Shown: positions 1 through 64,000 of the stretch, in pieces | Numbering within the stretch: position 1 is the first letter of the stretch | Layout: each line of letters starts with the position of its first letter | Virus record (IMG/VR): IMGVR_UViG_3300019757_000007 | Location: 10,567-74,566 of that record | DNA: 64,000 bases | From: a virus | Strand: one strand, 5' to 3' | Notes under the pieces: model-generated | What the model was told of the DNA's origin: nothing | Database searches by the model: none | The model's input: the letters and a program-made list of their open reading frames with translations, nothing else | Translations under genes and position numbers: made by a program

Positions 1-786
1 CATTAGCTCTATTGGTAATTGATACTTACTTATTACTGGTTGAGAATAAGTTCTTTTAATTAATAATTCTCTACTAATTTTAATAGGTACTAAAGAAATA
101 CTATCTCCTGGTCTAAGTTTATCATTAAATAAATAATTATAAAGCATAGCTCCTTTAATATGAATAGGTATCGTTTTCTTTTCGGATAACGGCCATTTCT
201 TTGGAGTAATAAATTCAGCGAATTTAAAATTATTAATACTGTCCCCTAATTGCTTAACATATTTATTTTTAATCTCTTTAAAAATTATATTATATATTTG
301 AGGTATACTCTTTAAGTCGGTTCTAATAGTTAGTACTTTATAAATATCAGTAAGTAAATTAAAAGTAATCCCACTACAATCCGCTTTAAGTATTTGACCA
401 CCAGTTTTCTTAATTTCTAATTCCTGATAAAAGGTACCTTCCATCCAAATTTTAGCTAATGCATAAAACTTTTTAGTATTAAAGAATCCTCTATAAGCAA
501 CAACCTCTGATTTAAAATCCATCATATTATATTTTGGATTTATATTGGCTCTTTTAAATAAAAGAGTATCGTATATATTTTTATATTTTATATTAGCATC
601 TTTAGCTACTTTTTGACTATAATCAACAGTCTTCAAAGAACTATCAAATTTACTAAAGGGTAATTTTAAAATATTATAGGTACTATCGGTATCCGCATAT
701 TTTAAGTTAGGTTTAAACTCTATTGTATCGATAAAGTTTATATCAAAAACTCCATCTAAGTCATCAGCCATCGCAATCGTGTTCAT
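1..786 (-). CDS. Family B DNA polymerase, C-terminal (palm motif C/thumb) piece; runs off the window edge
   Basis: Not in the ORF track; hand-translated from ATG at 786 (GGAG RBS upstream): MNTIAMADDLDGVFDINFIDTIEFKPNLKYADTDSTY...FKSEVVAYRGFFNTKKFYALAKIWMEGTFY...IKKTGG. YADTDS and KKxYA are PolB motifs. Confidence 0.9.
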   Translation of the reverse strand, partial: MNTIAMADDLDGVFDINFIDTIEFKPNLKYADTDSTYNILKLPFSKFDSSLKTVDYSQKVAKDANIKYKNIYDTLLFKRANINPKYNMMDFKSEVVAYRGFFNTKKFYALAKIWMEGTFYQELEIKKTGGQILKADCSGITFNLLTDIYKVLTIRTDLKSIPQIYNIIFKEIKNKYVKQLGDSINNFKFAEFITPKKWPLSEKKTIPIHIKGAMLYNYLFNDKLRPGDSISLVPIKISRELLIKRTYSQPVISKYQLPIELM

Positions 787-794
787 TAACTCTC

Positions 795-1091
795 CTATAA
801 TGCTACATAAATTATTAAGTTAATAATAACAGAAAAACCAACCATATATTGAAATATATTTTCATAAATATGATTAAATACTCCCGAAGTATTATTTCTA
901 AATTCATTTCTAGTATTATTATAATACATATCTATTGCATTTTTTAATGGACGAGCATTATGAAGATTAATATCTTCTTCGTCTATACCATATTTTAAAT
1001 ATTGTAGTTTATAATTATTATCAACTACCTCTGTTTTTATATTTCTAGGATTGGATGAAAACGACCAAAAGGTTGCTTTATTTACATTCAT
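795..1091 (-). CDS. Hypothetical protein with C-terminal hydrophobic segment
   Basis: ORF abuts its neighbours on the coding strand. Confidence 0.6.
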   Translation of the reverse strand: MNVNKATFWSFSSNPRNIKTEVVDNNYKLQYLKYGIDEEDINLHNARPLKNAIDMYYNNTRNEFRNNTSGVFNHIYENIFQYMVGFSVIINLIIYVAL

Positions 1092-1540
1092 TATTTACCT
1101 TTTAATTTATTAAAATAAAATAAAAAATATATTTCCATTAATATATTTTTATTTATTTTATATCTAGTGCAAATATTATCTTGCATAATATCAAATTTCA
1201 AATTACAGTACTCTATTTCCCATATAATTCTGAAAATTGTATTATACAAGTCCCGATCTAAATTAATTCCGGTACTTTTTTTCATTTCTCTTTCAAGTTT
1301 ATTTATATTCATACTTAAACCTAATTCAATATCTTTTAAATCCTTATAATTGCACCAAAAACAATATCCATCTTTGGCCTGAACATAAACGTTATTTATA
1401 CTATTATGTAAATTATGGAATTTTAAAATAGTTAAAGTTTCTCCTAAATAATTTTCTAATCTTTTATTTGCTCCAACTCTTGTCATTTTTACTGATACGA
1501 ACTTTACTTTCGTACAATACGGGACTCTTGTTATTCTCAT
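1091..1540 (-). CDS. Hypothetical protein
   Basis: ORF with AAGG RBS, stop overlaps the next start. Confidence 0.65.
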   Translation of the reverse strand: MRITRVPYCTKVKFVSVKMTRVGANKRLENYLGETLTILKFHNLHNSINNVYVQAKDGYCFWCNYKDLKDIELGLSMNINKLEREMKKSTGINLDRDLYNTIFRIIWEIEYCNLKFDIMQDNICTRYKINKNILMEIYFLFYFNKLKGK

Positions 1541-1594
1541 ACTAACCTTTCAATAATATCTATGTATAAGTATTACTAGCTTAGTACCAAAATA

Positions 1595-4567
1595 CTAAGT
1601 AGTTAAATAATTATAATAGTCTTCAAAATTCTTTATTAATAGTTCTTTAAACAGTAATAAATCCTTTTCTAATTTTAATATATTATCTTCCGATAACATA
1701 CACCTATGTTTTAATAATATCTCTAATTCTTTTTCAAACAATTTTAAAGCTTGATATCTAGATTCTTTACAGCTAAATAAATTACCCTCGCTTTTTTGGG
1801 CTAAACTATCTAATAAATTATCTTTCTTTTTACTATTTAATATCATGTATTGAGAGTTTCTATCTTTTTCATAATCAGTATCATCTGATGAAGCAAAGTA
1901 ATTAAAATTTTCTCTCATTCTTTTCGGTAAATTTACAACATCTATTTTATTTAAGAATGAATCTAGTACTTGCTTTTGCGCTAAATCTAAATCTCTTTTT
2001 TCATCAGTCTCTAAATTAAAATCTAAACCAAATTCTTGATTAAATGTTTTATTATATTTATTATAATATTTATCATCCCCATTAAAAAAAGATCTTAATA
2101 TTAATTCTGGATAAGGCATATCAATAAATTTTTTAAATAAAGGGAATTCGTTTAATGTTTCATTATCTAATAAAGAAATATATCTACAAAAATTAGTCAT
2201 CATTAATGAACTCATCGAGTTAGTTCCAATTAATTTTAAATTTTCTTTCGTTAAAGAAGGAAGTTCCTTTTCAAATATATTTTTACTTATATTATTACTA
2301 ATAGTATTTATCATCTCAGATGGAAAAAATATTGAGCTCAATTGAGTAGAATATTCTTCTCCTTTGCCATAATAATTAGACTCTTTTATTTCTAGAAAAT
2401 CGATCGCCCCATTCTTTAATAATTTATTATGTCCTTGCTTAGTACTAAAATATATTTTTACTGGTTTCCCAAATTTATCCTGAACAGCTTGCTCTATAAT
2501 TTTCATTAGCCCCAGATATAAAAAAGCTGGGAAATGAGTATAAGTAAAATTATTATCTTTTAATAGTTTATTTCTATCAATAGCTAAAGCGTTATCATTA
2601 TTTATATGAATTGAAACAATTGATATATCTTTAATACTTTCATTATCTATTGGAATAGTTGTAGGTCGGATATAATGTCCTAATTTACTTCTATTTGAAA
2701 AAAGATTTAACCCAATAAGATTAGGAATAAAATTAAAACCCCGAACTGGCACATTAGACGCCTCTCCCATATTTTTTAAATCTTCTTCTTTGAATAGTTT
2801 TTCACTCAGCCAATTAACAGCGTATCTATCATGCAATTTTTTAAAATTAATTCCTTTTAAAATCAATTCCGCTGGTATACTTTTTACTTCAAGCAAAGCT
2901 ATTTTGGGGCGATTATGTAATAGTTTTAGTTTTCTAGATTTAAATTTAGTATCATCTACTATAATTAATTCTTCTACACCATTTTGAAAAACATCAGAAA
3001 TATTTGGAACCATAGAAACTTGAACATATTTTGACCTAGATTTCTTTTTTAATACAAAATGTTCGTCTTCTCTTTTAAATATTTTACCTAGATTTAATTT
3101 ATCTAAATATAATCTTTTATCCTCTGGAACATCCAGTATCATTTGATAAAAATCATAAAAAGGTATTAACGATAATTTATCTGGAGAATTAAATCCTGCC
3201 TCATAGCTATCAATAGATATACCTAAACTAGATCCAAATATTGGACTAAGTTGATTTAATAAATTTGATGTCATTCTACCTAGATAATTGCTTTTTTTAA
3301 ATAAATCTATTAAAGATATTTTATTTATACCTTGTGGAGTTAATCTTATATCCTCTTTATATAGAGAAGTATTTGTAATTTTAAAATTAGATAAAATAGA
3401 AAAAGTAACTCTAGTTCTCTTAAAAACATCAAATAAAGTTGTTATGATATTTTTTCCAATAAATACTAAATCATGAGCTATTTTATTTTTAATTTCTCTT
3501 AAATCTAAAGTATCTATTTTATAATGAAGATTATTTAATATAAGAATACTCCAACAAAAAATCTTTTCTCTTTCCTCTTGATTCAATTTACCTAAAATTG
3601 TATCTTTAATATGGTGTTGATAATCTTCATAAATACCTGGAATAGAGTTAAGATGCATATTTGTCTGAGAATAATAACCTTCCTCATTGCATAATACAAA
3701 ACCATTTATATCGTCTCGATGGGAAGAATTTATAGTTACTAAATTAGATAAACTTTCTGGATGAGAAGATTTAAATAATATATCTTTATTATTATGCTCT
3801 ATGTAGTTTATATAGTGAAAATTATTATTTAGATTATTATCAATTCCATTTTTATATACTACTTTATTATCTTTAATTTGCATAAGATATTGGAAACTAT
3901 CATCTCCAAAAGAATCGTTGCTATAGTTTTTTCTAACCATATGTCGTACTAGGTCATTATCAGAAGCATATCTAAAATTTCCATTATAATACATATCCTG
4001 TATATTTAACTCTTCAATATTAAAAGTAAAATTAGTACTATAATTAGATAAATCTTTTTTTTCTAAGAAATTAAAAATATTAGGCAATAAAAAAGAATCT
4101 TTCATAAAGAAAAGTAACTTTGGTTTATTTAAATAACCCATTACCTCATTTAGATAAGGCCCAGATGGATATTTAGAATGATTTTGACGATAAACTCTTT
4201 CTAATAAAACTCCAATATTTTTAGATATATCAGTTCTATAAAATAAATTTTGTGGATTAGTACTAAAATCATTATATTCAATATTACTGTAATTATTACT
4301 TACGTCAAACATATTATCTTTATCGAAATGACAAATTACCGAAATATTCTCAAAATTTAAATCTAAAAGATGTTTTGAATTTTTTAGATTATTTAAAAAA
4401 TGCCTGCTTTCTAAATCCGAATTAAGTACGACACTTAATAAGGAATAATTACCTCCATTATTTAATTTTATAGTCTCAATATTTAATGTAAAATTAAAAT
4501 CTGGTATATGAGAATTTTTTGCAGTTTCATCTATAATATTAAAAATATTATTAAATGTGTTTTCCAT
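1595..4567 (-). CDS. Large hypothetical protein (990 aa)
   Basis: Long ORF with AAGGA RBS; no motif recognised. Confidence 0.8.
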   Translation of the reverse strand: MENTFNNIFNIIDETAKNSHIPDFNFTLNIETIKLNNGGNYSLLSVVLNSDLESRHFLNNLKNSKHLLDLNFENISVICHFDKDNMFDVSNNYSNIEYNDFSTNPQNLFYRTDISKNIGVLLERVYRQNHSKYPSGPYLNEVMGYLNKPKLLFFMKDSFLLPNIFNFLEKKDLSNYSTNFTFNIEELNIQDMYYNGNFRYASDNDLVRHMVRKNYSNDSFGDDSFQYLMQIKDNKVVYKNGIDNNLNNNFHYINYIEHNNKDILFKSSHPESLSNLVTINSSHRDDINGFVLCNEEGYYSQTNMHLNSIPGIYEDYQHHIKDTILGKLNQEEREKIFCWSILILNNLHYKIDTLDLREIKNKIAHDLVFIGKNIITTLFDVFKRTRVTFSILSNFKITNTSLYKEDIRLTPQGINKISLIDLFKKSNYLGRMTSNLLNQLSPIFGSSLGISIDSYEAGFNSPDKLSLIPFYDFYQMILDVPEDKRLYLDKLNLGKIFKREDEHFVLKKKSRSKYVQVSMVPNISDVFQNGVEELIIVDDTKFKSRKLKLLHNRPKIALLEVKSIPAELILKGINFKKLHDRYAVNWLSEKLFKEEDLKNMGEASNVPVRGFNFIPNLIGLNLFSNRSKLGHYIRPTTIPIDNESIKDISIVSIHINNDNALAIDRNKLLKDNNFTYTHFPAFLYLGLMKIIEQAVQDKFGKPVKIYFSTKQGHNKLLKNGAIDFLEIKESNYYGKGEEYSTQLSSIFFPSEMINTISNNISKNIFEKELPSLTKENLKLIGTNSMSSLMMTNFCRYISLLDNETLNEFPLFKKFIDMPYPELILRSFFNGDDKYYNKYNKTFNQEFGLDFNLETDEKRDLDLAQKQVLDSFLNKIDVVNLPKRMRENFNYFASSDDTDYEKDRNSQYMILNSKKKDNLLDSLAQKSEGNLFSCKESRYQALKLFEKELEILLKHRCMLSEDNILKLEKDLLLFKELLIKNFEDYYNYLTT

Positions 4568-4621
4568 ATAGGTCCTTTGTATATTTTATTTTTTAGACGA
4601 ATAAAAAAAGTATTTGAATAG

Positions 4622-5536
4622 TTAACTATTCAAATACTCTCTTCTTAAATATGCTATAAAAGCATCTAAGAATTCATCTTGTAATTTTATATCTCTAGCA
4701 CTTCCACCAACAGTCATTCGACCACCAGCGTTCTCACCAAAGAAATTCTGGAGTGGTTCGACCACTCCATTTTCTCCAAAATATCGTTTAGCTATTTTTT
4801 CATTCTTACATGACATACTAATAGTATTACTACCAATATTATAATGTACCACTATATCATTTGAAATATCATTTACTAGATAACCATCTAGTAAAAAAGT
4901 ATCTCCTTTATAAACAACCATTACTCCAGGTAACGATAGCTCTTTAACTAAATGACTATTTTTAATAATCTCTTTTTTTTCAATAAAATTTATATTTCTT
5001 TCTTTTACGTCATCTGGCACATTAAACATAATTAAATCTTTAATACGAAGTATTAATTTATGTACCATTCTTGAAATATCTTCAGAATCGTTTATATTAT
5101 TGAATTTCCAAGAAGATACCAAGCTACCAATAGCTAAGAATTTCTCTTGTATATTATTATTTATTTTATTGTATTTATGTTCCATAAACCAATGGAATCC
5201 ATTAATATCAACATTGCCTATTAATTGACATAATTCTAAAACTAACTTAGTTGGTTTTAGAAATCCTGCCGCCCACATAATGCCTAAAATAGCATCAGTG
5301 TCTATATGGGATACGATAAAATTATCATATACCTTATCGATTTTCTGTTTATAAAAACTTAAACATGCTGGTGGATTATCTTCGAATTCTCCATGATGGA
5401 GTAATTCAACTTCTGCTCCATCTTTGACTCCAAAATAATCATTGCCGTATTCAGTTTCAACCGCAACTAAACCTTTAACTTTTTTTGAATATTCCAGAGC
5501 AGCAGTATAACTTTTACATTTCTGGACAGTTAACAT
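4622..5536 (-). CDS. DHH-like phosphoesterase (divergent)
   Basis: SHIDTDAILG resembles the DHH DxD motif; C-terminal AGGRMTVGGS resembles the DHHA1 GGH-xx-AAG motif; LHH occurs upstream. Confidence 0.5.
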   Translation of the reverse strand: MLTVQKCKSYTAALEYSKKVKGLVAVETEYGNDYFGVKDGAEVELLHHGEFEDNPPACLSFYKQKIDKVYDNFIVSHIDTDAILGIMWAAGFLKPTKLVLELCQLIGNVDINGFHWFMEHKYNKINNNIQEKFLAIGSLVSSWKFNNINDSEDISRMVHKLILRIKDLIMFNVPDDVKERNINFIEKKEIIKNSHLVKELSLPGVMVVYKGDTFLLDGYLVNDISNDIVVHYNIGSNTISMSCKNEKIAKRYFGENGVVEPLQNFFGENAGGRMTVGGSARDIKLQDEFLDAFIAYLRREYLNS

Positions 5537-5548
5537 AATACCTCCTTG

Positions 5549-6982
5549 TTATTTTTGCTCTTCTGTTTTTACTATAGCTGGATCAGTATTATTAATATTA
5601 ACGTCCTGCATTTCCATTGTCTGAGTTTTTTCCATCTCTGCAATAACCTCATCTAAGCTTTTCTTTGGCTCTTCTTCAACAACTTCTTCCGTTGCTTCTA
5701 CATCATCTTCAGTATTAGGTTCTGGTAAAGTTTCAACATCTTCTGTTGTTTCTGGTTGTGGATTTTCAGCAGCTTCGATTCTCTCTAAATAATCAAATAA
5801 ACTAAAATCGTTTCTATCTAAAGAAACATTTTCTGGTAAATCATCCATTAACTCAGGATATAATAACATTGCACCATTTACGAAATTAATTAACTTTGTA
5901 GTTAAATCTTCATCTTTAATAATTACATTAAGGTAAGATTTACCAAAGATTAAATTCTCTTCTTTATAGTTTTCACCAGCACCAAATAAGATAACTAAAT
6001 CTTCTGGAACTTCATCAACTGCCATATTATCAGAATTTCTTGCTGAGGGATTGTTTTCAACAATGTTACATCTTTTTAATTCTTCTGGTAATAATCTAAT
6101 AACTACTTTGCTTTGATTATGACCAGTACCAGTAGTTTTAATTACAGCAATGATATTATTTAATAAATATTGCTCGAAATCAAATATAACGTCATCTAGC
6201 TTTTGATCTTTATAAAAAATATCATATGAGCTATCATATTTAACTGTTAATTGATCAATACTATAAGCAATTCTAATTAATCCAAGAATAATATTTTTTA
6301 AAGCTGGTTTATTTTCTTTAAATTCTTTTAGTAAAACACCAGATGAATTCATTTCAATAACATTAATAAAGTTTTTTACTTCTTCATTATTTGCAAAATC
6401 ATTTAATAAATAATCTTTTGTAAGGAATGAATGCATGTATTTACTACCACTTAAAGTTTTAGATGGCGTAAAATTGTTCTTAAAAATAGTTCCTAAAGAA
6501 TGAGCCGGTGGATTTAATGGTACTACATAAGCAGTATTTGCAACAAGTTCACATTGATCTTGAGGATAACCACTCGTTCTTAATTCATTAGCTAAGTTAG
6601 CTAATTCTGCTCTAATTCTATCTGAATTTTGCTCTCTATTCATATCTCTATTATATGAATTTACGATAGTAGTAAGTCTCGTATTTTTATACGTTTCTAA
6701 ATCTTGAGCCGTTGTAATTCTTTGCGGTCTATTATTTACCACTTGTTCCATTGTTTGTCTACCACCAGTTTCTGGAGCAGCAGCTGCATCAGTTTGAGTA
6801 GCACCTGGCGCATTTAAGATATAACTATCTTGTAATGTTCTTGTATTTACATCAAATGTATTTCCCGTTTGATCTTCGAATGTAACTGTATTACCTTGTA
6901 TAGCATTAACCTTAACTGTTAATGTTGGCGAACCGTGAGCCACGTTTCTCATTTCTAAATTTTGACCTAAGTGAATATCCAT
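5549..6982 (-). CDS. Hypothetical protein (477 aa) with acidic tail, behind its own conserved promoter
   Basis: Long ORF, AGGAG RBS, promoter motif at 7052-7098. Confidence 0.8.
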   Translation of the reverse strand: MDIHLGQNLEMRNVAHGSPTLTVKVNAIQGNTVTFEDQTGNTFDVNTRTLQDSYILNAPGATQTDAAAAPETGGRQTMEQVVNNRPQRITTAQDLETYKNTRLTTIVNSYNRDMNREQNSDRIRAELANLANELRTSGYPQDQCELVANTAYVVPLNPPAHSLGTIFKNNFTPSKTLSGSKYMHSFLTKDYLLNDFANNEEVKNFINVIEMNSSGVLLKEFKENKPALKNIILGLIRIAYSIDQLTVKYDSSYDIFYKDQKLDDVIFDFEQYLLNNIIAVIKTTGTGHNQSKVVIRLLPEELKRCNIVENNPSARNSDNMAVDEVPEDLVILFGAGENYKEENLIFGKSYLNVIIKDEDLTTKLINFVNGAMLLYPELMDDLPENVSLDRNDFSLFDYLERIEAAENPQPETTEDVETLPEPNTEDDVEATEEVVEEEPKKSLDEVIAEMEKTQTMEMQDVNINNTDPAIVKTEEQK

Positions 6983-7019
6983 AATTCATTTCTCCTGTTT
7001 TATTTAAATTTTTTGTACA

Positions 7020-7048
7020 ATAAAAAAATAGTATTTTTCAATACTATT
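7020..7048 (-). terminator. Intrinsic terminator-like hairpin
   Basis: Minus strand AATAGTATT-GAAA-AATACTATT followed by a T run. Confidence 0.55.
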
Positions 7049-7051
7049 GTC

Positions 7052-7098
7052 TTATCTGATTATAATATATCTATACTCTGAAGTACTTATTTTAAAGT
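7052..7098 (-). promoter_or_regulatory. Conserved phage promoter, copy 1
   Basis: Minus strand ACTTTAAAATAA-N9-AGTATAGATATATTATAATCAGATAA; repeated at 24650, 35178 and 41847. Confidence 0.75.
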
Positions 7099-7141
7099 CA
7101 AAAAGTATAGATAAGGCCATAAAATCCCTAAAGATTTTTAA

Positions 7142-7180
7142 CGACAGGAATACAGACTAAGGTTTTACCCTTAATCTATA
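7142..7180 (-). terminator. Hairpin + TTCCTGTCG element, copy 1
   Basis: TATAGATTAAGG-GTAAAA-CCTTAGTCTGTA spans the stop of the beta-C gene and is followed directly by TTCCTGTCG. Confidence 0.55.
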
Positions 7181-9243
7181 ATAATATTTGCTTCGAGCAA
7201 TTCCTGTTCCGCTTCTAATTTTCTAGCAGCTATTTCATCTTCTGTTAAAAATTCCATACCAATCATCTTCAATGCATTATTGATAGTTTTTTTGGTATTA
7301 CTTTCATATCTTTCTTTCATTTGATATTCGCCATCTTTAATAATTTTCATTAAAAACGATTCTTTATCTTCCATACTATCCGATTTAAAAGTAAATAACT
7401 CTTTTAAGATATTGTTATTTTCTTTATGAGATAATAAAGCAGCCGTTGTTTGCCAAGAAATATGTTGACCACCTTGCTTCTTTCTACCTCTTGTTGGTTG
7501 ACCAGTAGTTTTACTATAACTATTAGTAAACGCAATAGCATTATATTTAGAATTACTTGTATGATATAATTTGCTTAGGTAGTTTTCTCCACAATAACAT
7601 TCAATTTCTTGTTCATAAAAACTATCTATTTTACTTGATTTAAAGATAGTACTTTCAAACCCAAGATAAGTTCTTAAGTACATCATTAATTTATTTTCAA
7701 ATTTAATTTTACTTTTTGAATTTAGATCTATTCCAAATCTTTCTCCGTACTGAGCAATAAAATCTTCATAATACTCAGCATAAGTAATATCATTAAAGTT
7801 TCTAAAATAAAAATATAATTTATCTTTGACTACATTTTCTCTTAATTCACTTAAGTTATTAGATAAAATTTCTTTAACTGATAAGTAATATTCTTCATCA
7901 GTTCTTTTAATTAAATTTTCATTAACGAATTCAATTCTTTCTTTAAAATCAAGTAAATCATCAGCACCTTCTATATCTCGAACAATCTTACTCATAGCTA
8001 ATTCAAAAATACTTCCCCAGTTATTTCTACCAAAGATTCCTAATGGATTAAATATCATATCAAATGGTAAACCAGTCTTTGGATCTTTAGGCATTAAATC
8101 ATCTGGAATAACTAAACCAACCACACCTTTACCAGCATATAAGTTAGTGAACTTATCTCCTCTAGAAGTATTCTCAGTATAACTAGTATCAACCTCAATA
8201 ATATAATCAATATCATCTGGATCTAAATTATAATTATCTCTCATATCATTTAGAACTGATTTAGGTACAGTTTCCATACTAATATATTGATTATATAAAG
8301 TATCACTTAATTCATCAATTTTATCTTGAGGTAGTTTTAAAGAAGTAAAACATTTAGTTAAATCTTCTTTAGTAGTTTTTTGCGAATTGTCGTAAAATTC
8401 TAATTCATCAATAAGTTCTTTTGTATAAAGATAAGCTTCTCTATTTTCATTAAAAGTTTTTTTAGTAATAGTATGTACTCTGATGTTATCTACAGTACCA
8501 CCTTGAATACCTTTAAAACTTTTAGTATAATATTTTGATTCTGTATGTTCATCTAAATTAATTACTTCCGTTAAGAAGAATTCAGATGCATCTATCATAT
8601 AGTAACTTAAAATGTTTTCAGTATTTAATTTATCCCCTAATTTAGGTAAATAATCAATACCATTTTTTAAGAATCTCATCTGTTTAGTAACTGGAATAAA
8701 CATCTTATCGCTATATTCTATTTGAGTTTTCTTACTAAATGATTCAGAAATAACAACAGCATCATCAGCCGCGTATCCAAAGAAACTACTAAATAAAATA
8801 TTCGCTCTATATCCAATTCTCGGCATTTTAATTTCTGGCAGCATATTAGTATAATCAAATAATAAAGCCCCTTTCTTAAAACTCTTATATTCATCAGCAA
8901 TACAATATTTTAAACTAAGACTATTATTAATTAATTTTTTATGACCAGGTACTTGTTTAAATATCATTCTCTTTTCAGTAGTATAATATAATATAAGTAT
9001 TTCTTTTTGATAGAATAAAACTATTCCGTCATCTTCTGCAATTTCCGAATAAGGAGAATTGATTTCTGATAATGAACTATAGTATTTATCAATAACAATA
9101 GGTGTTTCCGTTTTTTTAGATACAACTACTTGGGTTAGCTGTTTAGAAGCCATTTGCAATCTGCTTGGATCTACATTATTAGCAAATGGTACGAATGTTT
9201 CTATTTGTGGACTAAACAATACTACATTTTTATCTTGTTTCAT
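7171..9243 (-). CDS. rpoB: Multi-subunit RNA polymerase beta, C-terminal half (RNAP set A, likely non-virion)
   Basis: PFANNVDPSRLQMASKQ (~PFLEHDDANRALMGSN), GYAADD (~GYNFED), GDKFTNLYAGKG (~GDKMAGRHGNKG), NPLGIFGRNN, QPTRGRKKQGGQ. Confidence 0.95.
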   Translation of the reverse strand: MKQDKNVVLFSPQIETFVPFANNVDPSRLQMASKQLTQVVVSKKTETPIVIDKYYSSLSEINSPYSEIAEDDGIVLFYQKEILILYYTTEKRMIFKQVPGHKKLINNSLSLKYCIADEYKSFKKGALLFDYTNMLPEIKMPRIGYRANILFSSFFGYAADDAVVISESFSKKTQIEYSDKMFIPVTKQMRFLKNGIDYLPKLGDKLNTENILSYYMIDASEFFLTEVINLDEHTESKYYTKSFKGIQGGTVDNIRVHTITKKTFNENREAYLYTKELIDELEFYDNSQKTTKEDLTKCFTSLKLPQDKIDELSDTLYNQYISMETVPKSVLNDMRDNYNLDPDDIDYIIEVDTSYTENTSRGDKFTNLYAGKGVVGLVIPDDLMPKDPKTGLPFDMIFNPLGIFGRNNWGSIFELAMSKIVRDIEGADDLLDFKERIEFVNENLIKRTDEEYYLSVKEILSNNLSELRENVVKDKLYFYFRNFNDITYAEYYEDFIAQYGERFGIDLNSKSKIKFENKLMMYLRTYLGFESTIFKSSKIDSFYEQEIECYCGENYLSKLYHTSNSKYNAIAFTNSYSKTTGQPTRGRKKQGGQHISWQTTAALLSHKENNNILKELFTFKSDSMEDKESFLMKIIKDGEYQMKERYESNTKKTINNALKMIGMEFLTEDEIAARKLEAEQELLEANIIID

Positions 9244-9251
9244 TTTTTTCC

Positions 9252-10982
9252 TTATTTATGACTTGTTCTAGATATTAATTGTCCACATGTTGGACATTGA
9301 CAAGGAGAGGTAAGTTCAGTAAGAGTTTGGTAGTAAGTATCCTCAAATTGTTCAGCACAATTACCACAAATGTATTTTCTTACTGTATCTTTTTCTTCTT
9401 TATCTCCATTACTATCTAAAGGAATTTCAACATCTTCGCTATCTTTTAATAGTTCTTTTGCAAAATTAAATGCATTTCTTTCTTCTGATATTTCAATTAA
9501 AGTATTCGCAACTGTTTTATCATCTCTAATTTCGATAAATCTTGGATGCATTAAACTCCAAATTTCAATACCATCTTTAATATTATCATCGGATAATGTA
9601 ATATCATTAGCTCTTACTTCTACAATTTTACCTAAGTATTTTTCTTGATTGTTCCAAATCTCATGTTTCCTATCTTCTGTAAAACCACTTGTTTTACTTT
9701 TTAATAAACCATCTTCACTTTCAATAAAAATAGCTCCAAGAGTATTCTTATATTTACCAGAACCTTTTTCAAAACCAACTATTTTATAATCAGAACTAAA
9801 TTCATTTTTAAATTTAATACAATTCGTGCTTTTCCCAGATTTAAATAGTCCAGAAGCTTCTTTTAGGATTATACCTTCTTTACCCTCTTTTAATTTATTC
9901 TCAAAATACTTAATTGCCCCTTGTAATTGATTAATTCCAAAATACTTATAATCGACTAATTGTATATGTTTAAAATCTTTTAATTTTTTTAAACAACTTT
10001 TTAAAGCTTCAAATCTAGAAAGATTATCCGATTTTAATAAAGCAGAATTAGTTAAATCCCAAACAGTATATCTAATTTTAGATTGTAATTCCTCAAAGGA
10101 TTGACCAAAAGTTTCTTCTAATGCAGCTATATATTTTTTTAATTCCGCCTTAGTTAATCCTTCTTCCTTTTTATTATAAATAGTAGTAAGTGCTTTAAAT
10201 ACCCCATTACTAGTTAATCTATCTAAACCTTCAATAGTAAATTCCCCATGAAGAACTGATTTATCATGAACCATACTTTTAAGTTGTTTGAACTCAGCTG
10301 CTAATTCTTTAAAATTAATACTAATCGGTTTTAATCTTCTAGATTGAAATCCATTTCCTGATTTTAAATCACTACAATCATTTATACTCGCAAATGAAAA
10401 TAAACCATCAGCTTTTTCTTGAGCTATATAAAATCTAGTATTATTTTTTTTAGCAATACTATATTTAGAAACTCTTTTTACTATATTACTAATTCCAGGA
10501 AAAGAAACAGCTCCCATATATTCAGGTAAAGGTAAACAATAAGGAATTCCAGTATTAATTCCCTTTTCTGACATACCAATTTTTAAATCTCTATCTATTA
10601 TTTTTTGGACAAGAGATCTGGTCTCGTTATCACAAGACCTAAGTATTTCGCATAATTTTTCATTTGCTTTATTTCCAGTTAATTTATCAACTAAAAAAGC
10701 TTTATCTAATTGAGCCATAGCTTCTACAATATCGTTTATAGGTAGGCTAAAATATTTTGATTTAGTTTTTAATAATTTATTAGGAACATTTTTTATTCCA
10801 AAAATAATAAATGGACTATAAACATAATTAAAATATTGTTTAACTATTTTCTTTTCGGTATTATTTATACTAGAATAAAACATCGCTAATTCATTTCTTT
10901 TTTCATTAGTACCAGTAAGGGCTGAGATTCTATTTAATACTTTATATAATTCATTATTAAGTAATACTATTTTATTTATCAT
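9252..10982 (-). CDS. lig: ATP-dependent DNA ligase with C-terminal zinc ribbon
   Basis: EKADG adenylation motif, HGEF, EGIILK, OB-fold region ending LMHPRF; tail CGNC...CPTC. Confidence 0.92.
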   Translation of the reverse strand: MINKIVLLNNELYKVLNRISALTGTNEKRNELAMFYSSINNTEKKIVKQYFNYVYSPFIIFGIKNVPNKLLKTKSKYFSLPINDIVEAMAQLDKAFLVDKLTGNKANEKLCEILRSCDNETRSLVQKIIDRDLKIGMSEKGINTGIPYCLPLPEYMGAVSFPGISNIVKRVSKYSIAKKNNTRFYIAQEKADGLFSFASINDCSDLKSGNGFQSRRLKPISINFKELAAEFKQLKSMVHDKSVLHGEFTIEGLDRLTSNGVFKALTTIYNKKEEGLTKAELKKYIAALEETFGQSFEELQSKIRYTVWDLTNSALLKSDNLSRFEALKSCLKKLKDFKHIQLVDYKYFGINQLQGAIKYFENKLKEGKEGIILKEASGLFKSGKSTNCIKFKNEFSSDYKIVGFEKGSGKYKNTLGAIFIESEDGLLKSKTSGFTEDRKHEIWNNQEKYLGKIVEVRANDITLSDDNIKDGIEIWSLMHPRFIEIRDDKTVANTLIEISEERNAFNFAKELLKDSEDVEIPLDSNGDKEEKDTVRKYICGNCAEQFEDTYYQTLTELTSPCQCPTCGQLISRTSHK

Positions 10983-11045
10983 TGTATATTTTCCTTTTTA
11001 ATTTAATGGTTTCTATTTAATAATCTAGGTTAACCTAGATTATTT

Positions 11046-11573
11046 TTATTGTGGCATTGTAGGAACTTGTGGTGCCTGCGGAACTACTGGAGTACTTGGT
11101 ATGCTAGGAGCTTGTGGTACTTCTGGTGAAGTTGGAACTGTTGGTACTACTGGAGTATTAGTTGCAGGTACTTGTGGTGTAAGAGGAGCATTTGGAGCCT
11201 CTACCGCTGGATTTGGAACTGCAGTTGCTGGTTCTGTTGGTTGACCAGGTTGTAGTTCTGGAGTAGCAGCTGGAGCTGATTCCGCACCTGGAAGTACTAA
11301 AGAAGAAACCATTAATTGATATTCAGTATTTCCATTCCATGTATTTTCTTTGAATTCTCCATCCATTGAAATTGACTTACCTTTTAGATTTTGTGGATCA
11401 AAGGCTTTTAAAGCTGCTACTGAAGCATCATCGAATAATAAGAATTTGTAAGATTGATTTGCGCCATTTGCATCTGGTAGTTGAATATAACCTGTTGCGT
11501 AATCTTTATTTTTCTTGCTTAAGTTAACGTATGCTGCTGTAATTGTTCCTGTGTAAGTTTGTGTATTTGCCAT
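11046..11573 (-). CDS. Probable OB-fold ssDNA-binding protein with Pro-rich tail
   Basis: Likely start MANTQT at 11573 (AAGGA RBS); KGKSISMDGEFKENTWNG fits an SSB-like OB strand pattern. Confidence 0.6.
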   Translation of the reverse strand: MANTQTYTGTITAAYVNLSKKNKDYATGYIQLPDANGANQSYKFLLFDDASVAALKAFDPQNLKGKSISMDGEFKENTWNGNTEYQLMVSSLVLPGAESAPAATPELQPGQPTEPATAVPNPAVEAPNAPLTPQVPATNTPVVPTVPTSPEVPQAPSIPSTPVVPQAPQVPTMPQ

Positions 11574-11694
11574 TTTTTTATTTCCTTTTAAATGTATATA
11601 TTTTGTGATTTTTATCACAACCTTAATTGGTATCGACCAAGTTCTTTCTGTATCTAATATATCTTTTCTATAGTATCTGGAACTCTATATCCAG

Positions 11695-12867
11695 TTATGT
11701 AGCAGTTTCTATCTTTCCAAAAACATTTAATTCTGTTTCGGAAGTAAATATTAGATTCAGGGCAGTGTTTTGAGAAGAGATACTAATTGGACAAATTTTT
11801 CCAAAACCACTTGGATTATTTTCTGTCCAAGATTTTGGTAATCTACCATCTCTAATAATACTAATTGCTTGCGATACCTTATGAATTAAGGGAGCCGGAA
11901 ATGGAAGGCTTAAGTCGTATAAATTTCCTCTATGTAAGTTCTTATTAAAACCAGTAGTCATAATACTTAACTCATTCATAGTTGGTAAAAAGTTCTGGTT
12001 ATTTTTATCAATAATACCATACAATAATCTTAAATAAATTTCAAATATTGGTCTTATTAAATATTCGAGTAGTACTACTCTTCTATTTTTTAAGTCCGCC
12101 ATATTAATTTCTATTTTCTCTTCATTAATAACTATAATCTTTTTAAAGATATCCGATAAAGTATTAGTCTCGAAAAAATTATTGAACATATCTCGATAAT
12201 ATTCTAATAATAATTGTTCATCTAAAAACTTAGCTACATCCATCTCTTCAAAGAATTCCACCTTATGAAAATTGAAAAATTTAATAAACTTTTTAAATTC
12301 CTCTTTTGTAAATCCAGGTTTTTTAATATATTTTAATTTTATTAATTCCTCAATATACTGTGGATCTTTATCAAAAAATATTTTTAAGAATAAATCTAAT
12401 TCCATAGACTTACCTTTAAATTGAATTGTTCCAGCTATGAAATCAAAGGTAAAGTTAAATACTGCATTAACATTTGCAAATATTTTATTTTTTCCTTCTT
12501 CTGGTAAATAGATTCTATCTATCGGAGCCTTCTCTAAGAATAATAAAGGAACATAAACCATATTATTTAAAATATAGTAATTGTCTTGGACTAATTTTGG
12601 TACTAAAAAGGTTATAGTATTTTTATAATCCTTATAACCTTGATTAACTATAACCTTATCATAATAAGAAGTATTTAGATTTAGATAAGTAGGATTCATA
12701 GTTTCGTATGAAATATCAAAAGTATATTCTGGATCTAATTTCTTAATCCTCTTAAACATATCTTCTAATATAAATTCTAATTTCTCAGCGTCGGCTTTTC
12801 TAAAATCTTTTACCAGCATATTTCCTGGAGCCATTTCTTTTTGCTTGTCGAATTTAATTAAATTCAT
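11695..12867 (-). CDS. rpoB: RNA polymerase beta, N-terminal piece (set A)
   Basis: VPKLVQDNYYILNN (~IPLMT.NG.F.ING), DLKNRRV (~HLGNRRI), NPSGFGKICPI (~HPTHYGRVCPI). Confidence 0.85.
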   Translation of the reverse strand: MNLIKFDKQKEMAPGNMLVKDFRKADAEKLEFILEDMFKRIKKLDPEYTFDISYETMNPTYLNLNTSYYDKVIVNQGYKDYKNTITFLVPKLVQDNYYILNNMVYVPLLFLEKAPIDRIYLPEEGKNKIFANVNAVFNFTFDFIAGTIQFKGKSMELDLFLKIFFDKDPQYIEELIKLKYIKKPGFTKEEFKKFIKFFNFHKVEFFEEMDVAKFLDEQLLLEYYRDMFNNFFETNTLSDIFKKIIVINEEKIEINMADLKNRRVVLLEYLIRPIFEIYLRLLYGIIDKNNQNFLPTMNELSIMTTGFNKNLHRGNLYDLSLPFPAPLIHKVSQAISIIRDGRLPKSWTENNPSGFGKICPISISSQNTALNLIFTSETELNVFGKIETAT

Positions 12868-13246
12868 TTACTTCCTTTATTTTACAAGTACTTGGATACT
12901 CTAATACACCCTTTTCTTTATTAATAAATTTAATATCTAAACCATTATTCGTTATAATTTCCCAACCAGTTTTTTTAGATACTATGAAAATATTACAATA
13001 TAAGGTTTTATTATTTTTAAAATTTTGTTGATTATAAGATACTATTTTATTATAATCGCTGTTCTGTTTAGCTATAAAAAAACTAAAAATACTAATAGTT
13101 AAAAATAGTATAAAACCAAAAATAATATTATTTCTTTTTTCTAATTTTTTTAACTTTTCTTCCTCCTCAGAATAATCTTCAACTATTCTTTCTCTATTAG
13201 CCGATTTAATTAGCTCTTTTAATTCTTTTTTATCTTCTAAATTCAT
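12854..13246 (-). CDS. Hypothetical membrane-anchored protein
   Basis: One TM segment (IIFGFILFLTISIFSFFIA). Confidence 0.65.
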   Translation of the reverse strand: MNLEDKKELKELIKSANRERIVEDYSEEEEKLKKLEKRNNIIFGFILFLTISIFSFFIAKQNSDYNKIVSYNQQNFKNNKTLYCNIFIVSKKTGWEIITNNGLDIKFINKEKGVLEYPSTCKIKEVNEFN

Positions 13247-13265
13247 TTACTTCCTTTTCTTTGTG

Positions 13266-13535
13266 CTACATAAATAATACATAATAACTCACAAAATAAA
13301 TATAGTAAAATAAAGTAGCAAATGCTACTTTATCTGCTTCTGTTTTAAAATGTTTCGTTAATGTTCTATCAGAATATAATAATAGTAGAATAATATATAA
13401 TATAAATAATATAAAAATACTGATAATAAAACCAGTTATTTGTAATAATCCACTTACTATTACTAATAAAAATAATAGTACTATATAAATATTATGAAAT
13501 ACTTTAATTAAAACTTTAAATAATTTCATTCCCAT
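13266..13535 (-). CDS. Small membrane protein
   Basis: Hydrophobic ORF in an operon-like run. Confidence 0.55.
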   Translation of the reverse strand: MGMKLFKVLIKVFHNIYIVLLFLLVIVSGLLQITGFIISIFILFILYIILLLLYSDRTLTKHFKTEADKVAFATLFYYIYFVSYYVLFM

Positions 13536-13735
13536 ATCGTAAATATACTAACATATTCTACTATTCCCATTAAAATTAGTAGGCATATACATTCTATTGG
13601 ACTAATGTCATTTAAATAATGATTTTCATTCATGAATAGAGCCATAAAGAAGAAAGTTATTATTCCAAATGCGACTATTCCTATTGTTGATTGAAAATAC
13701 ATACCGAAGATATCTCCGGTTAAGAACGCTTCCAT
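13526..13735 (-). CDS. Small membrane protein
   Basis: Two hydrophobic segments; start overlaps the upstream stop. Confidence 0.55.
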   Translation of the reverse strand: MEAFLTGDIFGMYFQSTIGIVAFGIITFFFMALFMNENHYLNDISPIECICLLILMGIVEYVSIFTIWE

Positions 13736-15741
13736 TAGTAGTAGATATCTAAGATATCATTATACATATGAGTAGTTCCTTCGCTAAATTTTGCTTTATA
13801 AACATTTGAAATAGCTCTATTACTAAAGTTATAAAATATTGATAATTTAGGATCTAACTGCTCAATTACATTTTTCAATGCTACCTGTTTAACTATCTCT
13901 TTATCACTATATCTAATTAATAATCCATCTTCATCATAGAATAATAATGATAAAATCATTTCAAAATAAATACTAAGAATATTATTTTGAGTAATTACTT
14001 CTACTAGATTACCATAAATATCGTTAATACTTCTAAGAGCATCATCTTTTCTATTTTTATCAATTAAAGAAACAATTCCATTTAGAATCTTAACAGAATC
14101 ATCATTAAATGGTAATTCATTTACAGTAATAGTTAATACTTCTTTATTATTTTCTTTATCTTCATGTGTATCTAAAGTAATATGTTCTTCATTTGGATAT
14201 TTCTTAGCTAAATAACCTTTGATATAATCTATATCTTCCGGTGCTCCAACTATTGAGTCTCCACCTACTACAGTTGATCTCATAAATATTTTAGATATTT
14301 CTCTATCTTCCTCAGTAATAAAAGCTCCACCAAAGTGATGCGTTCTAAGAACAGATTGAATAATACCTTCCGCAATATAAGAACCAAGACTAGCTCCAAC
14401 ATGTTTACTTGTTGGTTGTTTACTACCAAAACATTTTTTACAAATACCAAAACCATGAGTCTTACATCTAATAGGAGATCTTAATTTAATATCAGTTCCT
14501 ATTAATTCAGTTTCTGTTCCAGTTAATTCTCTTTCTTCTGTTCCAGCATCATACCATCTATATTTTAAAGACATTAGATGATCTTTATCTAAAATAGTAA
14601 ATTTCTCATAACTTTTATTTTCATGAGATATATCTTCTTGACAATCTTCGATATCAATTCTAAAATTTAAAATACCAGTACTAAAGAAGAATTTTCTTTG
14701 TAGTTCTCCACCCTTTGGAATAGCATCCTGTCTTTGCATTAATGCTAGTCTAGCTGAATCTCCAGTACCAAAGTACTCTTCTTGAGTTAATCCATCAAGT
14801 AATGAATTTTCTATATTTCTAGGAAAAGCCTTTCCATAAATATCTGTTGGAATACCTGTATTACTAGCTGCTTTAAGTAACTGAACTGATTTCAGTCTAG
14901 CTCCAGAATCATAAACCTTATCTAGAATATTTTCTTTATCTTTTTCAACCTCTGGTCTAATAAAGTTTTCGAAAAGAACTAGATTTTGATGGAAAGCTAA
15001 ATATGGTTCTACTTGAATCATATTCTTTTTGTATTCCTCAATAGCATCGCTTCGTACACTAAAATCATCTAATTTAAAACTTGGATTACAGCTACTAATA
15101 ACTGTTCCTACTTCTAAAAATAATTTATTTAACTCATGAACCCAATTATAAAATTGATTTTTATCTTTAGTGAATTCGATCTTTTTCCAAAAATCATAAG
15201 TCATTTTCATAAGATTCTTTTTATTTAAAGCTACTCTATTTGTATAATAAACTTTAAATTTATCATCAATATGAACTTCTTCATTATGAACTTCCTGATT
15301 TTCATCCCATTCAGTATCATTTAAACTTCTATTAATTAACCATTCAGTTAAATGAAGACCATCCTCGTTACCTTGAATAGGAAGTTGTTCTATATTAATA
15401 ATTAATTTACCAGCTGAGATATCTTCGATATTAATATATTTTTCTCTTAACTCTGCAAAATCTTTTACAGTTACCTTTGTACATTCATTATTTTCAATAT
15501 TATCTAACATAATTTTTGTATACATATAAGAAGCATAAATACTCTCATGTTCATAACTGAACAGTAAAGAATCTCTATGTTCGAATTCCACTAAATTATT
15601 TACGAAATGATCGTGGAAATCTTCTCTTGCTTGTTTTGAATGAAGTGCGACAGAAATCATAGTATCACCATCATAATCATGGTTCGTAAATTGAGAAACA
15701 TTACTAGATATTTCTTTTACTCTATTTCTTTTTATTTGCAA
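13735..15741 (-). CDS. rpoC: RNA polymerase beta', C-terminal piece with catalytic motif (set A)
   Basis: NHDYDGD (~NADFDGD) at residue ~20, DSGAR, bridge helix GDSARLAL...GELQRK, RSPIRC...GICKKCFG Zn site, trigger loop LRTHHFGG; TTG start with AAGGA RBS. Confidence 0.95.
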   Translation of the reverse strand: MQIKRNRVKEISSNVSQFTNHDYDGDTMISVALHSKQAREDFHDHFVNNLVEFEHRDSLLFSYEHESIYASYMYTKIMLDNIENNECTKVTVKDFAELREKYINIEDISAGKLIINIEQLPIQGNEDGLHLTEWLINRSLNDTEWDENQEVHNEEVHIDDKFKVYYTNRVALNKKNLMKMTYDFWKKIEFTKDKNQFYNWVHELNKLFLEVGTVISSCNPSFKLDDFSVRSDAIEEYKKNMIQVEPYLAFHQNLVLFENFIRPEVEKDKENILDKVYDSGARLKSVQLLKAASNTGIPTDIYGKAFPRNIENSLLDGLTQEEYFGTGDSARLALMQRQDAIPKGGELQRKFFFSTGILNFRIDIEDCQEDISHENKSYEKFTILDKDHLMSLKYRWYDAGTEERELTGTETELIGTDIKLRSPIRCKTHGFGICKKCFGSKQPTSKHVGASLGSYIAEGIIQSVLRTHHFGGAFITEEDREISKIFMRSTVVGGDSIVGAPEDIDYIKGYLAKKYPNEEHITLDTHEDKENNKEVLTITVNELPFNDDSVKILNGIVSLIDKNRKDDALRSINDIYGNLVEVITQNNILSIYFEMILSLLFYDEDGLLIRYSDKEIVKQVALKNVIEQLDPKLSIFYNFSNRAISNVYKAKFSEGTTHMYNDILDIYY

Positions 15742-15753
15742 TCTTTATCCTTT

Positions 15754-16296
15754 TTATTTGGCTTTAGCCTTTTCCATTTTAATTCTTTTTAAAAGAACAT
15801 CTTTTATTCTATTTATATCTGTTGTTTTTTTAGTAGCCAATTCTTTTTTCTCAGCTGAAACTTTATCTGGATGCCATACTTTTAATAATAATTTCCATTT
15901 ATCCTTAACCTCTCTTTCGGTGTAAGGATAGTCTAAATTAAACAATTTTTCTCCTTGTTTAATTTCTTCTATTATATTACCAGTATCCGTTTTTTTATAT
16001 AGTTCCTCGATATGTTTTTTAAATATCCAATTAGCCATATGATTATAACGGAGTTTTTTATATTTATCTCTAAATAAATCTTTATGTAAATAAATATATT
16101 CTACATCATGACCTAAGTCAGTTTCTTCTTTAATTACTGATGCTACCGTTTTAGCTGAAATTATTATTTGAATAAATAACCCAGCTAAAAATCCCCATAC
16201 ATATAACATTACCGTAGTAAAAAAATAAGTTAGTACTGCAAGAAAAAGAATAAGTTTAATATTATCACTAGAATACTTTATTATTTTTTTTAACAT
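15754..16296 (-). CDS. Membrane-anchored J-domain (DnaJ-like) protein
   Basis: N-terminal TM segments; C-terminal WKLLLKVWHPDK (HPD motif). Confidence 0.8.
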   Translation of the reverse strand: MLKKIIKYSSDNIKLILFLAVLTYFFTTVMLYVWGFLAGLFIQIIISAKTVASVIKEETDLGHDVEYIYLHKDLFRDKYKKLRYNHMANWIFKKHIEELYKKTDTGNIIEEIKQGEKLFNLDYPYTEREVKDKWKLLLKVWHPDKVSAEKKELATKKTTDINRIKDVLLKRIKMEKAKAK

Positions 16297-16306
16297 TTCA
16301 ATTCCT

Positions 16307-16582
16307 TTAAATTGCTTTAATTGTTACCTTAGTTAAATGAGAAGTCCATTCGTCTGGAATGTTGAATAATTCTCTTCCTTTTTTAGTAATGTCAACATGA
16401 TTATAATCAACGTAACCTAGATGAGCCTGACCATTATGTCCAAAAATATCAAAGATTTTATCTTCACCAATATATAAATTTTTATTTTTTAATTCTATAT
16501 TGGCTTGAAAATCTCTTAATTTTGGCTCCCCATTAATGGTCTGAGTAATATAAATATTACTCTTTCCATAATTAATTATCAT
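16307..16582 (-). CDS. Hypothetical protein
   Basis: ORF coupled to neighbours. Confidence 0.6.
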   Translation of the reverse strand: MIINYGKSNIYITQTINGEPKLRDFQANIELKNKNLYIGEDKIFDIFGHNGQAHLGYVDYNHVDITKKGRELFNIPDEWTSHLTKVTIKAI

Positions 16583-17444
16583 CTATCTTTCCAGCTTTAG
16601 TAGGTAATATTAATTCTTCTTCTGGATGATTATCATGAAAATTATTTAATTGATATAATGGATCTTCTAAAAATTCTTTCGGATATAACCCATTTCTAAA
16701 CGCATGAGCATTATTTCTTTTTATGATTTTTAAAAAAGCTTTTTCTTCTTTTTTATTTCTAACCGCTACTAATAGACCATTCCCACCATTTAAAGATTCT
16801 TTATCCCAAGCTAAAAAATATTGTTTAAATAGTTTATCACCATCTATAGAAAACCATTTTTTACCATTTTTAATTTCGCCATCTGATACTATAGAATCCG
16901 GTTTAACTTTAACATTATTTTTTGATTGATTAACTTTTTTAGGAGTTCTTTCTTGTTTAATATCTATACAGCCTGTTAAAATTTCTTGAGTAATTAATTC
17001 AATTTTATCCTGCTCTCCATTTGAAATTAACTCTTCTGTCGTACTTTCGATAGTATCTTTAATTAATTCAATTTCTAAGTCAGAAAAACCTAAATTTTTT
17101 AAATGTTTAACTTTTATTTTTTTTGCCATTGTATTTCCTTTTTTATTTTTAAGTTCTTTTGCTAGTGCTTTTTTTGGTAGAGTTCTATGTTCTTCTTCTG
17201 TTTTAGCTTTTAATAAATTAGCATAATTTTGACCAATTTGAGGAATTTTTAAATGTCTTTGAACATCTTCTCTTGATAATAATTTCTTAATGAAATATTT
17301 AGCTGCTTTAACATCTTCGCCTTTTTTAGCTTCTATAATAATATTTAAAAAGCTATCTAAACCTTCTTTAATATTTGCTAAATCTCCATCTACTAATGTC
17401 ATTAAAAACGATAATCTATACTTTAATTTTTCTACTTTTTTCAT
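16572..17444 (-). CDS. Hypothetical protein; possible internal start at MAKKIK
   Basis: ORF with an internal AAGGA-ATG near 17129. Confidence 0.65.
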   Translation of the reverse strand: MKKVEKLKYRLSFLMTLVDGDLANIKEGLDSFLNIIIEAKKGEDVKAAKYFIKKLLSREDVQRHLKIPQIGQNYANLLKAKTEEEHRTLPKKALAKELKNKKGNTMAKKIKVKHLKNLGFSDLEIELIKDTIESTTEELISNGEQDKIELITQEILTGCIDIKQERTPKKVNQSKNNVKVKPDSIVSDGEIKNGKKWFSIDGDKLFKQYFLAWDKESLNGGNGLLVAVRNKKEEKAFLKIIKRNNAHAFRNGLYPKEFLEDPLYQLNNFHDNHPEEELILPTKAGKIDDN

Positions 17445-17445
17445 G

Positions 17446-18930
17446 TTATATTTCCTCAGCTTCTAAAGCTTGTATTTTTGTGTTGTAAATTTTTCTTACG
17501 GCCATTTTCATATTATTTAAATAAATTTTGGAAAAAGCAGAACCTTTCTCTTGTAACGCTCTGACATAATCAGGTGCTTCATTCATTGCTTCGAAATAAT
17601 ATTTTCTGTATTCATCCGGAATACCTATTTCTGTAAACTCAGGTATTTGATAAATATCATCCTCTGAATCCCCGTAGCTTCGAGCTATAGAATAACAACT
17701 ACTACTAAACTTCCATAAGTTAGGTTGTCTTTCAGTAAGTACCCTAAAATCTTTCATTTTCTTTTCTAAGAAGTTTTTAAAATCTTCATCAGGTAAAGTA
17801 ATTTCAAAATTATTATTGAACCTATCATAGATATATTGGATATATTCCACCACGTCAAAACTATTTTGAGAACCATCCTCATCAATAATACTAATCTCTT
17901 TATCTTCATATTCTACGAATAAATATCTTAGTAATTCTGGTAAAAATATTTTCTTAATACTTTCTTCTGGTAAACCTAATTGATATGGTTTTAAAACTGG
18001 ATTTGGAATAATAACAGCTCTCTGACTAAATTCTACTGTTTTTCCAGTTAAAGATTCTCTTACATAATTATCTTTCTTTTGAAAATTAAATTGTAATATT
18101 TCGTGATATACATCATCAATACTTTGCTGATACTTATAAACAGTATTACCAAAAAAATCAGAATTTGTATTATAAAGATTATCAAGAACAGAAGTCCCTT
18201 TGGAAATATTTTTAAGTATTTCAATATAAGCCTTTGTAATTGGATGTGGTAAAATCTTAGTATTACTAATTTTTACTACCTGTCTACTATTTGGAGGAGT
18301 TACTAAAATATAATTTAAGAAAACATATTTTAAATAATCTTCTTTAATACTACCAGTTAAATGATGTCGGTACTTCCATTCTACTGGAATTCCTTCCTCA
18401 GGTGGTTTTGCCATTAAATCATGCAATAAAAAAAACAAGTCCTTTAAGGAATTAATATCAAAAACTGGATGATCAATAAAATCTTTATCACCTTCCGCTA
18501 TTTTAGTACTTTTGATTAACTTATATTTCTTAAGATGGAAATAATAAGGTGCTTCTTTATTACTATTATATGCATGTTTTGATAAAATATTTTTAATACT
18601 ATTATGACCGAAAATATCTTGTAAAGCATTCTTAAAATCGGGGTTTACTATAAAGATACCAGCGGGTAACATTATTTTAGCGAATTGAATATTTCTAGAT
18701 TCATTCTTAGAACATTTTACATTACAGTTTGTACATACTTTACTAGCATTTATTTTGCCAAATACTTTTCCACACTGACATTTATATATCTTTTCTGGGC
18801 CAAAAATTTGCTCCGAATAGAGCCCATCTTTAGTAAAAGTATCATGTTTGTTACTTGTAAAAATACTTGGGTTAGTGATTTCTTCTAAATCGTCGACACC
18901 AGCGTATTCCTTAAAATTAAGTACTATCAT
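17446..18930 (-). CDS. rpoC: RNA polymerase beta', N-terminal piece (set A)
   Basis: DGLYSEQIFGP, Zn finger CQCG...CTNC, VTPPNSR, LTGKTVEFSQRAVI (~LLGKRVDYSGRSVI), ERQPNL (~NRAPTL). Confidence 0.95.
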   Translation of the reverse strand: MIVLNFKEYAGVDDLEEITNPSIFTSNKHDTFTKDGLYSEQIFGPEKIYKCQCGKVFGKINASKVCTNCNVKCSKNESRNIQFAKIMLPAGIFIVNPDFKNALQDIFGHNSIKNILSKHAYNSNKEAPYYFHLKKYKLIKSTKIAEGDKDFIDHPVFDINSLKDLFFLLHDLMAKPPEEGIPVEWKYRHHLTGSIKEDYLKYVFLNYILVTPPNSRQVVKISNTKILPHPITKAYIEILKNISKGTSVLDNLYNTNSDFFGNTVYKYQQSIDDVYHEILQFNFQKKDNYVRESLTGKTVEFSQRAVIIPNPVLKPYQLGLPEESIKKIFLPELLRYLFVEYEDKEISIIDEDGSQNSFDVVEYIQYIYDRFNNNFEITLPDEDFKNFLEKKMKDFRVLTERQPNLWKFSSSCYSIARSYGDSEDDIYQIPEFTEIGIPDEYRKYYFEAMNEAPDYVRALQEKGSAFSKIYLNNMKMAVRKIYNTKIQALEAEEI

Positions 18931-19118
18931 GTAATATTTCTCCCATTTTCATAATCGGGGCTATCTAATTCATGTTCTACTACCGAACATGTATTTCTAT
19001 GATTTGGTAAATTACCATCTCTTTCTTTAGCGCAAGTTATTGCGTGGTCCTCAACTGTGAATGAATCAACTATATTTCTATAACCTAAATCCGAATCAAT
19101 TACGGTGTATATTGTCAT
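18927..19118 (-). CDS. Small hypothetical protein
   Basis: ATGA overlap with the beta'-N start. Confidence 0.6.
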   Translation of the reverse strand: MTIYTVIDSDLGYRNIVDSFTVEDHAITCAKERDGNLPNHRNTCSVVEHELDSPDYENGRNIT

Positions 19119-19119
19119 C

Positions 19120-19317
19120 TTAACCCTTTGTATTTTTTAATATCGCGATATTATTATATGATATATTGTCTAGATCCCGAATTAAATTTATTGTTTTACC
19201 AATATGAAATCCACCCATTGGAACCATTCTTATTATTTTGTCGTTCTCAGTAAATCTAGGCTTTTGCTTTTTTATAGCAACTTTCTTTTTTTTACGAGCC
19301 ATATTTTGTCCTTTCAT
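19120..19317 (-). CDS. Small basic hypothetical protein
   Basis: ORF; likely start MARKKK. Confidence 0.5.
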   Translation of the reverse strand: MKGQNMARKKKKVAIKKQKPRFTENDKIIRMVPMGGFHIGKTINLIRDLDNISYNNIAILKNTKG

Positions 19318-19374
19318 ATGTACTATATTTTATCTATTATAACTAAGAATAGTCAAGGCTATACTCCAGTTAAT

Positions 19375-19713
19375 TTAATAGCTTATTTCTAAACTAAACC
19401 CATTTTTTTTATTAACTTTTTTTATAATCTTTTCTGTAATAATACACCATCTATTATGTATAATTACACTATTATATCCAAAGTTAGCGGCTTCCCCAGT
19501 TAGTACTAATTTATTTTTAACTACTCCATTTGCAGTAGTACATAATTGGAATTCATTTTCTAAAAAAGTTTTATTTGCAAGTAACTTTATTATATCTCTT
19601 TTTATAATCTTTTTCTTTCCATCATCCCCTAGTAGGACAATTGCTTTACTATGACTATGAAAAGTATTTTCTGATTCGAACCATTCTAGGGACTTAATTA
19701 TGTATGATTTCAT
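19375..19713 (-). CDS. Paralog family 'MKxYxIKSxxWF', member 3
   Basis: N-term MKSYIIKSLEWF; C-term KKVNKKNGFSL. Confidence 0.7.
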   Translation of the reverse strand: MKSYIIKSLEWFESENTFHSHSKAIVLLGDDGKKKIIKRDIIKLLANKTFLENEFQLCTTANGVVKNKLVLTGEAANFGYNSVIIHNRWCIITEKIIKKVNKKNGFSLEISY

Positions 19714-20056
19714 CTAGAATAAATCCGCCTCTTCTATTAATTTTACGAAGGGTTCTTTCTGGAATAATTAAAATATCGTACCAACTCTTATAAAATGTTC
19801 TAGTGACCTCTTCTACTTGAATACCATTGTATTCTTTCATAAATTTTACTCTGAGGTCGCCATTTTTTAATATAGTCCATATATTATCTGATTCTTTAAT
19901 TATTTTATTACAAAAAGGAATCATATCCCTATTAAAAGATTTAATTCCTGTAGTATATCCATATGAATTTGTAATTGGACATCTCCAACTATAAGAATCG
20001 GATGATGTTTTATTTTTACGAAACCAAGCTTCTGATTTTATTTTATATACCTTCAT
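19694..20056 (-). CDS. Paralog family 'MKxYxIKSxxWF', member 2
   Basis: N-term MKVYKIKSEAWF; C-term RKINRRGGFIL. Confidence 0.7.
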   Translation of the reverse strand: MKVYKIKSEAWFRKNKTSSDSYSWRCPITNSYGYTTGIKSFNRDMIPFCNKIIKESDNIWTILKNGDLRVKFMKEYNGIQVEEVTRTFYKSWYDILIIPERTLRKINRRGGFILDEIIHN

Positions 20057-20384
20057 TTAAAATAAAACCTCCTTTAATTTTTTTAGTTTTAAGAGTTGTT
20101 ACTGGAAATTCAATTTCATCATACCACCCCTCATAAAAATACCAATGATCTTTTGAATTAGATAGATTATTATCTTTTATAATTAATGTACTTTTTCCTC
20201 TTCTGCTTAAATCCGGATCATGTTTATGAAATATCTTATCGCAAAAATCTAACATTAATTCATTAAATTTCTCCTTATATAAATTAGACCCAGAACCTTC
20301 TACTGGACATTCCCAAGTTTTAAAATGTTTACCCCTAGTAAAGCTAAGAAACCATTCCTTTGATTTGATTTTATAAGCTTTCAT
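20043..20384 (-). CDS. Paralog family 'MKxYxIKSxxWF', member 1
   Basis: Likely start MKAYKIKSKEWF (track ORF 20043..20411); C-term KKIKGGFIL. Confidence 0.7.
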   Translation of the reverse strand: MKAYKIKSKEWFLSFTRGKHFKTWECPVEGSGSNLYKEKFNELMLDFCDKIFHKHDPDLSRRGKSTLIIKDNNLSNSKDHWYFYEGWYDEIEFPVTTLKTKKIKGGFILNEGI

Positions 20385-20385
20385 T

Positions 20386-20862
20386 TTAGATACACCCACC
20401 ACAGGAACCACTTCTCCAATCTCTCTGTTCTATACCTAGTATTAATAATTTAGTACTTTCTTCTGTTAAAGTAAATCCATTTAATTCTAATAGTTCGACT
20501 ATCTTTTTAAATTTATCACTTAATAAAAAGTCTTGTTCTGTTATACCATCATGATAATTATTCCAGTGTTCCTCGTAGTTATCTCCAAATTCCCAAGCAC
20601 TATAAGTACCAGAAATTCCAAGATGTTCTGTCATCCAATGTCCATACTCATACTTATCTATAGGTTTTCCATACTTATCACATTCACTTGGTAAATAGTT
20701 TCCATTTACTTTAAATACCCAATGACCAGAACATAAATTTGGATAGCCTCCAGTCCAATTTACATTAATAATATCAATTGGTATTAACTTCGGCTTTGCT
20801 TCTACTGTTAAAGTAGGATCTATCGTATAATCTATATTTGATAATCTCTCATTAATATTCAT
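20386..20862 (-). CDS. Hypothetical phage protein with Cys motifs
   Basis: GGYPNLCSG and terminal SCGGCI. Confidence 0.7.
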   Translation of the reverse strand: MNINERLSNIDYTIDPTLTVEAKPKLIPIDIINVNWTGGYPNLCSGHWVFKVNGNYLPSECDKYGKPIDKYEYGHWMTEHLGISGTYSAWEFGDNYEEHWNNYHDGITEQDFLLSDKFKKIVELLELNGFTLTEESTKLLILGIEQRDWRSGSCGGCI

Positions 20863-20873
20863 TATTGTTCCTT

Positions 20874-21200
20874 TTAACTAACCTCGTATTTGTCATAAAA
20901 TTTTTGAAAAGCCGACTCTATATTTTTATAAGAATGTCGTACAAATAAAAAAATTATACCTAATAAATAAATTCCATCAAAAAAGTATTCTTTATGTTCT
21001 AGTGAAAATAAAATTTCAATACCATAAACCATAAAAGAAAATAAAATTAAAGCTACAAAATAAACTAACCATAAATTAGATATAGTCTGATTAATAATTT
21101 TCCATCTTGTATTATTTTCAATCTCTTTCGTTATTTTATACTTACCAGTTTCTTCATTTTTTTCTATATTATATTGATGTTCTAATACATCTGTTCTCAT
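20874..21200 (-). CDS. Membrane protein
   Basis: Two TM segments. Confidence 0.65.
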   Translation of the reverse strand: MRTDVLEHQYNIEKNEETGKYKITKEIENNTRWKIINQTISNLWLVYFVALILFSFMVYGIEILFSLEHKEYFFDGIYLLGIIFLFVRHSYKNIESAFQKFYDKYEVS

Positions 21201-21209
21201 AATATTTCC

Positions 21210-21608
21210 TTATTTTCCTGTATTGATTAAGTATTTTAATGCATGACTAACATGCTTGCAATGTTTTTTATTGCAATTCGGATTTGTACTTGTTGGAGCT
21301 TCGTCTAAAAATCCTTCTGGGATTAATAACGACCCTGCTAGTTTTAAACAATAAGCTCGACGAAAAATAAAATCATGACAAGAACAATAAACTTGTACTT
21401 CAGTATTAGGTTCTATTTTGGCAACCCCATTTCTTCCTCTAATTTTTACCGTGTAAATTTGAGGACCACCATATTTATTTTTTAAAGTAGTATTTTTACT
21501 TCTAAGTACTAACTGTTTAGTTTGACCATTATGCTCGTTAGTTTTATATAAGTTAGTAACTCTAATATCTTCTGTATTACCATCCATTAATTCATGTGCT
21601 CGTAACAT
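21210..21608 (-). CDS. SWIM-type zinc-finger protein
   Basis: VYCSCHDF...HCKHV (CxC...CxH). Confidence 0.75.
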   Translation of the reverse strand: MLRAHELMDGNTEDIRVTNLYKTNEHNGQTKQLVLRSKNTTLKNKYGGPQIYTVKIRGRNGVAKIEPNTEVQVYCSCHDFIFRRAYCLKLAGSLLIPEGFLDEAPTSTNPNCNKKHCKHVSHALKYLINTGK

Positions 21609-21651
21609 TTTTATCCTTTTTAATTTAATTTAATTTTGATTTAGCTAAGAA

Positions 21652-21672
21652 CTAGCTCACTATAGCCAGCTA
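21652..21672 (-). repeat. 21-bp intergenic element TAGCTGGCTATAGTGAGCTAG, copy 1
   Basis: Exact copy; others at 27664, 27987, 37022, 38074 (minus) and 46255 (plus). Confidence 0.85.
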
Positions 21673-21683
21673 TCTGTAGCTAG

Positions 21684-22520
21684 CTATCTTAATATTTTTA
21701 ATTCCATTATGTTAATTATTTTTCTAGCCTCATAATTATGTAATCTTCCATCAAAAAAATCTTCTTCTGTTATATTTTGGGAAGTACAATAAGGTAAATA
21801 ATTTAAGTTTATAGAAGGATTAATTTTTATTCTTTCCTTATTTCTTTTTACTAAATAACCATCTTGTACAATAACCAATGTTTTTGCAGACATTCTTTTT
21901 TTAAATAATCTATCTCCTTGACCCATAACGATATTTGAATTGTGATTTTTAGGCAAGATTAATTCATATATATCATCTCGTAATTGGTAAATTTTTACCC
22001 CTTTTTCTTCCGGAGTAAAAAAACTAATAGAACCTTTATTTTTTTTCATACTTAAAGAATTATCTTTTTCTTTATCATCTAATGGTGGGATATCTCTTTG
22101 ATTCATTTCTAAAGTTTCTGTAATACATAAATTATCTAATTCAGCGTTAACTCTTGTTTCTATAGCTAAAGATTTTCGACGTATTCTTCTTAAGTAATCG
22201 TCCATCACTGTATTTTGTCCATTATATGGATTAATAGATAATGGGATTCTATTAATTGCTCCATACACATCATTTCTAGAAGAAACTGATCGCGGATATG
22301 GAGAGGCACCTGATGATGGAACTGGAGGTGCAGGTGGTGGATGTGGAATCGATCCAAATAAATTACCTTCTTGACCACTTTGTATTATTTGATTCCTTTC
22401 TAGTCTTAACTGCCTTATATGTTCTTCTTTTTCTAGTCTTAATTGCCTTATATGTTCTTCTCTTCTTCTTTCTAAAGCCAATTTTTTAGCACGTTCGTGT
22501 CTATTAATACTTTGATCCAT
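21684..22520 (-). CDS. Hypothetical protein with tandem EEHIRQLRLE duplication and Pro-rich patch
   Basis: 33-nt tandem duplication at ~22398-22460. Confidence 0.7.
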   Translation of the reverse strand: MDQSINRHERAKKLALERRREEHIRQLRLEKEEHIRQLRLERNQIIQSGQEGNLFGSIPHPPPAPPVPSSGASPYPRSVSSRNDVYGAINRIPLSINPYNGQNTVMDDYLRRIRRKSLAIETRVNAELDNLCITETLEMNQRDIPPLDDKEKDNSLSMKKNKGSISFFTPEEKGVKIYQLRDDIYELILPKNHNSNIVMGQGDRLFKKRMSAKTLVIVQDGYLVKRNKERIKINPSINLNYLPYCTSQNITEEDFFDGRLHNYEARKIINIMELKILR

Positions 22521-22524
22521 AAGA

Positions 22525-23352
22525 TTAATCCTCTTTATTTTTAAATAACTCCTTAATTGCTATCGGAGCAAAGTTTGTATTTTCTATACTACAATTTCTA
22601 AAATTCCACCAACCAGCTTCAGGATGATCTTTATCCTCTTGAACTATTCTACTATGAGTATGTCCATGAATATTATCAGATATTCCAAAATCTGGAGCCA
22701 TTCCAAGTAAAGTTTCTATTCTAGGTTGAATAACATTATTTGGATTTTTAGTACGCTTAGTCCATTTCTCTTCTGTAATAGTAGCGGGATAATGACTAAA
22801 TAAAATATTTTTCATATCTCCATTTACTTTTATCTGAAGATTCAATGAACTAAAAAGTTCGTCCTTACTTGCCGCAATTTCTAATCTAGAAGATGTTTCC
22901 CATTTATTCAATAATCTATAACTACCCCGAACTACGTGTTCGCAATCTTTATAAACATGATCCCCTTTTCTATCATGATTCCCAAGAATCATGATAATTC
23001 TTCCATTTAATCTTGGAAGAATTTCCTGGATACCTTTCCAAGCAAAATCACCTAAACATAAAACTAGTTCGTCTGGTTGAACTTCAGTATTCCATCTATG
23101 AATTAACCATTCATTATGAATATCAGTAAGTCCTTTCATCTGTTCTTTTTTTTCTGGAAGTAGTTTTAATGTTTCTGGAATGAACCAATCATTCATATTT
23201 ACTTCTTCCTTTAAAAAACCATCTTCTACCATCTGTTCCATTCTACATGATTCAAATCTTAAAATACCATCATGATTAAAATGTGGATCCGAACACACTT
23301 TTGTATTTTCATCTATTTCTGAAAATAAATGATATAATTTATTTTTAAACAT
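22525..23352 (-). CDS. Calcineurin-like metallophosphoesterase
   Basis: SDPHFNH, LGD, GNHD, HGHTH motifs. Confidence 0.9.
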   Translation of the reverse strand: MFKNKLYHLFSEIDENTKVCSDPHFNHDGILRFESCRMEQMVEDGFLKEEVNMNDWFIPETLKLLPEKKEQMKGLTDIHNEWLIHRWNTEVQPDELVLCLGDFAWKGIQEILPRLNGRIIMILGNHDRKGDHVYKDCEHVVRGSYRLLNKWETSSRLEIAASKDELFSSLNLQIKVNGDMKNILFSHYPATITEEKWTKRTKNPNNVIQPRIETLLGMAPDFGISDNIHGHTHSRIVQEDKDHPEAGWWNFRNCSIENTNFAPIAIKELFKNKED

Positions 23353-23519
23353 TTTTATCCTTTTTTAATTTCTTTTATGACATATTTTATATGTTCTATT
23401 GGATGTAAAGTATAATATATCTGTCGAATAAAAAAAGATTTATAATTAAAGTTTTTTATATAATTATAGATATTCATTAAGAATTCCCCAATCCAGTACT
23501 TTTGTCTTTATTATCAAAT

Positions 23520-23891
23520 TCAAAGTTCTTCCTCCTTATAATCTTCATGTAATTCCATAATTATTCTTTGAGTCGATTCATTAAGTTTATTAATATCGAA
23601 CCATTCTCCTGGATATTTAGTATTAGTAAAACCATCCCATATTAATAATTGAATCCTATTTTTATTATGCTTGTCAAAATTAACCATAAGCATACCCTCT
23701 TTTTTTGGTAGATATTCTCCAAAGAAAACTCTCTCAGAATAAACAGTAGCTAAGTCTATAGGGGCTTTTTCTATTACATTCATTCCGATAGCCATATCTA
23801 CAGCCGCTTCATAAGAAGTTGATTGAGCTTTAATTATTTTCTTCTCTGCTATAAATTCTAAAAATTTTAATTCTTCTTGAGGATTACTCAT
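23520..23891 (-). CDS. Hypothetical protein
   Basis: ORF with AGGAG RBS. Confidence 0.65.
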   Translation of the reverse strand: MSNPQEELKFLEFIAEKKIIKAQSTSYEAAVDMAIGMNVIEKAPIDLATVYSERVFFGEYLPKKEGMLMVNFDKHNKNRIQLLIWDGFTNTKYPGEWFDINKLNESTQRIIMELHEDYKEEEL

Positions 23892-23910
23892 TTTCTTTCT
23901 CCTATTTAAT

Positions 23911-24105
23911 TTAACTTAGACTAAAGCTTCCTGCTTTTTTAGTCATGTTTAATTTAGTCGGACTAGCTTTCTTTTTTGCTAATTCGGCTAATCCAATTCC
24001 TTTATCTTCATATATCTGAGATATTCTATTATTCGAATCGATGGTCATCTTAGCATCCATACTATCCCACATATCATATAATTCTTGTTTTCTTTGTCTA
24101 GTCAT
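23911..24105 (-). CDS. Small hypothetical protein
   Basis: ATGA overlap; C-term KKAGSFSLS. Confidence 0.6.
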   Translation of the reverse strand: MTRQRKQELYDMWDSMDAKMTIDSNNRISQIYEDKGIGLAELAKKKASPTKLNMTKKAGSFSLS

Positions 24106-24401
24106 AAGTATCCTTTAAAAATAAAACCATTTTTTTTATTCTCTTTTTTTAATGGGTTTCTATATTTTTTTAACTCAGTTCTATAAAATTCAGTATCTCC
24201 TTCATTTTTCCAAACAACAGACTCTAAATTTTTAATATATTTTTGAGAAACAGCTCCATCTTTTTCTAATTGTTCAATTAACTCGATTATCTCAATGGCC
24301 TCTTCCATTTTAAGAGTCCCTTTATTTAATATAAAATCTTTATATTCGTCTAGTTTTTTAAAAATTATACTTAATTGTCCAAATGATAAACGTGTGTCCA
24401 T
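24102..24401 (-). CDS. Hypothetical protein
   Basis: ORF with RBS; C-term KKENKKNGFIF. Confidence 0.65.
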   Translation of the reverse strand: MDTRLSFGQLSIIFKKLDEYKDFILNKGTLKMEEAIEIIELIEQLEKDGAVSQKYIKNLESVVWKNEGDTEFYRTELKKYRNPLKKENKKNGFIFKGYL

Positions 24402-24444
24402 ACTTTTTCCTTAATAAGTAATCTCCTTTAAAATAAAAATTAAC

Positions 24445-24645
24445 CAAACAAAAAATGATCCCGCACCACCTTTCAAGCAGTTAAGCTATTCATTAATGAT
24501 AGTCCAGACCCTTACCTTAATCCTAGTACCTTGTGGGTAAGCTAGTTTCTTGTCCTGATTGAATCTCCATTATTGAATACCATAACTCTATCGAGATAGC
24601 CGGTAATCCGAATGTCGTGAAGTCTTTCATTCACAATATTCTTTT
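24445..24645 (-). ncRNA. Candidate structured ncRNA
   Basis: GC-enriched ~200 nt with no credible ORF, right behind promoter copy 2; several short hairpins; ends in a T run. Confidence 0.45.
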
Positions 24646-24649
24646 ATTC

Positions 24650-24690
24650 GATTATAATATATCTATACTTTAGCTATGTTATTTTAAAGT
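24650..24690 (-). promoter_or_regulatory. Conserved phage promoter, copy 2
   Basis: ACTTTAAAATAA-N9-AGTATAGATATATTATAATC. Confidence 0.75.
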
Positions 24691-24694
24691 TAAT

Positions 24695-25258
24695 TTAAGC
24701 TTTTTTTTGCGAATATAACAACTGTTCTAATAAAAAAAGAGACGTTTCCGTACTTCTTAAAGCTCCAGGAATATCACTAAATTCATTAATAATTAAAGAT
24801 TTAGCTACATCTAGACTTTCGCCTAACCAGTTAGTACCTCTCCAATTTCGTCTATCAAAAATTTTATCGTCGTTAACAGCCAGTCCAATTCCCCAAATTC
24901 TATCATAAGGACTAGCTTCTACAAAGAATCTATCTTTATGTTCTAATATTTGAGGTCTTAATTTATCGTTATTGAACTTAAGATAATTTCCAAGAATTAC
25001 AACAGGCATTGCAATTTTTTCCCACTTTTCTTTATTAAAATTCTTAACTTGTCTTCCAAACGCTTTAACTGCTTTTGGACTTCTTTCTTTAAGAATTTTT
25101 TCCATCATCTCTTTATCATCAAAACATTTAGCTTTATGGTACATCATAAAGTGTTCTGCGGTAAAGAAATTATTTCCTTCCCTATCTCTAAAAGGAGCAT
25201 CTCCCCATTGAGAGAATATACTACCATAAAAAAATACATGTGTGTCTGTAATTACCAT
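24695..25258 (-). CDS. NADAR (YbiA/DUF1768) family protein
   Basis: FSQW, TAEHFMMYHKA, KAFGRQV, EASPYDRIWGIG, GTNWLG. Confidence 0.92.
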   Translation of the reverse strand: MVITDTHVFFYGSIFSQWGDAPFRDREGNNFFTAEHFMMYHKAKCFDDKEMMEKILKERSPKAVKAFGRQVKNFNKEKWEKIAMPVVILGNYLKFNNDKLRPQILEHKDRFFVEASPYDRIWGIGLAVNDDKIFDRRNWRGTNWLGESLDVAKSLIINEFSDIPGALRSTETSLFLLEQLLYSQKKA

Positions 25259-25651
25259 TTAGTCTTCCTTTTCTTTTATTGCTTTTATCTCAGAATTAAG
25301 ATTTTTTAATTCTAACATTCTTTCTTCTATTTCTTCATTAAGCTCTAATAGAACTTGAGAAGATTTCTGTAACTGTTTAGATACTTCTTCTACAGAAGCG
25401 TGTTGATTTTCTGGATTATCGACCTCTTCTGTTAATCCAAATTCATGAACTTCTTTTAATTCAGACCCCTCTAACATATTAGAATTAATTTGATCCTCTT
25501 CTTTTAATTCAATACCTTTTACTTTATGAACTACCATTTGAAAAGCCCCAATTAAATTAATGAATTCCTCTACTGAGTAATCGAACCGTTTTCCATCTAG
25601 AGTTCCACCAAACTTAGTTTTATCATTAGACATATATACTTCTATATTCAT
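25259..25651 (-). CDS. Hypothetical coiled-coil protein
   Basis: ORF abutting neighbours. Confidence 0.6.
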   Translation of the reverse strand: MNIEVYMSNDKTKFGGTLDGKRFDYSVEEFINLIGAFQMVVHKVKGIELKEEDQINSNMLEGSELKEVHEFGLTEEVDNPENQHASVEEVSKQLQKSSQVLLELNEEIEERMLELKNLNSEIKAIKEKED

Positions 25652-25655
25652 TTTA

Positions 25656-26351
25656 TTATTCTCCTAAACCTATTATTTTTGATTGACCACTTATCGAAGT
25701 CTGATTACTTCTTGTTTCGGAATTATTAGCCATTATATTACTTTGACCACTTGTTGATAACCCATTGTTTTCTATATTACAATTATTAAATAATATAGCA
25801 CTTTGTCCTGATGAATCTAGTCTAGTAAACTTAACAAGACTATCCGAGATAGTAATATTACTTTGTCCAGATGTTCTAACAGTACAATGAGTTATCTTTC
25901 TATTTTTTATATCAATTTTACTTTGACCTTGGGCTCTAATTTTACCAATAATGATATCAGTATCTTTTAGATAATATGTTTTTGATTTATTCATATCCAT
26001 ATTATTAACAACAGAACCATTATTTATAGTAACCCCATTAATAGTAATTGTCGAATTTATATTATTATCTCCAATTATTTGAGTAATATTATAAGCTTCT
26101 GGATTCTCGGCTTCCTCAACATCTAATTCCAAAGATAAAACTTGTTCTTTTACTCTTGGAATATAAGGCCCAAATACTTTTAACTCTCTTACATTTAATT
26201 CTATATGACAACCCGATCCAATATTAATACTAACGAATTCGTCTAAAGTATTATTTGATTTAGCTACCTTTTCATCTGAAGTTGAATTTAAAGCTTCTTG
26301 GATTTTTCCAGTTAAATTAAAATTCTTTTCTTGTCTATCTCTAAAACTCAT
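25656..26351 (-). CDS. Beta-solenoid repeat protein (GIN/DUF2807-like)
   Basis: Five (S/Q)GQS repeats with 20-aa (60-nt) period. Confidence 0.65.
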   Translation of the reverse strand: MSFRDRQEKNFNLTGKIQEALNSTSDEKVAKSNNTLDEFVSINIGSGCHIELNVRELKVFGPYIPRVKEQVLSLELDVEEAENPEAYNITQIIGDNNINSTITINGVTINNGSVVNNMDMNKSKTYYLKDTDIIIGKIRAQGQSKIDIKNRKITHCTVRTSGQSNITISDSLVKFTRLDSSGQSAILFNNCNIENNGLSTSGQSNIMANNSETRSNQTSISGQSKIIGLGE

Positions 26352-26369
26352 TTTATTCCCCCTTTAAGT

Positions 26370-26591
26370 TTAAATATACGTTATACTTATAATTTTATAA
26401 TCTTGATTTTTTATTTTTTTATCAAGATTAAATTTTTTTATGAATTTAGCTTCGGCTTCTTCAAACATATTTTCTCTATTTTTTATAAGTACTTCTATAA
26501 CTTCTACTTCTCCAATTTTCCAAAGGGAAGATTTATCTTTAATATTATATTTAAAAATAAAATCTTCTAAATCTCCTTGATTTTTAGACAT
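26370..26591 (-). CDS. Hypothetical protein
   Basis: Track ORF 26370..26666; likely start MSKNQ to avoid a long overlap. Confidence 0.5.
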   Translation of the reverse strand: MSKNQGDLEDFIFKYNIKDKSSLWKIGEVEVIEVLIKNRENMFEEAEAKFIKKFNLDKKIKNQDYKIISITYI

Positions 26592-26961
26592 TGGTTGTAG
26601 TTTCGTACCATAAAATATCTTCCGCACCAAATTCTGGGTTAATCCCTTTATTTGGCTCGAATCCATATTTAGTACAAAGTGCTCTCATTGCATTGCTAGG
26701 ATTTGGAACTAAGATACTGTATCCTAAAGATTCTATAGTTTTAAATAAATTCCAAGTATTTCCTTGTCTTGGGAATTTGCTTGTAATTAACGAGATAATA
26801 ATATGTTTATTTTCATTTTCTTTTACTTCCGGTCTCCATAAATAACCATGAAATAACCCTTCTGTAAAACCTATTTTATTAGCAAAATCGTCCCCTAATG
26901 TTATCATTCCTTTTTCTTTACTACCTGGTACTTCTTCAAACTTTATTAAATTATCAAACAT
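26584..26961 (-). CDS. Hypothetical protein, weak GNAT-like pattern
   Basis: PRQGNTWNL...NAMRALCTKYGF resembles the acetyl-CoA binding pattern. Confidence 0.5.
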   Translation of the reverse strand: MFDNLIKFEEVPGSKEKGMITLGDDFANKIGFTEGLFHGYLWRPEVKENENKHIIISLITSKFPRQGNTWNLFKTIESLGYSILVPNPSNAMRALCTKYGFEPNKGINPEFGAEDILWYETTTNV

Positions 26962-26976
26962 TATTTTTCCTTATTT

Positions 26977-27192
26977 TTATTGTACTATAATAACTATTCT
27001 ATATTGCCAATTTCCCCAAATCTCTTCTAAAGAAACGTAAGGATAATCGCACCAATGACCATATTCATCTTCTTGTTTTTGAATTTCATATTCTAAACCA
27101 TGTTCATCTACATAACTTTTAAACTCTTCTAATTTTTCTTTTTGTATAGAAGTCATTTTAAGATTCCGTCTTTTCTTGTACTTCCGATACAT
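26977..27192 (-). CDS. Small hypothetical protein
   Basis: ORF; probable start MTSIQ. Confidence 0.55.
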   Translation of the reverse strand: MYRKYKKRRNLKMTSIQKEKLEEFKSYVDEHGLEYEIQKQEDEYGHWCDYPYVSLEEIWGNWQYRIVIIVQ

Positions 27193-27463
27193 TGATATCA
27201 GTTACTTGGTAACAATCACTATCAGTCCATCTATCATATGATATATTAGCAATAGCAGTTCCACTAATAGAAACAGTACAAAATTGATTATCTTTTTCTA
27301 CAGTAAATGTTTCCCACCAATTAACATTAGTACTATGATCCGTTTTATCTTCATCCGAATCAATAGGATTATATTTATAACCAGCTTTTGTAAAAACCAT
27401 ATTTAATTCAGCTTCGTCTAAATCAACATCATCTATAATTTTTTCAATATCAGCTTTTAACAT
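27158..27463 (-). CDS. Acidic hypothetical protein
   Basis: ORF with RBS. Confidence 0.6.
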   Translation of the reverse strand: MLKADIEKIIDDVDLDEAELNMVFTKAGYKYNPIDSDEDKTDHSTNVNWWETFTVEKDNQFCTVSISGTAIANISYDRWTDSDCYQVTDINVSEVQEKTES

Positions 27464-27643
27464 TTAAGATTCCTTCTTTTCCTGTAATGTGTAATAACAT
27501 AAGTATCCAAAAGCCAAACTTAAGAATACTCCTTGACCAAACCCCATATTTACCGGATGTATTAATCCTGAGAAAAATAAAGAACCACCCATAAAATTAC
27601 TTAGGTTATGGGATTTTTTATAATCTGGAATTATTAAATTCAT
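27464..27643 (-). CDS. Small membrane protein (59 aa, below track cutoff)
   Basis: Hand-translated MNLIIPDYKKSHNLSNFMGGSLFFSG...; AAGGA RBS; stop abuts the next start. Confidence 0.55.
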   Translation of the reverse strand: MNLIIPDYKKSHNLSNFMGGSLFFSGLIHPVNMGFGQGVFLSLAFGYLCYYTLQEKKES

Positions 27644-27663
27644 TTTTTTCCTTTATCTAATAA

Positions 27664-27684
27664 CTAGCTCTCTATAGCCAGCTA
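27664..27684 (-). repeat. 21-bp element, copy 2
   Basis: One mismatch to consensus. Confidence 0.8.
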
Positions 27685-27691
27685 TCCTATT

Positions 27692-27943
27692 TTATTCGTC
27701 TATAACTTCACATTCATCTATATTTTCAGTATCCAATAAAGAATCAATAATTTTCTGTAAGTCTTCATTTGCTACAGTATCTCCAGTTTTTGAATGATAT
27801 ATAGCACAACTACCTTCTCCATCCTGACCATAAATTTCACACTCTTGCATCCATCCACAGATAGAATTCCAATCATATCCTAATGTTTCACCATGACTAT
27901 TTATATCGCTTGAATCACATGTCCAATTTTGCTCTAATGCCAT
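27692..27943 (-). CDS. Small acidic hypothetical protein
   Basis: ORF flanked by two copies of the 21-bp element. Confidence 0.65.
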   Translation of the reverse strand: MALEQNWTCDSSDINSHGETLGYDWNSICGWMQECEIYGQDGEGSCAIYHSKTGDTVANEDLQKIIDSLLDTENIDECEVIDE

Positions 27944-27986
27944 TTTATATCCTTTTTAATTTAATTTATTTTTATTTAGCTGGTAG

Positions 27987-28007
27987 CTAGCTATCTATAG
28001 CCAGCTA
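27987..28007 (-). repeat. 21-bp element, copy 3
   Basis: Two mismatches to consensus. Confidence 0.75.
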
Positions 28008-28015
28008 CTCTATTT

Positions 28016-28267
28016 TTAATTCCAGTTATCTATAACTTTAGATAAATCATCTCTTAACTCTACTATAGAATCAATAGGAAGAACTCCTACTAAATCCATA
28101 ATTTCGTAGCTAAGATCATCTATCTTTTCATCTAATTCTTCATTAGAAGAGTATTCTATAGTCATAACATCCTCTAATACCAAACACTTATCGTTTTCTT
28201 TTACTATAGGAAGAACTTTTATTACTCCCATTATAAACCTTTTCTTTTTCCTATCTCTAGAAAACAT
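28016..28267 (-). CDS. Small hypothetical protein
   Basis: ORF; probable start MGVIK at 28231. Confidence 0.55.
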   Translation of the reverse strand: MFSRDRKKKRFIMGVIKVLPIVKENDKCLVLEDVMTIEYSSNEELDEKIDDLSYEIMDLVGVLPIDSIVELRDDLSKVIDNWN

Positions 28268-29268
28268 TTATTGATAGTACTCATTAAATGCAAGTTAGGG
28301 AATTTTTTAAGATCTATATCTTGATAGTTTTCATGAACAATATTCTTAACATCTAAATGAAAAGGACCTTCTTTGATTCTATCAAAAATAAAATCATAAT
28401 CTAAAGTCATATCATTTTTAGTAACGTCTAAAATATTTTTATAGTATTGACCAAGAGTTGGATCATTCATAACGTTTGATAATAAAAGATTTATTTTTTC
28501 TGGAGTAAGTAATTCTACTGATTGAATTAAATAAGTAATTAATTCAAGTATGTACTCTTCATTGTTATTAGTACTTTTAAATTCTCCAATACCACCGAGA
28601 GTTTTAACTCCATTTACTTCACTTATATTAATCTCTAAATTGTTTACTAAATCTCTTAAACCTTTAGCAATATTTTTATAAGTAAATTCCCATACTTTTT
28701 CTTTATCATATTTAACTTCTTCTTTATCAAGAATACCTAAAAGATAAGCAAAAGCGGTTTCAGGTTGAATCTCTTTAAAATTTAATCTAAAATTAAATCT
28801 AGTTTTTAAAGCTTTATCTAATCCTTCGACTCTATTTGTATTAGCAATAAAAGTAGTATTATGTTGATACTTCTCCATAAGATCTACTTTTAACATTGTT
28901 TGAGCTTCTTTACTTAATTTATCAGCTTCTTCAATAAGTACGACTCTTTGATGACTTTTACCTTTACCTGGAACTAACCAAGCTTTTAATTCTTCGATAT
29001 CATTAACACCTTTACCAACCATATGATAATCTTTAGGTTCTAATAAAAGCGCTGCTTTTAAGATATCCGCTAATGATGATTTACCAAAGCCACCAGGTCC
29101 ATAATTTAATATATTTCCAGGTACATTTTTATTTTGAACCATACTTACAAATTTTTTCTTAATCTCTTCCGGAGACATTTCTTCTTCATTTAATATATTT
29201 GGAAAGATTAAATCATCCATTATTTTAGGTTGATGTTTTTTATACCAGGCTCTATTATCTACTTGCAT
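28231..29268 (-). CDS. Clamp-loader AAA+ subunit (RFC / T4 gp44-like)
   Basis: WYKKHQP (~WVEKYRP), Walker A GPGGFGKS, Walker B IEEAD, ALKTRF (SRC-like). Confidence 0.9.
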   Translation of the reverse strand: MQVDNRAWYKKHQPKIMDDLIFPNILNEEEMSPEEIKKKFVSMVQNKNVPGNILNYGPGGFGKSSLADILKAALLLEPKDYHMVGKGVNDIEELKAWLVPGKGKSHQRVVLIEEADKLSKEAQTMLKVDLMEKYQHNTTFIANTNRVEGLDKALKTRFNFRLNFKEIQPETAFAYLLGILDKEEVKYDKEKVWEFTYKNIAKGLRDLVNNLEINISEVNGVKTLGGIGEFKSTNNNEEYILELITYLIQSVELLTPEKINLLLSNVMNDPTLGQYYKNILDVTKNDMTLDYDFIFDRIKEGPFHLDVKNIVHENYQDIDLKKFPNLHLMSTINKCFLEIGKRKGL

Positions 29269-29650
29269 TATTTTCCCTTTTAATTCTTTTTATAACTTTT
29301 AATATAGTATCTTGATTTTCTTGATAATCTAAATCATTTACTTCGCACGTTTTTATATAATATTGACTCTTATATAAAGTTAACTTTTCTTTTAGTACTA
29401 CTAATAAATCTTTTGCTGATATTTTTTTAGATCTTTCTGTGTTGAAATAATCTAATTTCATTCTGGTAAAATTTTTATTAAAACCATAAATATTAAAGTT
29501 ATATAAACTTTTTCTTTTATCTGTTTTCTTTAGCATATATATATTATATAGACGCCCATCTTCACCGTTATTAATATAAAAAGTTACCTCCGGATAATTG
29601 ATTTTATTTTCTTCGCTTTTGTCAGAATCCATTTTTTCCCCTTTCTCCAT
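29255..29650 (-). CDS. Hypothetical protein
   Basis: ORF in operon-like run. Confidence 0.6.
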   Translation of the reverse strand: MEKGEKMDSDKSEENKINYPEVTFYINNGEDGRLYNIYMLKKTDKRKSLYNFNIYGFNKNFTRMKLDYFNTERSKKISAKDLLVVLKEKLTLYKSQYYIKTCEVNDLDYQENQDTILKVIKRIKRENNASR

Positions 29651-29826
29651 AATAAAGTTAATGGTAAAAAATACAATTTAGTACTAAAAATAATTTGGGC
29701 TTTAGTTACTTCCCAAGTAATTTTTGATTCTGGGTTATAACGTCTTACGAATCGACCATACTTACTTTGATCACCATCTTTTATTAACCATTTATAAATT
29801 TTTAGAATATTTTCTTTTATTTTCAT
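29584..29826 (-). CDS. Small basic hypothetical protein
   Basis: ATGA overlap with upstream ORF. Confidence 0.5.
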   Translation of the reverse strand: MKIKENILKIYKWLIKDGDQSKYGRFVRRYNPESKITWEVTKAQIIFSTKLYFLPLTLLWRKGKKWILTKAKKIKSIIRR

Positions 29827-30305
29827 GTATCGAATCCCCCAAAAAAATCAACTATATTGTCTTCATACCCATATTTTTTAATTAAAAAAGTCATAGCTAA
29901 TGTATAGTCTTCATAATCATCTCCAATATTTTTTGTATCAAACCCAAAGATATTAGCTATTAATGGTAATACATGCCATAAATCCCAAGAACTATTTCTA
30001 CAATAAATTAAAAAATCTTTCGGTTCTTTTAATTCTTTAATAGTATCTATTTCTTTTCGATCCATTTTTTCCTTAAAAAATTTCTGTTTTCTCTTATACT
30101 CATTTATAAAAAAGTTTATATGAACACTAACTGATTTATCTATATCAATATCCTTATTATAAATACAACCAGTTTTTTTATCAACTACCATTTTTAAAAA
30201 AGATTCTAGTGTAGGATACTTATTTAATAATTCAGGAACTTCCTCTTCCAATCTACTATATTGATAGCTATCCAAAGAAGATAACCGAATTTCATTATTT
30301 ATCAT
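29823..30305 (-). CDS. Hypothetical protein
   Basis: ATGA overlaps at both ends. Confidence 0.65.
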   Translation of the reverse strand: MINNEIRLSSLDSYQYSRLEEEVPELLNKYPTLESFLKMVVDKKTGCIYNKDIDIDKSVSVHINFFINEYKRKQKFFKEKMDRKEIDTIKELKEPKDFLIYCRNSSWDLWHVLPLIANIFGFDTKNIGDDYEDYTLAMTFLIKKYGYEDNIVDFFGGFDT

Positions 30306-30670
30306 TTTTTCCCCTTATTTTTCTTAATTAATTTTCTAATACATTTAGCATTTTTTAAAGTACCTTTATTGATAATACTCTTCGCAAATATTTCCTCATT
30401 AATTACTTTTAAGAATCTATATTTATATAACTCTATTGTCTTTGGAATAGAGATTTTTTTATCATCTTTAATAAAAAAACCACGCAATAAAAAAGTTCTT
30501 ATATTTAATAAATGTTTTAAAGACAAAGAACTTATTTTTTTAACTTTTCTTTTTCCATCTATCCAACATTTATTTTGGCATGCGACTGATACTAAAATTA
30601 ATGGATACCTAGAACCCTCTCCTAACTTTATAAAGTTAGGAGAGATAATTTTTTCTTGTTCTAATATCAT
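30302..30670 (-). CDS. Basic hypothetical protein
   Basis: ORF with GAGG RBS. Confidence 0.6.
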   Translation of the reverse strand: MILEQEKIISPNFIKLGEGSRYPLILVSVACQNKCWIDGKRKVKKISSLSLKHLLNIRTFLLRGFFIKDDKKISIPKTIELYKYRFLKVINEEIFAKSIINKGTLKNAKCIRKLIKKNKGKK

Positions 30671-30680
30671 ATTACCTCTT

Positions 30681-31037
30681 TTATAATTTAGATATTCTAT
30701 CCTGATAAGATCTATTTTTAGCTAGAAAATAATCCGCTATTATTTGAAAGTTAATTATTTTTTTAACTTTTACTTCTTCATCTTCCTCGATATTATCTAT
30801 TAAAGTATCTCTTAATTTATTTATATAAATATATAAATCATTACAGAATAAATATTGTTTTATATATACTTCTCTTAACGTTCCAGTACTTAAACAATTA
30901 TTATGAAACTCCCGTTTTATAAAAGAATCGATTTTATTTTCAATAGTATTACTATTAATACCTGCTCGCTTTATATTAATAATACTATCTAGTAATAATA
31001 AGTGACTACCGTCTAAATTTCTTGAAGAATGTTCCAT
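30681..31037 (-). CDS. Hypothetical protein
   Basis: ORF with RBS. Confidence 0.6.
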   Translation of the reverse strand: MEHSSRNLDGSHLLLLDSIINIKRAGINSNTIENKIDSFIKREFHNNCLSTGTLREVYIKQYLFCNDLYIYINKLRDTLIDNIEEDEEVKVKKIINFQIIADYFLAKNRSYQDRISKL

Positions 31038-31047
31038 TATTAACCCT

Positions 31048-32463
31048 TTATAAGTCTAATTTTTTTTCAGCAGTATCTCTTAGAATACAACTACCACATT
31101 TACCACACTTTTCTCCATTTATCGGATAGTAACAACTAAACGATAATTCTAATAATTTTTCTAAAGTACTTTCTCTGAATTCATTTTTGAAATCTTTAAG
31201 AGTATTAGTCTTAGTGCGATTCATATAAGGAGAAATAATTTGAGTATTTTGATAAAACTTACCACCAGCATTTAACATCTGTTCAGTACATTCAACCCAC
31301 TTACTATTATTATCTCCAAATACCATTCCTTCCGAAAGATTTAAACCAAGTACGATAATATTATTATCTCCTCGTTTTCCTTCTTTCTGCATAGTAGCAT
31401 TTAAAGCCATACAAAATAAAGTATTTCTATATGGAACATAAGATATATTTTCTTCTGTTTCTCTAGCATCTCCAACCGCATCTTTGTCAGCTATTTTTAA
31501 ATAATCTCCAGAAATATTAGAAAATCCTTTGATCATATCACTAGCTTCTACCACTCTTAATTCTATAGATAATTCTGGAAACTTCCCTATATAAAAACCA
31601 AGTAATCTTTGACAAGCTTCTATTTCCACTTTACTAGCATTAGTACCATAATCAAAATAAGTTAAAATAACTTTTTGCTTCCCAATATCTTTATTATCCA
31701 AAGATCTATTTGATCTACTTTCTAATTTAGCCAGAATATAATAAGCACTCATGCTTATATCCATACCAGCACTAAAAGCAATATTTACAGTATCAATTCT
31801 CTTTCTAGTACTACTTGTAATTACTTGATTCTTTTCATTATCAAAATTAGAACATTGTTTTACTTGAACTTCATTTACTTCTTTTTCCCAAAGACCCATA
31901 CCTTTATCATAAGCTTTTATACCATCAGTTGGATAATCCATATCAAATACAAAATATGTAAATAGACCTTCTAGATTATCTATTTCTGATTCATTAATAT
32001 ATTTAAATAATTCAGTATCCACTGAAATATCTATACCATTTGGAAACTTTTTAGAACGATTATTTAATTCCCTAATATTATTAAGTACCTCTTTATCATT
32101 ACTAATAGTACCATGAACCCAATAATATTGAGCCATTCCTTTATTCCAATATGGTGGAATTAATACATTGTTTGCTTCCTCCTCTGGAATTTGTCTACTA
32201 AACCATACCATAGTAATACCTTCATCTGGATGATGAATATTTATAAAATCCTTTAATATAGAAACATCTTGAATAAAGGTTTCTTCATCTTTTGATCTAA
32301 TAATTAATGGTTCATGTTCAGCCATTTCTCCAACTACAAATAAACTGTACTCATCCGATCCTTTAACATTTAAAGTATCTATCGTACTAGCTATATTTCC
32401 GGATAAAGATGCTCTTAAAGCATCATCTTGATTTTTATAATATTTACTTACTATTTGACACAT
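31048..32463 (-). CDS. queC: Class II glutamine amidotransferase-QueC fusion (GAT-QueC-like)
   Basis: N-terminal Met-Cys and HGTISN (Ntn GATase); FSAGMD PP-loop, FDYG, YVPYRN, SFSCY...CGKCGSC Zn motif. Confidence 0.85.
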   Translation of the reverse strand: MCQIVSKYYKNQDDALRASLSGNIASTIDTLNVKGSDEYSLFVVGEMAEHEPLIIRSKDEETFIQDVSILKDFINIHHPDEGITMVWFSRQIPEEEANNVLIPPYWNKGMAQYYWVHGTISNDKEVLNNIRELNNRSKKFPNGIDISVDTELFKYINESEIDNLEGLFTYFVFDMDYPTDGIKAYDKGMGLWEKEVNEVQVKQCSNFDNEKNQVITSSTRKRIDTVNIAFSAGMDISMSAYYILAKLESRSNRSLDNKDIGKQKVILTYFDYGTNASKVEIEACQRLLGFYIGKFPELSIELRVVEASDMIKGFSNISGDYLKIADKDAVGDARETEENISYVPYRNTLFCMALNATMQKEGKRGDNNIIVLGLNLSEGMVFGDNNSKWVECTEQMLNAGGKFYQNTQIISPYMNRTKTNTLKDFKNEFRESTLEKLLELSFSCYYPINGEKCGKCGSCILRDTAEKKLDL

Positions 32464-32633
32464 TACATTTTTTCCTTATCTTGTTTATATTTTTTTATTA
32501 ATCTCTTTGTCATATTTGGAGAAACATTATTATTTCTACAATAATACCTTATATTTTCTTCCTGTATATTAAATTTTCCAGATAGAATTTCTATATGAGT
32601 ATCCATTCTTACTTTAGAATATGAACGGGGCAT
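32463..32633 (-). CDS. Small basic protein (56 aa, below track cutoff)
   Basis: Hand-translated MPRSYSKVRMDTHIE...; stop overlaps the queC start. Confidence 0.45.
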   Translation of the reverse strand: MPRSYSKVRMDTHIEILSGKFNIQEENIRYYCRNNNVSPNMTKRLIKKYKQDKEKM

Positions 32634-32667
32634 AATTGACCTTTTTTAATTTAATTTTTCTTTATAA

Positions 32668-32700
32668 TAAAAAAAATAAAAGCCGAAGCTTTTATTTTTA
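32668..32700 (-). terminator. Intrinsic terminator
   Basis: AAAATAAAAGC-TTCG-GCTTTTATTTT plus T run. Confidence 0.8.
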
Positions 32701-32707
32701 ACTTAAG

Positions 32708-33721
32708 CTATTTACCAGCTTTAACTTTTTTCATTTCGTCTTCTTCGATGTACTCAAATTCATCCCAACCTAAGTTTTCTTCATCTTCCATAAATTGAGC
32801 AGCGCCTTCCCAACCAAGTAAATCACTTTCCTCAGCTAAATCTGGAGCAGCATCTGCAATACAAGTCGCTAGCATTCTCATACCTTGATTCTTGATTACA
32901 TCTTTACTTCTTTTACTAATCTTTTTAGAAGCTTTACCAATAAGTAATGCTCTCGAAGAGATTGTTGGAATATTAATTAACTTTCCATTCACTTTATATG
33001 AAACCACTGCTGGTTCAAAGAATGGTGCTCTCATAGCGATAGCTGCATGATTCATTTCAACTAGCATATATTTACCACTATTTAAAATCTTTTGAGCATC
33101 AGCAAATGGTGAACTACCAACTAACATAATAGGTTTACCGGAATTGATCATACTTCCAACATCAGCCATAACTTTTAATCTAAAATTTAAACCTAATTTA
33201 TTACTTAAAGCTTTTGCAACTACACTTGAACCAGAGTTACTTACGATTATCTGATCTTTTAATGTATTGATATCTAAAGTTACTGGTTGAACATTTCCAA
33301 TTGCATTATTAAATTTATCTCCTAGCATTGAGAACATATCAGCATCTGGATTTTCTGGTTTATATCCAAATGGAATAAATATATTTACTGGCTCTTTATC
33401 TAAGTAAGCAATTACTTTCAATTTTTTATCGTTGATTTTTGAATTCTCAGAAGCTAAAACCATCAGAGTTGCAATATCGGTCATACCAATTCTATACTTC
33501 TTAGTCATAAGACCATCAATATTATCAACCGCACCAGTCGCTTCAGTTGAAATATAATCATCTCTATTAATATCTGTATTTGGACAGTACTCTAAAATTT
33601 CAGTTGCATATTTAATATACGTTCCAGTTGGTTTACCTGTTCCCCATATTCTATTTTTTGCTCCGAAAGCACTTACACTTAATAACATAACACTTAGTGC
33701 TAATAATAATAATTTTTTCAT
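32708..33721 (-). CDS. TAXI-family (TRAP) solute-binding protein with signal peptide
   Basis: Signal peptide MKKLLLLALSVMLLSVSAFG; GTGKPTGTY and TGAVDNI are TAXI-like. Confidence 0.7.
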   Translation of the reverse strand: MKKLLLLALSVMLLSVSAFGAKNRIWGTGKPTGTYIKYATEILEYCPNTDINRDDYISTEATGAVDNIDGLMTKKYRIGMTDIATLMVLASENSKINDKKLKVIAYLDKEPVNIFIPFGYKPENPDADMFSMLGDKFNNAIGNVQPVTLDINTLKDQIIVSNSGSSVVAKALSNKLGLNFRLKVMADVGSMINSGKPIMLVGSSPFADAQKILNSGKYMLVEMNHAAIAMRAPFFEPAVVSYKVNGKLINIPTISSRALLIGKASKKISKRSKDVIKNQGMRMLATCIADAAPDLAEESDLLGWEGAAQFMEDEENLGWDEFEYIEEDEMKKVKAGK

Positions 33722-33781
33722 TTTTTTCCTTTTTTAATTTAACTAAGCTAAGCTGCTTAGCTTAAGACAGTTGTTCTAAGT

Positions 33782-33952
33782 TTAGTAACCTTGATGGTAA
33801 CCACTAGAATTACTTGAAGTACTTGAAGTACTTGGTTTATTCATAACAGCAATAACACCTGCAACTATAACTACCCCAATTACTATTTTAGAAATTAATT
33901 TCCACTTTTTATTTGCTCCAGTTATTTCACTGTAATCTATATCATTTGCCAT
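33782..33952 (-). CDS. Small single-TM protein (56 aa, below track cutoff)
   Basis: MANDIDYSEITGANKKWKLISKIVIGVVIVAGVIAVMNKPSTSS...; GGAG RBS. Confidence 0.6.
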   Translation of the reverse strand: MANDIDYSEITGANKKWKLISKIVIGVVIVAGVIAVMNKPSTSSTSSNSSGYHQGY

Positions 33953-33955
33953 TTT

Positions 33956-34705
33956 TTATTCTCCTTCTATTTCTGCAATTTTACTTGCTGCATCAATCTC
34001 TGCTACTGCATTACAGTAATCAGTATCTATAGCGTCAAATGCTTCTAATGTTAACATTTCATTAACTTTAGAGTCTCCAGCCATTGTATTAAGTTTATCA
34101 GCAATATCTGCAAACTCATCTTTTAATTTATAATCTTCTACCATATCTTCAAACGACTTATTATTTTTATAAACCATTTTAACATTCTTTGTAACTAAGT
34201 CAACTGCTTTCTTAGCTGCATCATACATAGTTTGTAAAGATTTATTAGTTTTTTCATTTTTAGAAGTTCCAAGTTTCATTTTAAGTTTAGAAAGATGTCC
34301 TTCCATTTCAACTAAACCAGCTTTCTTTTGCTCGTATACTTTATGTCTTTCTATAATTTGAAGCTTAAGATGTTCAATGGCATTATCTCTTGCTTCAGCA
34401 ATTCTAACCTGAATCAATTTTCTTTTTATTTTATCTTGGATAATAGGATCAGCATCTTTTAAAGCTTTGAATCCATATTTAGCTGCAATACCAAAACCAA
34501 TTAAAGCAATAGCTGCTACAATTCCGCTTAAAATATTTATAAAAAACATTCCAGCTAGAAGTATTCCACCCACTAATAAACCACCACCAATAAGATGTTG
34601 TTTATTTATATTAAGAGGCTGCTTTTCAAATTCTTGAATAGCCTGATTCTCTTTACCAATATTCTCTTTCAATTGTCCAAATGACAATAAATTATTTTTC
34701 CCCAT
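33956..34705 (-). CDS. Membrane-anchored coiled-coil protein
   Basis: Two N-terminal TM segments, then a long helical region. Confidence 0.7.
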   Translation of the reverse strand: MGKNNLLSFGQLKENIGKENQAIQEFEKQPLNINKQHLIGGGLLVGGILLAGMFFINILSGIVAAIALIGFGIAAKYGFKALKDADPIIQDKIKRKLIQVRIAEARDNAIEHLKLQIIERHKVYEQKKAGLVEMEGHLSKLKMKLGTSKNEKTNKSLQTMYDAAKKAVDLVTKNVKMVYKNNKSFEDMVEDYKLKDEFADIADKLNTMAGDSKVNEMLTLEAFDAIDTDYCNAVAEIDAASKIAEIEGE

Positions 34706-34807
34706 TTTTTCTCCATTTTAAATTTAATGTTTCTTCGTGTTAATTGAACGCATCGGCGTTCTACTTTGGCTTAATCGAAATGATTATCATCCCCCCAAAT
34801 TATATTA

Positions 34808-35119
34808 TTATTTCTTTGTGGTTCTTTTGCCATCTTTCTTTCCTTTAGTATATTTTAACTTCTTTAAAATATCTGGATGTCGATCTAAATATTTAATAAC
34901 ATCTTCTTCATTGACTTCCTTCTCTTCAAGAGGAAAAAGTTTAAAGTAGGTTTTTATCATCAAAGCTGCTACAACAGAATGAGTCAAAATTATACCAAAT
35001 GGTATTAAATTGTAGGTTAAAATCTTTTCGACTAAAGAAATAGTAGTTGGGGCTATAAAATAAAACCCTGTACTAAGTGTTAAAAAACTACCAATCTCAA
35101 CACCATCATTTTTCCTCAT
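34808..35119 (-). CDS. Small membrane protein
   Basis: Track ORF 34808..35167; likely start MRKND after AAGGAAG. Confidence 0.55.
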   Translation of the reverse strand: MRKNDGVEIGSFLTLSTGFYFIAPTTISLVEKILTYNLIPFGIILTHSVVAALMIKTYFKLFPLEEKEVNEEDVIKYLDRHPDILKKLKYTKGKKDGKRTTKK

Positions 35120-35177
35120 AACTTTCTTCCTTTCTAATAGAAGTAATAAAATAATATAACTTTTCAATTATATCATC

Positions 35178-35224
35178 TTATCTGATTATAATATATCTAT
35201 ACTTTACATTACTTATTATAAAGC
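35178..35224 (-). promoter_or_regulatory. Conserved phage promoter, copy 3
   Basis: CTTTATAATAAG...AGTATAGATATATTATAATCAGATAAG; the leader GATGATATAATTGAAAAGTTATATT is shared with copy 4. Confidence 0.75.
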
Positions 35225-35243
35225 TATCTTTAGCTAAAACTAT

Positions 35244-35284
35244 CGACAGGAAATGAAGAGTTACGGATTATCCGTAACTCTTTC
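35244..35284 (-). terminator. Hairpin + TTCCTGTCG element, copy 2
   Basis: GAGTTACGGA-TAA-TCCGTAACTC spans the recJ stop, then TTCAT-TTCCTGTCG. Confidence 0.55.
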
Positions 35285-36958
35285 AAAGTTTAAAATTCTT
35301 AATGATAATTTTTCGCTTCCTCTAAATGTATCAATATCTGGTTTAAAAGTAATATAGTACTCTTCTCCTTTAAGTGGTTCTTTATCATGGAAGAAAAATA
35401 ACCCTTTAAAATTAAGCATACCTTTTGAATCAGTAATACTTAAAGTTTGGTGATTTTTTTGCTTTCCGATAATATTAAATGATTTAATTGTAGCTCTAGT
35501 AGTAAATGCTGGTCTTGGAAATTTTTCCCCGAATGGTTCAAACTTCTGTAATCTATGATATAAATCAATATCGATAGTATTTATATCTACATATCCCATA
35601 CTAGAAATTTTTGGTTTAAATTGGTCTTTTTCAATAAGACTGGATTTATGGATTATCTTTTTATAGAATTCATCGAAATTATCTTTATGAACTCCAATAC
35701 CTAATGCTACCTTATGTCCTCCAACATGATCAATTAATGAATTAATATCGTCATCCCTAAACATACCAAGTATATTAATATCTCCAACCGATCTACCACT
35801 ACCCGAATAGATTCCTGTTTCTTCATTAAGATTTAATACAATACAAGGTTTTTTATATTTCTCAGCTAATCTACCAGCAATAATACCAAGTACTCCTTTA
35901 TATTCTTTATGGAAGTTTCCAGGAATACAAATGAAATTAAGATTATCTATCCCATTTACTTTCTTAGGGAGAAACTCCTTATATCTATACTCTACATAGT
36001 CTAATAATTTCTGTTGTCTTTCTTTTCTAGTATCATTTATATTTCCTAGATATTCAAACCATTCTAAAGAAGCTTTATCATCTTCTTGTATTAAAAAATT
36101 AGCACCATCATCTGCTTTTGTAATTCTTTGGGTAGCATTAATTAATGGAGTAAATCCAAATGCTATATCTTCGGCAGTAGGCGAATCATTTTTAGTTTCT
36201 AGAAAAGTTTTAGCATACGCTCTTGGCGAGTTCTTTATTTTGCTATTTACTAAATAATCTTGGACGAAGAATCTGTTAAGATGTTTATTAACTGGCATAA
36301 CATCAGATAAAGTAGTTAAAGCTAATTCTCCTAAAAATTCATGATACATATCAATATCTAACTTGTACTTTTCGGCTATTGCTTTAAATAAAAACCAACA
36401 TACTACGCTTCCAGAAATATCTGGATAAGGAAAGTTACATCCAGGTTGATGTGGATCAACTACAGCTAACCCTTCTTTACTATTTGATAAAGGCCATATT
36501 TCTGGATCAATTTGGTGATGATCGTTAATAATAACTTTAGCTCCAATAGAATGAGCTTGATCAATAGCCGCTTTAGCAGTAATACCATTATCAAAAGTAA
36601 TATATAAATCAGCTGGAAATTTATCTACATGTAATGGTAGAAATCCATAACCTTCTTTTCTATTAGTAATTGTCATATTTAAATTTGGATAATGAAAATA
36701 TTTCTTAAAGAAAAACCAAGCGATAGTATATGTTCCTAGTCCATCCATATCACTATCATGTACTAAACATATTCTTTTATTTTGCGATACTGCTTCTACG
36801 AACATATCTACTGCTTTTTCCATATCTTTAAATTCTAAAGCATTTGGTATTTCTTCTATTGAAGATATCTGTTTTTCGATATTTAATTTCCCTTTTAAAA
36901 TATCTTCTATTTCTTCTATGTTATTAAATTGTTTTAAATTTAAATATTCTGCATCCAT
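35261..36958 (-). CDS. recJ: RecJ-like ssDNA exonuclease
   Basis: DSDMDG, REGYG-like, DNG, DHH, SDVMP, P.INA.QR, GSGRS, GGH, FEPFG; likely start MDAEY (track ORF extends to 37009). Confidence 0.93.
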   Translation of the reverse strand: MDAEYLNLKQFNNIEEIEDILKGKLNIEKQISSIEEIPNALEFKDMEKAVDMFVEAVSQNKRICLVHDSDMDGLGTYTIAWFFFKKYFHYPNLNMTITNRKEGYGFLPLHVDKFPADLYITFDNGITAKAAIDQAHSIGAKVIINDHHQIDPEIWPLSNSKEGLAVVDPHQPGCNFPYPDISGSVVCWFLFKAIAEKYKLDIDMYHEFLGELALTTLSDVMPVNKHLNRFFVQDYLVNSKIKNSPRAYAKTFLETKNDSPTAEDIAFGFTPLINATQRITKADDGANFLIQEDDKASLEWFEYLGNINDTRKERQQKLLDYVEYRYKEFLPKKVNGIDNLNFICIPGNFHKEYKGVLGIIAGRLAEKYKKPCIVLNLNEETGIYSGSGRSVGDINILGMFRDDDINSLIDHVGGHKVALGIGVHKDNFDEFYKKIIHKSSLIEKDQFKPKISSMGYVDINTIDIDLYHRLQKFEPFGEKFPRPAFTTRATIKSFNIIGKQKNHQTLSITDSKGMLNFKGLFFFHDKEPLKGEEYYITFKPDIDTFRGSEKLSLRILNFERVTDNP

Positions 36959-37021
36959 ATTTTTCCCTTTTAATTTTATCCTTAATATATCTATTAGAAC
37001 TAAGTCCAAGATAGCTAAGAA

Positions 37022-37042
37022 CTAGCTCACTACCTCCAGCTA
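37022..37042 (-). repeat. 21-bp element, copy 4
   Basis: Three mismatches; shares flanking TTCTTAGCTA with copy 1. Confidence 0.7.
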
Positions 37043-37067
37043 TTCTAGTTTTTTATTTATCGGTACA

Positions 37068-37097
37068 ATAAAAAAAATAAGACCGAAGTCTTATTTT
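37068..37097 (-). terminator. Intrinsic terminator
   Basis: AAATAAGAC-TTCG-GTCTTATTT plus T run. Confidence 0.8.
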
Positions 37098-37536
37098 AAT
37101 TATCAACTTCTATATGTTTTATTGTAAAGAATTTTTTATATATAAAAGTCTCTCTATTACTATATAATAAATAACCGAAGAATAAGTTACATACAAAATT
37201 TAACCAATCGATATTTTGATTAGCTATTGTATACCAGGTATGATAAATAACTATTAATAAAATCCAATAATAAACAACTCTTCTATCATTTAACCATAAA
37301 AAATAAATAATTAAATCATAAGCGGCTATATAATAGGCAGCTACTAAATCTTGAGATAATGTTTTCTTCTCTGATAAATTAGCAATATTATCTCCAAATA
37401 TATCTGTAAATACTCCTAATCCAATTACAACATGACTAATTACTAACCAAGCCAGAAAAAAATAGAATAGTGTATGTAGAGAAGGACTTCTATTATTTGG
37501 ATTTAAAAATCTTTTTACTTTTTCTTTAAATGTCAT
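37096..37536 (-). CDS. Multi-pass membrane protein
   Basis: About four TM segments. Confidence 0.7.
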   Translation of the reverse strand: MTFKEKVKRFLNPNNRSPSLHTLFYFFLAWLVISHVVIGLGVFTDIFGDNIANLSEKKTLSQDLVAAYYIAAYDLIIYFLWLNDRRVVYYWILLIVIYHTWYTIANQNIDWLNFVCNLFFGYLLYSNRETFIYKKFFTIKHIEVDN

Positions 37537-37545
37537 TTTCTACCT

Positions 37546-38049
37546 TTATCTTATTAAGGGTAAATATTTTTTTACTATATCTGGTACCCAATATGGAAAT
37601 CTATTACATAATAATTCACCTACTTTAAAGTAGGTGAATTTCTCTGAACTTAAATCTGGATATTTTCTTTTTTCCATACAATCATGGGTAATATAATTAT
37701 GGAAATCGGCACATTCTTTAAGTGTCCAATTACTAAAATCTATCGCTGGTTTAGTTAGATTATGATTTAGATAGTGAACATTAATCCAATCATTTAACTC
37801 TTTATAATTCTCATTAATAGTATCTTCATCTTTCAAATCTAATATCTCACAAATATAAGTAAGAATACAATAAAAATTATCATTAACAACTGCAATACTA
37901 TGTTCTCCCGAACCACCACCAATTAATATTGTATATGATGAGGCGGTAGTTTCAGCCCCCATTCTAGTATCTTCTTGTTTTAAATAATAAGTTTCTATAT
38001 TTAAAATACTAGGTAAAATATCATGGTCTAATGCATCTATATAACTCAT
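37546..38049 (-). CDS. Hypothetical protein
   Basis: ORF with AAGGA RBS. Confidence 0.65.
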   Translation of the reverse strand: MSYIDALDHDILPSILNIETYYLKQEDTRMGAETTASSYTILIGGGSGEHSIAVVNDNFYCILTYICEILDLKDEDTINENYKELNDWINVHYLNHNLTKPAIDFSNWTLKECADFHNYITHDCMEKRKYPDLSSEKFTYFKVGELLCNRFPYWVPDIVKKYLPLIR

Positions 38050-38073
38050 TTTTATCCTTTCATTTGCTGGCAG

Positions 38074-38094
38074 CTAGCTCACTATAGCCAGCTA
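38074..38094 (-). repeat. 21-bp element, copy 5
   Basis: Exact; its first TAG is the stop codon of 38092..38595. Confidence 0.85.
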
Positions 38095-38595
38095 CTGTTT
38101 AAATAATTCCTGATCAGTTAAAGCTTCTTTATAACTATCAGAACCATAATAAGAATCAACCTCAACTACTTCTATTGATATTTCCTCTTCGTCTTCATTT
38201 GCTTGTTTGTACTCTTCTATTAATTCTTGATCAATTATTGTATAAGTAGTAGTATCTCCAAACTCAATAGTAGTAACAGCATATAATGTTACTGGTTGAA
38301 CTTCTCTAAAATTATCTTCTTCTTTTAACCTATGGAAATATTCGATAGTACCTTTAAGAAGAGTTTCTTTATTTGGAATATTATAGGTACCAAATTCTTT
38401 TATAATAAGTTCTTCTGTAGCTAAAATACAATCCGTTAATTTACCATATTTATATTGGAACTTATCTTTTTTACCATTATTTGTAAAACCTAATCTTACT
38501 TCTACCTCATTTTCAGTACAAGCTGAAAGTTTACCTACAAATAAACCACCTTCGTTTTTTAAAATAACAATATCGTTTTTTTTCATTTTTATCAT
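38092..38595 (-). CDS. Hypothetical protein
   Basis: ORF with GGAG RBS; N-term loosely resembles 38962..39279. Confidence 0.65.
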   Translation of the reverse strand: MIKMKKNDIVILKNEGGLFVGKLSACTENEVEVRLGFTNNGKKDKFQYKYGKLTDCILATEELIIKEFGTYNIPNKETLLKGTIEYFHRLKEEDNFREVQPVTLYAVTTIEFGDTTTYTIIDQELIEEYKQANEDEEEISIEVVEVDSYYGSDSYKEALTDQELFKQ

Positions 38596-38965
38596 TTTTT
38601 TTCTCCTTTTTCATTTATAAAGCAACTTAATGCCCGACCTCTATATTCATTTATTCTTGTCATCATTGAAGATAAAGAATCAAAATTAATTTGATTTTCA
38701 TTATCAATATTATTAGTATCTGTTATAGCATAATGGTTTTCATTATAACAAGTTAAGAAAACAGAAGTTTCTACTAACCCAAAAATCCAACCATCTTCGT
38801 TACCATCATCTATCTCTATAAAATCAATTATATAATAATCATCCCCTTCCGTAATAATTTGCTCAGAATAAAGTTTTTTTAATTCTTCTGGAACAACTAA
38901 GTTTTTATTACCAAACCAATTTTCTAAATTTTCTAGGGTGTTTTTATTTCAACTGTTAACGTCAT
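38592..38965 (-). pseudogene. Frameshifted gene (~124 aa if repaired)
   Basis: ATGA overlaps at both ends; MTLTVEIK then stop. One extra A in the A5 run (38941-38945) joins it to a ~115-codon open frame (NTLENLENWFGNK...). Confidence 0.7.
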
Positions 38966-39279
38966 AATTTTTTTTCCTCATCTATTTTTTTTAGCAGAGC
39001 CTGATAATATTCAAGCATCATTTTTTCCATTTTTTCCGGTTCCTTTAATTTAAATTGACCTACTAAATCAATAAGTCTTTCTTCGCTAGCGACCTTAAAA
39101 CATTGATTCAGAGCAATTTTTCTAGCAGATATATCAGATGAATTAATTCCAATTTGAAGAATACTTTGTACTTCATTCTTCTCATATATTCTACCAAGGT
39201 AGAAACCTTCTGGTTGTAATAATATAGATATATCTCCAATATTAAGTAAATCTATTTCGTTTATTGTATTATTTATCAT
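38962..39279 (-). CDS. Hypothetical protein
   Basis: ORF coupled to neighbours. Confidence 0.65.
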   Translation of the reverse strand: MINNTINEIDLLNIGDISILLQPEGFYLGRIYEKNEVQSILQIGINSSDISARKIALNQCFKVASEERLIDLVGQFKLKEPEKMEKMMLEYYQALLKKIDEEKKL

Positions 39280-39734
39280 TAACTTTCCTTTATTAATTTT
39301 CTACCGATGTACTTAAACTTACCTTCCAATAAACCACAATTAATTTTTGTAGTTAATAGAAGTTCCTGTAACTGATTTAAATTTATTTTTACTTCAAAAT
39401 GGTATGGATGTAAAAAGAATATTTGAGTACTATAAGTACCTTTAGATAATCTGAGAAATCTCCAACCCTCTAAAAACTTCTCTTCAAAAACTATTACCTC
39501 ATCTCTTGCTGGATAAATAGCTTGTCGAGTATTATAAAAATCGCTTAATTTTGGAGGTATTTCGCCTTTCACTACTTTACCAATTACAGCTGTTTTTATA
39601 TTAGAACCGGTTGCCAATTTAGCTCTTAATAAAAATTGATTACCTTTTAATTTTGGTAGATCATCTATTTTATAAGTATCTAATAACGATAACATACCTA
39701 ACTTATCTGCTTGAATTAAATCATTACGAAACAT
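39279..39734 (-). CDS. Hypothetical protein, paralog of 39724..40218
   Basis: Shared LGMxSLLDT, QFLL, YPA, GWxF, HPY, L(E/Q)GKFK. Confidence 0.75.
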   Translation of the reverse strand: MFRNDLIQADKLGMLSLLDTYKIDDLPKLKGNQFLLRAKLATGSNIKTAVIGKVVKGEIPPKLSDFYNTRQAIYPARDEVIVFEEKFLEGWRFLRLSKGTYSTQIFFLHPYHFEVKINLNQLQELLLTTKINCGLLEGKFKYIGRKLIKES

Positions 39735-40218
39735 CTTTATTTCCTTCCGGTTCTCTTAATAAAGTTTTATTAGTATGTTTAAATTTACCTTGAAGAATCC
39801 CATTCTTAATTTGAATATTTTCCATTAATTCAGCAAAATTAGTATCTGAAATTTCAATATCAAAACCATAAGGATGTTGGATAATTACCCAAGTTCTACT
39901 ACTTCCATATCTAAAACTTTTAAATTTCCAACCCGCAAAAAAATCTTCTTTATAAATTACCACTTCCTCTTTATTAGCTGGATAAGTAAGATCATTATTA
40001 TATCTACGAAAATCTAAAAACTTTTTAGGTATTGTCCCATTTTTATTTAATCTTGTAATAATAACTTCTTTTCTACTATGTTGTGGTCTAGCACGATTTT
40101 CCAAATAATACAACTTTAATAAAAATTGATCTTCTTCTAAATCAGTTACCTCCGATAATTTTATGGTATCTAATAAAGATACCATACCTAATACTTGAGC
40201 ACTTATTTGGGTTACCAT
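39724..40218 (-). CDS. Hypothetical protein, paralog of 39279..39734
   Basis: Same shared motifs. Confidence 0.75.
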   Translation of the reverse strand: MVTQISAQVLGMVSLLDTIKLSEVTDLEEDQFLLKLYYLENRARPQHSRKEVIITRLNKNGTIPKKFLDFRRYNNDLTYPANKEEVVIYKEDFFAGWKFKSFRYGSSRTWVIIQHPYGFDIEISDTNFAELMENIQIKNGILQGKFKHTNKTLLREPEGNKDVS

Positions 40219-40269
40219 ATTTTTTCCTTTTCTAATTAAATAAAAATTAAGAGACTAAGCCTCTTAATT

Positions 40270-41097
40270 TTAAACATGCACTTTTAATTGATCACATAAA
40301 GCTTTTGCTTGAGATACAAACATAGACTCTTTATACTTCCCATTTTCAACTTGATGCACTAAGAACTCTAAGAACTCTATATACTTATTAAGGGTACCTT
40401 TTTTTATAAAGTATTCTTTACTTCCAAATAAGTTAAACCACTTATCGACCATTTTACAATACCAGAAATCTTCATTAAATGTATCGATATTATCTTTCAT
40501 GAATTGGAATTCATCCATAGAACTCATTCCTTCTTCGATAGTACAATGACCAATTAATGAAGTTACTCTGTCTGTAATATATCTATTTTTAAATAGTTGT
40601 TCTAACTTAGCTTGGATCTGCTCTAGCGTAACGCTAGTATCTTCAATAACATCATGGCCAAGTAAAGCTACTGCAAGAACAACTCTATTGATAAAGGATA
40701 ATTCATCTGAGTTATTATCTTCCATTACCATAAAGGCGCAAGCGATTGGATGACAATAATATGGAGTTCTCCCATCATGTCCTCTAACTGCATTTCTTGG
40801 ACTTAACGATTTCTTCATATGGGCTTCAGATATGAATCCAGCAAAGTTTGCTAATTTATTTTGAAGATCATCAATTACAATTTCCCCTTCAATTAAATGA
40901 AATAGATCTAATTCTCTTACTTGAGCGTCTGGGTAATTGCAAATAAAATCATTGATATTTACATTATGTTCTTGTACTGTTTTAAGTACCTTGATTAAAC
41001 CACCAGCTGCAATAATTGCTTTTTCATTTTTAGCTTTATTCAGTACATTTAAATTACTATTTTTTATTATATTTTCTATAATTTTATTGTCGAACAT
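40270..41097 (-). CDS. RelA/SpoT-type HD hydrolase (small alarmone hydrolase / Mesh1-like)
   Basis: AH...R...TPYYCHP, ALLGHDVIEDT, KMVDK..N. Confidence 0.82.
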   Translation of the reverse strand: MFDNKIIENIIKNSNLNVLNKAKNEKAIIAAGGLIKVLKTVQEHNVNINDFICNYPDAQVRELDLFHLIEGEIVIDDLQNKLANFAGFISEAHMKKSLSPRNAVRGHDGRTPYYCHPIACAFMVMEDNNSDELSFINRVVLAVALLGHDVIEDTSVTLEQIQAKLEQLFKNRYITDRVTSLIGHCTIEEGMSSMDEFQFMKDNIDTFNEDFWYCKMVDKWFNLFGSKEYFIKKGTLNKYIEFLEFLVHQVENGKYKESMFVSQAKALCDQLKVHV

Positions 41098-41127
41098 TTT
41101 CTTTCTCCGTTTTTAATTTAAAGTTTT

Positions 41128-41148
41128 TAAAGGGATCGAAATCCCTTA
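41128..41148 (-). terminator. Terminator-like hairpin
   Basis: AAGGGAT-TTCG-ATCCCTT. Confidence 0.55.
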
Positions 41149-41161
41149 AGTTGTTTAATGC

Positions 41162-41782
41162 TTACGCATCAACCTCAGTTGGTAATAATAACTCATCTAA
41201 GTTTCTACCACCTTTTGTCATATAACCAGCTAATTCTTCTTTTGGAACTAATTGTTTAGCCATAATAAATTCAGCTAATTCTTCAGGAACTGAAGAAGCC
41301 ATAGAAGATTTTAATACATGAGCTAAACCTTTACCTCTAGCAACCTCACCAAGAAGTACTAAATTGTATCCCATTACTTCAACATTAAAACCTTCCGCTG
41401 TATGTAGGTTTCTTTGTATCTTTTCCATCTTTTCCATAGATACTTCAACTGCATATAAATGAGACGTTAATGTATTATTTGGTCCAGTAGGAAAGTTATG
41501 TGTACAAATCTCTTCTAATTTTTTAGGCTTAATTTTATAAGCTACTTCTTCCATAGCTTCTCTAATAACAGCTTGCGCTGCATTTTCACCTGCATCAACT
41601 TTACCACCAATAAAACCTAATCTACCATCTGATCTATTTACCATAAGAACTGCATTGTAAACTTTATCTCTTTGATCAGCTGGAACCGATTCTTTATTTT
41701 CCCAAGGCTTAATACCTTTTACATATACTGCTACAAATGACGCGTTCGCCGATCCTACTGTTCCTGTTACTAATTTTTTCAT
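41162..41782 (-). CDS. Nudix hydrolase, NUDT16-like
   Basis: Nudix box GGKVDAGENAAQAVIREAMEE; RSDGRLGFIGG, SHLYA and EVMG recall NUDT16 (RFDGRLGFPGG, AHFYA, EVLG). Confidence 0.85.
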   Translation of the reverse strand: MKKLVTGTVGSANASFVAVYVKGIKPWENKESVPADQRDKVYNAVLMVNRSDGRLGFIGGKVDAGENAAQAVIREAMEEVAYKIKPKKLEEICTHNFPTGPNNTLTSHLYAVEVSMEKMEKIQRNLHTAEGFNVEVMGYNLVLLGEVARGKGLAHVLKSSMASSVPEELAEFIMAKQLVPKEELAGYMTKGGRNLDELLLPTEVDA

Positions 41783-41846
41783 TTTCTTTCTCCGTTTTTA
41801 ATTTAATTTAGAATAAAATTAATATAACTTTTCAATTATATCATCC

Positions 41847-41892
41847 TATCTGATTATAATATATCTATACTCTGTTGAACTTATTTTAAAGT
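41847..41892 (-). promoter_or_regulatory. Conserved phage promoter, copy 4, at the strand switch
   Basis: ACTTTAAAATAA-N9-AGTATAGATATATTATAATCAGATA. Confidence 0.75.
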
Positions 41893-41952
41893 AATTTTTA
41901 GGACCTTTTTATTAGTAAGGAACCAAACTCTATAAATAAAAAAGGAAATTCA

Positions 41953-42657
41953 ATGGGTAGGAAGAAAAAGAATATAATTGATGTTATTACAGACTTTAAT
42001 AAAAAACATGGAAATTTTTATGATTATTCTTTAATAGATTATAAGAATAGTAATAGTAAATTAAATATACTATGTCCAATACATGGATCTTTTTGGCAAA
42101 CTTCTAATAATCATAGTCAGGGCCAAGGATGTCCTAAATGCCGTTCAAATAATAAAAAAACTTTAGCAGAAACCATTAACGATTTTAAAAAAGTTCATGG
42201 TAATAGATACGATTATTCTAAGGTTAATTATATAAATACTACTAAAAAAGTTGAGGTTATATGTAAAATAAAAAACCATAAATCATTTTTAGTTACTCCG
42301 AATAATCATAAAAAAGGAAGTGGGTGTCCATTATGTAATAATAGTAAAGGAGAAACTTTAATTTTAACTTTTCTAGAAGATAATAATATTCTATTTAAAA
42401 AGGAATATACTTTTTCTAATCTTCCAAGAAAAAGATTTGACTTCTTTCTAGAAGAATTAAATTTATGTATAGAATTTGATGGAAAACAACATTTTGAACC
42501 GATAGAACATTTTGGTGGAAAAGAAACATTTAATTGGCTTAAAAGATCGGACAATCTTAAGAACCAATTTTGTAAAGATAATAATATTAAATTATTACGA
42601 ATATCTTATTTAGAAATAAATAAAATTAAAGAAATATTAAAAGGAAATATATGTTAG
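41953..42657 (+). CDS. Putative free-standing homing endonuclease (Zn-finger repeats + Vsr/DUF559-like nuclease)
   Basis: CPIHG...H...GCPKC repeats; RFDFF...IEFDGKQH; overlaps the RNAP beta start. Confidence 0.75.
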   Translation: MGRKKKNIIDVITDFNKKHGNFYDYSLIDYKNSNSKLNILCPIHGSFWQTSNNHSQGQGCPKCRSNNKKTLAETINDFKKVHGNRYDYSKVNYINTTKKVEVICKIKNHKSFLVTPNNHKKGSGCPLCNNSKGETLILTFLEDNNILFKKEYTFSNLPRKRFDFFLEELNLCIEFDGKQHFEPIEHFGGKETFNWLKRSDNLKNQFCKDNNIKLLRISYLEINKIKEILKGNIC

Positions 42658-45600
42658 AACATGATAATAGAGATACAAAAATTAAAATAAATTTTCAAAA
42701 TAAAGTAAATGATACTTTAAGATTCTATGAGAAATTTGCTAAAGATGGGTTATTAATAGAATATGCTTATTTAGATAAGACTAAAAATATTACTTATCAT
42801 ACAGCATTAGGAGATGTTAAACATTTCCCAAAAGAAAGATTAAATACATTTTTAATTAATCTTTATAATAAAATAACAACAGATAAAATAGGGACATTAC
42901 CTAATCATAATCAGAAAACAAGAATTGATTTAAAAAATAAAACAAGTAATGTTTATTACTCATTAAGAATGTTTGGATTTGATAGTCCATTATTTATTAT
43001 GTTTATGGTAAATAAAGGGTTAATGGGAGCATTAACTTATTTTGGAATTAATAGTAACCTTACAAAGACTAAGGATAAAGGGGCTTTCTTAAGTGTTAAG
43101 ATTCATGATAAGAATGGAGATTTAGGATATTTAAATACTTATGCTAAAGATTTACATCACGAATATTTATTAAATGGATTAAGAAAAGAAGCTAATAAGA
43201 TATTCCCATTAAAGGAAGAAGATTTAACTAGTACAGAAGTACTTCAAAAATATTTCCAGAACTATTATAATGTTCAAAGATACCTAAATTATAAAGAAGC
43301 TCCGAATAGTTTTATTGATGTTACTACTAAAAAGATTCTAAAAACGTATGGATATGACACCGATTTCTTTAAGTTATATGGGGAGTTTATGCCACATAAA
43401 CTCATGAATGATAAAGTAGAAGATATTAATAATCTAAAAAATCAAAGAGTTCGTATGTCTGAAAGTATCGCGCATGCGGCTTATAAAGTACTACAACAAG
43501 GTATTATTCATATGAAGAATAATAAGAATCAATTTAATATTAAATTAGATATTGATAAGAACTTTATTACAAAAGAGCTTATGAGTTCTGGTATGTTGCA
43601 GTATACTCAAACTATTAATCCTTTAGAAGAATTAATTCTGAGTACTAAGATTACTAAATCGGGTATTGGTAATATGAAGAAAGAGCAAATTACTTTAGAA
43701 AGAAGAGATTTAAATCCATCTTATTTTGGGACAATTTCTCCTTCGACTACTAATGAGTACGGTAATATTGGTATGAATCAAACACTTAGTAATAGAAGTA
43801 TTATTAAAGATAGATTCGGAAGTATTCTTATTAAACCTTTTGATAATCATCAGAATCCTTTGGATGCTTTATCTGCTACTGATTCATTATCCCCATTCTT
43901 TGAATTTGATGATACTACTAGACGTATTATGGGTAATCAACAGTTTGCTCAGTTTGCTCAAATAGATAGACCGGATGAACCATTAATTCAAACTGGTATG
44001 GAAGGGATTATTCCTTACTTAGTATCAGATAGATTTGCTATTAAAGCTAAAGATGATGGTAAAGTAACTGGTGTTGGAGAAGAACTTAAATTAACTTATA
44101 AAGATGGTACTAAAGATCAATACTCTGTTAAAGATAAAAAATCTAGAACAAAGCGTGGTATTTTTATGCCTATTAAATATTCGGTACTTGTAAAAACGGG
44201 AGAGAAAGTTAAGAAAGGTCAATTACTGGCTGCTACTAGTTCTCTAAAAAGTGGAAAATTAGCAGTAGGTAAAAATCTAAATGTAGCCTTAATGGGGTAC
44301 AGAGGAATGAATTATGAAGATGGTTGGGTAGCAGCTGAAACTATTGGAGCTAAATATACTAATACTCTTTATAATAAAATTACTATTCCTATAGATACTG
44401 GAGCTAAAATTTTAAAATTTAATATAGCTGATGGTACGGATACTAAACCTGGAGAAGTTCTAGTTGAATATAGAAGTGGAAATGTCAACTTAGAAGATAT
44501 TGTTAATAATGAAATCCAAATAGAAAATGGAGATGATGATCTTTTAGTTGGTAGAGAAGTATCTGGTGGAACTATTAAACATAGAAGTCCAGGTGGGAAA
44601 ATTAAAGATATTAAAATTCTTTTAAATGGTACACAGATAGATAATAATGTTCTTCAGGCTTGGAAAACATTAACTAAAGATATTAAAAATAAATTAAAAG
44701 TTTGTGACGATATTTTAGATCCAGTAAAAAAATTAGATTGTCAAAATAGTATTGAAAATATTGAGTCTTTAAAAGTAGGTTCTCATAAAGTAAATAATAA
44801 TGAATTTGATGGTTATATTATTGAGCTATTTATAGAAAAAGAAAATCCAGTTGGAAATGGTAGTAAGTTTGCCTTACTTGGAGGTTCTGGAGGTAAAGGA
44901 ACTATTCAATATCAAATTCCAGAAGGAAAAGAACCAGTATCTGTAGATACAGGTTTAAAGATTGAATTTATCCCAACACCCGCATCTAATATTTCAAGAA
45001 AGAATATGTCTGTTGTTTTAAGTCTTTTTGTAGGTAAAATTGTTTACTTCCTTAATAAGAAAGCACAAGAGTTAATATTTGCTGGAAAGATACATCAAGC
45101 CGAACAACTATTATTGAAAACATATAGTTATTTAGATAGGACTAAAGAAAGCAATATCCTAGAAGATCTTAAATTATTTTTCGATCAAAGTACTAAAGAT
45201 ATTATTACTTATGTGCGAAAATGTAATCCTAGAAGTAAACCAGCATTTCCATTGTTAGTTACTCCATTTAAGAATAAAATTACTATGCCTGATATAGAAA
45301 AAGCAGCAGCTGTAATTAATATTCCATTAAATGAAAAGGTCAGAATTCCAGAAGAAGATAATATTATTACTGAGTATTCAGTACCTGTAGGTATATTCCC
45401 AGTAGTTTACTTAGAACATTTCCCTAAAGAGATGTCGGGAATAAGAGCAAATATTAAAGCTAAAAAACAATTTACAACTGGACAAGGTAGATCAGGAACT
45501 AAGGATGGTGATGGAGCTATTAAGTTAGGAGTATATGATTTATTTGCGGTTGCTAGTAAAAAAGCTTCTTCTGTTATTACTGAATTACATATGATGAAAT

Positions 45601-45776
45601 CGGATAATGAGGTAGGTAGTAAAAAACTTAGAAATAAGATACTTAAAGATGGTCTAATTGTGGATCAAGATGATATTGAGATTACTCAAGAACTTAAAGA
45701 TAATGCAAAAACTAAGAAGTTAGTAGATACTTACTTCAGAGGAGCATTACTAGATCCGAATTTATCAGGAGCATAA
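42651..45776 (+). CDS. rpoB: RNA polymerase beta (set B, likely virion), lacking the extreme N-terminal region
   Basis: NLKNQRVR, NPSYFGTISP, PFFEFDDTTRRIMGNQ, GMNYEDG, GSKF...GKG, YLEH, GAIKLGVYD. Confidence 0.95.
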   Translation: MLEHDNRDTKIKINFQNKVNDTLRFYEKFAKDGLLIEYAYLDKTKNITYHTALGDVKHFPKERLNTFLINLYNKITTDKIGTLPNHNQKTRIDLKNKTSNVYYSLRMFGFDSPLFIMFMVNKGLMGALTYFGINSNLTKTKDKGAFLSVKIHDKNGDLGYLNTYAKDLHHEYLLNGLRKEANKIFPLKEEDLTSTEVLQKYFQNYYNVQRYLNYKEAPNSFIDVTTKKILKTYGYDTDFFKLYGEFMPHKLMNDKVEDINNLKNQRVRMSESIAHAAYKVLQQGIIHMKNNKNQFNIKLDIDKNFITKELMSSGMLQYTQTINPLEELILSTKITKSGIGNMKKEQITLERRDLNPSYFGTISPSTTNEYGNIGMNQTLSNRSIIKDRFGSILIKPFDNHQNPLDALSATDSLSPFFEFDDTTRRIMGNQQFAQFAQIDRPDEPLIQTGMEGIIPYLVSDRFAIKAKDDGKVTGVGEELKLTYKDGTKDQYSVKDKKSRTKRGIFMPIKYSVLVKTGEKVKKGQLLAATSSLKSGKLAVGKNLNVALMGYRGMNYEDGWVAAETIGAKYTNTLYNKITIPIDTGAKILKFNIADGTDTKPGEVLVEYRSGNVNLEDIVNNEIQIENGDDDLLVGREVSGGTIKHRSPGGKIKDIKILLNGTQIDNNVLQAWKTLTKDIKNKLKVCDDILDPVKKLDCQNSIENIESLKVGSHKVNNNEFDGYIIELFIEKENPVGNGSKFALLGGSGGKGTIQYQIPEGKEPVSVDTGLKIEFIPTPASNISRKNMSVVLSLFVGKIVYFLNKKAQELIFAGKIHQAEQLLLKTYSYLDRTKESNILEDLKLFFDQSTKDIITYVRKCNPRSKPAFPLLVTPFKNKITMPDIEKAAAVINIPLNEKVRIPEEDNIITEYSVPVGIFPVVYLEHFPKEMSGIRANIKAKKQFTTGQGRSGTKDGDGAIKLGVYDLFAVASKKASSVITELHMMKSDNEVGSKKLRNKILKDGLIVDQDDIEITQELKDNAKTKKLVDTYFRGALLDPNLSGA

Positions 45777-45777
45777 A

Positions 45778-46056
45778 ATGACGGTTACTTTAGAAGTAAA
45801 TAAAGAATTAATAACAGAATCTATGTTTGGTGGAGCAGGTAAAAGATTAATTCAAAATCAATTAGATAGAAAAGTACGGGATAGAATGAAACATCATGAA
45901 ACTATGGCCGATATGAGAAAAACGGCAGATCGAGTAAACGCTCGATCTAAAGAAACTATTAAAGATGAAGTTAATAAGGTAGAGATATCTGATAAATCTT
46001 CTTCTTATGGTCCAAGACCAAAAACAAAGCCTAATCCATATGATAAATATTTATAA
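45778..46056 (+). CDS. Small protein, candidate internal head protein
   Basis: N-term ...ELITE/S. Confidence 0.6.
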   Translation: MTVTLEVNKELITESMFGGAGKRLIQNQLDRKVRDRMKHHETMADMRKTADRVNARSKETIKDEVNKVEISDKSSSYGPRPKTKPNPYDKYL

Positions 46057-46067
46057 AGGAAATTGAT

Positions 46068-46229
46068 ATGTTAACTAAAAGCACTAGTCAAGTACTAGTA
46101 AATAAAGCCAGAGGTTCTGGAGATAAATTATCTCCTGATATGAAGAAAATAGAAGAAAGCGCTAAACCAGTTAAGATTAACGATAAAATGGTTATAGATT
46201 TATACGGAAATAAACAGAATAAAAAGTAA
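46068..46229 (+). CDS. Small basic protein (53 aa, below track cutoff)
   Basis: MLTKSTSQVLVNKARGSG...KIEESAK...; AAGGA RBS. Confidence 0.55.
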   Translation: MLTKSTSQVLVNKARGSGDKLSPDMKKIEESAKPVKINDKMVIDLYGNKQNKK

Positions 46230-46254
46230 ATAGCTGGTCAGCTATACTAAGCTA

Positions 46255-46275
46255 TAGCTGGCTATAGTGAGCTAG
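46255..46275 (+). repeat. 21-bp element, copy 6 (plus orientation)
   Basis: Exact copy; orientation flips with the coding strand. Confidence 0.85.
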
Positions 46276-46315
46276 CTATTAGCAAAATAAAAAAAATAAC
46301 AAGGAAAAAATTAAA

Positions 46316-47863
46316 ATGTGGATATATAAAAATAAAGTAATAACAGAAATACCACCAGAGGCAATATCTTTTACATATAAAATAACTAGATTAAATATAG
46401 AGGATGATAATACAAGCCCAATTTATTATATAGGAAAAAAGAATTTTTATAGAAAATCAAGAAAAAAAATATTAGAATCGGATTGGATGGAGTATTATGG
46501 TTCTTCTGAATGGTTAAAGGAACATGTTAAAAAATATGGTTCTGATAATTTTGAAAGAGAAATATTAGAAATATGTTTTTCTAAATCCGAGGCTACTTAT
46601 AAAGAGGTTAAACTATTAATAGAGAACGAGGTTCTTGAAGTAGATCATACTAATAAAATGAAAAAATTATATTATAATCTAAGTATTCTTGGAAGATATT
46701 CTACGAATAAATTTTTTACCAAATCAGATTTAGAAAAATTAAGTTATTATAAAAAACAACCGGATAAATATATAGATAGATTTGCTGTAAATAATGGAGT
46801 ATCTACTAGATTTTTAAACTCGGAACTTTACGATATAGAGGAATTTTTATTGGAGAACCCAGAATGGACTTTAGGTACTGGAATAACACAAAAATATAAA
46901 GATATGATTTGTTGTACTGATGGTATAGAAAATATATATATAGAAAAATATAATATTGATACTTTTCTTGAAGAAAATAAATTATTTTATAAAGGTAGTA
47001 AATTTAAAGGAAAATATAAAAGAATTAATAATGGAATCGAAGAAAGAAGAATTCCTATCAATGATGTTTTACCGGAAGGATTTGTACTAGGTGGAATAGT
47101 CAATATTGATTATAATAATAAAATAAGATTAATTCATTATAAAAAATACACAACTATAACCATACCTGACTACCATAAGGATTCTTATTTAGAAGATGGT
47201 TGGGAAATATGTCCAGATGATTTTAATATTTCTACTTTCTCTAGATGGATAAATAAGGATTCTATAAATAAAAAAATAAAATTATCGGAAATTAATTCCT
47301 ATCTAACAGATGGTTGGGAATTAGGAAGATATAATAATTATAATAAAAATAAGGTATCTATAGTTAAGGATGAGGAAATTAAATATATATCTATAGATGA
47401 TATCGAATCGTATATAAAAGATGGGTGGATTCTAGGTGGGAAAAAAATTGGTTCTTTAAAAGAGAGAAATTTAGTATTAGTTAGTGATAATAAAAATAAT
47501 AAAAAAACTATCCCTATTAATAATCTAAAAGATTTTTTATCAAAAAATCCAGAATGGAAAGAAGGATTTACCCCAAAACATAAATTTAATACAAAAAATC
47601 AAGTATTTGTATATGATATTACTAAAGATAATTTACCTCTTATAGTTACTCCAGAAGAATATAAAAATAATAAAAATTTAGTTCTTAGAAACACGGTACA
47701 ATTACAAAAGAAAAAAGGGTTAACTAAAACAGAAATAAATAGAATAAATAAATATTATCTTGAGGTATATCCAAAAAGAAGAAAAATCCCAACTTATAAA
47801 TATCATAATTCAACCGTAGATAAAATATTAAAAGATATTGAGGAGTATAGATATGGTAAATAG
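46316..47863 (+). CDS. GIY-YIG (Seg-like) endonuclease with repeated C-terminal modules
   Basis: FTYKIT...YYIGKK, YYGSS, FEREIL, E...YYN; repeats NNG...GW(E/I)LG and PEW.xG. Confidence 0.75.
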   Translation: MWIYKNKVITEIPPEAISFTYKITRLNIEDDNTSPIYYIGKKNFYRKSRKKILESDWMEYYGSSEWLKEHVKKYGSDNFEREILEICFSKSEATYKEVKLLIENEVLEVDHTNKMKKLYYNLSILGRYSTNKFFTKSDLEKLSYYKKQPDKYIDRFAVNNGVSTRFLNSELYDIEEFLLENPEWTLGTGITQKYKDMICCTDGIENIYIEKYNIDTFLEENKLFYKGSKFKGKYKRINNGIEERRIPINDVLPEGFVLGGIVNIDYNNKIRLIHYKKYTTITIPDYHKDSYLEDGWEICPDDFNISTFSRWINKDSINKKIKLSEINSYLTDGWELGRYNNYNKNKVSIVKDEEIKYISIDDIESYIKDGWILGGKKIGSLKERNLVLVSDNKNNKKTIPINNLKDFLSKNPEWKEGFTPKHKFNTKNQVFVYDITKDNLPLIVTPEEYKNNKNLVLRNTVQLQKKKGLTKTEINRINKYYLEVYPKRRKIPTYKYHNSTVDKILKDIEEYRYGK

Positions 47864-48137
47864 AAGCTCCCAAATAACATTAGAATATTTAAATAGTTAT
47901 TTTCCTTATCTTCAGAATCAAGTTCTAAACGAAGTAAATAAAAATTTTAAAAATATTCCAGATGAGGAAGTAGATAATTTAGTACAACATTTAATCCGTT
48001 CTAAATTATCAGATAAGATGAAGAATCTAAAAACATTTAAACAAGAATTAACAGAATTGGGTATTATAAAACCTAAAGAAGAAAAAAAAGAGGATATATT
48101 AAATGAAAAGAAACATACATCAATTAAGCGTAAATAA
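47853..48137 (+). CDS. Hypothetical protein
   Basis: Likely start MVNRS after GAGGAG. Confidence 0.6.
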   Translation: MVNRSSQITLEYLNSYFPYLQNQVLNEVNKNFKNIPDEEVDNLVQHLIRSKLSDKMKNLKTFKQELTELGIIKPKEEKKEDILNEKKHTSIKRK

Positions 48138-48453
48138 ATCTCTTATCTTAGAAGAGGCTAAAGAACTCCAGAAATTATCTAAAGAAGAAATTCAAACTAA
48201 AAAAGATAAGTTCGGAAAAATGGCAAAAGGATTAAAGAAAGGAAACTTTACTTCTTATTGTCAAAGTCATGGATATACTACAGGAAGCCATCCAGATTGT
48301 ATTGCTAAAGCTTTAAAAGAAGCAGATGATACTGGTAATAGTACTTTAAAAAGAAGAGCTGTACTGGCTAGAACATTTGCTGGGATGGCTAAGAAAAGAA
48401 AAGAAAATAATGCCGCTAAATTAAATAATTCTGTGGCAAGTTCTTATAGTTAG
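48103..48453 (+). CDS. Small basic protein, candidate internal head protein
   Basis: N-term ...LILEE/A; C-term KRRAVLARTF. Confidence 0.65.
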   Translation: MKRNIHQLSVNKSLILEEAKELQKLSKEEIQTKKDKFGKMAKGLKKGNFTSYCQSHGYTTGSHPDCIAKALKEADDTGNSTLKRRAVLARTFAGMAKKRKENNAAKLNNSVASSYS

Positions 48454-48529
48454 TAATGATATATTAATGTATATAATATCATTATATTATCAACAAATGG
48501 ATACTATAATATTATATATGGAGTTAAAG

Positions 48530-48913
48530 ATGAAGAAAATAAATGAATTAAATGTATTGGTAGTAGACGATTCTAAAACAATTTGTAGAATTAATAAAAT
48601 GATAGTTACTCAAATGGGAGTAAATAATTGTGATACAGCAGAAGATGGTTCTGTGGGATTAAAATTATTTATGAAAAATGATTACGACTTAGTACTATCA
48701 GATATTAATATGCCAGTAATGAATGGTTTTGAGTTCGTTGCCGAAATACGTAAAAGAAAATCAAAAGATGAATGTCCGGTATTTATGATTACTACAGAGG
48801 GTGGCAAACAAGAAGTACTTAGAGCTCTAAAATTAGGAGCAAATAATTATTTAGTTAAACCATTAGATAAAGATAATTTAATACAGAAAATAGAAGATTT
48901 ATACCAAGCTTAA
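48530..48913 (+). CDS. cheY: CheY-like single-domain response regulator
   Basis: VLVVDDS, phospho-Asp in SDINMPVMNG, ITTEGGK, GANNYLVKP; start at 48530 after GGAG. Confidence 0.88.
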   Translation: MKKINELNVLVVDDSKTICRINKMIVTQMGVNNCDTAEDGSVGLKLFMKNDYDLVLSDINMPVMNGFEFVAEIRKRKSKDECPVFMITTEGGKQEVLRALKLGANNYLVKPLDKDNLIQKIEDLYQA

Positions 48914-48975
48914 GAACTACTAGTAGTTCATAGAGATATAAATAATAAAAGAAAAATAATTTAAGGAAATAGGAA

Positions 48976-49698
48976 ATGATTTATTATTATAATGACGAGG
49001 AAATTATAAAAGTAAGAATAAAAGAACCCGAAGATGATAGTAAATTTACTATGACTTCTGAGATTGAGTACCTGCAGCAAATGGATATTAAAAATTTTAA
49101 TTACTATGTATTTGAAAGTGATATAGAAAAGCTTTCATATGAAGAATTTGAGTACTGGTATCAACAATATTTTAGAGATTGGATTAGTGATTTAAATGAG
49201 GATTATTTAGATATAGATTTAGAAAACCTCGAAAGAAATTTTAAGAATCCAGATGAAAAAAGATTCTTTCTAAAGAAAATAGTATTCTTTGTAATGCATA
49301 TATTTCCTTATGAGATATTAAAAGATATAATGTTGGATATTCAAAAATATCCAGAATTGGCTGGAGATTTAGATTTAAATAATTTATACGAAGGTGATTT
49401 TTATAATATATTTGATATAGATAATCCAAATGTAATCCATTTAAAAGCCTGTATTCAAAAGTTACTTAATCATAGAATAGTTAAATTAAAAAATTGGATT
49501 AATATTTTAGATGATTTTAGTACGGTATCTAAAAAAGATACTTTAGAAGATAGTGTTGCTTTATTAGATTCTCATATAGATAAACAGAATATGTTTAATA
49601 ATATGTATATTGAAATTATAGATGGTACTCCTTTAGAAAAGATTACTAACTTATTTAATATTTATATTGAAAAAGACTTTTTAAACCTTAGTGTTTAA
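48976..49698 (+). CDS. Acidic hypothetical protein
   Basis: ORF with RBS. Confidence 0.7.
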   Translation: MIYYYNDEEIIKVRIKEPEDDSKFTMTSEIEYLQQMDIKNFNYYVFESDIEKLSYEEFEYWYQQYFRDWISDLNEDYLDIDLENLERNFKNPDEKRFFLKKIVFFVMHIFPYEILKDIMLDIQKYPELAGDLDLNNLYEGDFYNIFDIDNPNVIHLKACIQKLLNHRIVKLKNWINILDDFSTVSKKDTLEDSVALLDSHIDKQNMFNNMYIEIIDGTPLEKITNLFNIYIEKDFLNLSV

Positions 49699-49737
49699 AA
49701 GTCTGAACTAAATTGAAGATAAAATTAAAGGAAAAAT

Positions 49738-50220
49738 ATGAATACTAAAATTGTTCTTAGAGACTATAATGAATTAAAATTTATAGCTCAAGATGGTGAC
49801 TCAACTAGAAAAATAGATGATAAATTAAATCTATTATTAAAATATATCGGTTCTATGGAAATGGATATTGATGAAATATTAATTAACCCAAAAGGAGATG
49901 GTGGTAAAAACCTAACTTTTGTAAATAATAATTTATCTCCAGAAAGAAATTTCTATAATGTAAAAATTCCAGAAAGCTGGACAACTTCTGTATCATTAAA
50001 TGATAATCAAGATAAAATTTATTGTAAAAAATGTAATTTTATGGTTTCTCCTGATTCAGTATATCATTTTCCAGATGAAAAAATATTAGAATCTGGAACT
50101 GCTGGTGAAGCAGATGCTGTTTATAGAAAAGCTTTATATCAAGATAGATTAGATGATAATACAAAAGATACTGTTTGCCCAGTATGTTCAAGTATTAATA
50201 GATTCGCTACTTTAGCATAG
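49738..50220 (+). CDS. Zinc-ribbon protein
   Basis: CKKC...CPVC. Confidence 0.7.
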   Translation: MNTKIVLRDYNELKFIAQDGDSTRKIDDKLNLLLKYIGSMEMDIDEILINPKGDGGKNLTFVNNNLSPERNFYNVKIPESWTTSVSLNDNQDKIYCKKCNFMVSPDSVYHFPDEKILESGTAGEADAVYRKALYQDRLDDNTKDTVCPVCSSINRFATLA

Positions 50221-50229
50221 GAACTTATT

Positions 50230-50496
50230 ATGAAATTAACTACTAGAAATCTTAGTTTTAGTCAAAGTATCGAAGAGGCCGATTTAAATGCAATAGCAAA
50301 AGCTGCTAATGGTAGTACTATGAAAAATACTTGGGATAGTATGACTAAAGGTATAGGTAATATGTTTAAAGATAAAAATACTACTAGACCAAGTTCAAAA
50401 CCAGGTACTCATGTATCTACTTCAGAAAAAGAAATTAATAATCCAACTTATAATCCCGACGCTGGAAAACCAGATTGGTTCGAAGCTAATACATAA
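50230..50496 (+). CDS. Small protein, candidate internal head protein
   Basis: N-term ...SIEE/A. Confidence 0.6.
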   Translation: MKLTTRNLSFSQSIEEADLNAIAKAANGSTMKNTWDSMTKGIGNMFKDKNTTRPSSKPGTHVSTSEKEINNPTYNPDAGKPDWFEANT

Positions 50497-50499
50497 GAT

Positions 50500-50524
50500 A
50501 ATCCCCTTCGGGGATTTCCTGTCG
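50500..50524 (+). terminator. Hairpin + TTCCTGTCG element, copy 3
   Basis: AATCCCC-TTC-GGGGATT then TCCTGTCG. Confidence 0.55.
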
Positions 50525-50617
50525 TAGTTAAAACTACACTTTACTTTAAAATAACTCCGAACTAAAGATAGTATTAATAGATATTATAGGCTATAATAAA
50601 AAGAAAAGGAAATAAAA

Positions 50618-51958
50618 ATGCAGAAATTGCACAATACAAAAATTGAAAATAATCGTACGATATTGGATATAGAAAATAGATTTGAAAGTGTCGGTGAAGA
50701 TGGTAAGTTGATTAGTCAAGAAACTATTAACATGGTAGAACATACAGTACAAGATCAATATCAGGTACTTTCTAAAAATGATTTTGGTAAAACCCCACAG
50801 AGAATTAATATTGGATTTTTTAATAAGAAAACTGATTTTAGAGTATCTGGTAAAGATAGTATAATTGCTTTTAATAAAGAAACGGCAGAAATTGTTTCAC
50901 CAAGTATAGAAGAAATTAAAAATCATCCTTATAGATATTTAATGATTTATAAATATCCTTTCTTTGATAATATTTGGAACGATGAAATAGAAATTAAATT
51001 AGAAGATATACCTAATGATTTTCATAAGATAATTCTAGATGAAAATTTTGGGGAATATTTAGGGAAGTTATTAAAAAAATTAACTCGAATGGTTCAAGTA
51101 GATGGAGTTACTGTAAATGATCTTGGAGTATTAGATATCGATTTTAGAAGACGAAAAGTTCTAGAAACTATTATTCAAGTACAAGGTACTAATAAATTTA
51201 GTATTAATAAAAAGATATTACTTAATAGTAATCCAAGTTTCTTAATGGGAATTCTAGAAGGATTCTTTGATACTGAAAATACTAAATATTTTAATATTCC
51301 AGAAACTATTAATGTATATACTATAAGTACAATATTTAATTTATTAAGTGCTTCATATAGTATTAGATTAAATAGAGAAAATGAAGTTAAAAAAGGTATC
51401 TTTACAGCTAGGTTTAAATTGCCTAATTCATTAAATGAGTTTCCAAATAATTTAAATAATGATATTTTTAGAAAACACAAATACCTATTTTTACCAAACA
51501 AGGTAGGGGAATTTGATAATTTTAAAATTAAATTTTTAAAAGATTCTAGAAATTATATTAAAAATAATACACCAGAAATAACTCAAAAATATATTGAAAA
51601 TGGTTTTACAGAAATGATGTATTTAGTTAATAATGGATTAATAGAATTAATCCCTACTTGGGATTTAGTATTTAATAAAATTCCAGAAGAAGAAGCTAAA
51701 GAAAATATGATGTATGATTTAATTATGGAAAATGATAAAGCTCATAATTTCCAATTAAATAATTTACCTATGTTACATAACTCTGATGGAGATATTATGG
51801 GGGTAATTGGATTATTTACAAAACAAGCTTGTGCTGATGCTAGAAAACATTTCTCTGCTGAGAATAAATTAAAATTTAAAGATCCAGTTAGTTCAAATGT
51901 TATGAACTGGGGAATTAAAACGGATGCCCAAGTTGGTTGGTATAATGCTACAAAATAA
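50618..51958 (+). CDS. rpoC: Split-intein C-fragment (388 aa, degenerate LAGLIDADG domain) fused to a 58-aa RNAP beta' C-extein carrying SDGD
   Basis: Intein block F MYDL...HNF, block G LHN/S, LAGLIDADG-like FLMGILEGFFDTE. Extein SDGDIMGVIGLFTKQACADAR...DAQVGWYNAT aligns with beta' [21 protein letters not shown]...DVVLGLYYMT. Confidence 0.9.
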   Translation: MQKLHNTKIENNRTILDIENRFESVGEDGKLISQETINMVEHTVQDQYQVLSKNDFGKTPQRINIGFFNKKTDFRVSGKDSIIAFNKETAEIVSPSIEEIKNHPYRYLMIYKYPFFDNIWNDEIEIKLEDIPNDFHKIILDENFGEYLGKLLKKLTRMVQVDGVTVNDLGVLDIDFRRRKVLETIIQVQGTNKFSINKKILLNSNPSFLMGILEGFFDTENTKYFNIPETINVYTISTIFNLLSASYSIRLNRENEVKKGIFTARFKLPNSLNEFPNNLNNDIFRKHKYLFLPNKVGEFDNFKIKFLKDSRNYIKNNTPEITQKYIENGFTEMMYLVNNGLIELIPTWDLVFNKIPEEEAKENMMYDLIMENDKAHNFQLNNLPMLHNSDGDIMGVIGLFTKQACADARKHFSAENKLKFKDPVSSNVMNWGIKTDAQVGWYNATK

Positions 51959-52130
51959 AAAAGAAATTGAGAGTTTACTAAAGGATTTTCAAGTTGACTC
52001 AACTGATTTAGGTAAAATAAAAACTGAATTAATAAAAACACAAGGTATTGAGTTTATAGAGAAATATGATATTTTATTAGATGAAATAATACATGAAAAA
52101 TTATATAAAAATAAATTAAGAAGGAAATAA
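51939..52130 (+). CDS. Small hypothetical protein
   Basis: Track ORF 51924..52130; probable start MLQNK near 51945; stop abuts mazG. Confidence 0.45.
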   Translation, partial: GIMLQNKKEIESLLKDFQVDSTDLGKIKTELIKTQGIEFIEKYDILLDEIIHEKLYKNKLRRK

Positions 52131-52131
52131 A

Positions 52132-52779
52132 ATGCAATTAAAAGAATATATAGATTTAGCTTTAAGAACGGAAAGTTCATTAAGCCCATTGACAAAAGAA
52201 GTTGAAGATAGAGGTCTAACGAATAGAACTTTTCATGGAGTAATTGGAGTAAATACAGAAGTAGGTGAAATGATTGAATGTATTGAAAATGGAAAATTTA
52301 AAGCTGATGAACCAGAAAATGCTCCGGACTGGGTTAATTTATTAGAAGAATGTGGAGATGCCTTATGGTACTTAGCTATTAAGATAGATGAGTTATTTGG
52401 ATTAGATTATGATCATTTTCAAGATTCTTTAAATAGAAACTCAGTAGATACTTTAGATAAAAGAACAATAGAAGAATTAATTGAAAGATTAAGATTCTCT
52501 GCTAATGAAGAATTAGATTACTCTAAAAAAGTTATGATGTATGGAAAAGATGATGATAATATGTTAAAATTTCAAAATTGTACTTTCGTTCAATTCTTAT
52601 TAATTATTAGAATAATCAATAAAGTTACTAAAAAAGCTGATAGCATTGAACAAGTTATGAAAGTAAATATTGCTAAATTAAACCAAAGATATCCAGATAA
52701 GTTCTCAACAACAGATGCCGATATTAGAGATTTAGTATCAGAAAGAACTATTCTAGAAAGTTTACCAACACCAGAATAA
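52132..52779 (+). CDS. mazG: MazG-like NTP pyrophosphohydrolase
   Basis: EVGE..E, EECGDALWY, NIAKLNQRYP. Confidence 0.85.
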   Translation: MQLKEYIDLALRTESSLSPLTKEVEDRGLTNRTFHGVIGVNTEVGEMIECIENGKFKADEPENAPDWVNLLEECGDALWYLAIKIDELFGLDYDHFQDSLNRNSVDTLDKRTIEELIERLRFSANEELDYSKKVMMYGKDDDNMLKFQNCTFVQFLLIIRIINKVTKKADSIEQVMKVNIAKLNQRYPDKFSTTDADIRDLVSERTILESLPTPE

Positions 52780-52914
52780 GATAGGAATACCCTATCTTTA
52801 GGCAAGATAATAATGATATTATCCAGTAATATACAACGGCTTCTTTAAGAGCTTGCAGTATAAACAAAATGAAATTTATAAAAAATAAATAATACAAAAA
52901 TTAAGGAAAATAAT

Positions 52915-55900
52915 ATGTCACAAACTAACTCAAATGTAGCTCCAGTTCAAACGGGTGTCCTAGCAGGGACTTCGAATATAAATCTAGAAGATGTACAAAA
53001 TTATTGGAATAAGATAATTAAAACTGAACAACTTCAAGAGGACGAGACTGCAAGAATAGTTTTTCAAGCAAGAGTTAAACCTAATTTAGCAACACAGTAT
53101 GAAAATTTAAAGAATTTTGAAATTACTGAAAGCAAACAATTAAGAACGGCGGTAGATGTTTTTAGTTATATTGAAGAAAAGACTAGATCTTTACCACATC
53201 ATGATGTTGGTATAAGTATCAGTTCAGCCGTTTATAATTACGATCCGACAAATGTTAATGAAAAAGGAAATGTAAAAGCTCCTAGTTATAATACTCTTAA
53301 AAAGATTAATTCATTAGTATTTGATATCGATGCTCACATTAAAGGGTCTAAAGAAAGATTTCATATTTATACTTTAGATGATAAATATATCCAAGTTGTT
53401 ATTCTTAGATCATATATTGAAATTATGGATTTATTAAATAAAAATGGTTGGGATATGCTTAAACCAAGTATGACTTTATGTACTGGTGGTGGTGTTCAAC
53501 TAGCATTTGATTTTGATAGAGACATCTATCCAGAAGAAGCAAAAAATATCTTTACTCGGTTAGGAGATATGCTTGGTAAAAAAGTATTTGGTTGTATTGT
53601 TCAAGATATGCTTGGTAACTTTTCAGAAGTAGATTTAGAAATAGATCCTACATTTAAAGATGTTACTCATACTCAAAGAATGGCTGGTTTAGTTAATCAA
53701 AAATATCAATACACTGCTCAGTACTTCTCGGATAGAGATAATACTACTTTTAATAATGATTTATTTAATTTTGGAAATAGTGAAGAGTACAAGGCATATT
53801 TAAAAACTTTAATTTTAAGTATTGATGAAGATATTCTTAGTACTAATTATGAAGATTCTAAAAAGAAAATATTTGAAGAATACTACAGTACTATATTAAA
53901 AGAAGTTCAAAAATTAAGTGCTTCTGGTCTAGACGCAAATGGTAATACTGTTTGTGCGTTAGAGATGATTGATGTTGATAAAGCAAATGAAGATGCAAAA
54001 ATAGTTTCAATTCAAAAAAGAACTAGTATTAATCCTTCTGAATATAATCCTATGGAATATGATATTATCTTAAAGTTAAAAGAAAAGGTAAATGAAGGTT
54101 TCGATATGAGAACTCTTTTCCCAGATATTACTCTTTGGGAAAATCATGGTTCTTACTATAAAATCTTATGTCCATTCCACGAGGAAAGAACTCCAAGTAT
54201 GGCAGTTTATTTTAATTCATTAATCTTTAGAGATTTTCATGATGATACTAATTATGGTATTGTAGCATTCTGGGAACAGATGTTCAATGTTAATAAAGCT
54301 ACCGCTATTTCTCAAATAGCAGATAAAGCTGGTATCAAATTTAAAAAGGGTGATAAAAAAGAATTTGAGAAAATGGAATTAGCAGAACTTATCGATACTC
54401 TTATAGATAAAATCGATACAGAAAGTTTTGTATATTACAGATTAGCAAATAAAAATAGAAATTGTGTAGTAAGACATATTGATACAGGTGAGAGTTTTGG
54501 TTTCGATGGTAGTAAAATGCTAGCGAGTCATATCTTAAGTAATCAATTAAATATCCACGATGTAGATAAAGAATTTATCCATGAATTTAATGAAGCATTT
54601 GAAAGTAAAATACTTATAGAGGCTTTTGAAGAATTTCATCCTGGTAAACCAACTGTATTCCAAAGACAATTTATCAAATTTGTAAATCTTTGGGTACCAA
54701 GTAAAAATTATAAAAAATCACATGATCAAGCTGATATATTTAAAGAAGAAGTTTGTAAAGATGGTTTAGATATTCCTGCAACTATTGAAATGTTAAAAGA
54801 TAAATGTCCTTGGACTTATCAGTACATCCTACAAATGGTTCAAAGAGGGGATTTAGAATGGTTTGTAAACTGGATGGCAAGTACAGCTCAGTTTAAAGTA
54901 CTTCCAACTATCCCAGTAGTATTTGGTATTGGTGGAGCAGGTAAAAACTTATTTGTAAGTACTATTTTAGAATGGTTTATCAATGGAGAATATGTAAAAA
55001 TTCTATCTGGAGATAGAGTTATGTCTAACTTTAATAGTGTACTAGAAACTGCAAGTTTATTAGTACTGGATGAGGGAGACTTCTCAAGTGGTCAACAAGT
55101 TGATCAGTTAAAATTATTAACTGGTAATGATAAAATGTTAATTGAAAAGAAAGGAGTAGATGCAATATCTAAATCTAGATTTTTTAATATCTTATTTTTC
55201 TCAAATGGTGAAATCCCAGTAAGACACCCAGCGATGGATAGAAGAATATCTTACTTTAATAATGAAGTTACTTTATTAGAATTAGTAGGAAGTATGGGAA
55301 TTACTATAGATCAATTCGTAGCTAATATCAAAGATGAGTTAACTGATTTTTGGGGAACTTTATTATGTACTAATTTAAATATGCCTCAAGGTATGTCTAA
55401 TAATAAAGATGGTTTATTTTATGAGCAAATCTTTAAAATGCATCCATTTGGAGCATTAGTAATTAAGTTATTAAAAGATGAGTGGAAAGAGATTGCATTA
55501 CAGTTAAATGAAAATGTATCTGATCCAACTATGATGAAATCAAATCTGGAATTACTAGATCAAATTAAAGATCAATTCCATCAAAATGGTAGTATTGCTT
55601 TAACACTTATTAATAGATATTTACAATCATTAAATTACAAATATAAAACTAGTATTCAAAAATATATCCAAACAAACGGATTAGAAAACTTTGGTGTTGG
55701 TATCGATATTGTAGCGGATGAAGTACAAATTCTTATTAATAAAACTAAATTAAAAAGTTCTCTAAAAATAGAAAATATTCTATTTAAAGAGAATAAAGAT
55801 TTATCTAAAAAGTTTAATAGAATTAAGAAAGCAATTTCTCGAATGGATCCAAAAGAAATATTATCATCAGAAGATGGTGCATTATCTAAGGATGAAGCAG

Positions 55901-56025
55901 AACATATAATTGAAGCAGAAGAGCAAGAAATTCTATTTGAGAATAATTCAGAAGCTGAGCATAAGGAGCCTTTAGCAGAAGGAACTTTACCAAAGGCTCC
56001 AACATTAAAAACTCCTACTTACTAG
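52915..56025 (+). CDS. Primase-helicase fusion (AEP-like primase + CHC2-type Zn finger + SF3/D5-like helicase)
   Basis: FDID, TGGGVQ, QRMAG; CPFHEERTPS; Walker A GIGGAGKN, LDEGD, FSN, DRR. Confidence 0.88.
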   Translation: MSQTNSNVAPVQTGVLAGTSNINLEDVQNYWNKIIKTEQLQEDETARIVFQARVKPNLATQYENLKNFEITESKQLRTAVDVFSYIEEKTRSLPHHDVGISISSAVYNYDPTNVNEKGNVKAPSYNTLKKINSLVFDIDAHIKGSKERFHIYTLDDKYIQVVILRSYIEIMDLLNKNGWDMLKPSMTLCTGGGVQLAFDFDRDIYPEEAKNIFTRLGDMLGKKVFGCIVQDMLGNFSEVDLEIDPTFKDVTHTQRMAGLVNQKYQYTAQYFSDRDNTTFNNDLFNFGNSEEYKAYLKTLILSIDEDILSTNYEDSKKKIFEEYYSTILKEVQKLSASGLDANGNTVCALEMIDVDKANEDAKIVSIQKRTSINPSEYNPMEYDIILKLKEKVNEGFDMRTLFPDITLWENHGSYYKILCPFHEERTPSMAVYFNSLIFRDFHDDTNYGIVAFWEQMFNVNKATAISQIADKAGIKFKKGDKKEFEKMELAELIDTLIDKIDTESFVYYRLANKNRNCVVRHIDTGESFGFDGSKMLASHILSNQLNIHDVDKEFIHEFNEAFESKILIEAFEEFHPGKPTVFQRQFIKFVNLWVPSKNYKKSHDQADIFKEEVCKDGLDIPATIEMLKDKCPWTYQYILQMVQRGDLEWFVNWMASTAQFKVLPTIPVVFGIGGAGKNLFVSTILEWFINGEYVKILSGDRVMSNFNSVLETASLLVLDEGDFSSGQQVDQLKLLTGNDKMLIEKKGVDAISKSRFFNILFFSNGEIPVRHPAMDRRISYFNNEVTLLELVGSMGITIDQFVANIKDELTDFWGTLLCTNLNMPQGMSNNKDGLFYEQIFKMHPFGALVIKLLKDEWKEIALQLNENVSDPTMMKSNLELLDQIKDQFHQNGSIALTLINRYLQSLNYKYKTSIQKYIQTNGLENFGVGIDIVADEVQILINKTKLKSSLKIENILFKENKDLSKKFNRIKKAISRMDPKEILSSEDGALSKDEAEHIIEAEEQEILFENNSEAEHKEPLAEGTLPKAPTLKTPTY

Positions 56026-56058
56026 GAGTTTAAATTAAAATAATCTAAAAGGAAAATT

Positions 56059-56493
56059 ATGATAACTTTATATTTACAAAGTTCTATGTTCTCTAGAAAT
56101 ATTAAAGAGAATACAAGTACCTGTAAATTATCTTTCAGAGATAAAAATAAAACATATCATAATAAAATATTGGAGGAAGAGTTGTTTCTTCCTTACCAAT
56201 CCGAAGTATCAAATAATTATTTAGAAATAAGCTCATTGTTATTAGGACTTAAGAATATTAATTATGATAATATTAAAAAGCTAAAAGATAGCAAAAAAGA
56301 AATTAAAACATTACGAATAGTATCTAATTATCAAAGTGGTGCTTTCATTAGAAATAGTATTAAACAATTATTTGATAATTGGGAATATTTAGATTTTAGA
56401 GGTGTTCCTTATAAGGAATTATGGAGAGAAATATATTCTTGGATAAATAAATTAAAAGAATATAATATCGATTATATAATAAAAGAAAAATAA
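56059..56493 (+). CDS. RNase HI-like protein, catalytic Asp residues apparently lost
   Basis: SNNYLE (~TNNRME), W...VPYKELW (~W...VKNVDLW); LYLQSS and VSNYQ replace TDGS and TDSQ. Confidence 0.6.
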   Translation: MITLYLQSSMFSRNIKENTSTCKLSFRDKNKTYHNKILEEELFLPYQSEVSNNYLEISSLLLGLKNINYDNIKKLKDSKKEIKTLRIVSNYQSGAFIRNSIKQLFDNWEYLDFRGVPYKELWREIYSWINKLKEYNIDYIIKEK

Positions 56494-56506
56494 CAAGGAA
56501 CTACTA

Positions 56507-57106
56507 ATGGGAGATTTAAGAAGTAATCATTCAGATAAATTTTTTAATGATAGAATAGAAGAGAGTGGAGTATATTCTCCAATGTCCAAAGAAGAAAGAG
56601 AAATGCAAAAAATTTCAGAGGAACCTATTTTAAATATTAGTCCCTCAGCGGATGAGGTACAAAATGAGGTTTCTTTATTAACGCAGGATCTTAATTTTAT
56701 TAAAGAGATGCGACAATCGGCATCTAGAGCTTTAGGAATACCGGCTAACTATTTATTCGATATGGTACAGGAAACATCTACAAGAGTACAGGATACCAAT
56801 GAAAGACTAGATCAAGAGATTAATAATAGAGCTATCTCGAATATAGATATTCATAATGAATGCGTTAGAAACGTGGATAGTTTAACTCCGAAACTGGATG
56901 AAATAATAAATAGAATCAAAAAGTTAGAGAACCGAGTAAGTGATTTAGAATTTAATCCTGCTGCTCCAACTTTATTAGAATATTATTCTTTAGAAGTTAA
57001 AGTAAATGTACTTACTGATGTACTTACAAAAATTACGGAGAATTTACCAGGAGAATTTTTAGGTACTTTTAATCTAAAAGAAAATTTAAAATTTAAAGGA
57101 AATTAA
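56507..57106 (+). CDS. Coiled-coil protein, paralog of 57108..57485
   Basis: C-term KITENLPGEFLGTFNLK. Confidence 0.7.
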   Translation: MGDLRSNHSDKFFNDRIEESGVYSPMSKEEREMQKISEEPILNISPSADEVQNEVSLLTQDLNFIKEMRQSASRALGIPANYLFDMVQETSTRVQDTNERLDQEINNRAISNIDIHNECVRNVDSLTPKLDEIINRIKKLENRVSDLEFNPAAPTLLEYYSLEVKVNVLTDVLTKITENLPGEFLGTFNLKENLKFKGN

Positions 57107-57107
57107 A

Positions 57108-57485
57108 ATGTATACAACTGGAGAGGTTTTAACTCAGACGGAAATAGATCAAATAGTTAATAATGCTGTTTCAGATTTAAGTACTACAGTTAATAATAAT
57201 TTATCTCTGGATGGAGTAGCAGCCGAAGAGAATTCCGGAATTCACTTTACCTCTTTAACTCGAGATAATAGTGTATTAAATACATTACATGTAGATAATA
57301 CGATAGATGTTATTAGACGTTTTAGTGATAGCGTTCATAATGAAACTTCTGATTTAGAAGATAGAGTTCATGAATTGGAAACGCAAGTAAAAAATCTTAC
57401 TGGTATTTTAGAAAAAATAACTGGGTGTTTACCAAAAGAATATTTAGGAACATATAATTTAAAAAACGAACTAAACTTTAGATAA
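57108..57485 (+). CDS. Coiled-coil protein, paralog of 56507..57106
   Basis: C-term KITGCLPKEYLGTYNLK. Confidence 0.7.
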   Translation: MYTTGEVLTQTEIDQIVNNAVSDLSTTVNNNLSLDGVAAEENSGIHFTSLTRDNSVLNTLHVDNTIDVIRRFSDSVHNETSDLEDRVHELETQVKNLTGILEKITGCLPKEYLGTYNLKNELNFR

Positions 57486-57501
57486 AATTAAAGGAAAAAA
57501 T

Positions 57502-57915
57502 ATGGGATTAAATTTAGGCCAACCTAATTATTTAAAAGATTCGGCTGCGATAGCTGGTGGGGTAGCTTTAGGAGCTGGAGCTTTCTTAGGAGCTGGAGAA
57601 GTAATTGGCGATAATTTAGAAACTAATCAAGATAAATTACAAGAGATACAAAAAAATGCTGGTGGTCAAGCTAGTATCAATTTCAATTCAGCTAAACCAT
57701 TAGAAACTAATATTACTTATACTCAAAATGATGGAAGTACGAGTAATTATTCGGCTCGAGAATTAGCTGATTCGACTAGAGAAAAAATTATTAACGATGA
57801 AAAAATTAAAATACTAGATAGTAATAAAATGAATTTAGTTGGAGCGGGTGCTGGTATAGGAGCTGGAGCTGCTGGTATTGGAGTAATTAGTAATAGATTT
57901 GGGAATAAAAGATAA
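57502..57915 (+). CDS. Protein with two glycine-zipper hydrophobic segments
   Basis: AGGVALGAGAFLGAG and GAGAGIGAGAAGIG. Confidence 0.65.
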   Translation: MGLNLGQPNYLKDSAAIAGGVALGAGAFLGAGEVIGDNLETNQDKLQEIQKNAGGQASINFNSAKPLETNITYTQNDGSTSNYSARELADSTREKIINDEKIKILDSNKMNLVGAGAGIGAGAAGIGVISNRFGNKR

Positions 57916-57992
57916 AGTTAACTTATAGGAAGATTAAATTCTTCCTATTTTCTTGTCCAAGAAAAAACATAAAAATAAATCAAGGAATAAAT

Positions 57993-58733
57993 ATGGGATA
58001 CATGAAATTAGATTTATTTTTACAAAAAGCAATTAAAAAACATGGCCTAAATAATTATAATTATAAAACATTAACTACAAAATGGTGGGATATTAATTAT
58101 AAAAATACTAATACTAAAATAGAAGCTATATGTGCTATTTGTAATTATAAAAATTATCCAACTATATCTAATCATTTTTCTAACCCTGGTTGTCTTAGAT
58201 GTTCAGGAAAACTTCCAATAACTAGAGAGATCTTTTTAGAAAGAGTAAATAATATACATAATAATAAATATAAATATAATCTTATAACTAATATACTTTG
58301 GGAAAAAAAAGATAATATTAATATCTTTAAAGTCCCTATCATTTGTGACAAACATGGTATTTTTCATCAAACTATTAATAATCATATGAATATAAAAAAT
58401 GGTTGTCCAATATGTAATGAGTCAAAGGGAGAAAAAGTAGTTCGAGAATATCTAGAAGAAAATAATATTATATTTAATCAAGAATATAGATTTTCTAATT
58501 TTAAAAGATATTCTTTTGATTTTTATATAGAAGATAGTAATCTAGTTATAGAATACGATGGCGAATATCATTATAAAGAAATTAAAAATAGAGAAGAACA
58601 ATTAATAAAAACACAAGAAAGAGATAAAATGAAAAATAAATATTGTAAAGATAATGGTATTAATATCATTAGAATTCCTTATTGGGATATAAATAAAATA
58701 GAAAATATATTAGAGGGGGTGACTCGTGGGTAG
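57993..58733 (+). CDS. Putative free-standing homing endonuclease, same family as 41953..42657
   Basis: CDKHG...H...GCPIC; SFDFY...IEYDGEYH; overlaps the beta'-N start. Confidence 0.75.
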   Translation: MGYMKLDLFLQKAIKKHGLNNYNYKTLTTKWWDINYKNTNTKIEAICAICNYKNYPTISNHFSNPGCLRCSGKLPITREIFLERVNNIHNNKYKYNLITNILWEKKDNINIFKVPIICDKHGIFHQTINNHMNIKNGCPICNESKGEKVVREYLEENNIIFNQEYRFSNFKRYSFDFYIEDSNLVIEYDGEYHYKEIKNREEQLIKTQERDKMKNKYCKDNGINIIRIPYWDINKIENILEGVTRG

Positions 58734-60054
58734 TGCCTTTAATCTTCTAGATGTAAATAAATTTGTAAAAGAAAAGAATAGTAGAGTTATTACGACAAGT
58801 AGAACATTTACTAAAGATAAAGATAATCAAATGGTACCAAATAGTGGTTCGTTATACGATCCAGCCCTTTTTGGATTTACTAGTAAAGATCAATTTGAAA
58901 AGTACAGTTACATTAATTTAAACGAAGTTGTTATGCATCCAGTTATTCATAAGAATATTGGTAAAGTAGGAACCGATTTTAATAAATGTATGCAAAAGAA
59001 AAAGAAATTTGTGGTTCACGAAGGTATTTTAGTTGAATCAGCTGGTGGAGGTAATGGAATTAATTTCATTATTAATAACTGGAATAAAATAAATTTTGAG
59101 AAATACAGAAATGAAAAGAATACTTTATTTATAGATTTTATTAGTAAAACTAGAAAAGATTTACTTACTATTGATAAAGTACCAGTTATTCCTATTGCGT
59201 ATAGAAACTTTACTACTAGTCATGGTATGGTAGAAGAAGATGAGATTACTGATTTATATAAAAAGTTAATGAAAGTAACTGAGAATAAAGATTGGGTAAA
59301 AGAATTATCTGCAGAAGACCAAGATACTTTTGACGAGGTTATTCAAAATATTTATCAGAATACTTCAAAAAAAGATTATGTTCAGAAGTACTTAAATAAT
59401 TTATATACTTACTTCTTAGGTAAACTAGAAAAGAAAAATGGATTCTTTCAAGGTTCATTAATTGGTAAAAGATTAGATAATGTTGCTAGATTCGTTATTA
59501 ACGCTCAACCAGATATCCCATTAGATTGTTGCGCATTACCGTGGCAAGGTCTTCTTAATATATTTGACTTATTTGTAATCTCTTATGTATCAAGAGAAGA
59601 TAATGTAGCTTTAGCGGAAAGTCTAGGTTTAGTAGATGCCTCTGCAGATGAAATTGGAGAATTACTAGCTTATATTTATAAGAATGCTGGTATATATGTA
59701 ACTCATTATCCAGAGAGAGCTAAGATTTGGATAGATCTATTAGCTCAAATTTTTAATGATAATCCAGAGTTAAGAGTACTAGCTAAAAGGGATCCAGGTT
59801 GGAATGATCATTCTTTCTGGGCTTTTAAGCCAATTATTATTACTGATATATCTTATCAAATGATTGTACCCGCTTTTATCTATGCTCCAATAGGAGGGGA
59901 TAGTTTCAGTACTAATTCTTATTTACAATCAGTTCCATCTGAGTACATAGATATTACTAAAGAATATATTATCCGTGGTACTAATCCAAATGTTAATAAA
60001 TTCATATCTAGTAAAGTACTACATGATAGTTTAAAAGCAAAGAGAGGAGATTAA
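58726..60054 (+). CDS. rpoC: RNA polymerase beta' N-terminal piece (set B; 392 aa) fused to a 50-aa split-intein N-fragment
   Basis: SLYDPALFG, PVIPIAYR, LIGKRLDNVARFVI, KRDPGW...AFKP, YAPIGGD then SFSTNSYL (intein block A-like); GTG start with GAGGGG RBS. Confidence 0.92.
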   Translation: MGSAFNLLDVNKFVKEKNSRVITTSRTFTKDKDNQMVPNSGSLYDPALFGFTSKDQFEKYSYINLNEVVMHPVIHKNIGKVGTDFNKCMQKKKKFVVHEGILVESAGGGNGINFIINNWNKINFEKYRNEKNTLFIDFISKTRKDLLTIDKVPVIPIAYRNFTTSHGMVEEDEITDLYKKLMKVTENKDWVKELSAEDQDTFDEVIQNIYQNTSKKDYVQKYLNNLYTYFLGKLEKKNGFFQGSLIGKRLDNVARFVINAQPDIPLDCCALPWQGLLNIFDLFVISYVSREDNVALAESLGLVDASADEIGELLAYIYKNAGIYVTHYPERAKIWIDLLAQIFNDNPELRVLAKRDPGWNDHSFWAFKPIIITDISYQMIVPAFIYAPIGGDSFSTNSYLQSVPSEYIDITKEYIIRGTNPNVNKFISSKVLHDSLKAKRGD

Positions 60055-60055
60055 G

Positions 60056-61327
60056 ATGGCAAGATTTTATAACACTAAAAATAAGTTATTAGAAGAATCT
60101 TATGTTGATCCAGGTCAGACTAAAATAGATTATGATTTAAAAAGTATGAGTTCAGAATCTGGATCTAGGGATAATACTAGATATAATGGTAAAATTCTTA
60201 TTCCAGATGCTTTCTTACCTCCTAAATGGTACGAAGAAACTAAAAAAGAATTTAGGACAAAGATCCTGGATGATTATAAAAAGAATGGAATGAAACTAGA
60301 TAATAATTATGTTAAAAAATTATTAGTACAAGTTCTTTTAAATCAAACATCGTTAAAGATTAAATATCCACTGACTAAGAAAACGGTTCCTTTATTAATG
60401 GAGCAAATGTATCAATTATTTCCAGATGATGAATTCTTATGGAGATACCAATTAGTATATGAAGCTGGGTTCTTTTTAAGTACTTTAGTACCAAGTTCTT
60501 TCTCACCTAAAGCATTAACACTTCCTGATCAATTCAAGAAGAAAAGAGAAGCTATTATTGTTAAGTTTAAAGTTCAAGAAAAACTAAATAGAGATAAAGC
60601 TATTATTCAAGCTAATAAAGATTTAAATAATCTTACAGAAGAGGTTGCTCAGTACTTCAGAGATAATGATATTAAGGTTATTGATTTAATTGATTCCGGA
60701 TCTAAAGGTGGAATTGATGATATTAGAAAGCTACTAATTGCTACTGGTTTAAGTATTAATTCACAGGGTGTTATTAATGATATTATTCTTAATTCGCATA
60801 CAGATGGATTAGAACAGACTCAATTCTTTAATTATAGTTCTCAGGGTATTGTATCATTGTATGCAAAATCAACCGAGACGGCTATTCCGGGATATTTAAT
60901 TAGAAAATTATATACTATGATGGAACCAGTTAATTTAAGTTCTAATCCAGATTGCGGTACTACTAAATATTTCCACTTTGCTGTACAGACTGAAGATATG
61001 GCTAAAAGATTAGTAGGTAGAATATTTAAAGATGGTAGTTCTTTTACTCAAATTATGCCAGAAGATTATCAAGATTATGTTGGTAAGACATTACTTTTGA
61101 GAAGCCCACTTGAGTGTAAAGCAAAAGATGGTATTTGTAAGACTTGTTTTAATCCAAGATATATAGAAGAAATGGAAGTAAAACCAAAAGATAAATTAGG
61201 TTTAAAATGTGTTGGTAGTATCGCTGGTACTCTAACGGATTTAACTCTTAAAGCATCACATACTGGTCTATCATTAAATAGAGCCGAAGTTGATATCAGA
61301 AAAGATATCTCAAGATATACACATTAA
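60056..61327 (+). CDS. rpoC: RNA polymerase beta' middle piece (set B), through bridge helix and trigger loop
   Basis: DSGSKG, DGLEQTQFF, TAIPGYLIRKL, DCGT, RSPLEC...GICKTCF, LKASHTG. Confidence 0.93.
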   Translation: MARFYNTKNKLLEESYVDPGQTKIDYDLKSMSSESGSRDNTRYNGKILIPDAFLPPKWYEETKKEFRTKILDDYKKNGMKLDNNYVKKLLVQVLLNQTSLKIKYPLTKKTVPLLMEQMYQLFPDDEFLWRYQLVYEAGFFLSTLVPSSFSPKALTLPDQFKKKREAIIVKFKVQEKLNRDKAIIQANKDLNNLTEEVAQYFRDNDIKVIDLIDSGSKGGIDDIRKLLIATGLSINSQGVINDIILNSHTDGLEQTQFFNYSSQGIVSLYAKSTETAIPGYLIRKLYTMMEPVNLSSNPDCGTTKYFHFAVQTEDMAKRLVGRIFKDGSSFTQIMPEDYQDYVGKTLLLRSPLECKAKDGICKTCFNPRYIEEMEVKPKDKLGLKCVGSIAGTLTDLTLKASHTGLSLNRAEVDIRKDISRYTH

Positions 61328-61337
61328 AAGAAGAAAA

Positions 61338-61610
61338 ATGAATCAAATAGATATGATAAAATTAATAACAGAGTCGGAAATGGCTGCTGTTAAGAAAGTT
61401 AAAGATCCTGAGAAGCTAAAAAAGATGGCTGCTCGAGATAAAGAGTGGGGTCATGATCCAGCTATGACTAAAGAGTGTCAAGGAATGTCTAGACATTATA
61501 GAGTATGTGGTGGTTGTATTAATGATTTAAAAAGAAAGTACAAGAATGATAATTCTATGCTTTTAAAGATAGCGAAAGCTAAAGAAATTAATCAGGCGAA
61601 TAAAAAATGA
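61338..61610 (+). CDS. Small protein with Cys motifs, candidate internal head protein
   Basis: Likely start MNQIDMIKLITE/S; CGGC. Confidence 0.6.
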   Translation: MNQIDMIKLITESEMAAVKKVKDPEKLKKMAARDKEWGHDPAMTKECQGMSRHYRVCGGCINDLKRKYKNDNSMLLKIAKAKEINQANKK

Positions 61611-61843
61611 TTTTAAATGTAGATACTAGTACTATACTAGAAGAAGCTAAGATAACTTTAGCTGAGAAAAAGAAAATTGGTAAGACTGAAAATAAAACTG
61701 ATGATAAATTTAATCCAAGTGAAAGATTCAGTGATTCTGAAATTCGGGGAGAACTTAAAGATATGAAAGAAGCTAGTACTGGTCAGAGTAAAGTTTCTGA
61801 ATCTTTAAGCGCCATTATAGATTTTATTTCTGGTGGGAAATAG
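61607..61843 (+). CDS. Small protein, candidate internal head protein
   Basis: N-term ...TILEE/A. Confidence 0.6.
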   Translation: MILNVDTSTILEEAKITLAEKKKIGKTENKTDDKFNPSERFSDSEIRGELKDMKEASTGQSKVSESLSAIIDFISGGK

Positions 61844-61851
61844 CTGGCAAT

Positions 61852-62076
61852 AAAACAGTATAGAAATATTAAAATATGGGGAGCAATCCCCTAGATAATT
61901 GGTATGTTGTGGTTATTGACTTAGTCCTAACTCTTTGTTGTTCATACTGTTTTCACATTGTGTCCTTATAGGCGAGAAATATTTATAAGATTGGTTATCT
62001 TTTAACAATATTCTTCGACTGACTATAAAGCTGTAATTGACGTGGTCTGCTTTTACAATAGAGATGGAAACATCTC
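61852..62076 (+). ncRNA. Candidate structured RNA / leader of the tRNA cluster
   Basis: 10-bp pairing 61852-61861/61944-61953; GNRA hairpins GGGGA-GCAA-TCCCC and GAGATG-GAAA-CATCTC. Confidence 0.4.
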
Positions 62077-62081
62077 AAATT

Positions 62082-62171
62082 AGAGTATTGTCAGAGTCTG
62101 GTTTATCGTACGTCCCTGCTAAGGACGTGTATCGAAAGGTACCACTGGTTCAAATCCAGTATACTCTGCCA
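62082..62171 (+). tRNA. tRNA-Ser(GCT)
   Basis: Acceptor AGAGTAT/ATACTCT, anticodon arm CGTCC-CTGCTAA-GGACG, long variable arm, GCCA end. Confidence 0.92.
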
Positions 62172-62190
62172 AAAAAAAGGAATTGTAATT

Positions 62191-62427
62191 ATGGGTAGAT
62201 ATTATGCAGAAGATTTATTTACAGGTTTAGAGTTCGATAAAATATATAAAAATGTTGATAGAGTAACTCAAGAAATATTTTCATGTTCGAATAATACAAA
62301 CAAACTAAATATTATCAAAGCAAATAATTTAGAAGACTTATGTTCTAAAATAATTAATTGCAATACAAAAATACAAATTAATGATATAGTTCAAAGAAGA
62401 TTTGAAGAATTATATATTTTAAATTAG
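62191..62427 (+). CDS. Small hypothetical protein in the tRNA cluster
   Basis: ORF with AAGGA RBS. Confidence 0.55.
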   Translation: MGRYYAEDLFTGLEFDKIYKNVDRVTQEIFSCSNNTNKLNIIKANNLEDLCSKIINCNTKIQINDIVQRRFEELYILN

Positions 62428-62502
62428 GGGAATTAGCTCAGTTGGGAGAGCAATACATTTGCAATGTATAGGTCAACGGTTCGGATCCGTTATTCTCCAC
62501 CA
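62427..62502 (+). tRNA. tRNA-Ala(TGC)
   Basis: GGGGAAT/ATTCTCC with G3:U70, anticodon TGC, ACCA end. Confidence 0.95.
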
Positions 62503-62612
62503 AATACCGAACCTATTGATTTAGGATAAATTCTAGATATATTTAAAGGAAAATAAATGTATAAGTTTACAAATAAAGGTGCTAAATTTTAACTTTCTTC
62601 AAAGGAGTTAAA

Positions 62613-62795
62613 ATGAAAAAAGCATATAAATTAAGTAAAGAAACTAGTAACAATAGAGAATATAAATCTACTATGAAACATTATAGAAGACTATGTCCAT
62701 ATTGTAAACCACATCAAGGTTGTAATAAGAATCCAAACATGGATCATAAATCTTGGAAAACATATAGAAAAACTCAATATAGATATCTAAATTGA
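62613..62795 (+). CDS. Small basic protein with CPYC motif
   Basis: ORF with AAGGAG RBS. Confidence 0.55.
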   Translation: MKKAYKLSKETSNNREYKSTMKHYRRLCPYCKPHQGCNKNPNMDHKSWKTYRKTQYRYLN

Positions 62796-62801
62796 GTAAA
62801 T

Positions 62802-62875
62802 TCCCGAGTAGCTTGAAGGTCAAGCAGCTGACTGTTAATCAGAAGTCAAAGTTTCGATTACTTTCTTGGGAGCCA
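62802..62875 (+). tRNA. tRNA-Asn(GTT)
   Basis: TCCCGAG/CTTGGGA, anticodon loop CTGTTAA, GCCA end. Confidence 0.88.
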
Positions 62876-62888
62876 TAAAATATTCAGA

Positions 62889-62959
62889 TGGGGATTCGCC
62901 AAGTGGTAAGGCAGTAGCTTTTGGCGCTACCATCATAGGTTCGAATCCTATATTCCCAT
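62889..62959 (+). tRNA. tRNA-Gln(TTG), atypical: no encoded CCA, extended acceptor stem
   Basis: TGGGGAT/ATTCCCA, GTAGC-TTTTGGC-GCTAC, T-arm GGTTCGAATCC. Confidence 0.8.
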
Positions 62960-62979
62960 CTGAGTATTTAATACATGTT

Positions 62980-63155
62980 AGTACGCTTCTAAACAGCAGA
63001 GGCTAACTATTGTTGGAGTAGTTAGAAACTCGCGAATGACGGTCAAGGGATGAAGAAAGTGATTTTCATTAGTATTCCAATAAATAGGTCCATCACCTTG
63101 AAAGAATTAGTACCACTGTCCAAATCTAATTCATACATTATTGACTAGAAGTATC
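62980..63155 (+). ncRNA. Candidate structured ncRNA between tRNAs
   Basis: Helices CTAACTA/TAGTTAG, TCAAGG-GATG/CATC-A-CCTTGA, GAATTAG/CTAATTC, possible closing CTTCTA/TAGAAG. Confidence 0.45.
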
Positions 63156-63242
63156 TTCAGTCCTTTGTCTTTAAAAAGAAATAATATTATCAGAAAATAT
63201 TATAAATATCTTAGAATATAAAATATCTTAAGGTATTCATAA

Positions 63243-63320
63243 AGCGGAATAGAGAAGTTTGGTCGTCTCGCTAGGCTCATAACCTAGAGATCGCTGGTTC
63301 AAATCCAGCTTCCGCAACCA
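63243..63320 (+). tRNA. tRNA-Met(CAT), initiator-like
   Basis: A1:A72 mismatch, CTAGG-CTCATAA-CCTAG, ACCA end. Confidence 0.9.
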
Positions 63321-63326
63321 ATAAAT

Positions 63327-63403
63327 TGTCCTATAGCTCAGTCGGTTAGAGCGTTTGCCTGATAAGCAAAAGGTCGATAGTTCAAGTCTATCTAGGACAA
63401 CCA
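63327..63403 (+). tRNA. tRNA-Ile(GAT)
   Basis: TGTCCTA/TAGGACA, anticodon loop CTGATAA, ACCA end. Confidence 0.95.
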
Positions 63404-63411
63404 AAATAAAT

Positions 63412-63487
63412 GCTTCAGTAGCTCAGTTGGTAGAGCAGAATACTTGTAATGTTCAGGTCGTAGGTTCAAGTCCTATCTGAAGCTCCA
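63412..63487 (+). tRNA. tRNA-Thr(TGT)
   Basis: GCTTCAG/CTGAAGC, anticodon loop CTTGTAA, TCCA end. Confidence 0.95.
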
Positions 63488-63530
63488 TTTAAATTTCGAA
63501 ATTTAATAATTATGTGTGTATACACACAAG

Positions 63531-63567
63531 ATATCTTCTTCCTTAATTGGGGGAGATATTCCTGTCG
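63531..63567 (+). terminator. Hairpin + TTCCTGTCG element, copy 4, closing the tRNA cluster
   Basis: ATATCTTCTTC...GGGGGAGATAT then TCCTGTCG. Confidence 0.55.
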
Positions 63568-63628
63568 TTAAAATAAGACGTTCATAAAAAAAAAGAACAA
63601 AGATATATCAAAATAAAGGATTTAAATA

Positions 63629-64000
63629 ATGCAAATTAAAAAAATATTTAACTTAGAAGAAGTACTTACTTCAGATGAGTTCATTGCTCAAAAACAAGAT
63701 GAAATTACTGCTCAATATCAAAGAAAATACTCAGGTTTACTTGTAAAAGTATATACTTATTGTAAAGAAGATAGAAAAATAGTTATTAGTACTTCGGAAG
63801 CTAGTAAACTATTTATTGGAGCTACGGATAAAACATTAGCTCATAGATTAATTGATGAACAGAGTTTATTAAGTCTTGATAATGAAATGACTGATACATA
63901 TGAATTAATTATTACTACTGATACAGCTCTTCCAGATTATGTTACAGCTATCGATGTAGCTCAAGCTAAAGCAGATGAGAAATTCGATTCGAATAAATCA
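63629..64000 (+). CDS. Hypothetical protein, runs off the window edge
   Basis: AAGGA RBS, MQIKKIFNLEEVLTSDEF..., open to the end of the window. Confidence 0.65.
   Translation, partial: MQIKKIFNLEEVLTSDEFIAQKQDEITAQYQRKYSGLLVKVYTYCKEDRKIVISTSEASKLFIGATDKTLAHRLIDEQSLLSLDNEMTDTYELIITTDTALPDYVTAIDVAQAKADEKFDSNKS

Follow-up and report, generated by a model that had tools for sequence, protein, structure and literature searches.

How does an RNA polymerase acquire its active site when the catalytic Mg2+-binding loop is encoded by two separate genes, on the same strand and in swapped order? This question is raised by RNA polymerase no. 1 in the stretch of 64,000 nt analyzed here (the window). The DNA comes from an uncultured jumbo phage of a microbial mat, and the record that contains the window is a 74.5-kb metagenomic fragment with an estimated completeness of 27%.

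Two genes for one catalytic loop

The preliminary description had placed a split intein in the loop, and its coordinates and motifs for both ORFs were all borne out when we rechecked them. The β'-N ORF (58726-60054) encodes 442 aa with the D392 codon at 59899-59901, and the C-fragment ORF (50618-51958) encodes 446 aa with the N388 codon at 51779-51781. These junction codons are separated by 8.1 kb, the C-part lying upstream, and the two intact ORFs are about 6.8 kb apart (Table 1). As the loop is distributed over two genes, each with an intein part, a complete active site most likely arises once the two proteins have been joined, and not before. We consider it probable, at about 0.78, that the β'-N catalytic loop carries a class 1 cysteine-less split intein with Ser1 and Ser+1, which is trans-spliced to give a 450-aa subunit.

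Table 1. Features of the two RNA polymerase regions, with positions in the window.
Feature	Positions	Strand	Database matches
Polymerase no. 2 region, with three ORFs between β'-N and β'-C	13735..18930	-	
Polymerase no. 2 β'-C, starting 21 aa before NHDYDGD	13735-15741	-	
Polymerase no. 2 β'-N, without catalytic loop	17446-18930	-	
β-like subunit, 1041 aa	42651..45776	+	phrog_3148 (7.4e-44)
IntC, 388 aa: rest of the N-lobe, H42, block B position S77-D80-S81, LAGLIDADG ~138-285, block F MYDL (D367), block G LHN388 (MYDL..HNF..LHN)	50618..51781	+	
C-extein, 58 aa (SDGDIMGV...GWYNATK) + stop: second and third catalytic Asp, end of the double-psi β-barrel	51782..51958	+	
Primase-helicase, 1036 aa, between both intein-bearing genes	52915..56025	+	Pfam DUF5906, Zn_ribbon_DnaG
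Free-standing homing endonuclease, 246 aa, 8-nt overlap with the β'-N start	57993..58733	+	phrog_559 (6.1e-51); Pfam DUF559, RAP, treble-clef finger
N-extein: β'-N residues 1-392, RNA polymerase no. 1, ending PIGGD (first catalytic Asp)	58726..59901	+	
IntN: S393-D442, 50 aa + stop; Ser1, then block-A-like strand SFSTNSYL	59902..60054	+	
β'-C of polymerase no. 1, 423 aa	60056..61327	+	phrog_2962 (4.6e-22), phrog_3015

The β'-N part matched the β' chains of solved structures (8dkc_D, E 6.5e-9; AR9 β', 7s00_d) as well as phrog_2986, and its best tblastn matches were the virion-type β'-N proteins of AR9-like jumbo phages. Comparison with phage and bacterial β' confirmed that the protein is canonical up to D392 and then turns into a 50-aa tail starting with Ser. 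The joined exteins aligned across the junction with the contiguous rpoC1 of Listeria phage LPJP1 (GGD-SDGD against GADYDGD), so that joining them restores the host protein without a gap at a conserved site, as with the exteins of an intein. The 58-aa piece is the missing end of β'-N: it aligned with the last 55 residues of LPJP1 rpoC1 (GADYDGDTL...YTLTK), including a common YxxTK terminus. LPJP1 has 503 aa and the AR9 chain 7s00_d 448 aa, compared with the 450 aa expected of the spliced subunit; homology to the N-terminal half of β' and an end after the double-psi β-barrel are both as in the β'-N of jumbo-phage multisubunit polymerases. Judged from the sequences, the two-gene pattern is not due to chance, because β'-N matches solved β' structures, the exteins align with a contiguous homolog and both halves are conserved families.

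The β'-C of polymerase no. 1 scored 21.0 and 14.4 bits against Pfam RNA_pol_Rpb1_5 and Rpb1_4, below the gathering cut-offs, and the β-like subunit is likely the partner of this polymerase. In searches against the phage collection, neither megablast of the region nor tblastn of the 446-aa ORF gave a match. Sigma-70-type promoter-like sites did not exceed shuffled sequences (65 found, 75 expected), and an AR9-like AT-rich motif was not enriched upstream of the IntC gene (13 found, 21 expected).

The two parts might instead be joined as RNA, with split group I or group II introns trans-splicing the transcripts; a precedent of sorts is AR9, where a group I intron occupies the same codons (GGDYD/GD). 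Here, Rfam gave no match between 49.5 and 61.5 kb with E values of up to 1 allowed, and the additional sequences are translated in frame, intein-folded and conserved as protein, which makes this explanation the least probable of those considered.

Intein features of the two fragments

Both junctions carry the residues of an intein: S393 directly follows the extein Asp, offering the Cys, Ser or Thr of position 1, and the terminal N388 is followed by S389 as the +1 residue. Blocks F and G (MYDL...HNF...LHN) are present, with the penultimate His retained in the window. Block B deviates, since the window has S77-G-K-D80 in place of Thr-x-x-His; this position was set by comparison with SEDHS and SNDHS in the relatives P0134, P0143 and P0144. 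A His stands in the block B column in 8 of 65 relatives and is missing in the other 57. The His of motif NX lies near Ser1 and follows an Arg or Lys; H42 is preceded by Glu in the window and by Lys in 26/65 relatives, and lies in the predicted interface with IntN; both the sequence pattern and its place in this interface make it a candidate for the motif NX His.

The fold of the 388-aa part was recognized from its structure model. Pfam, PHROGs and PDB sequence searches with the 446-aa ORF of the window returned no intein match, Pfam intein models matched only 2 of 21 family members, and profile searches with the family alignment against PDB sequences gave no intein and one spurious match only. 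In the AF2 model of IntC (pLDDT 75.5), the top 16 Foldseek matches were all endonuclease-bearing inteins (7qss, 5.8e-9). VIA aligned 266 residues with PI-SceI (Z 12.0, rmsd 4.5, model 20..388 to 25..454), and mini-inteins reached Z 8-10 over model residues 16-390. Foldseek and VIA thus both place a Hint fold in the model, as the description of this part as intein-like had suggested, and a homing-endonuclease fold is present with it. According to the model, IntC amounts to an intein with its endonuclease domain, from which only some 12-25 N-terminal residues, the first strands, are missing. The LAGLIDADG fold aligned with I-DmoI over 113-121 residues (VIA Z about 6, rmsd 3.4-4.9, model 138-282). 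Motif 1 has no conserved acid and motif 2 has Glu/Asp in only 30/65 relatives, a pattern that differs from a LAGLIDADG homing endonuclease, in which each motif ends in a catalytic Asp or Glu, and suggests that the embedded domain has probably lost its nuclease activity.

The missing strands could be supplied by the tail of β'-N. Prediction of IntN together with IntC docked the 50-aa tail on the 388-aa part with a median ipSAE of 0.88, against 0.00 for the best of three controls. Among solved complexes, 58 of 80 attained this mark, as did 2 of 110 mismatched pairs; these counts are only a rough guide here because our own alignments were used in the prediction. The runs shared at least 77% of their contacts, with a partner pLDDT of at least 74 and 193-225 contacts. 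In the predicted interface, IntN 394-397 pairs with IntC 73-76, IntC 41-42 and 386-389 are included, and Ser1 is placed beside the C-terminal junction. As solved split inteins exist, this outcome may partly reflect likeness to them. The prediction points to association of IntN and IntC into a complete Hint fold.

Considering these features, we propose a plausible route for the maturation of β'-N. The intein would interrupt the catalytic loop after its first Asp and ahead of the xDGD, in a β'-N that most resembles the virion-type polymerase of AR9-like phages. It would be naturally split some 50 residues into its sequence, with the genes swapped and the primase between them. The two proteins would associate through their intein fragments, Ser393 would attack the Asp392 carbonyl, the ester would be passed to Ser389 and Asn388 would then cyclize. 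This chemistry, which we infer, would release a 450-aa β'-N with GGD-SDGD and a free two-chain intein.

Relatives, same-site alleles and the second polymerase

The two-gene layout recurs in 55 β'-N clusters and 65 full-length C-fragment clusters. The gene order of C-fragment, primase, β'-N and β'-C is kept in 10 related loci (IMG/VR contigs) at 30-40% identity, which were found by alignment-based search, a single β'-N sequence query having found none. In all 10 loci each fragment is translated from an ORF of its own, in fusion with one extein, and the primase holds the same position (10/10); β'-C follows β'-N in 8 related loci. Copies of the free-standing homing endonuclease are found at other places in relatives.

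Y386, P388, G391, D392 and S393 of β'-N are invariant in 55/55 relatives, all of which read GGD/S[FLMI]x[ST] followed by a tail of 35-90 aa. H42, D367, N388 and S389 of the C-fragment are invariant in 65/65, as conserved as the catalytic D390, G391 and D392 of the same ORF (65/65). N377 is kept in 64/65, and the penultimate His is replaced by Lys in 49/65. Junctions read N/SDGD in 57 of 58 cases and N/TDGD in the remaining one, and in almost every representative the C-extein is 56-62 aa long. The Ser1 codons of the relatives are AGT, AGC, TCG and TCA; both serines switch between the TCN and AGY codon families, and synonymous turnover is seen too. We infer that the element has been vertically inherited.

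The fragmentary and incomplete record might raise the suspicion that a β' gene has decayed here, leaving part of an intein behind, or that the contig is chimeric. Neither ORF is broken, however, and identical gene order and junctions recur across 10 independent IMG/VR contigs and in dozens of protein clusters from JGI, ENA, NCBI and Logan. The stretch is also present in three sequencing runs from three studies, so that decay or mis-assembly appears very improbable.

The comparison with related phages that the preliminary description called for yielded cis-intein alleles at the same site. P0140, P0141 and P0142 have contiguous inteins of 179-205 aa at the identical β' site, with Cys1 or Thr1, a terminal Asn and Ser+1 and without the block B His, and these matched the IntC family with an hhalign probability of 97.4%. 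The intein identity of P0140 was taken from its motifs and hhalign, its AF2 model (3-row alignment, pLDDT 41.6) being set aside. Such cis inteins must be excised for a working enzyme. Fused forms were only three among 73 representatives, each with a mini-intein.

It had been claimed that no other DxDGD occurs among the plus-strand polymerase genes. When the entire 74.5-kb record was scanned in six frames, the plus strand showed no further xDGD catalytic loop, in line with this claim; on the minus strand an NHDYDGD exists at about window position 15678, but it belongs to a paralogous polymerase with its own N-terminal partner. An intact second copy of the split β' segment, which would have spoken against splicing, was absent from two relatives of 97-100% completeness.

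Polymerase no. 2 has a plain split 21 aa before its loop and no intein there, with an identical β'-C start in 13 relatives; a non-covalent barrel is therefore tolerated in this lineage. It lends weight to the main rival explanation, namely that the intein fragments of polymerase no. 1 act as a permanent docking module or bring about cleavage only, leaving a two-chain loop with no ligation. The large predicted fragment interface and the loss of the block B His and the penultimate His in most relatives would also fit such an assembly. However, N388, S389, S393, D367 and H42 are invariant across 55-65 diverged clusters despite codon turnover, and these splicing residues would be needless for a mere clamp. 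An unspliced complex would moreover have an intein of about 440 aa wedged in the Mg2+ loop, and the same-site cis alleles are functional only via excision. We therefore regard assembly with no ligation as unlikely, and trans-splicing as the preferred reading.

If splicing is true, a multisubunit RNA polymerase can have its universally conserved Mg2+-binding loop assembled post-translationally from two gene products, an arrangement maintained across a large jumbo-phage clade, and a whole endonuclease domain can persist in one split-intein fragment. Protein engineers would also gain diverse natural cysteine-less, atypically split inteins that function without the block B histidine. For annotation, the split explains the apparent absence of the catalytic loop in one polymerase of these phages. 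A further-reaching proposal seems to us unlikely as a whole. In it, splicing would be an obligatory and timed maturation step: the gene for IntC and the 58-aa extein stands beside the primase and apart from the β' genes, so that the polymerase could stay inactive until both parts are made. The nuclease-dead LAGLIDADG domain may have a second role, for example in DNA binding or polymerase assembly, and Ser/Ser chemistry would proceed without the block B His. Searches of the openly accessible literature turned up no description of an intein in this loop of a phage RNA polymerase.

Comparison with known inteins and related elements

In the cyanobacterial DnaE split intein, the catalytic subunit of an essential polymerase is likewise trans-spliced from the products of two distant genes. 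DnaE has a typical split, with an IntN of about 100-120 aa, an IntC of about 36 aa, Cys1/Cys+1 and no endonuclease, and its site is away from the metal-binding residues. The PDB matches 4kl5 and 1zd7 of the IntC model in VIA are presumably this DnaE split intein. The best structural matches of IntC over Hint and LAGLIDADG were PI-SceI/VMA, TliVMA and PI-PfuI, whose terminal Asn aligns with N388. These inteins are contiguous, with Cys1, a block B His and an active nuclease, whereas the phage β' intein is split, starts with Ser1 and has not conserved the LAGLIDADG acidic residues.

The AR9 virion RNA polymerase β'-N gene g145 (KU878088), in which exon 2 ends with GGDYD and exon 3 starts with GD, belongs to the same gene family and has an endonuclease-carrying mobile element, a group I intron, in the catalytic-loop codons at almost the same site. 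Splicing of the AR9 element takes place in the RNA and joins colinear exons, whereas the phage β' exteins are swapped.

Fractured genes (Dassa et al., 2009, PMC2677866) are phage or metagenomic genes that a split intein divides and that have homing endonuclease genes in their vicinity. Their halves are adjacent and in N-to-C order, one on either side of a free-standing endonuclease gene. In the phage β' locus, in contrast, the halves are not adjacent but in swapped order with the primase between them, the LAGLIDADG domain lies inside IntC and the free-standing endonuclease is elsewhere.

The PolB16 OarG split intein from a sheep-gut metagenome (Pasch et al., 2023, PMC10189870) shares with the phage β' intein a natural atypical split in which IntN is shorter than IntC, Ser1 together with Ser+1, and a phage-type polymerase gene as host. 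Oxyester chemistry follows from the two serines in PolB16 OarG and would follow likewise in the phage β' intein. PolB16 OarG splices without needing the block B His, which is mostly absent from the phage β' family, and requires the His of motif NX; the His upstream of block B in the phage β' family is the invariant H42. The PolB16 OarG host is a PolB DNA polymerase, and its fragments are adjacent, with an IntN of 15 aa, an IntC of 168 aa and no endonuclease. In contrast, the phage β' intein combines an IntN of 50 aa with an IntC of 388 aa that contains a whole LAGLIDADG domain, its genes are swapped and about 7 kb apart, and its site is the RNA polymerase Mg2+ loop. The phage β' element is a variant of the atypically split, cysteine-less inteins.

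Two gene products and one catalytic loop

The coordinates and motifs of the two plus-strand ORFs in the preliminary description were all found in place (table below). The 442-aa protein is matched by beta' chains of known structure (8dkc_D, E 6.5e-9; AR9 chain 7s00_d, 6.6e-5) and phrog_2986, and its top phage matches carry a virion-type beta'-N annotation, for example AR9 g145. It reads as beta'-N to PIGGD (D392) and then gives 50 residues starting SFSTNSYL (IntN). In the 446-aa protein, the first 388 residues (IntC) close with MYDL...HNF...LHN and are followed by SDGDIMGV... through ...YNATK. A joined extein product, scripted from residues 1-392 of beta'-N and the C-terminal 58 residues of the 446-aa protein, aligned through the junction with the contiguous rpoC1 of Listeria phage LPJP1 (503 aa; PIGGD/SDGDIM vs ALGADYDGDTL), and the C-termini coincided (YNATK and YTLTK). 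The shared end coincides with the place, past the double-psi beta-barrel, where jumbo-phage beta' is usually split (PMC7598289). Because of the junction alignment and the common stop, the 58-aa piece is the missing end of beta'-N, and the break lies between catalytic aspartates one and two. The plus-strand RNA polymerase genes had been described as having no other DxDGD, and a six-frame scan finds no further catalytic loop anywhere on that strand.

Features of the window and related proteins and loci
Feature	Position	Strand	Length	Remarks
Beta' N-terminal subunit	58726-60054	+	442 aa	ends with IntN
IntC-extein protein	50618-51958	+	446 aa	IntC, then 58-aa C-extein
Polymerase no. 2 (paralogue)	13735-18930	-		beta' split within double-psi beta-barrel; N-part 494 aa, without catalytic loop; C-part 668 aa, fused to usual beta'-C
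ORF between polymerase no. 2 beta' halves	15754-16296	-		N-terminal hydrophobic stretch; J-domain-like KVWHPDK motif
CheY-type receiver look-alike	48467-48913	+		by eye (DD...D...KP pattern); unusual in phage
Hairpin	50500-50516			perfect, G+C-rich, AATCCCC-TTC-GGGGATT; between preceding ORF and IntC gene
Terminator-like hairpin	57925-57948			upstream of endonuclease and beta'-N genes
Free-standing homing endonuclease	57993-58733	+		zinc fingers and DUF559/Vsr-like domain, phrog_559; overlaps beta'-N start
Seven clustered tRNA genes	62082-63487	+		Ser, Ala, Asn, Gln, Met, Ile, Thr
P0140, P0141, P0142			604-632 aa	contiguous beta'-N; 179-205 aa insert at exactly the split-intein site
P0143			1170 aa	fused beta'; LAGLIDADG intein after DFDGD, ending Asp before Thr+1
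P0144			251 aa	split C-fragment at P0143's site, after DFDGD
P0134			249 aa	endonuclease-less split C-fragment; N/TDGD site; block B SEDHS intact
AR9 locus (L013)	KU878088 118000-123300			virion polymerase beta'-N gene

The two hairpins suggest separate transcription units. In five related loci (L002, L003, L007, L008, L010), endonuclease copies of the phrog_559 type are either flanked by the IntC gene and the primase or located downstream of beta'-C, and some loci have several.

The viral record is 74.5 kb long, with the window at bases 10567-74566; its completeness is estimated at 27% (CheckV), its G+C content is 24-31%, and the strand switches at about 42 kb. The same 446-aa protein is recorded from a 224.7-kb contig as well. 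Three DNA runs, labelled microbial mat metagenome, contain the stretch. Two sets of split beta and beta' subunits are encoded, as in AR9-like jumbo phages. No close relative among deposited phages was found by megablast, and the nearest at the protein level are LPJP1, Staphylococcus jumbo phages and Bacillus phage AR9 (~25-28% identity).

Predicted fold and docking of the intein halves

The 446-aa protein was modelled with AlphaFold2 from 21 homologs (mean pLDDT 75.5), and all 16 Foldseek matches at E <= 0.001 were endonuclease-bearing inteins, including TliVMA (7qss, E 5.8e-9), PI-SceI and PI-PfuI. In VIA-align, model residues 20-388 were laid on PI-SceI 25-454 (Z 12.0, rmsd 4.5, 266 aligned), and mini-inteins aligned from around residue 12 through to the C-terminus (Z 8-10). 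Therefore, N388 coincides with the terminal Asn of inteins in the alignment, and only the first strands are missing from the fold. Judged by this model, the intervening sequences are an intein. Over residues 138-282, the model aligned with I-DmoI, a LAGLIDADG enzyme (Z about 6). Since the LAGLIDADG acidic residues are not conserved among the relatives, nuclease activity has probably been lost and the element become fixed.

Structure prediction of the pair, proposed in the preliminary description, gave a complex of IntC (1-400) with the beta'-N tail (378-442) with a median ipSAE of 0.88, whereas none of three controls exceeded 0.00; as a rough mark only, with own alignments used, 0.88 is reached by 58 of 80 solved complexes against 2 of 110 mismatched pairs. 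At least 77% of the contacts were common to the runs, with a partner pLDDT of at least 74. IntN 394-397 was paired with IntC 73-76, and IntN 390-404 was touched by IntC 41-42 and 386-389, which in the model sets block A next to both block B and the C-terminal junction, the standard layout. Solved structures of split inteins exist, so this docking result indicates a resemblance to them and is not proof of binding.

Conservation, chemistry and rival readings

A profile search of 1.84 billion representatives matched 73 proteins, the strong matches all being stand-alone proteins of 333-466 aa. H42, D367, N388, S389 and the DGD are invariant in all 65 full-length members, S81 and N377 are each kept in 64, and the recognised junctions are N/SDGD (57 of 58) or N/TDGD (one). 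P[IL]GGD/S and a tail of 35-90 aa are found in every one of the 55 aligned beta'-N homologs, the most distant at 29% identity, and a contiguous catalytic loop occurs in none of them. Across ten IMG/VR loci at 30-40% identity, the order IntC gene, primase, beta'-N, beta'-C is kept, with Ser1 encoded by AGT, AGC, TCG or TCA and Ser+1 by TCT, TCA, TCG or AGT. A second copy of the C-extein, which would have spoken against the preliminary description, was absent from two relatives with 100% and 97% completeness (281 and 272 kb); each has a single beta'-N and a single C-extein, with which the IntC ORF ends. The layout recurs in independent contigs, which excludes an assembly artefact, and joining at the RNA level finds no support from Rfam.

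The main rival to protein splicing is that the two proteins assemble non-covalently. Polymerase no. 2 gives this reading a precedent, as its beta'-C begins 21 residues ahead of NHDYDGD and three ORFs separate the halves, an arrangement kept in 13 relatives; this split falls inside the barrel, whereas the one described for jumbo phages falls after it (PMC7598289). Against non-covalent assembly, residues needed solely for splicing are invariant, and cis alleles exist.

With Ser at both position 1 and +1, the intermediates of splicing would be oxyesters. The block B His column, set by SEDHS of P0134 and P0143, holds D80 in the window protein and His in only 8 of 65 relatives. In PolB16 OarG, an atypically split Ser1/Ser+1 intein, the block B His is dispensable and splicing depends on a 'motif NX' His, a conserved residue of Ser1 inteins that follows an Arg or Lys (Pasch et al., PMC10189870). 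H42 is the obvious candidate for this residue, because it is invariant, has Lys just ahead of it in 26 of 65 relatives and, as in P0134 and P0143, a conserved Tyr six residues on, and lies within the predicted IntN/IntC interface.

Other elements in the loop and known systems

The cis-intein alleles looked for in related phages were found in the contiguous P0140, P0141 and P0142, whose inserts are bordered by GGD/C...CN/SDGD, GGD/C...KN/SDGD and GGD/T...CN/SDGD, respectively, and must be excised for a working enzyme. Their C-terminal intein lobe and extein matched the IntC family in hhalign (probability 97.4%), and the block B His is absent from them, as from the split form. In AR9, the second group I intron of the virion polymerase beta'-N gene, which carries the Hef-like endonuclease g146, splits the same loop codons, with exon 2 ending GGDYD and exon 3 starting GD. 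Therefore, the DNA coding for the loop is a repeated target of homing elements.

Full-text searches returned no report of an intein in the catalytic loop of a phage RNA polymerase. Natural split inteins are not known to carry an embedded endonuclease. Split inteins, inteins with a short IntN and cysteine-less inteins are already known; what is new is the intein site and host protein, an IntC that retains a complete LAGLIDADG domain, a swapped gene order that is conserved, and a block B His that is almost entirely lost.
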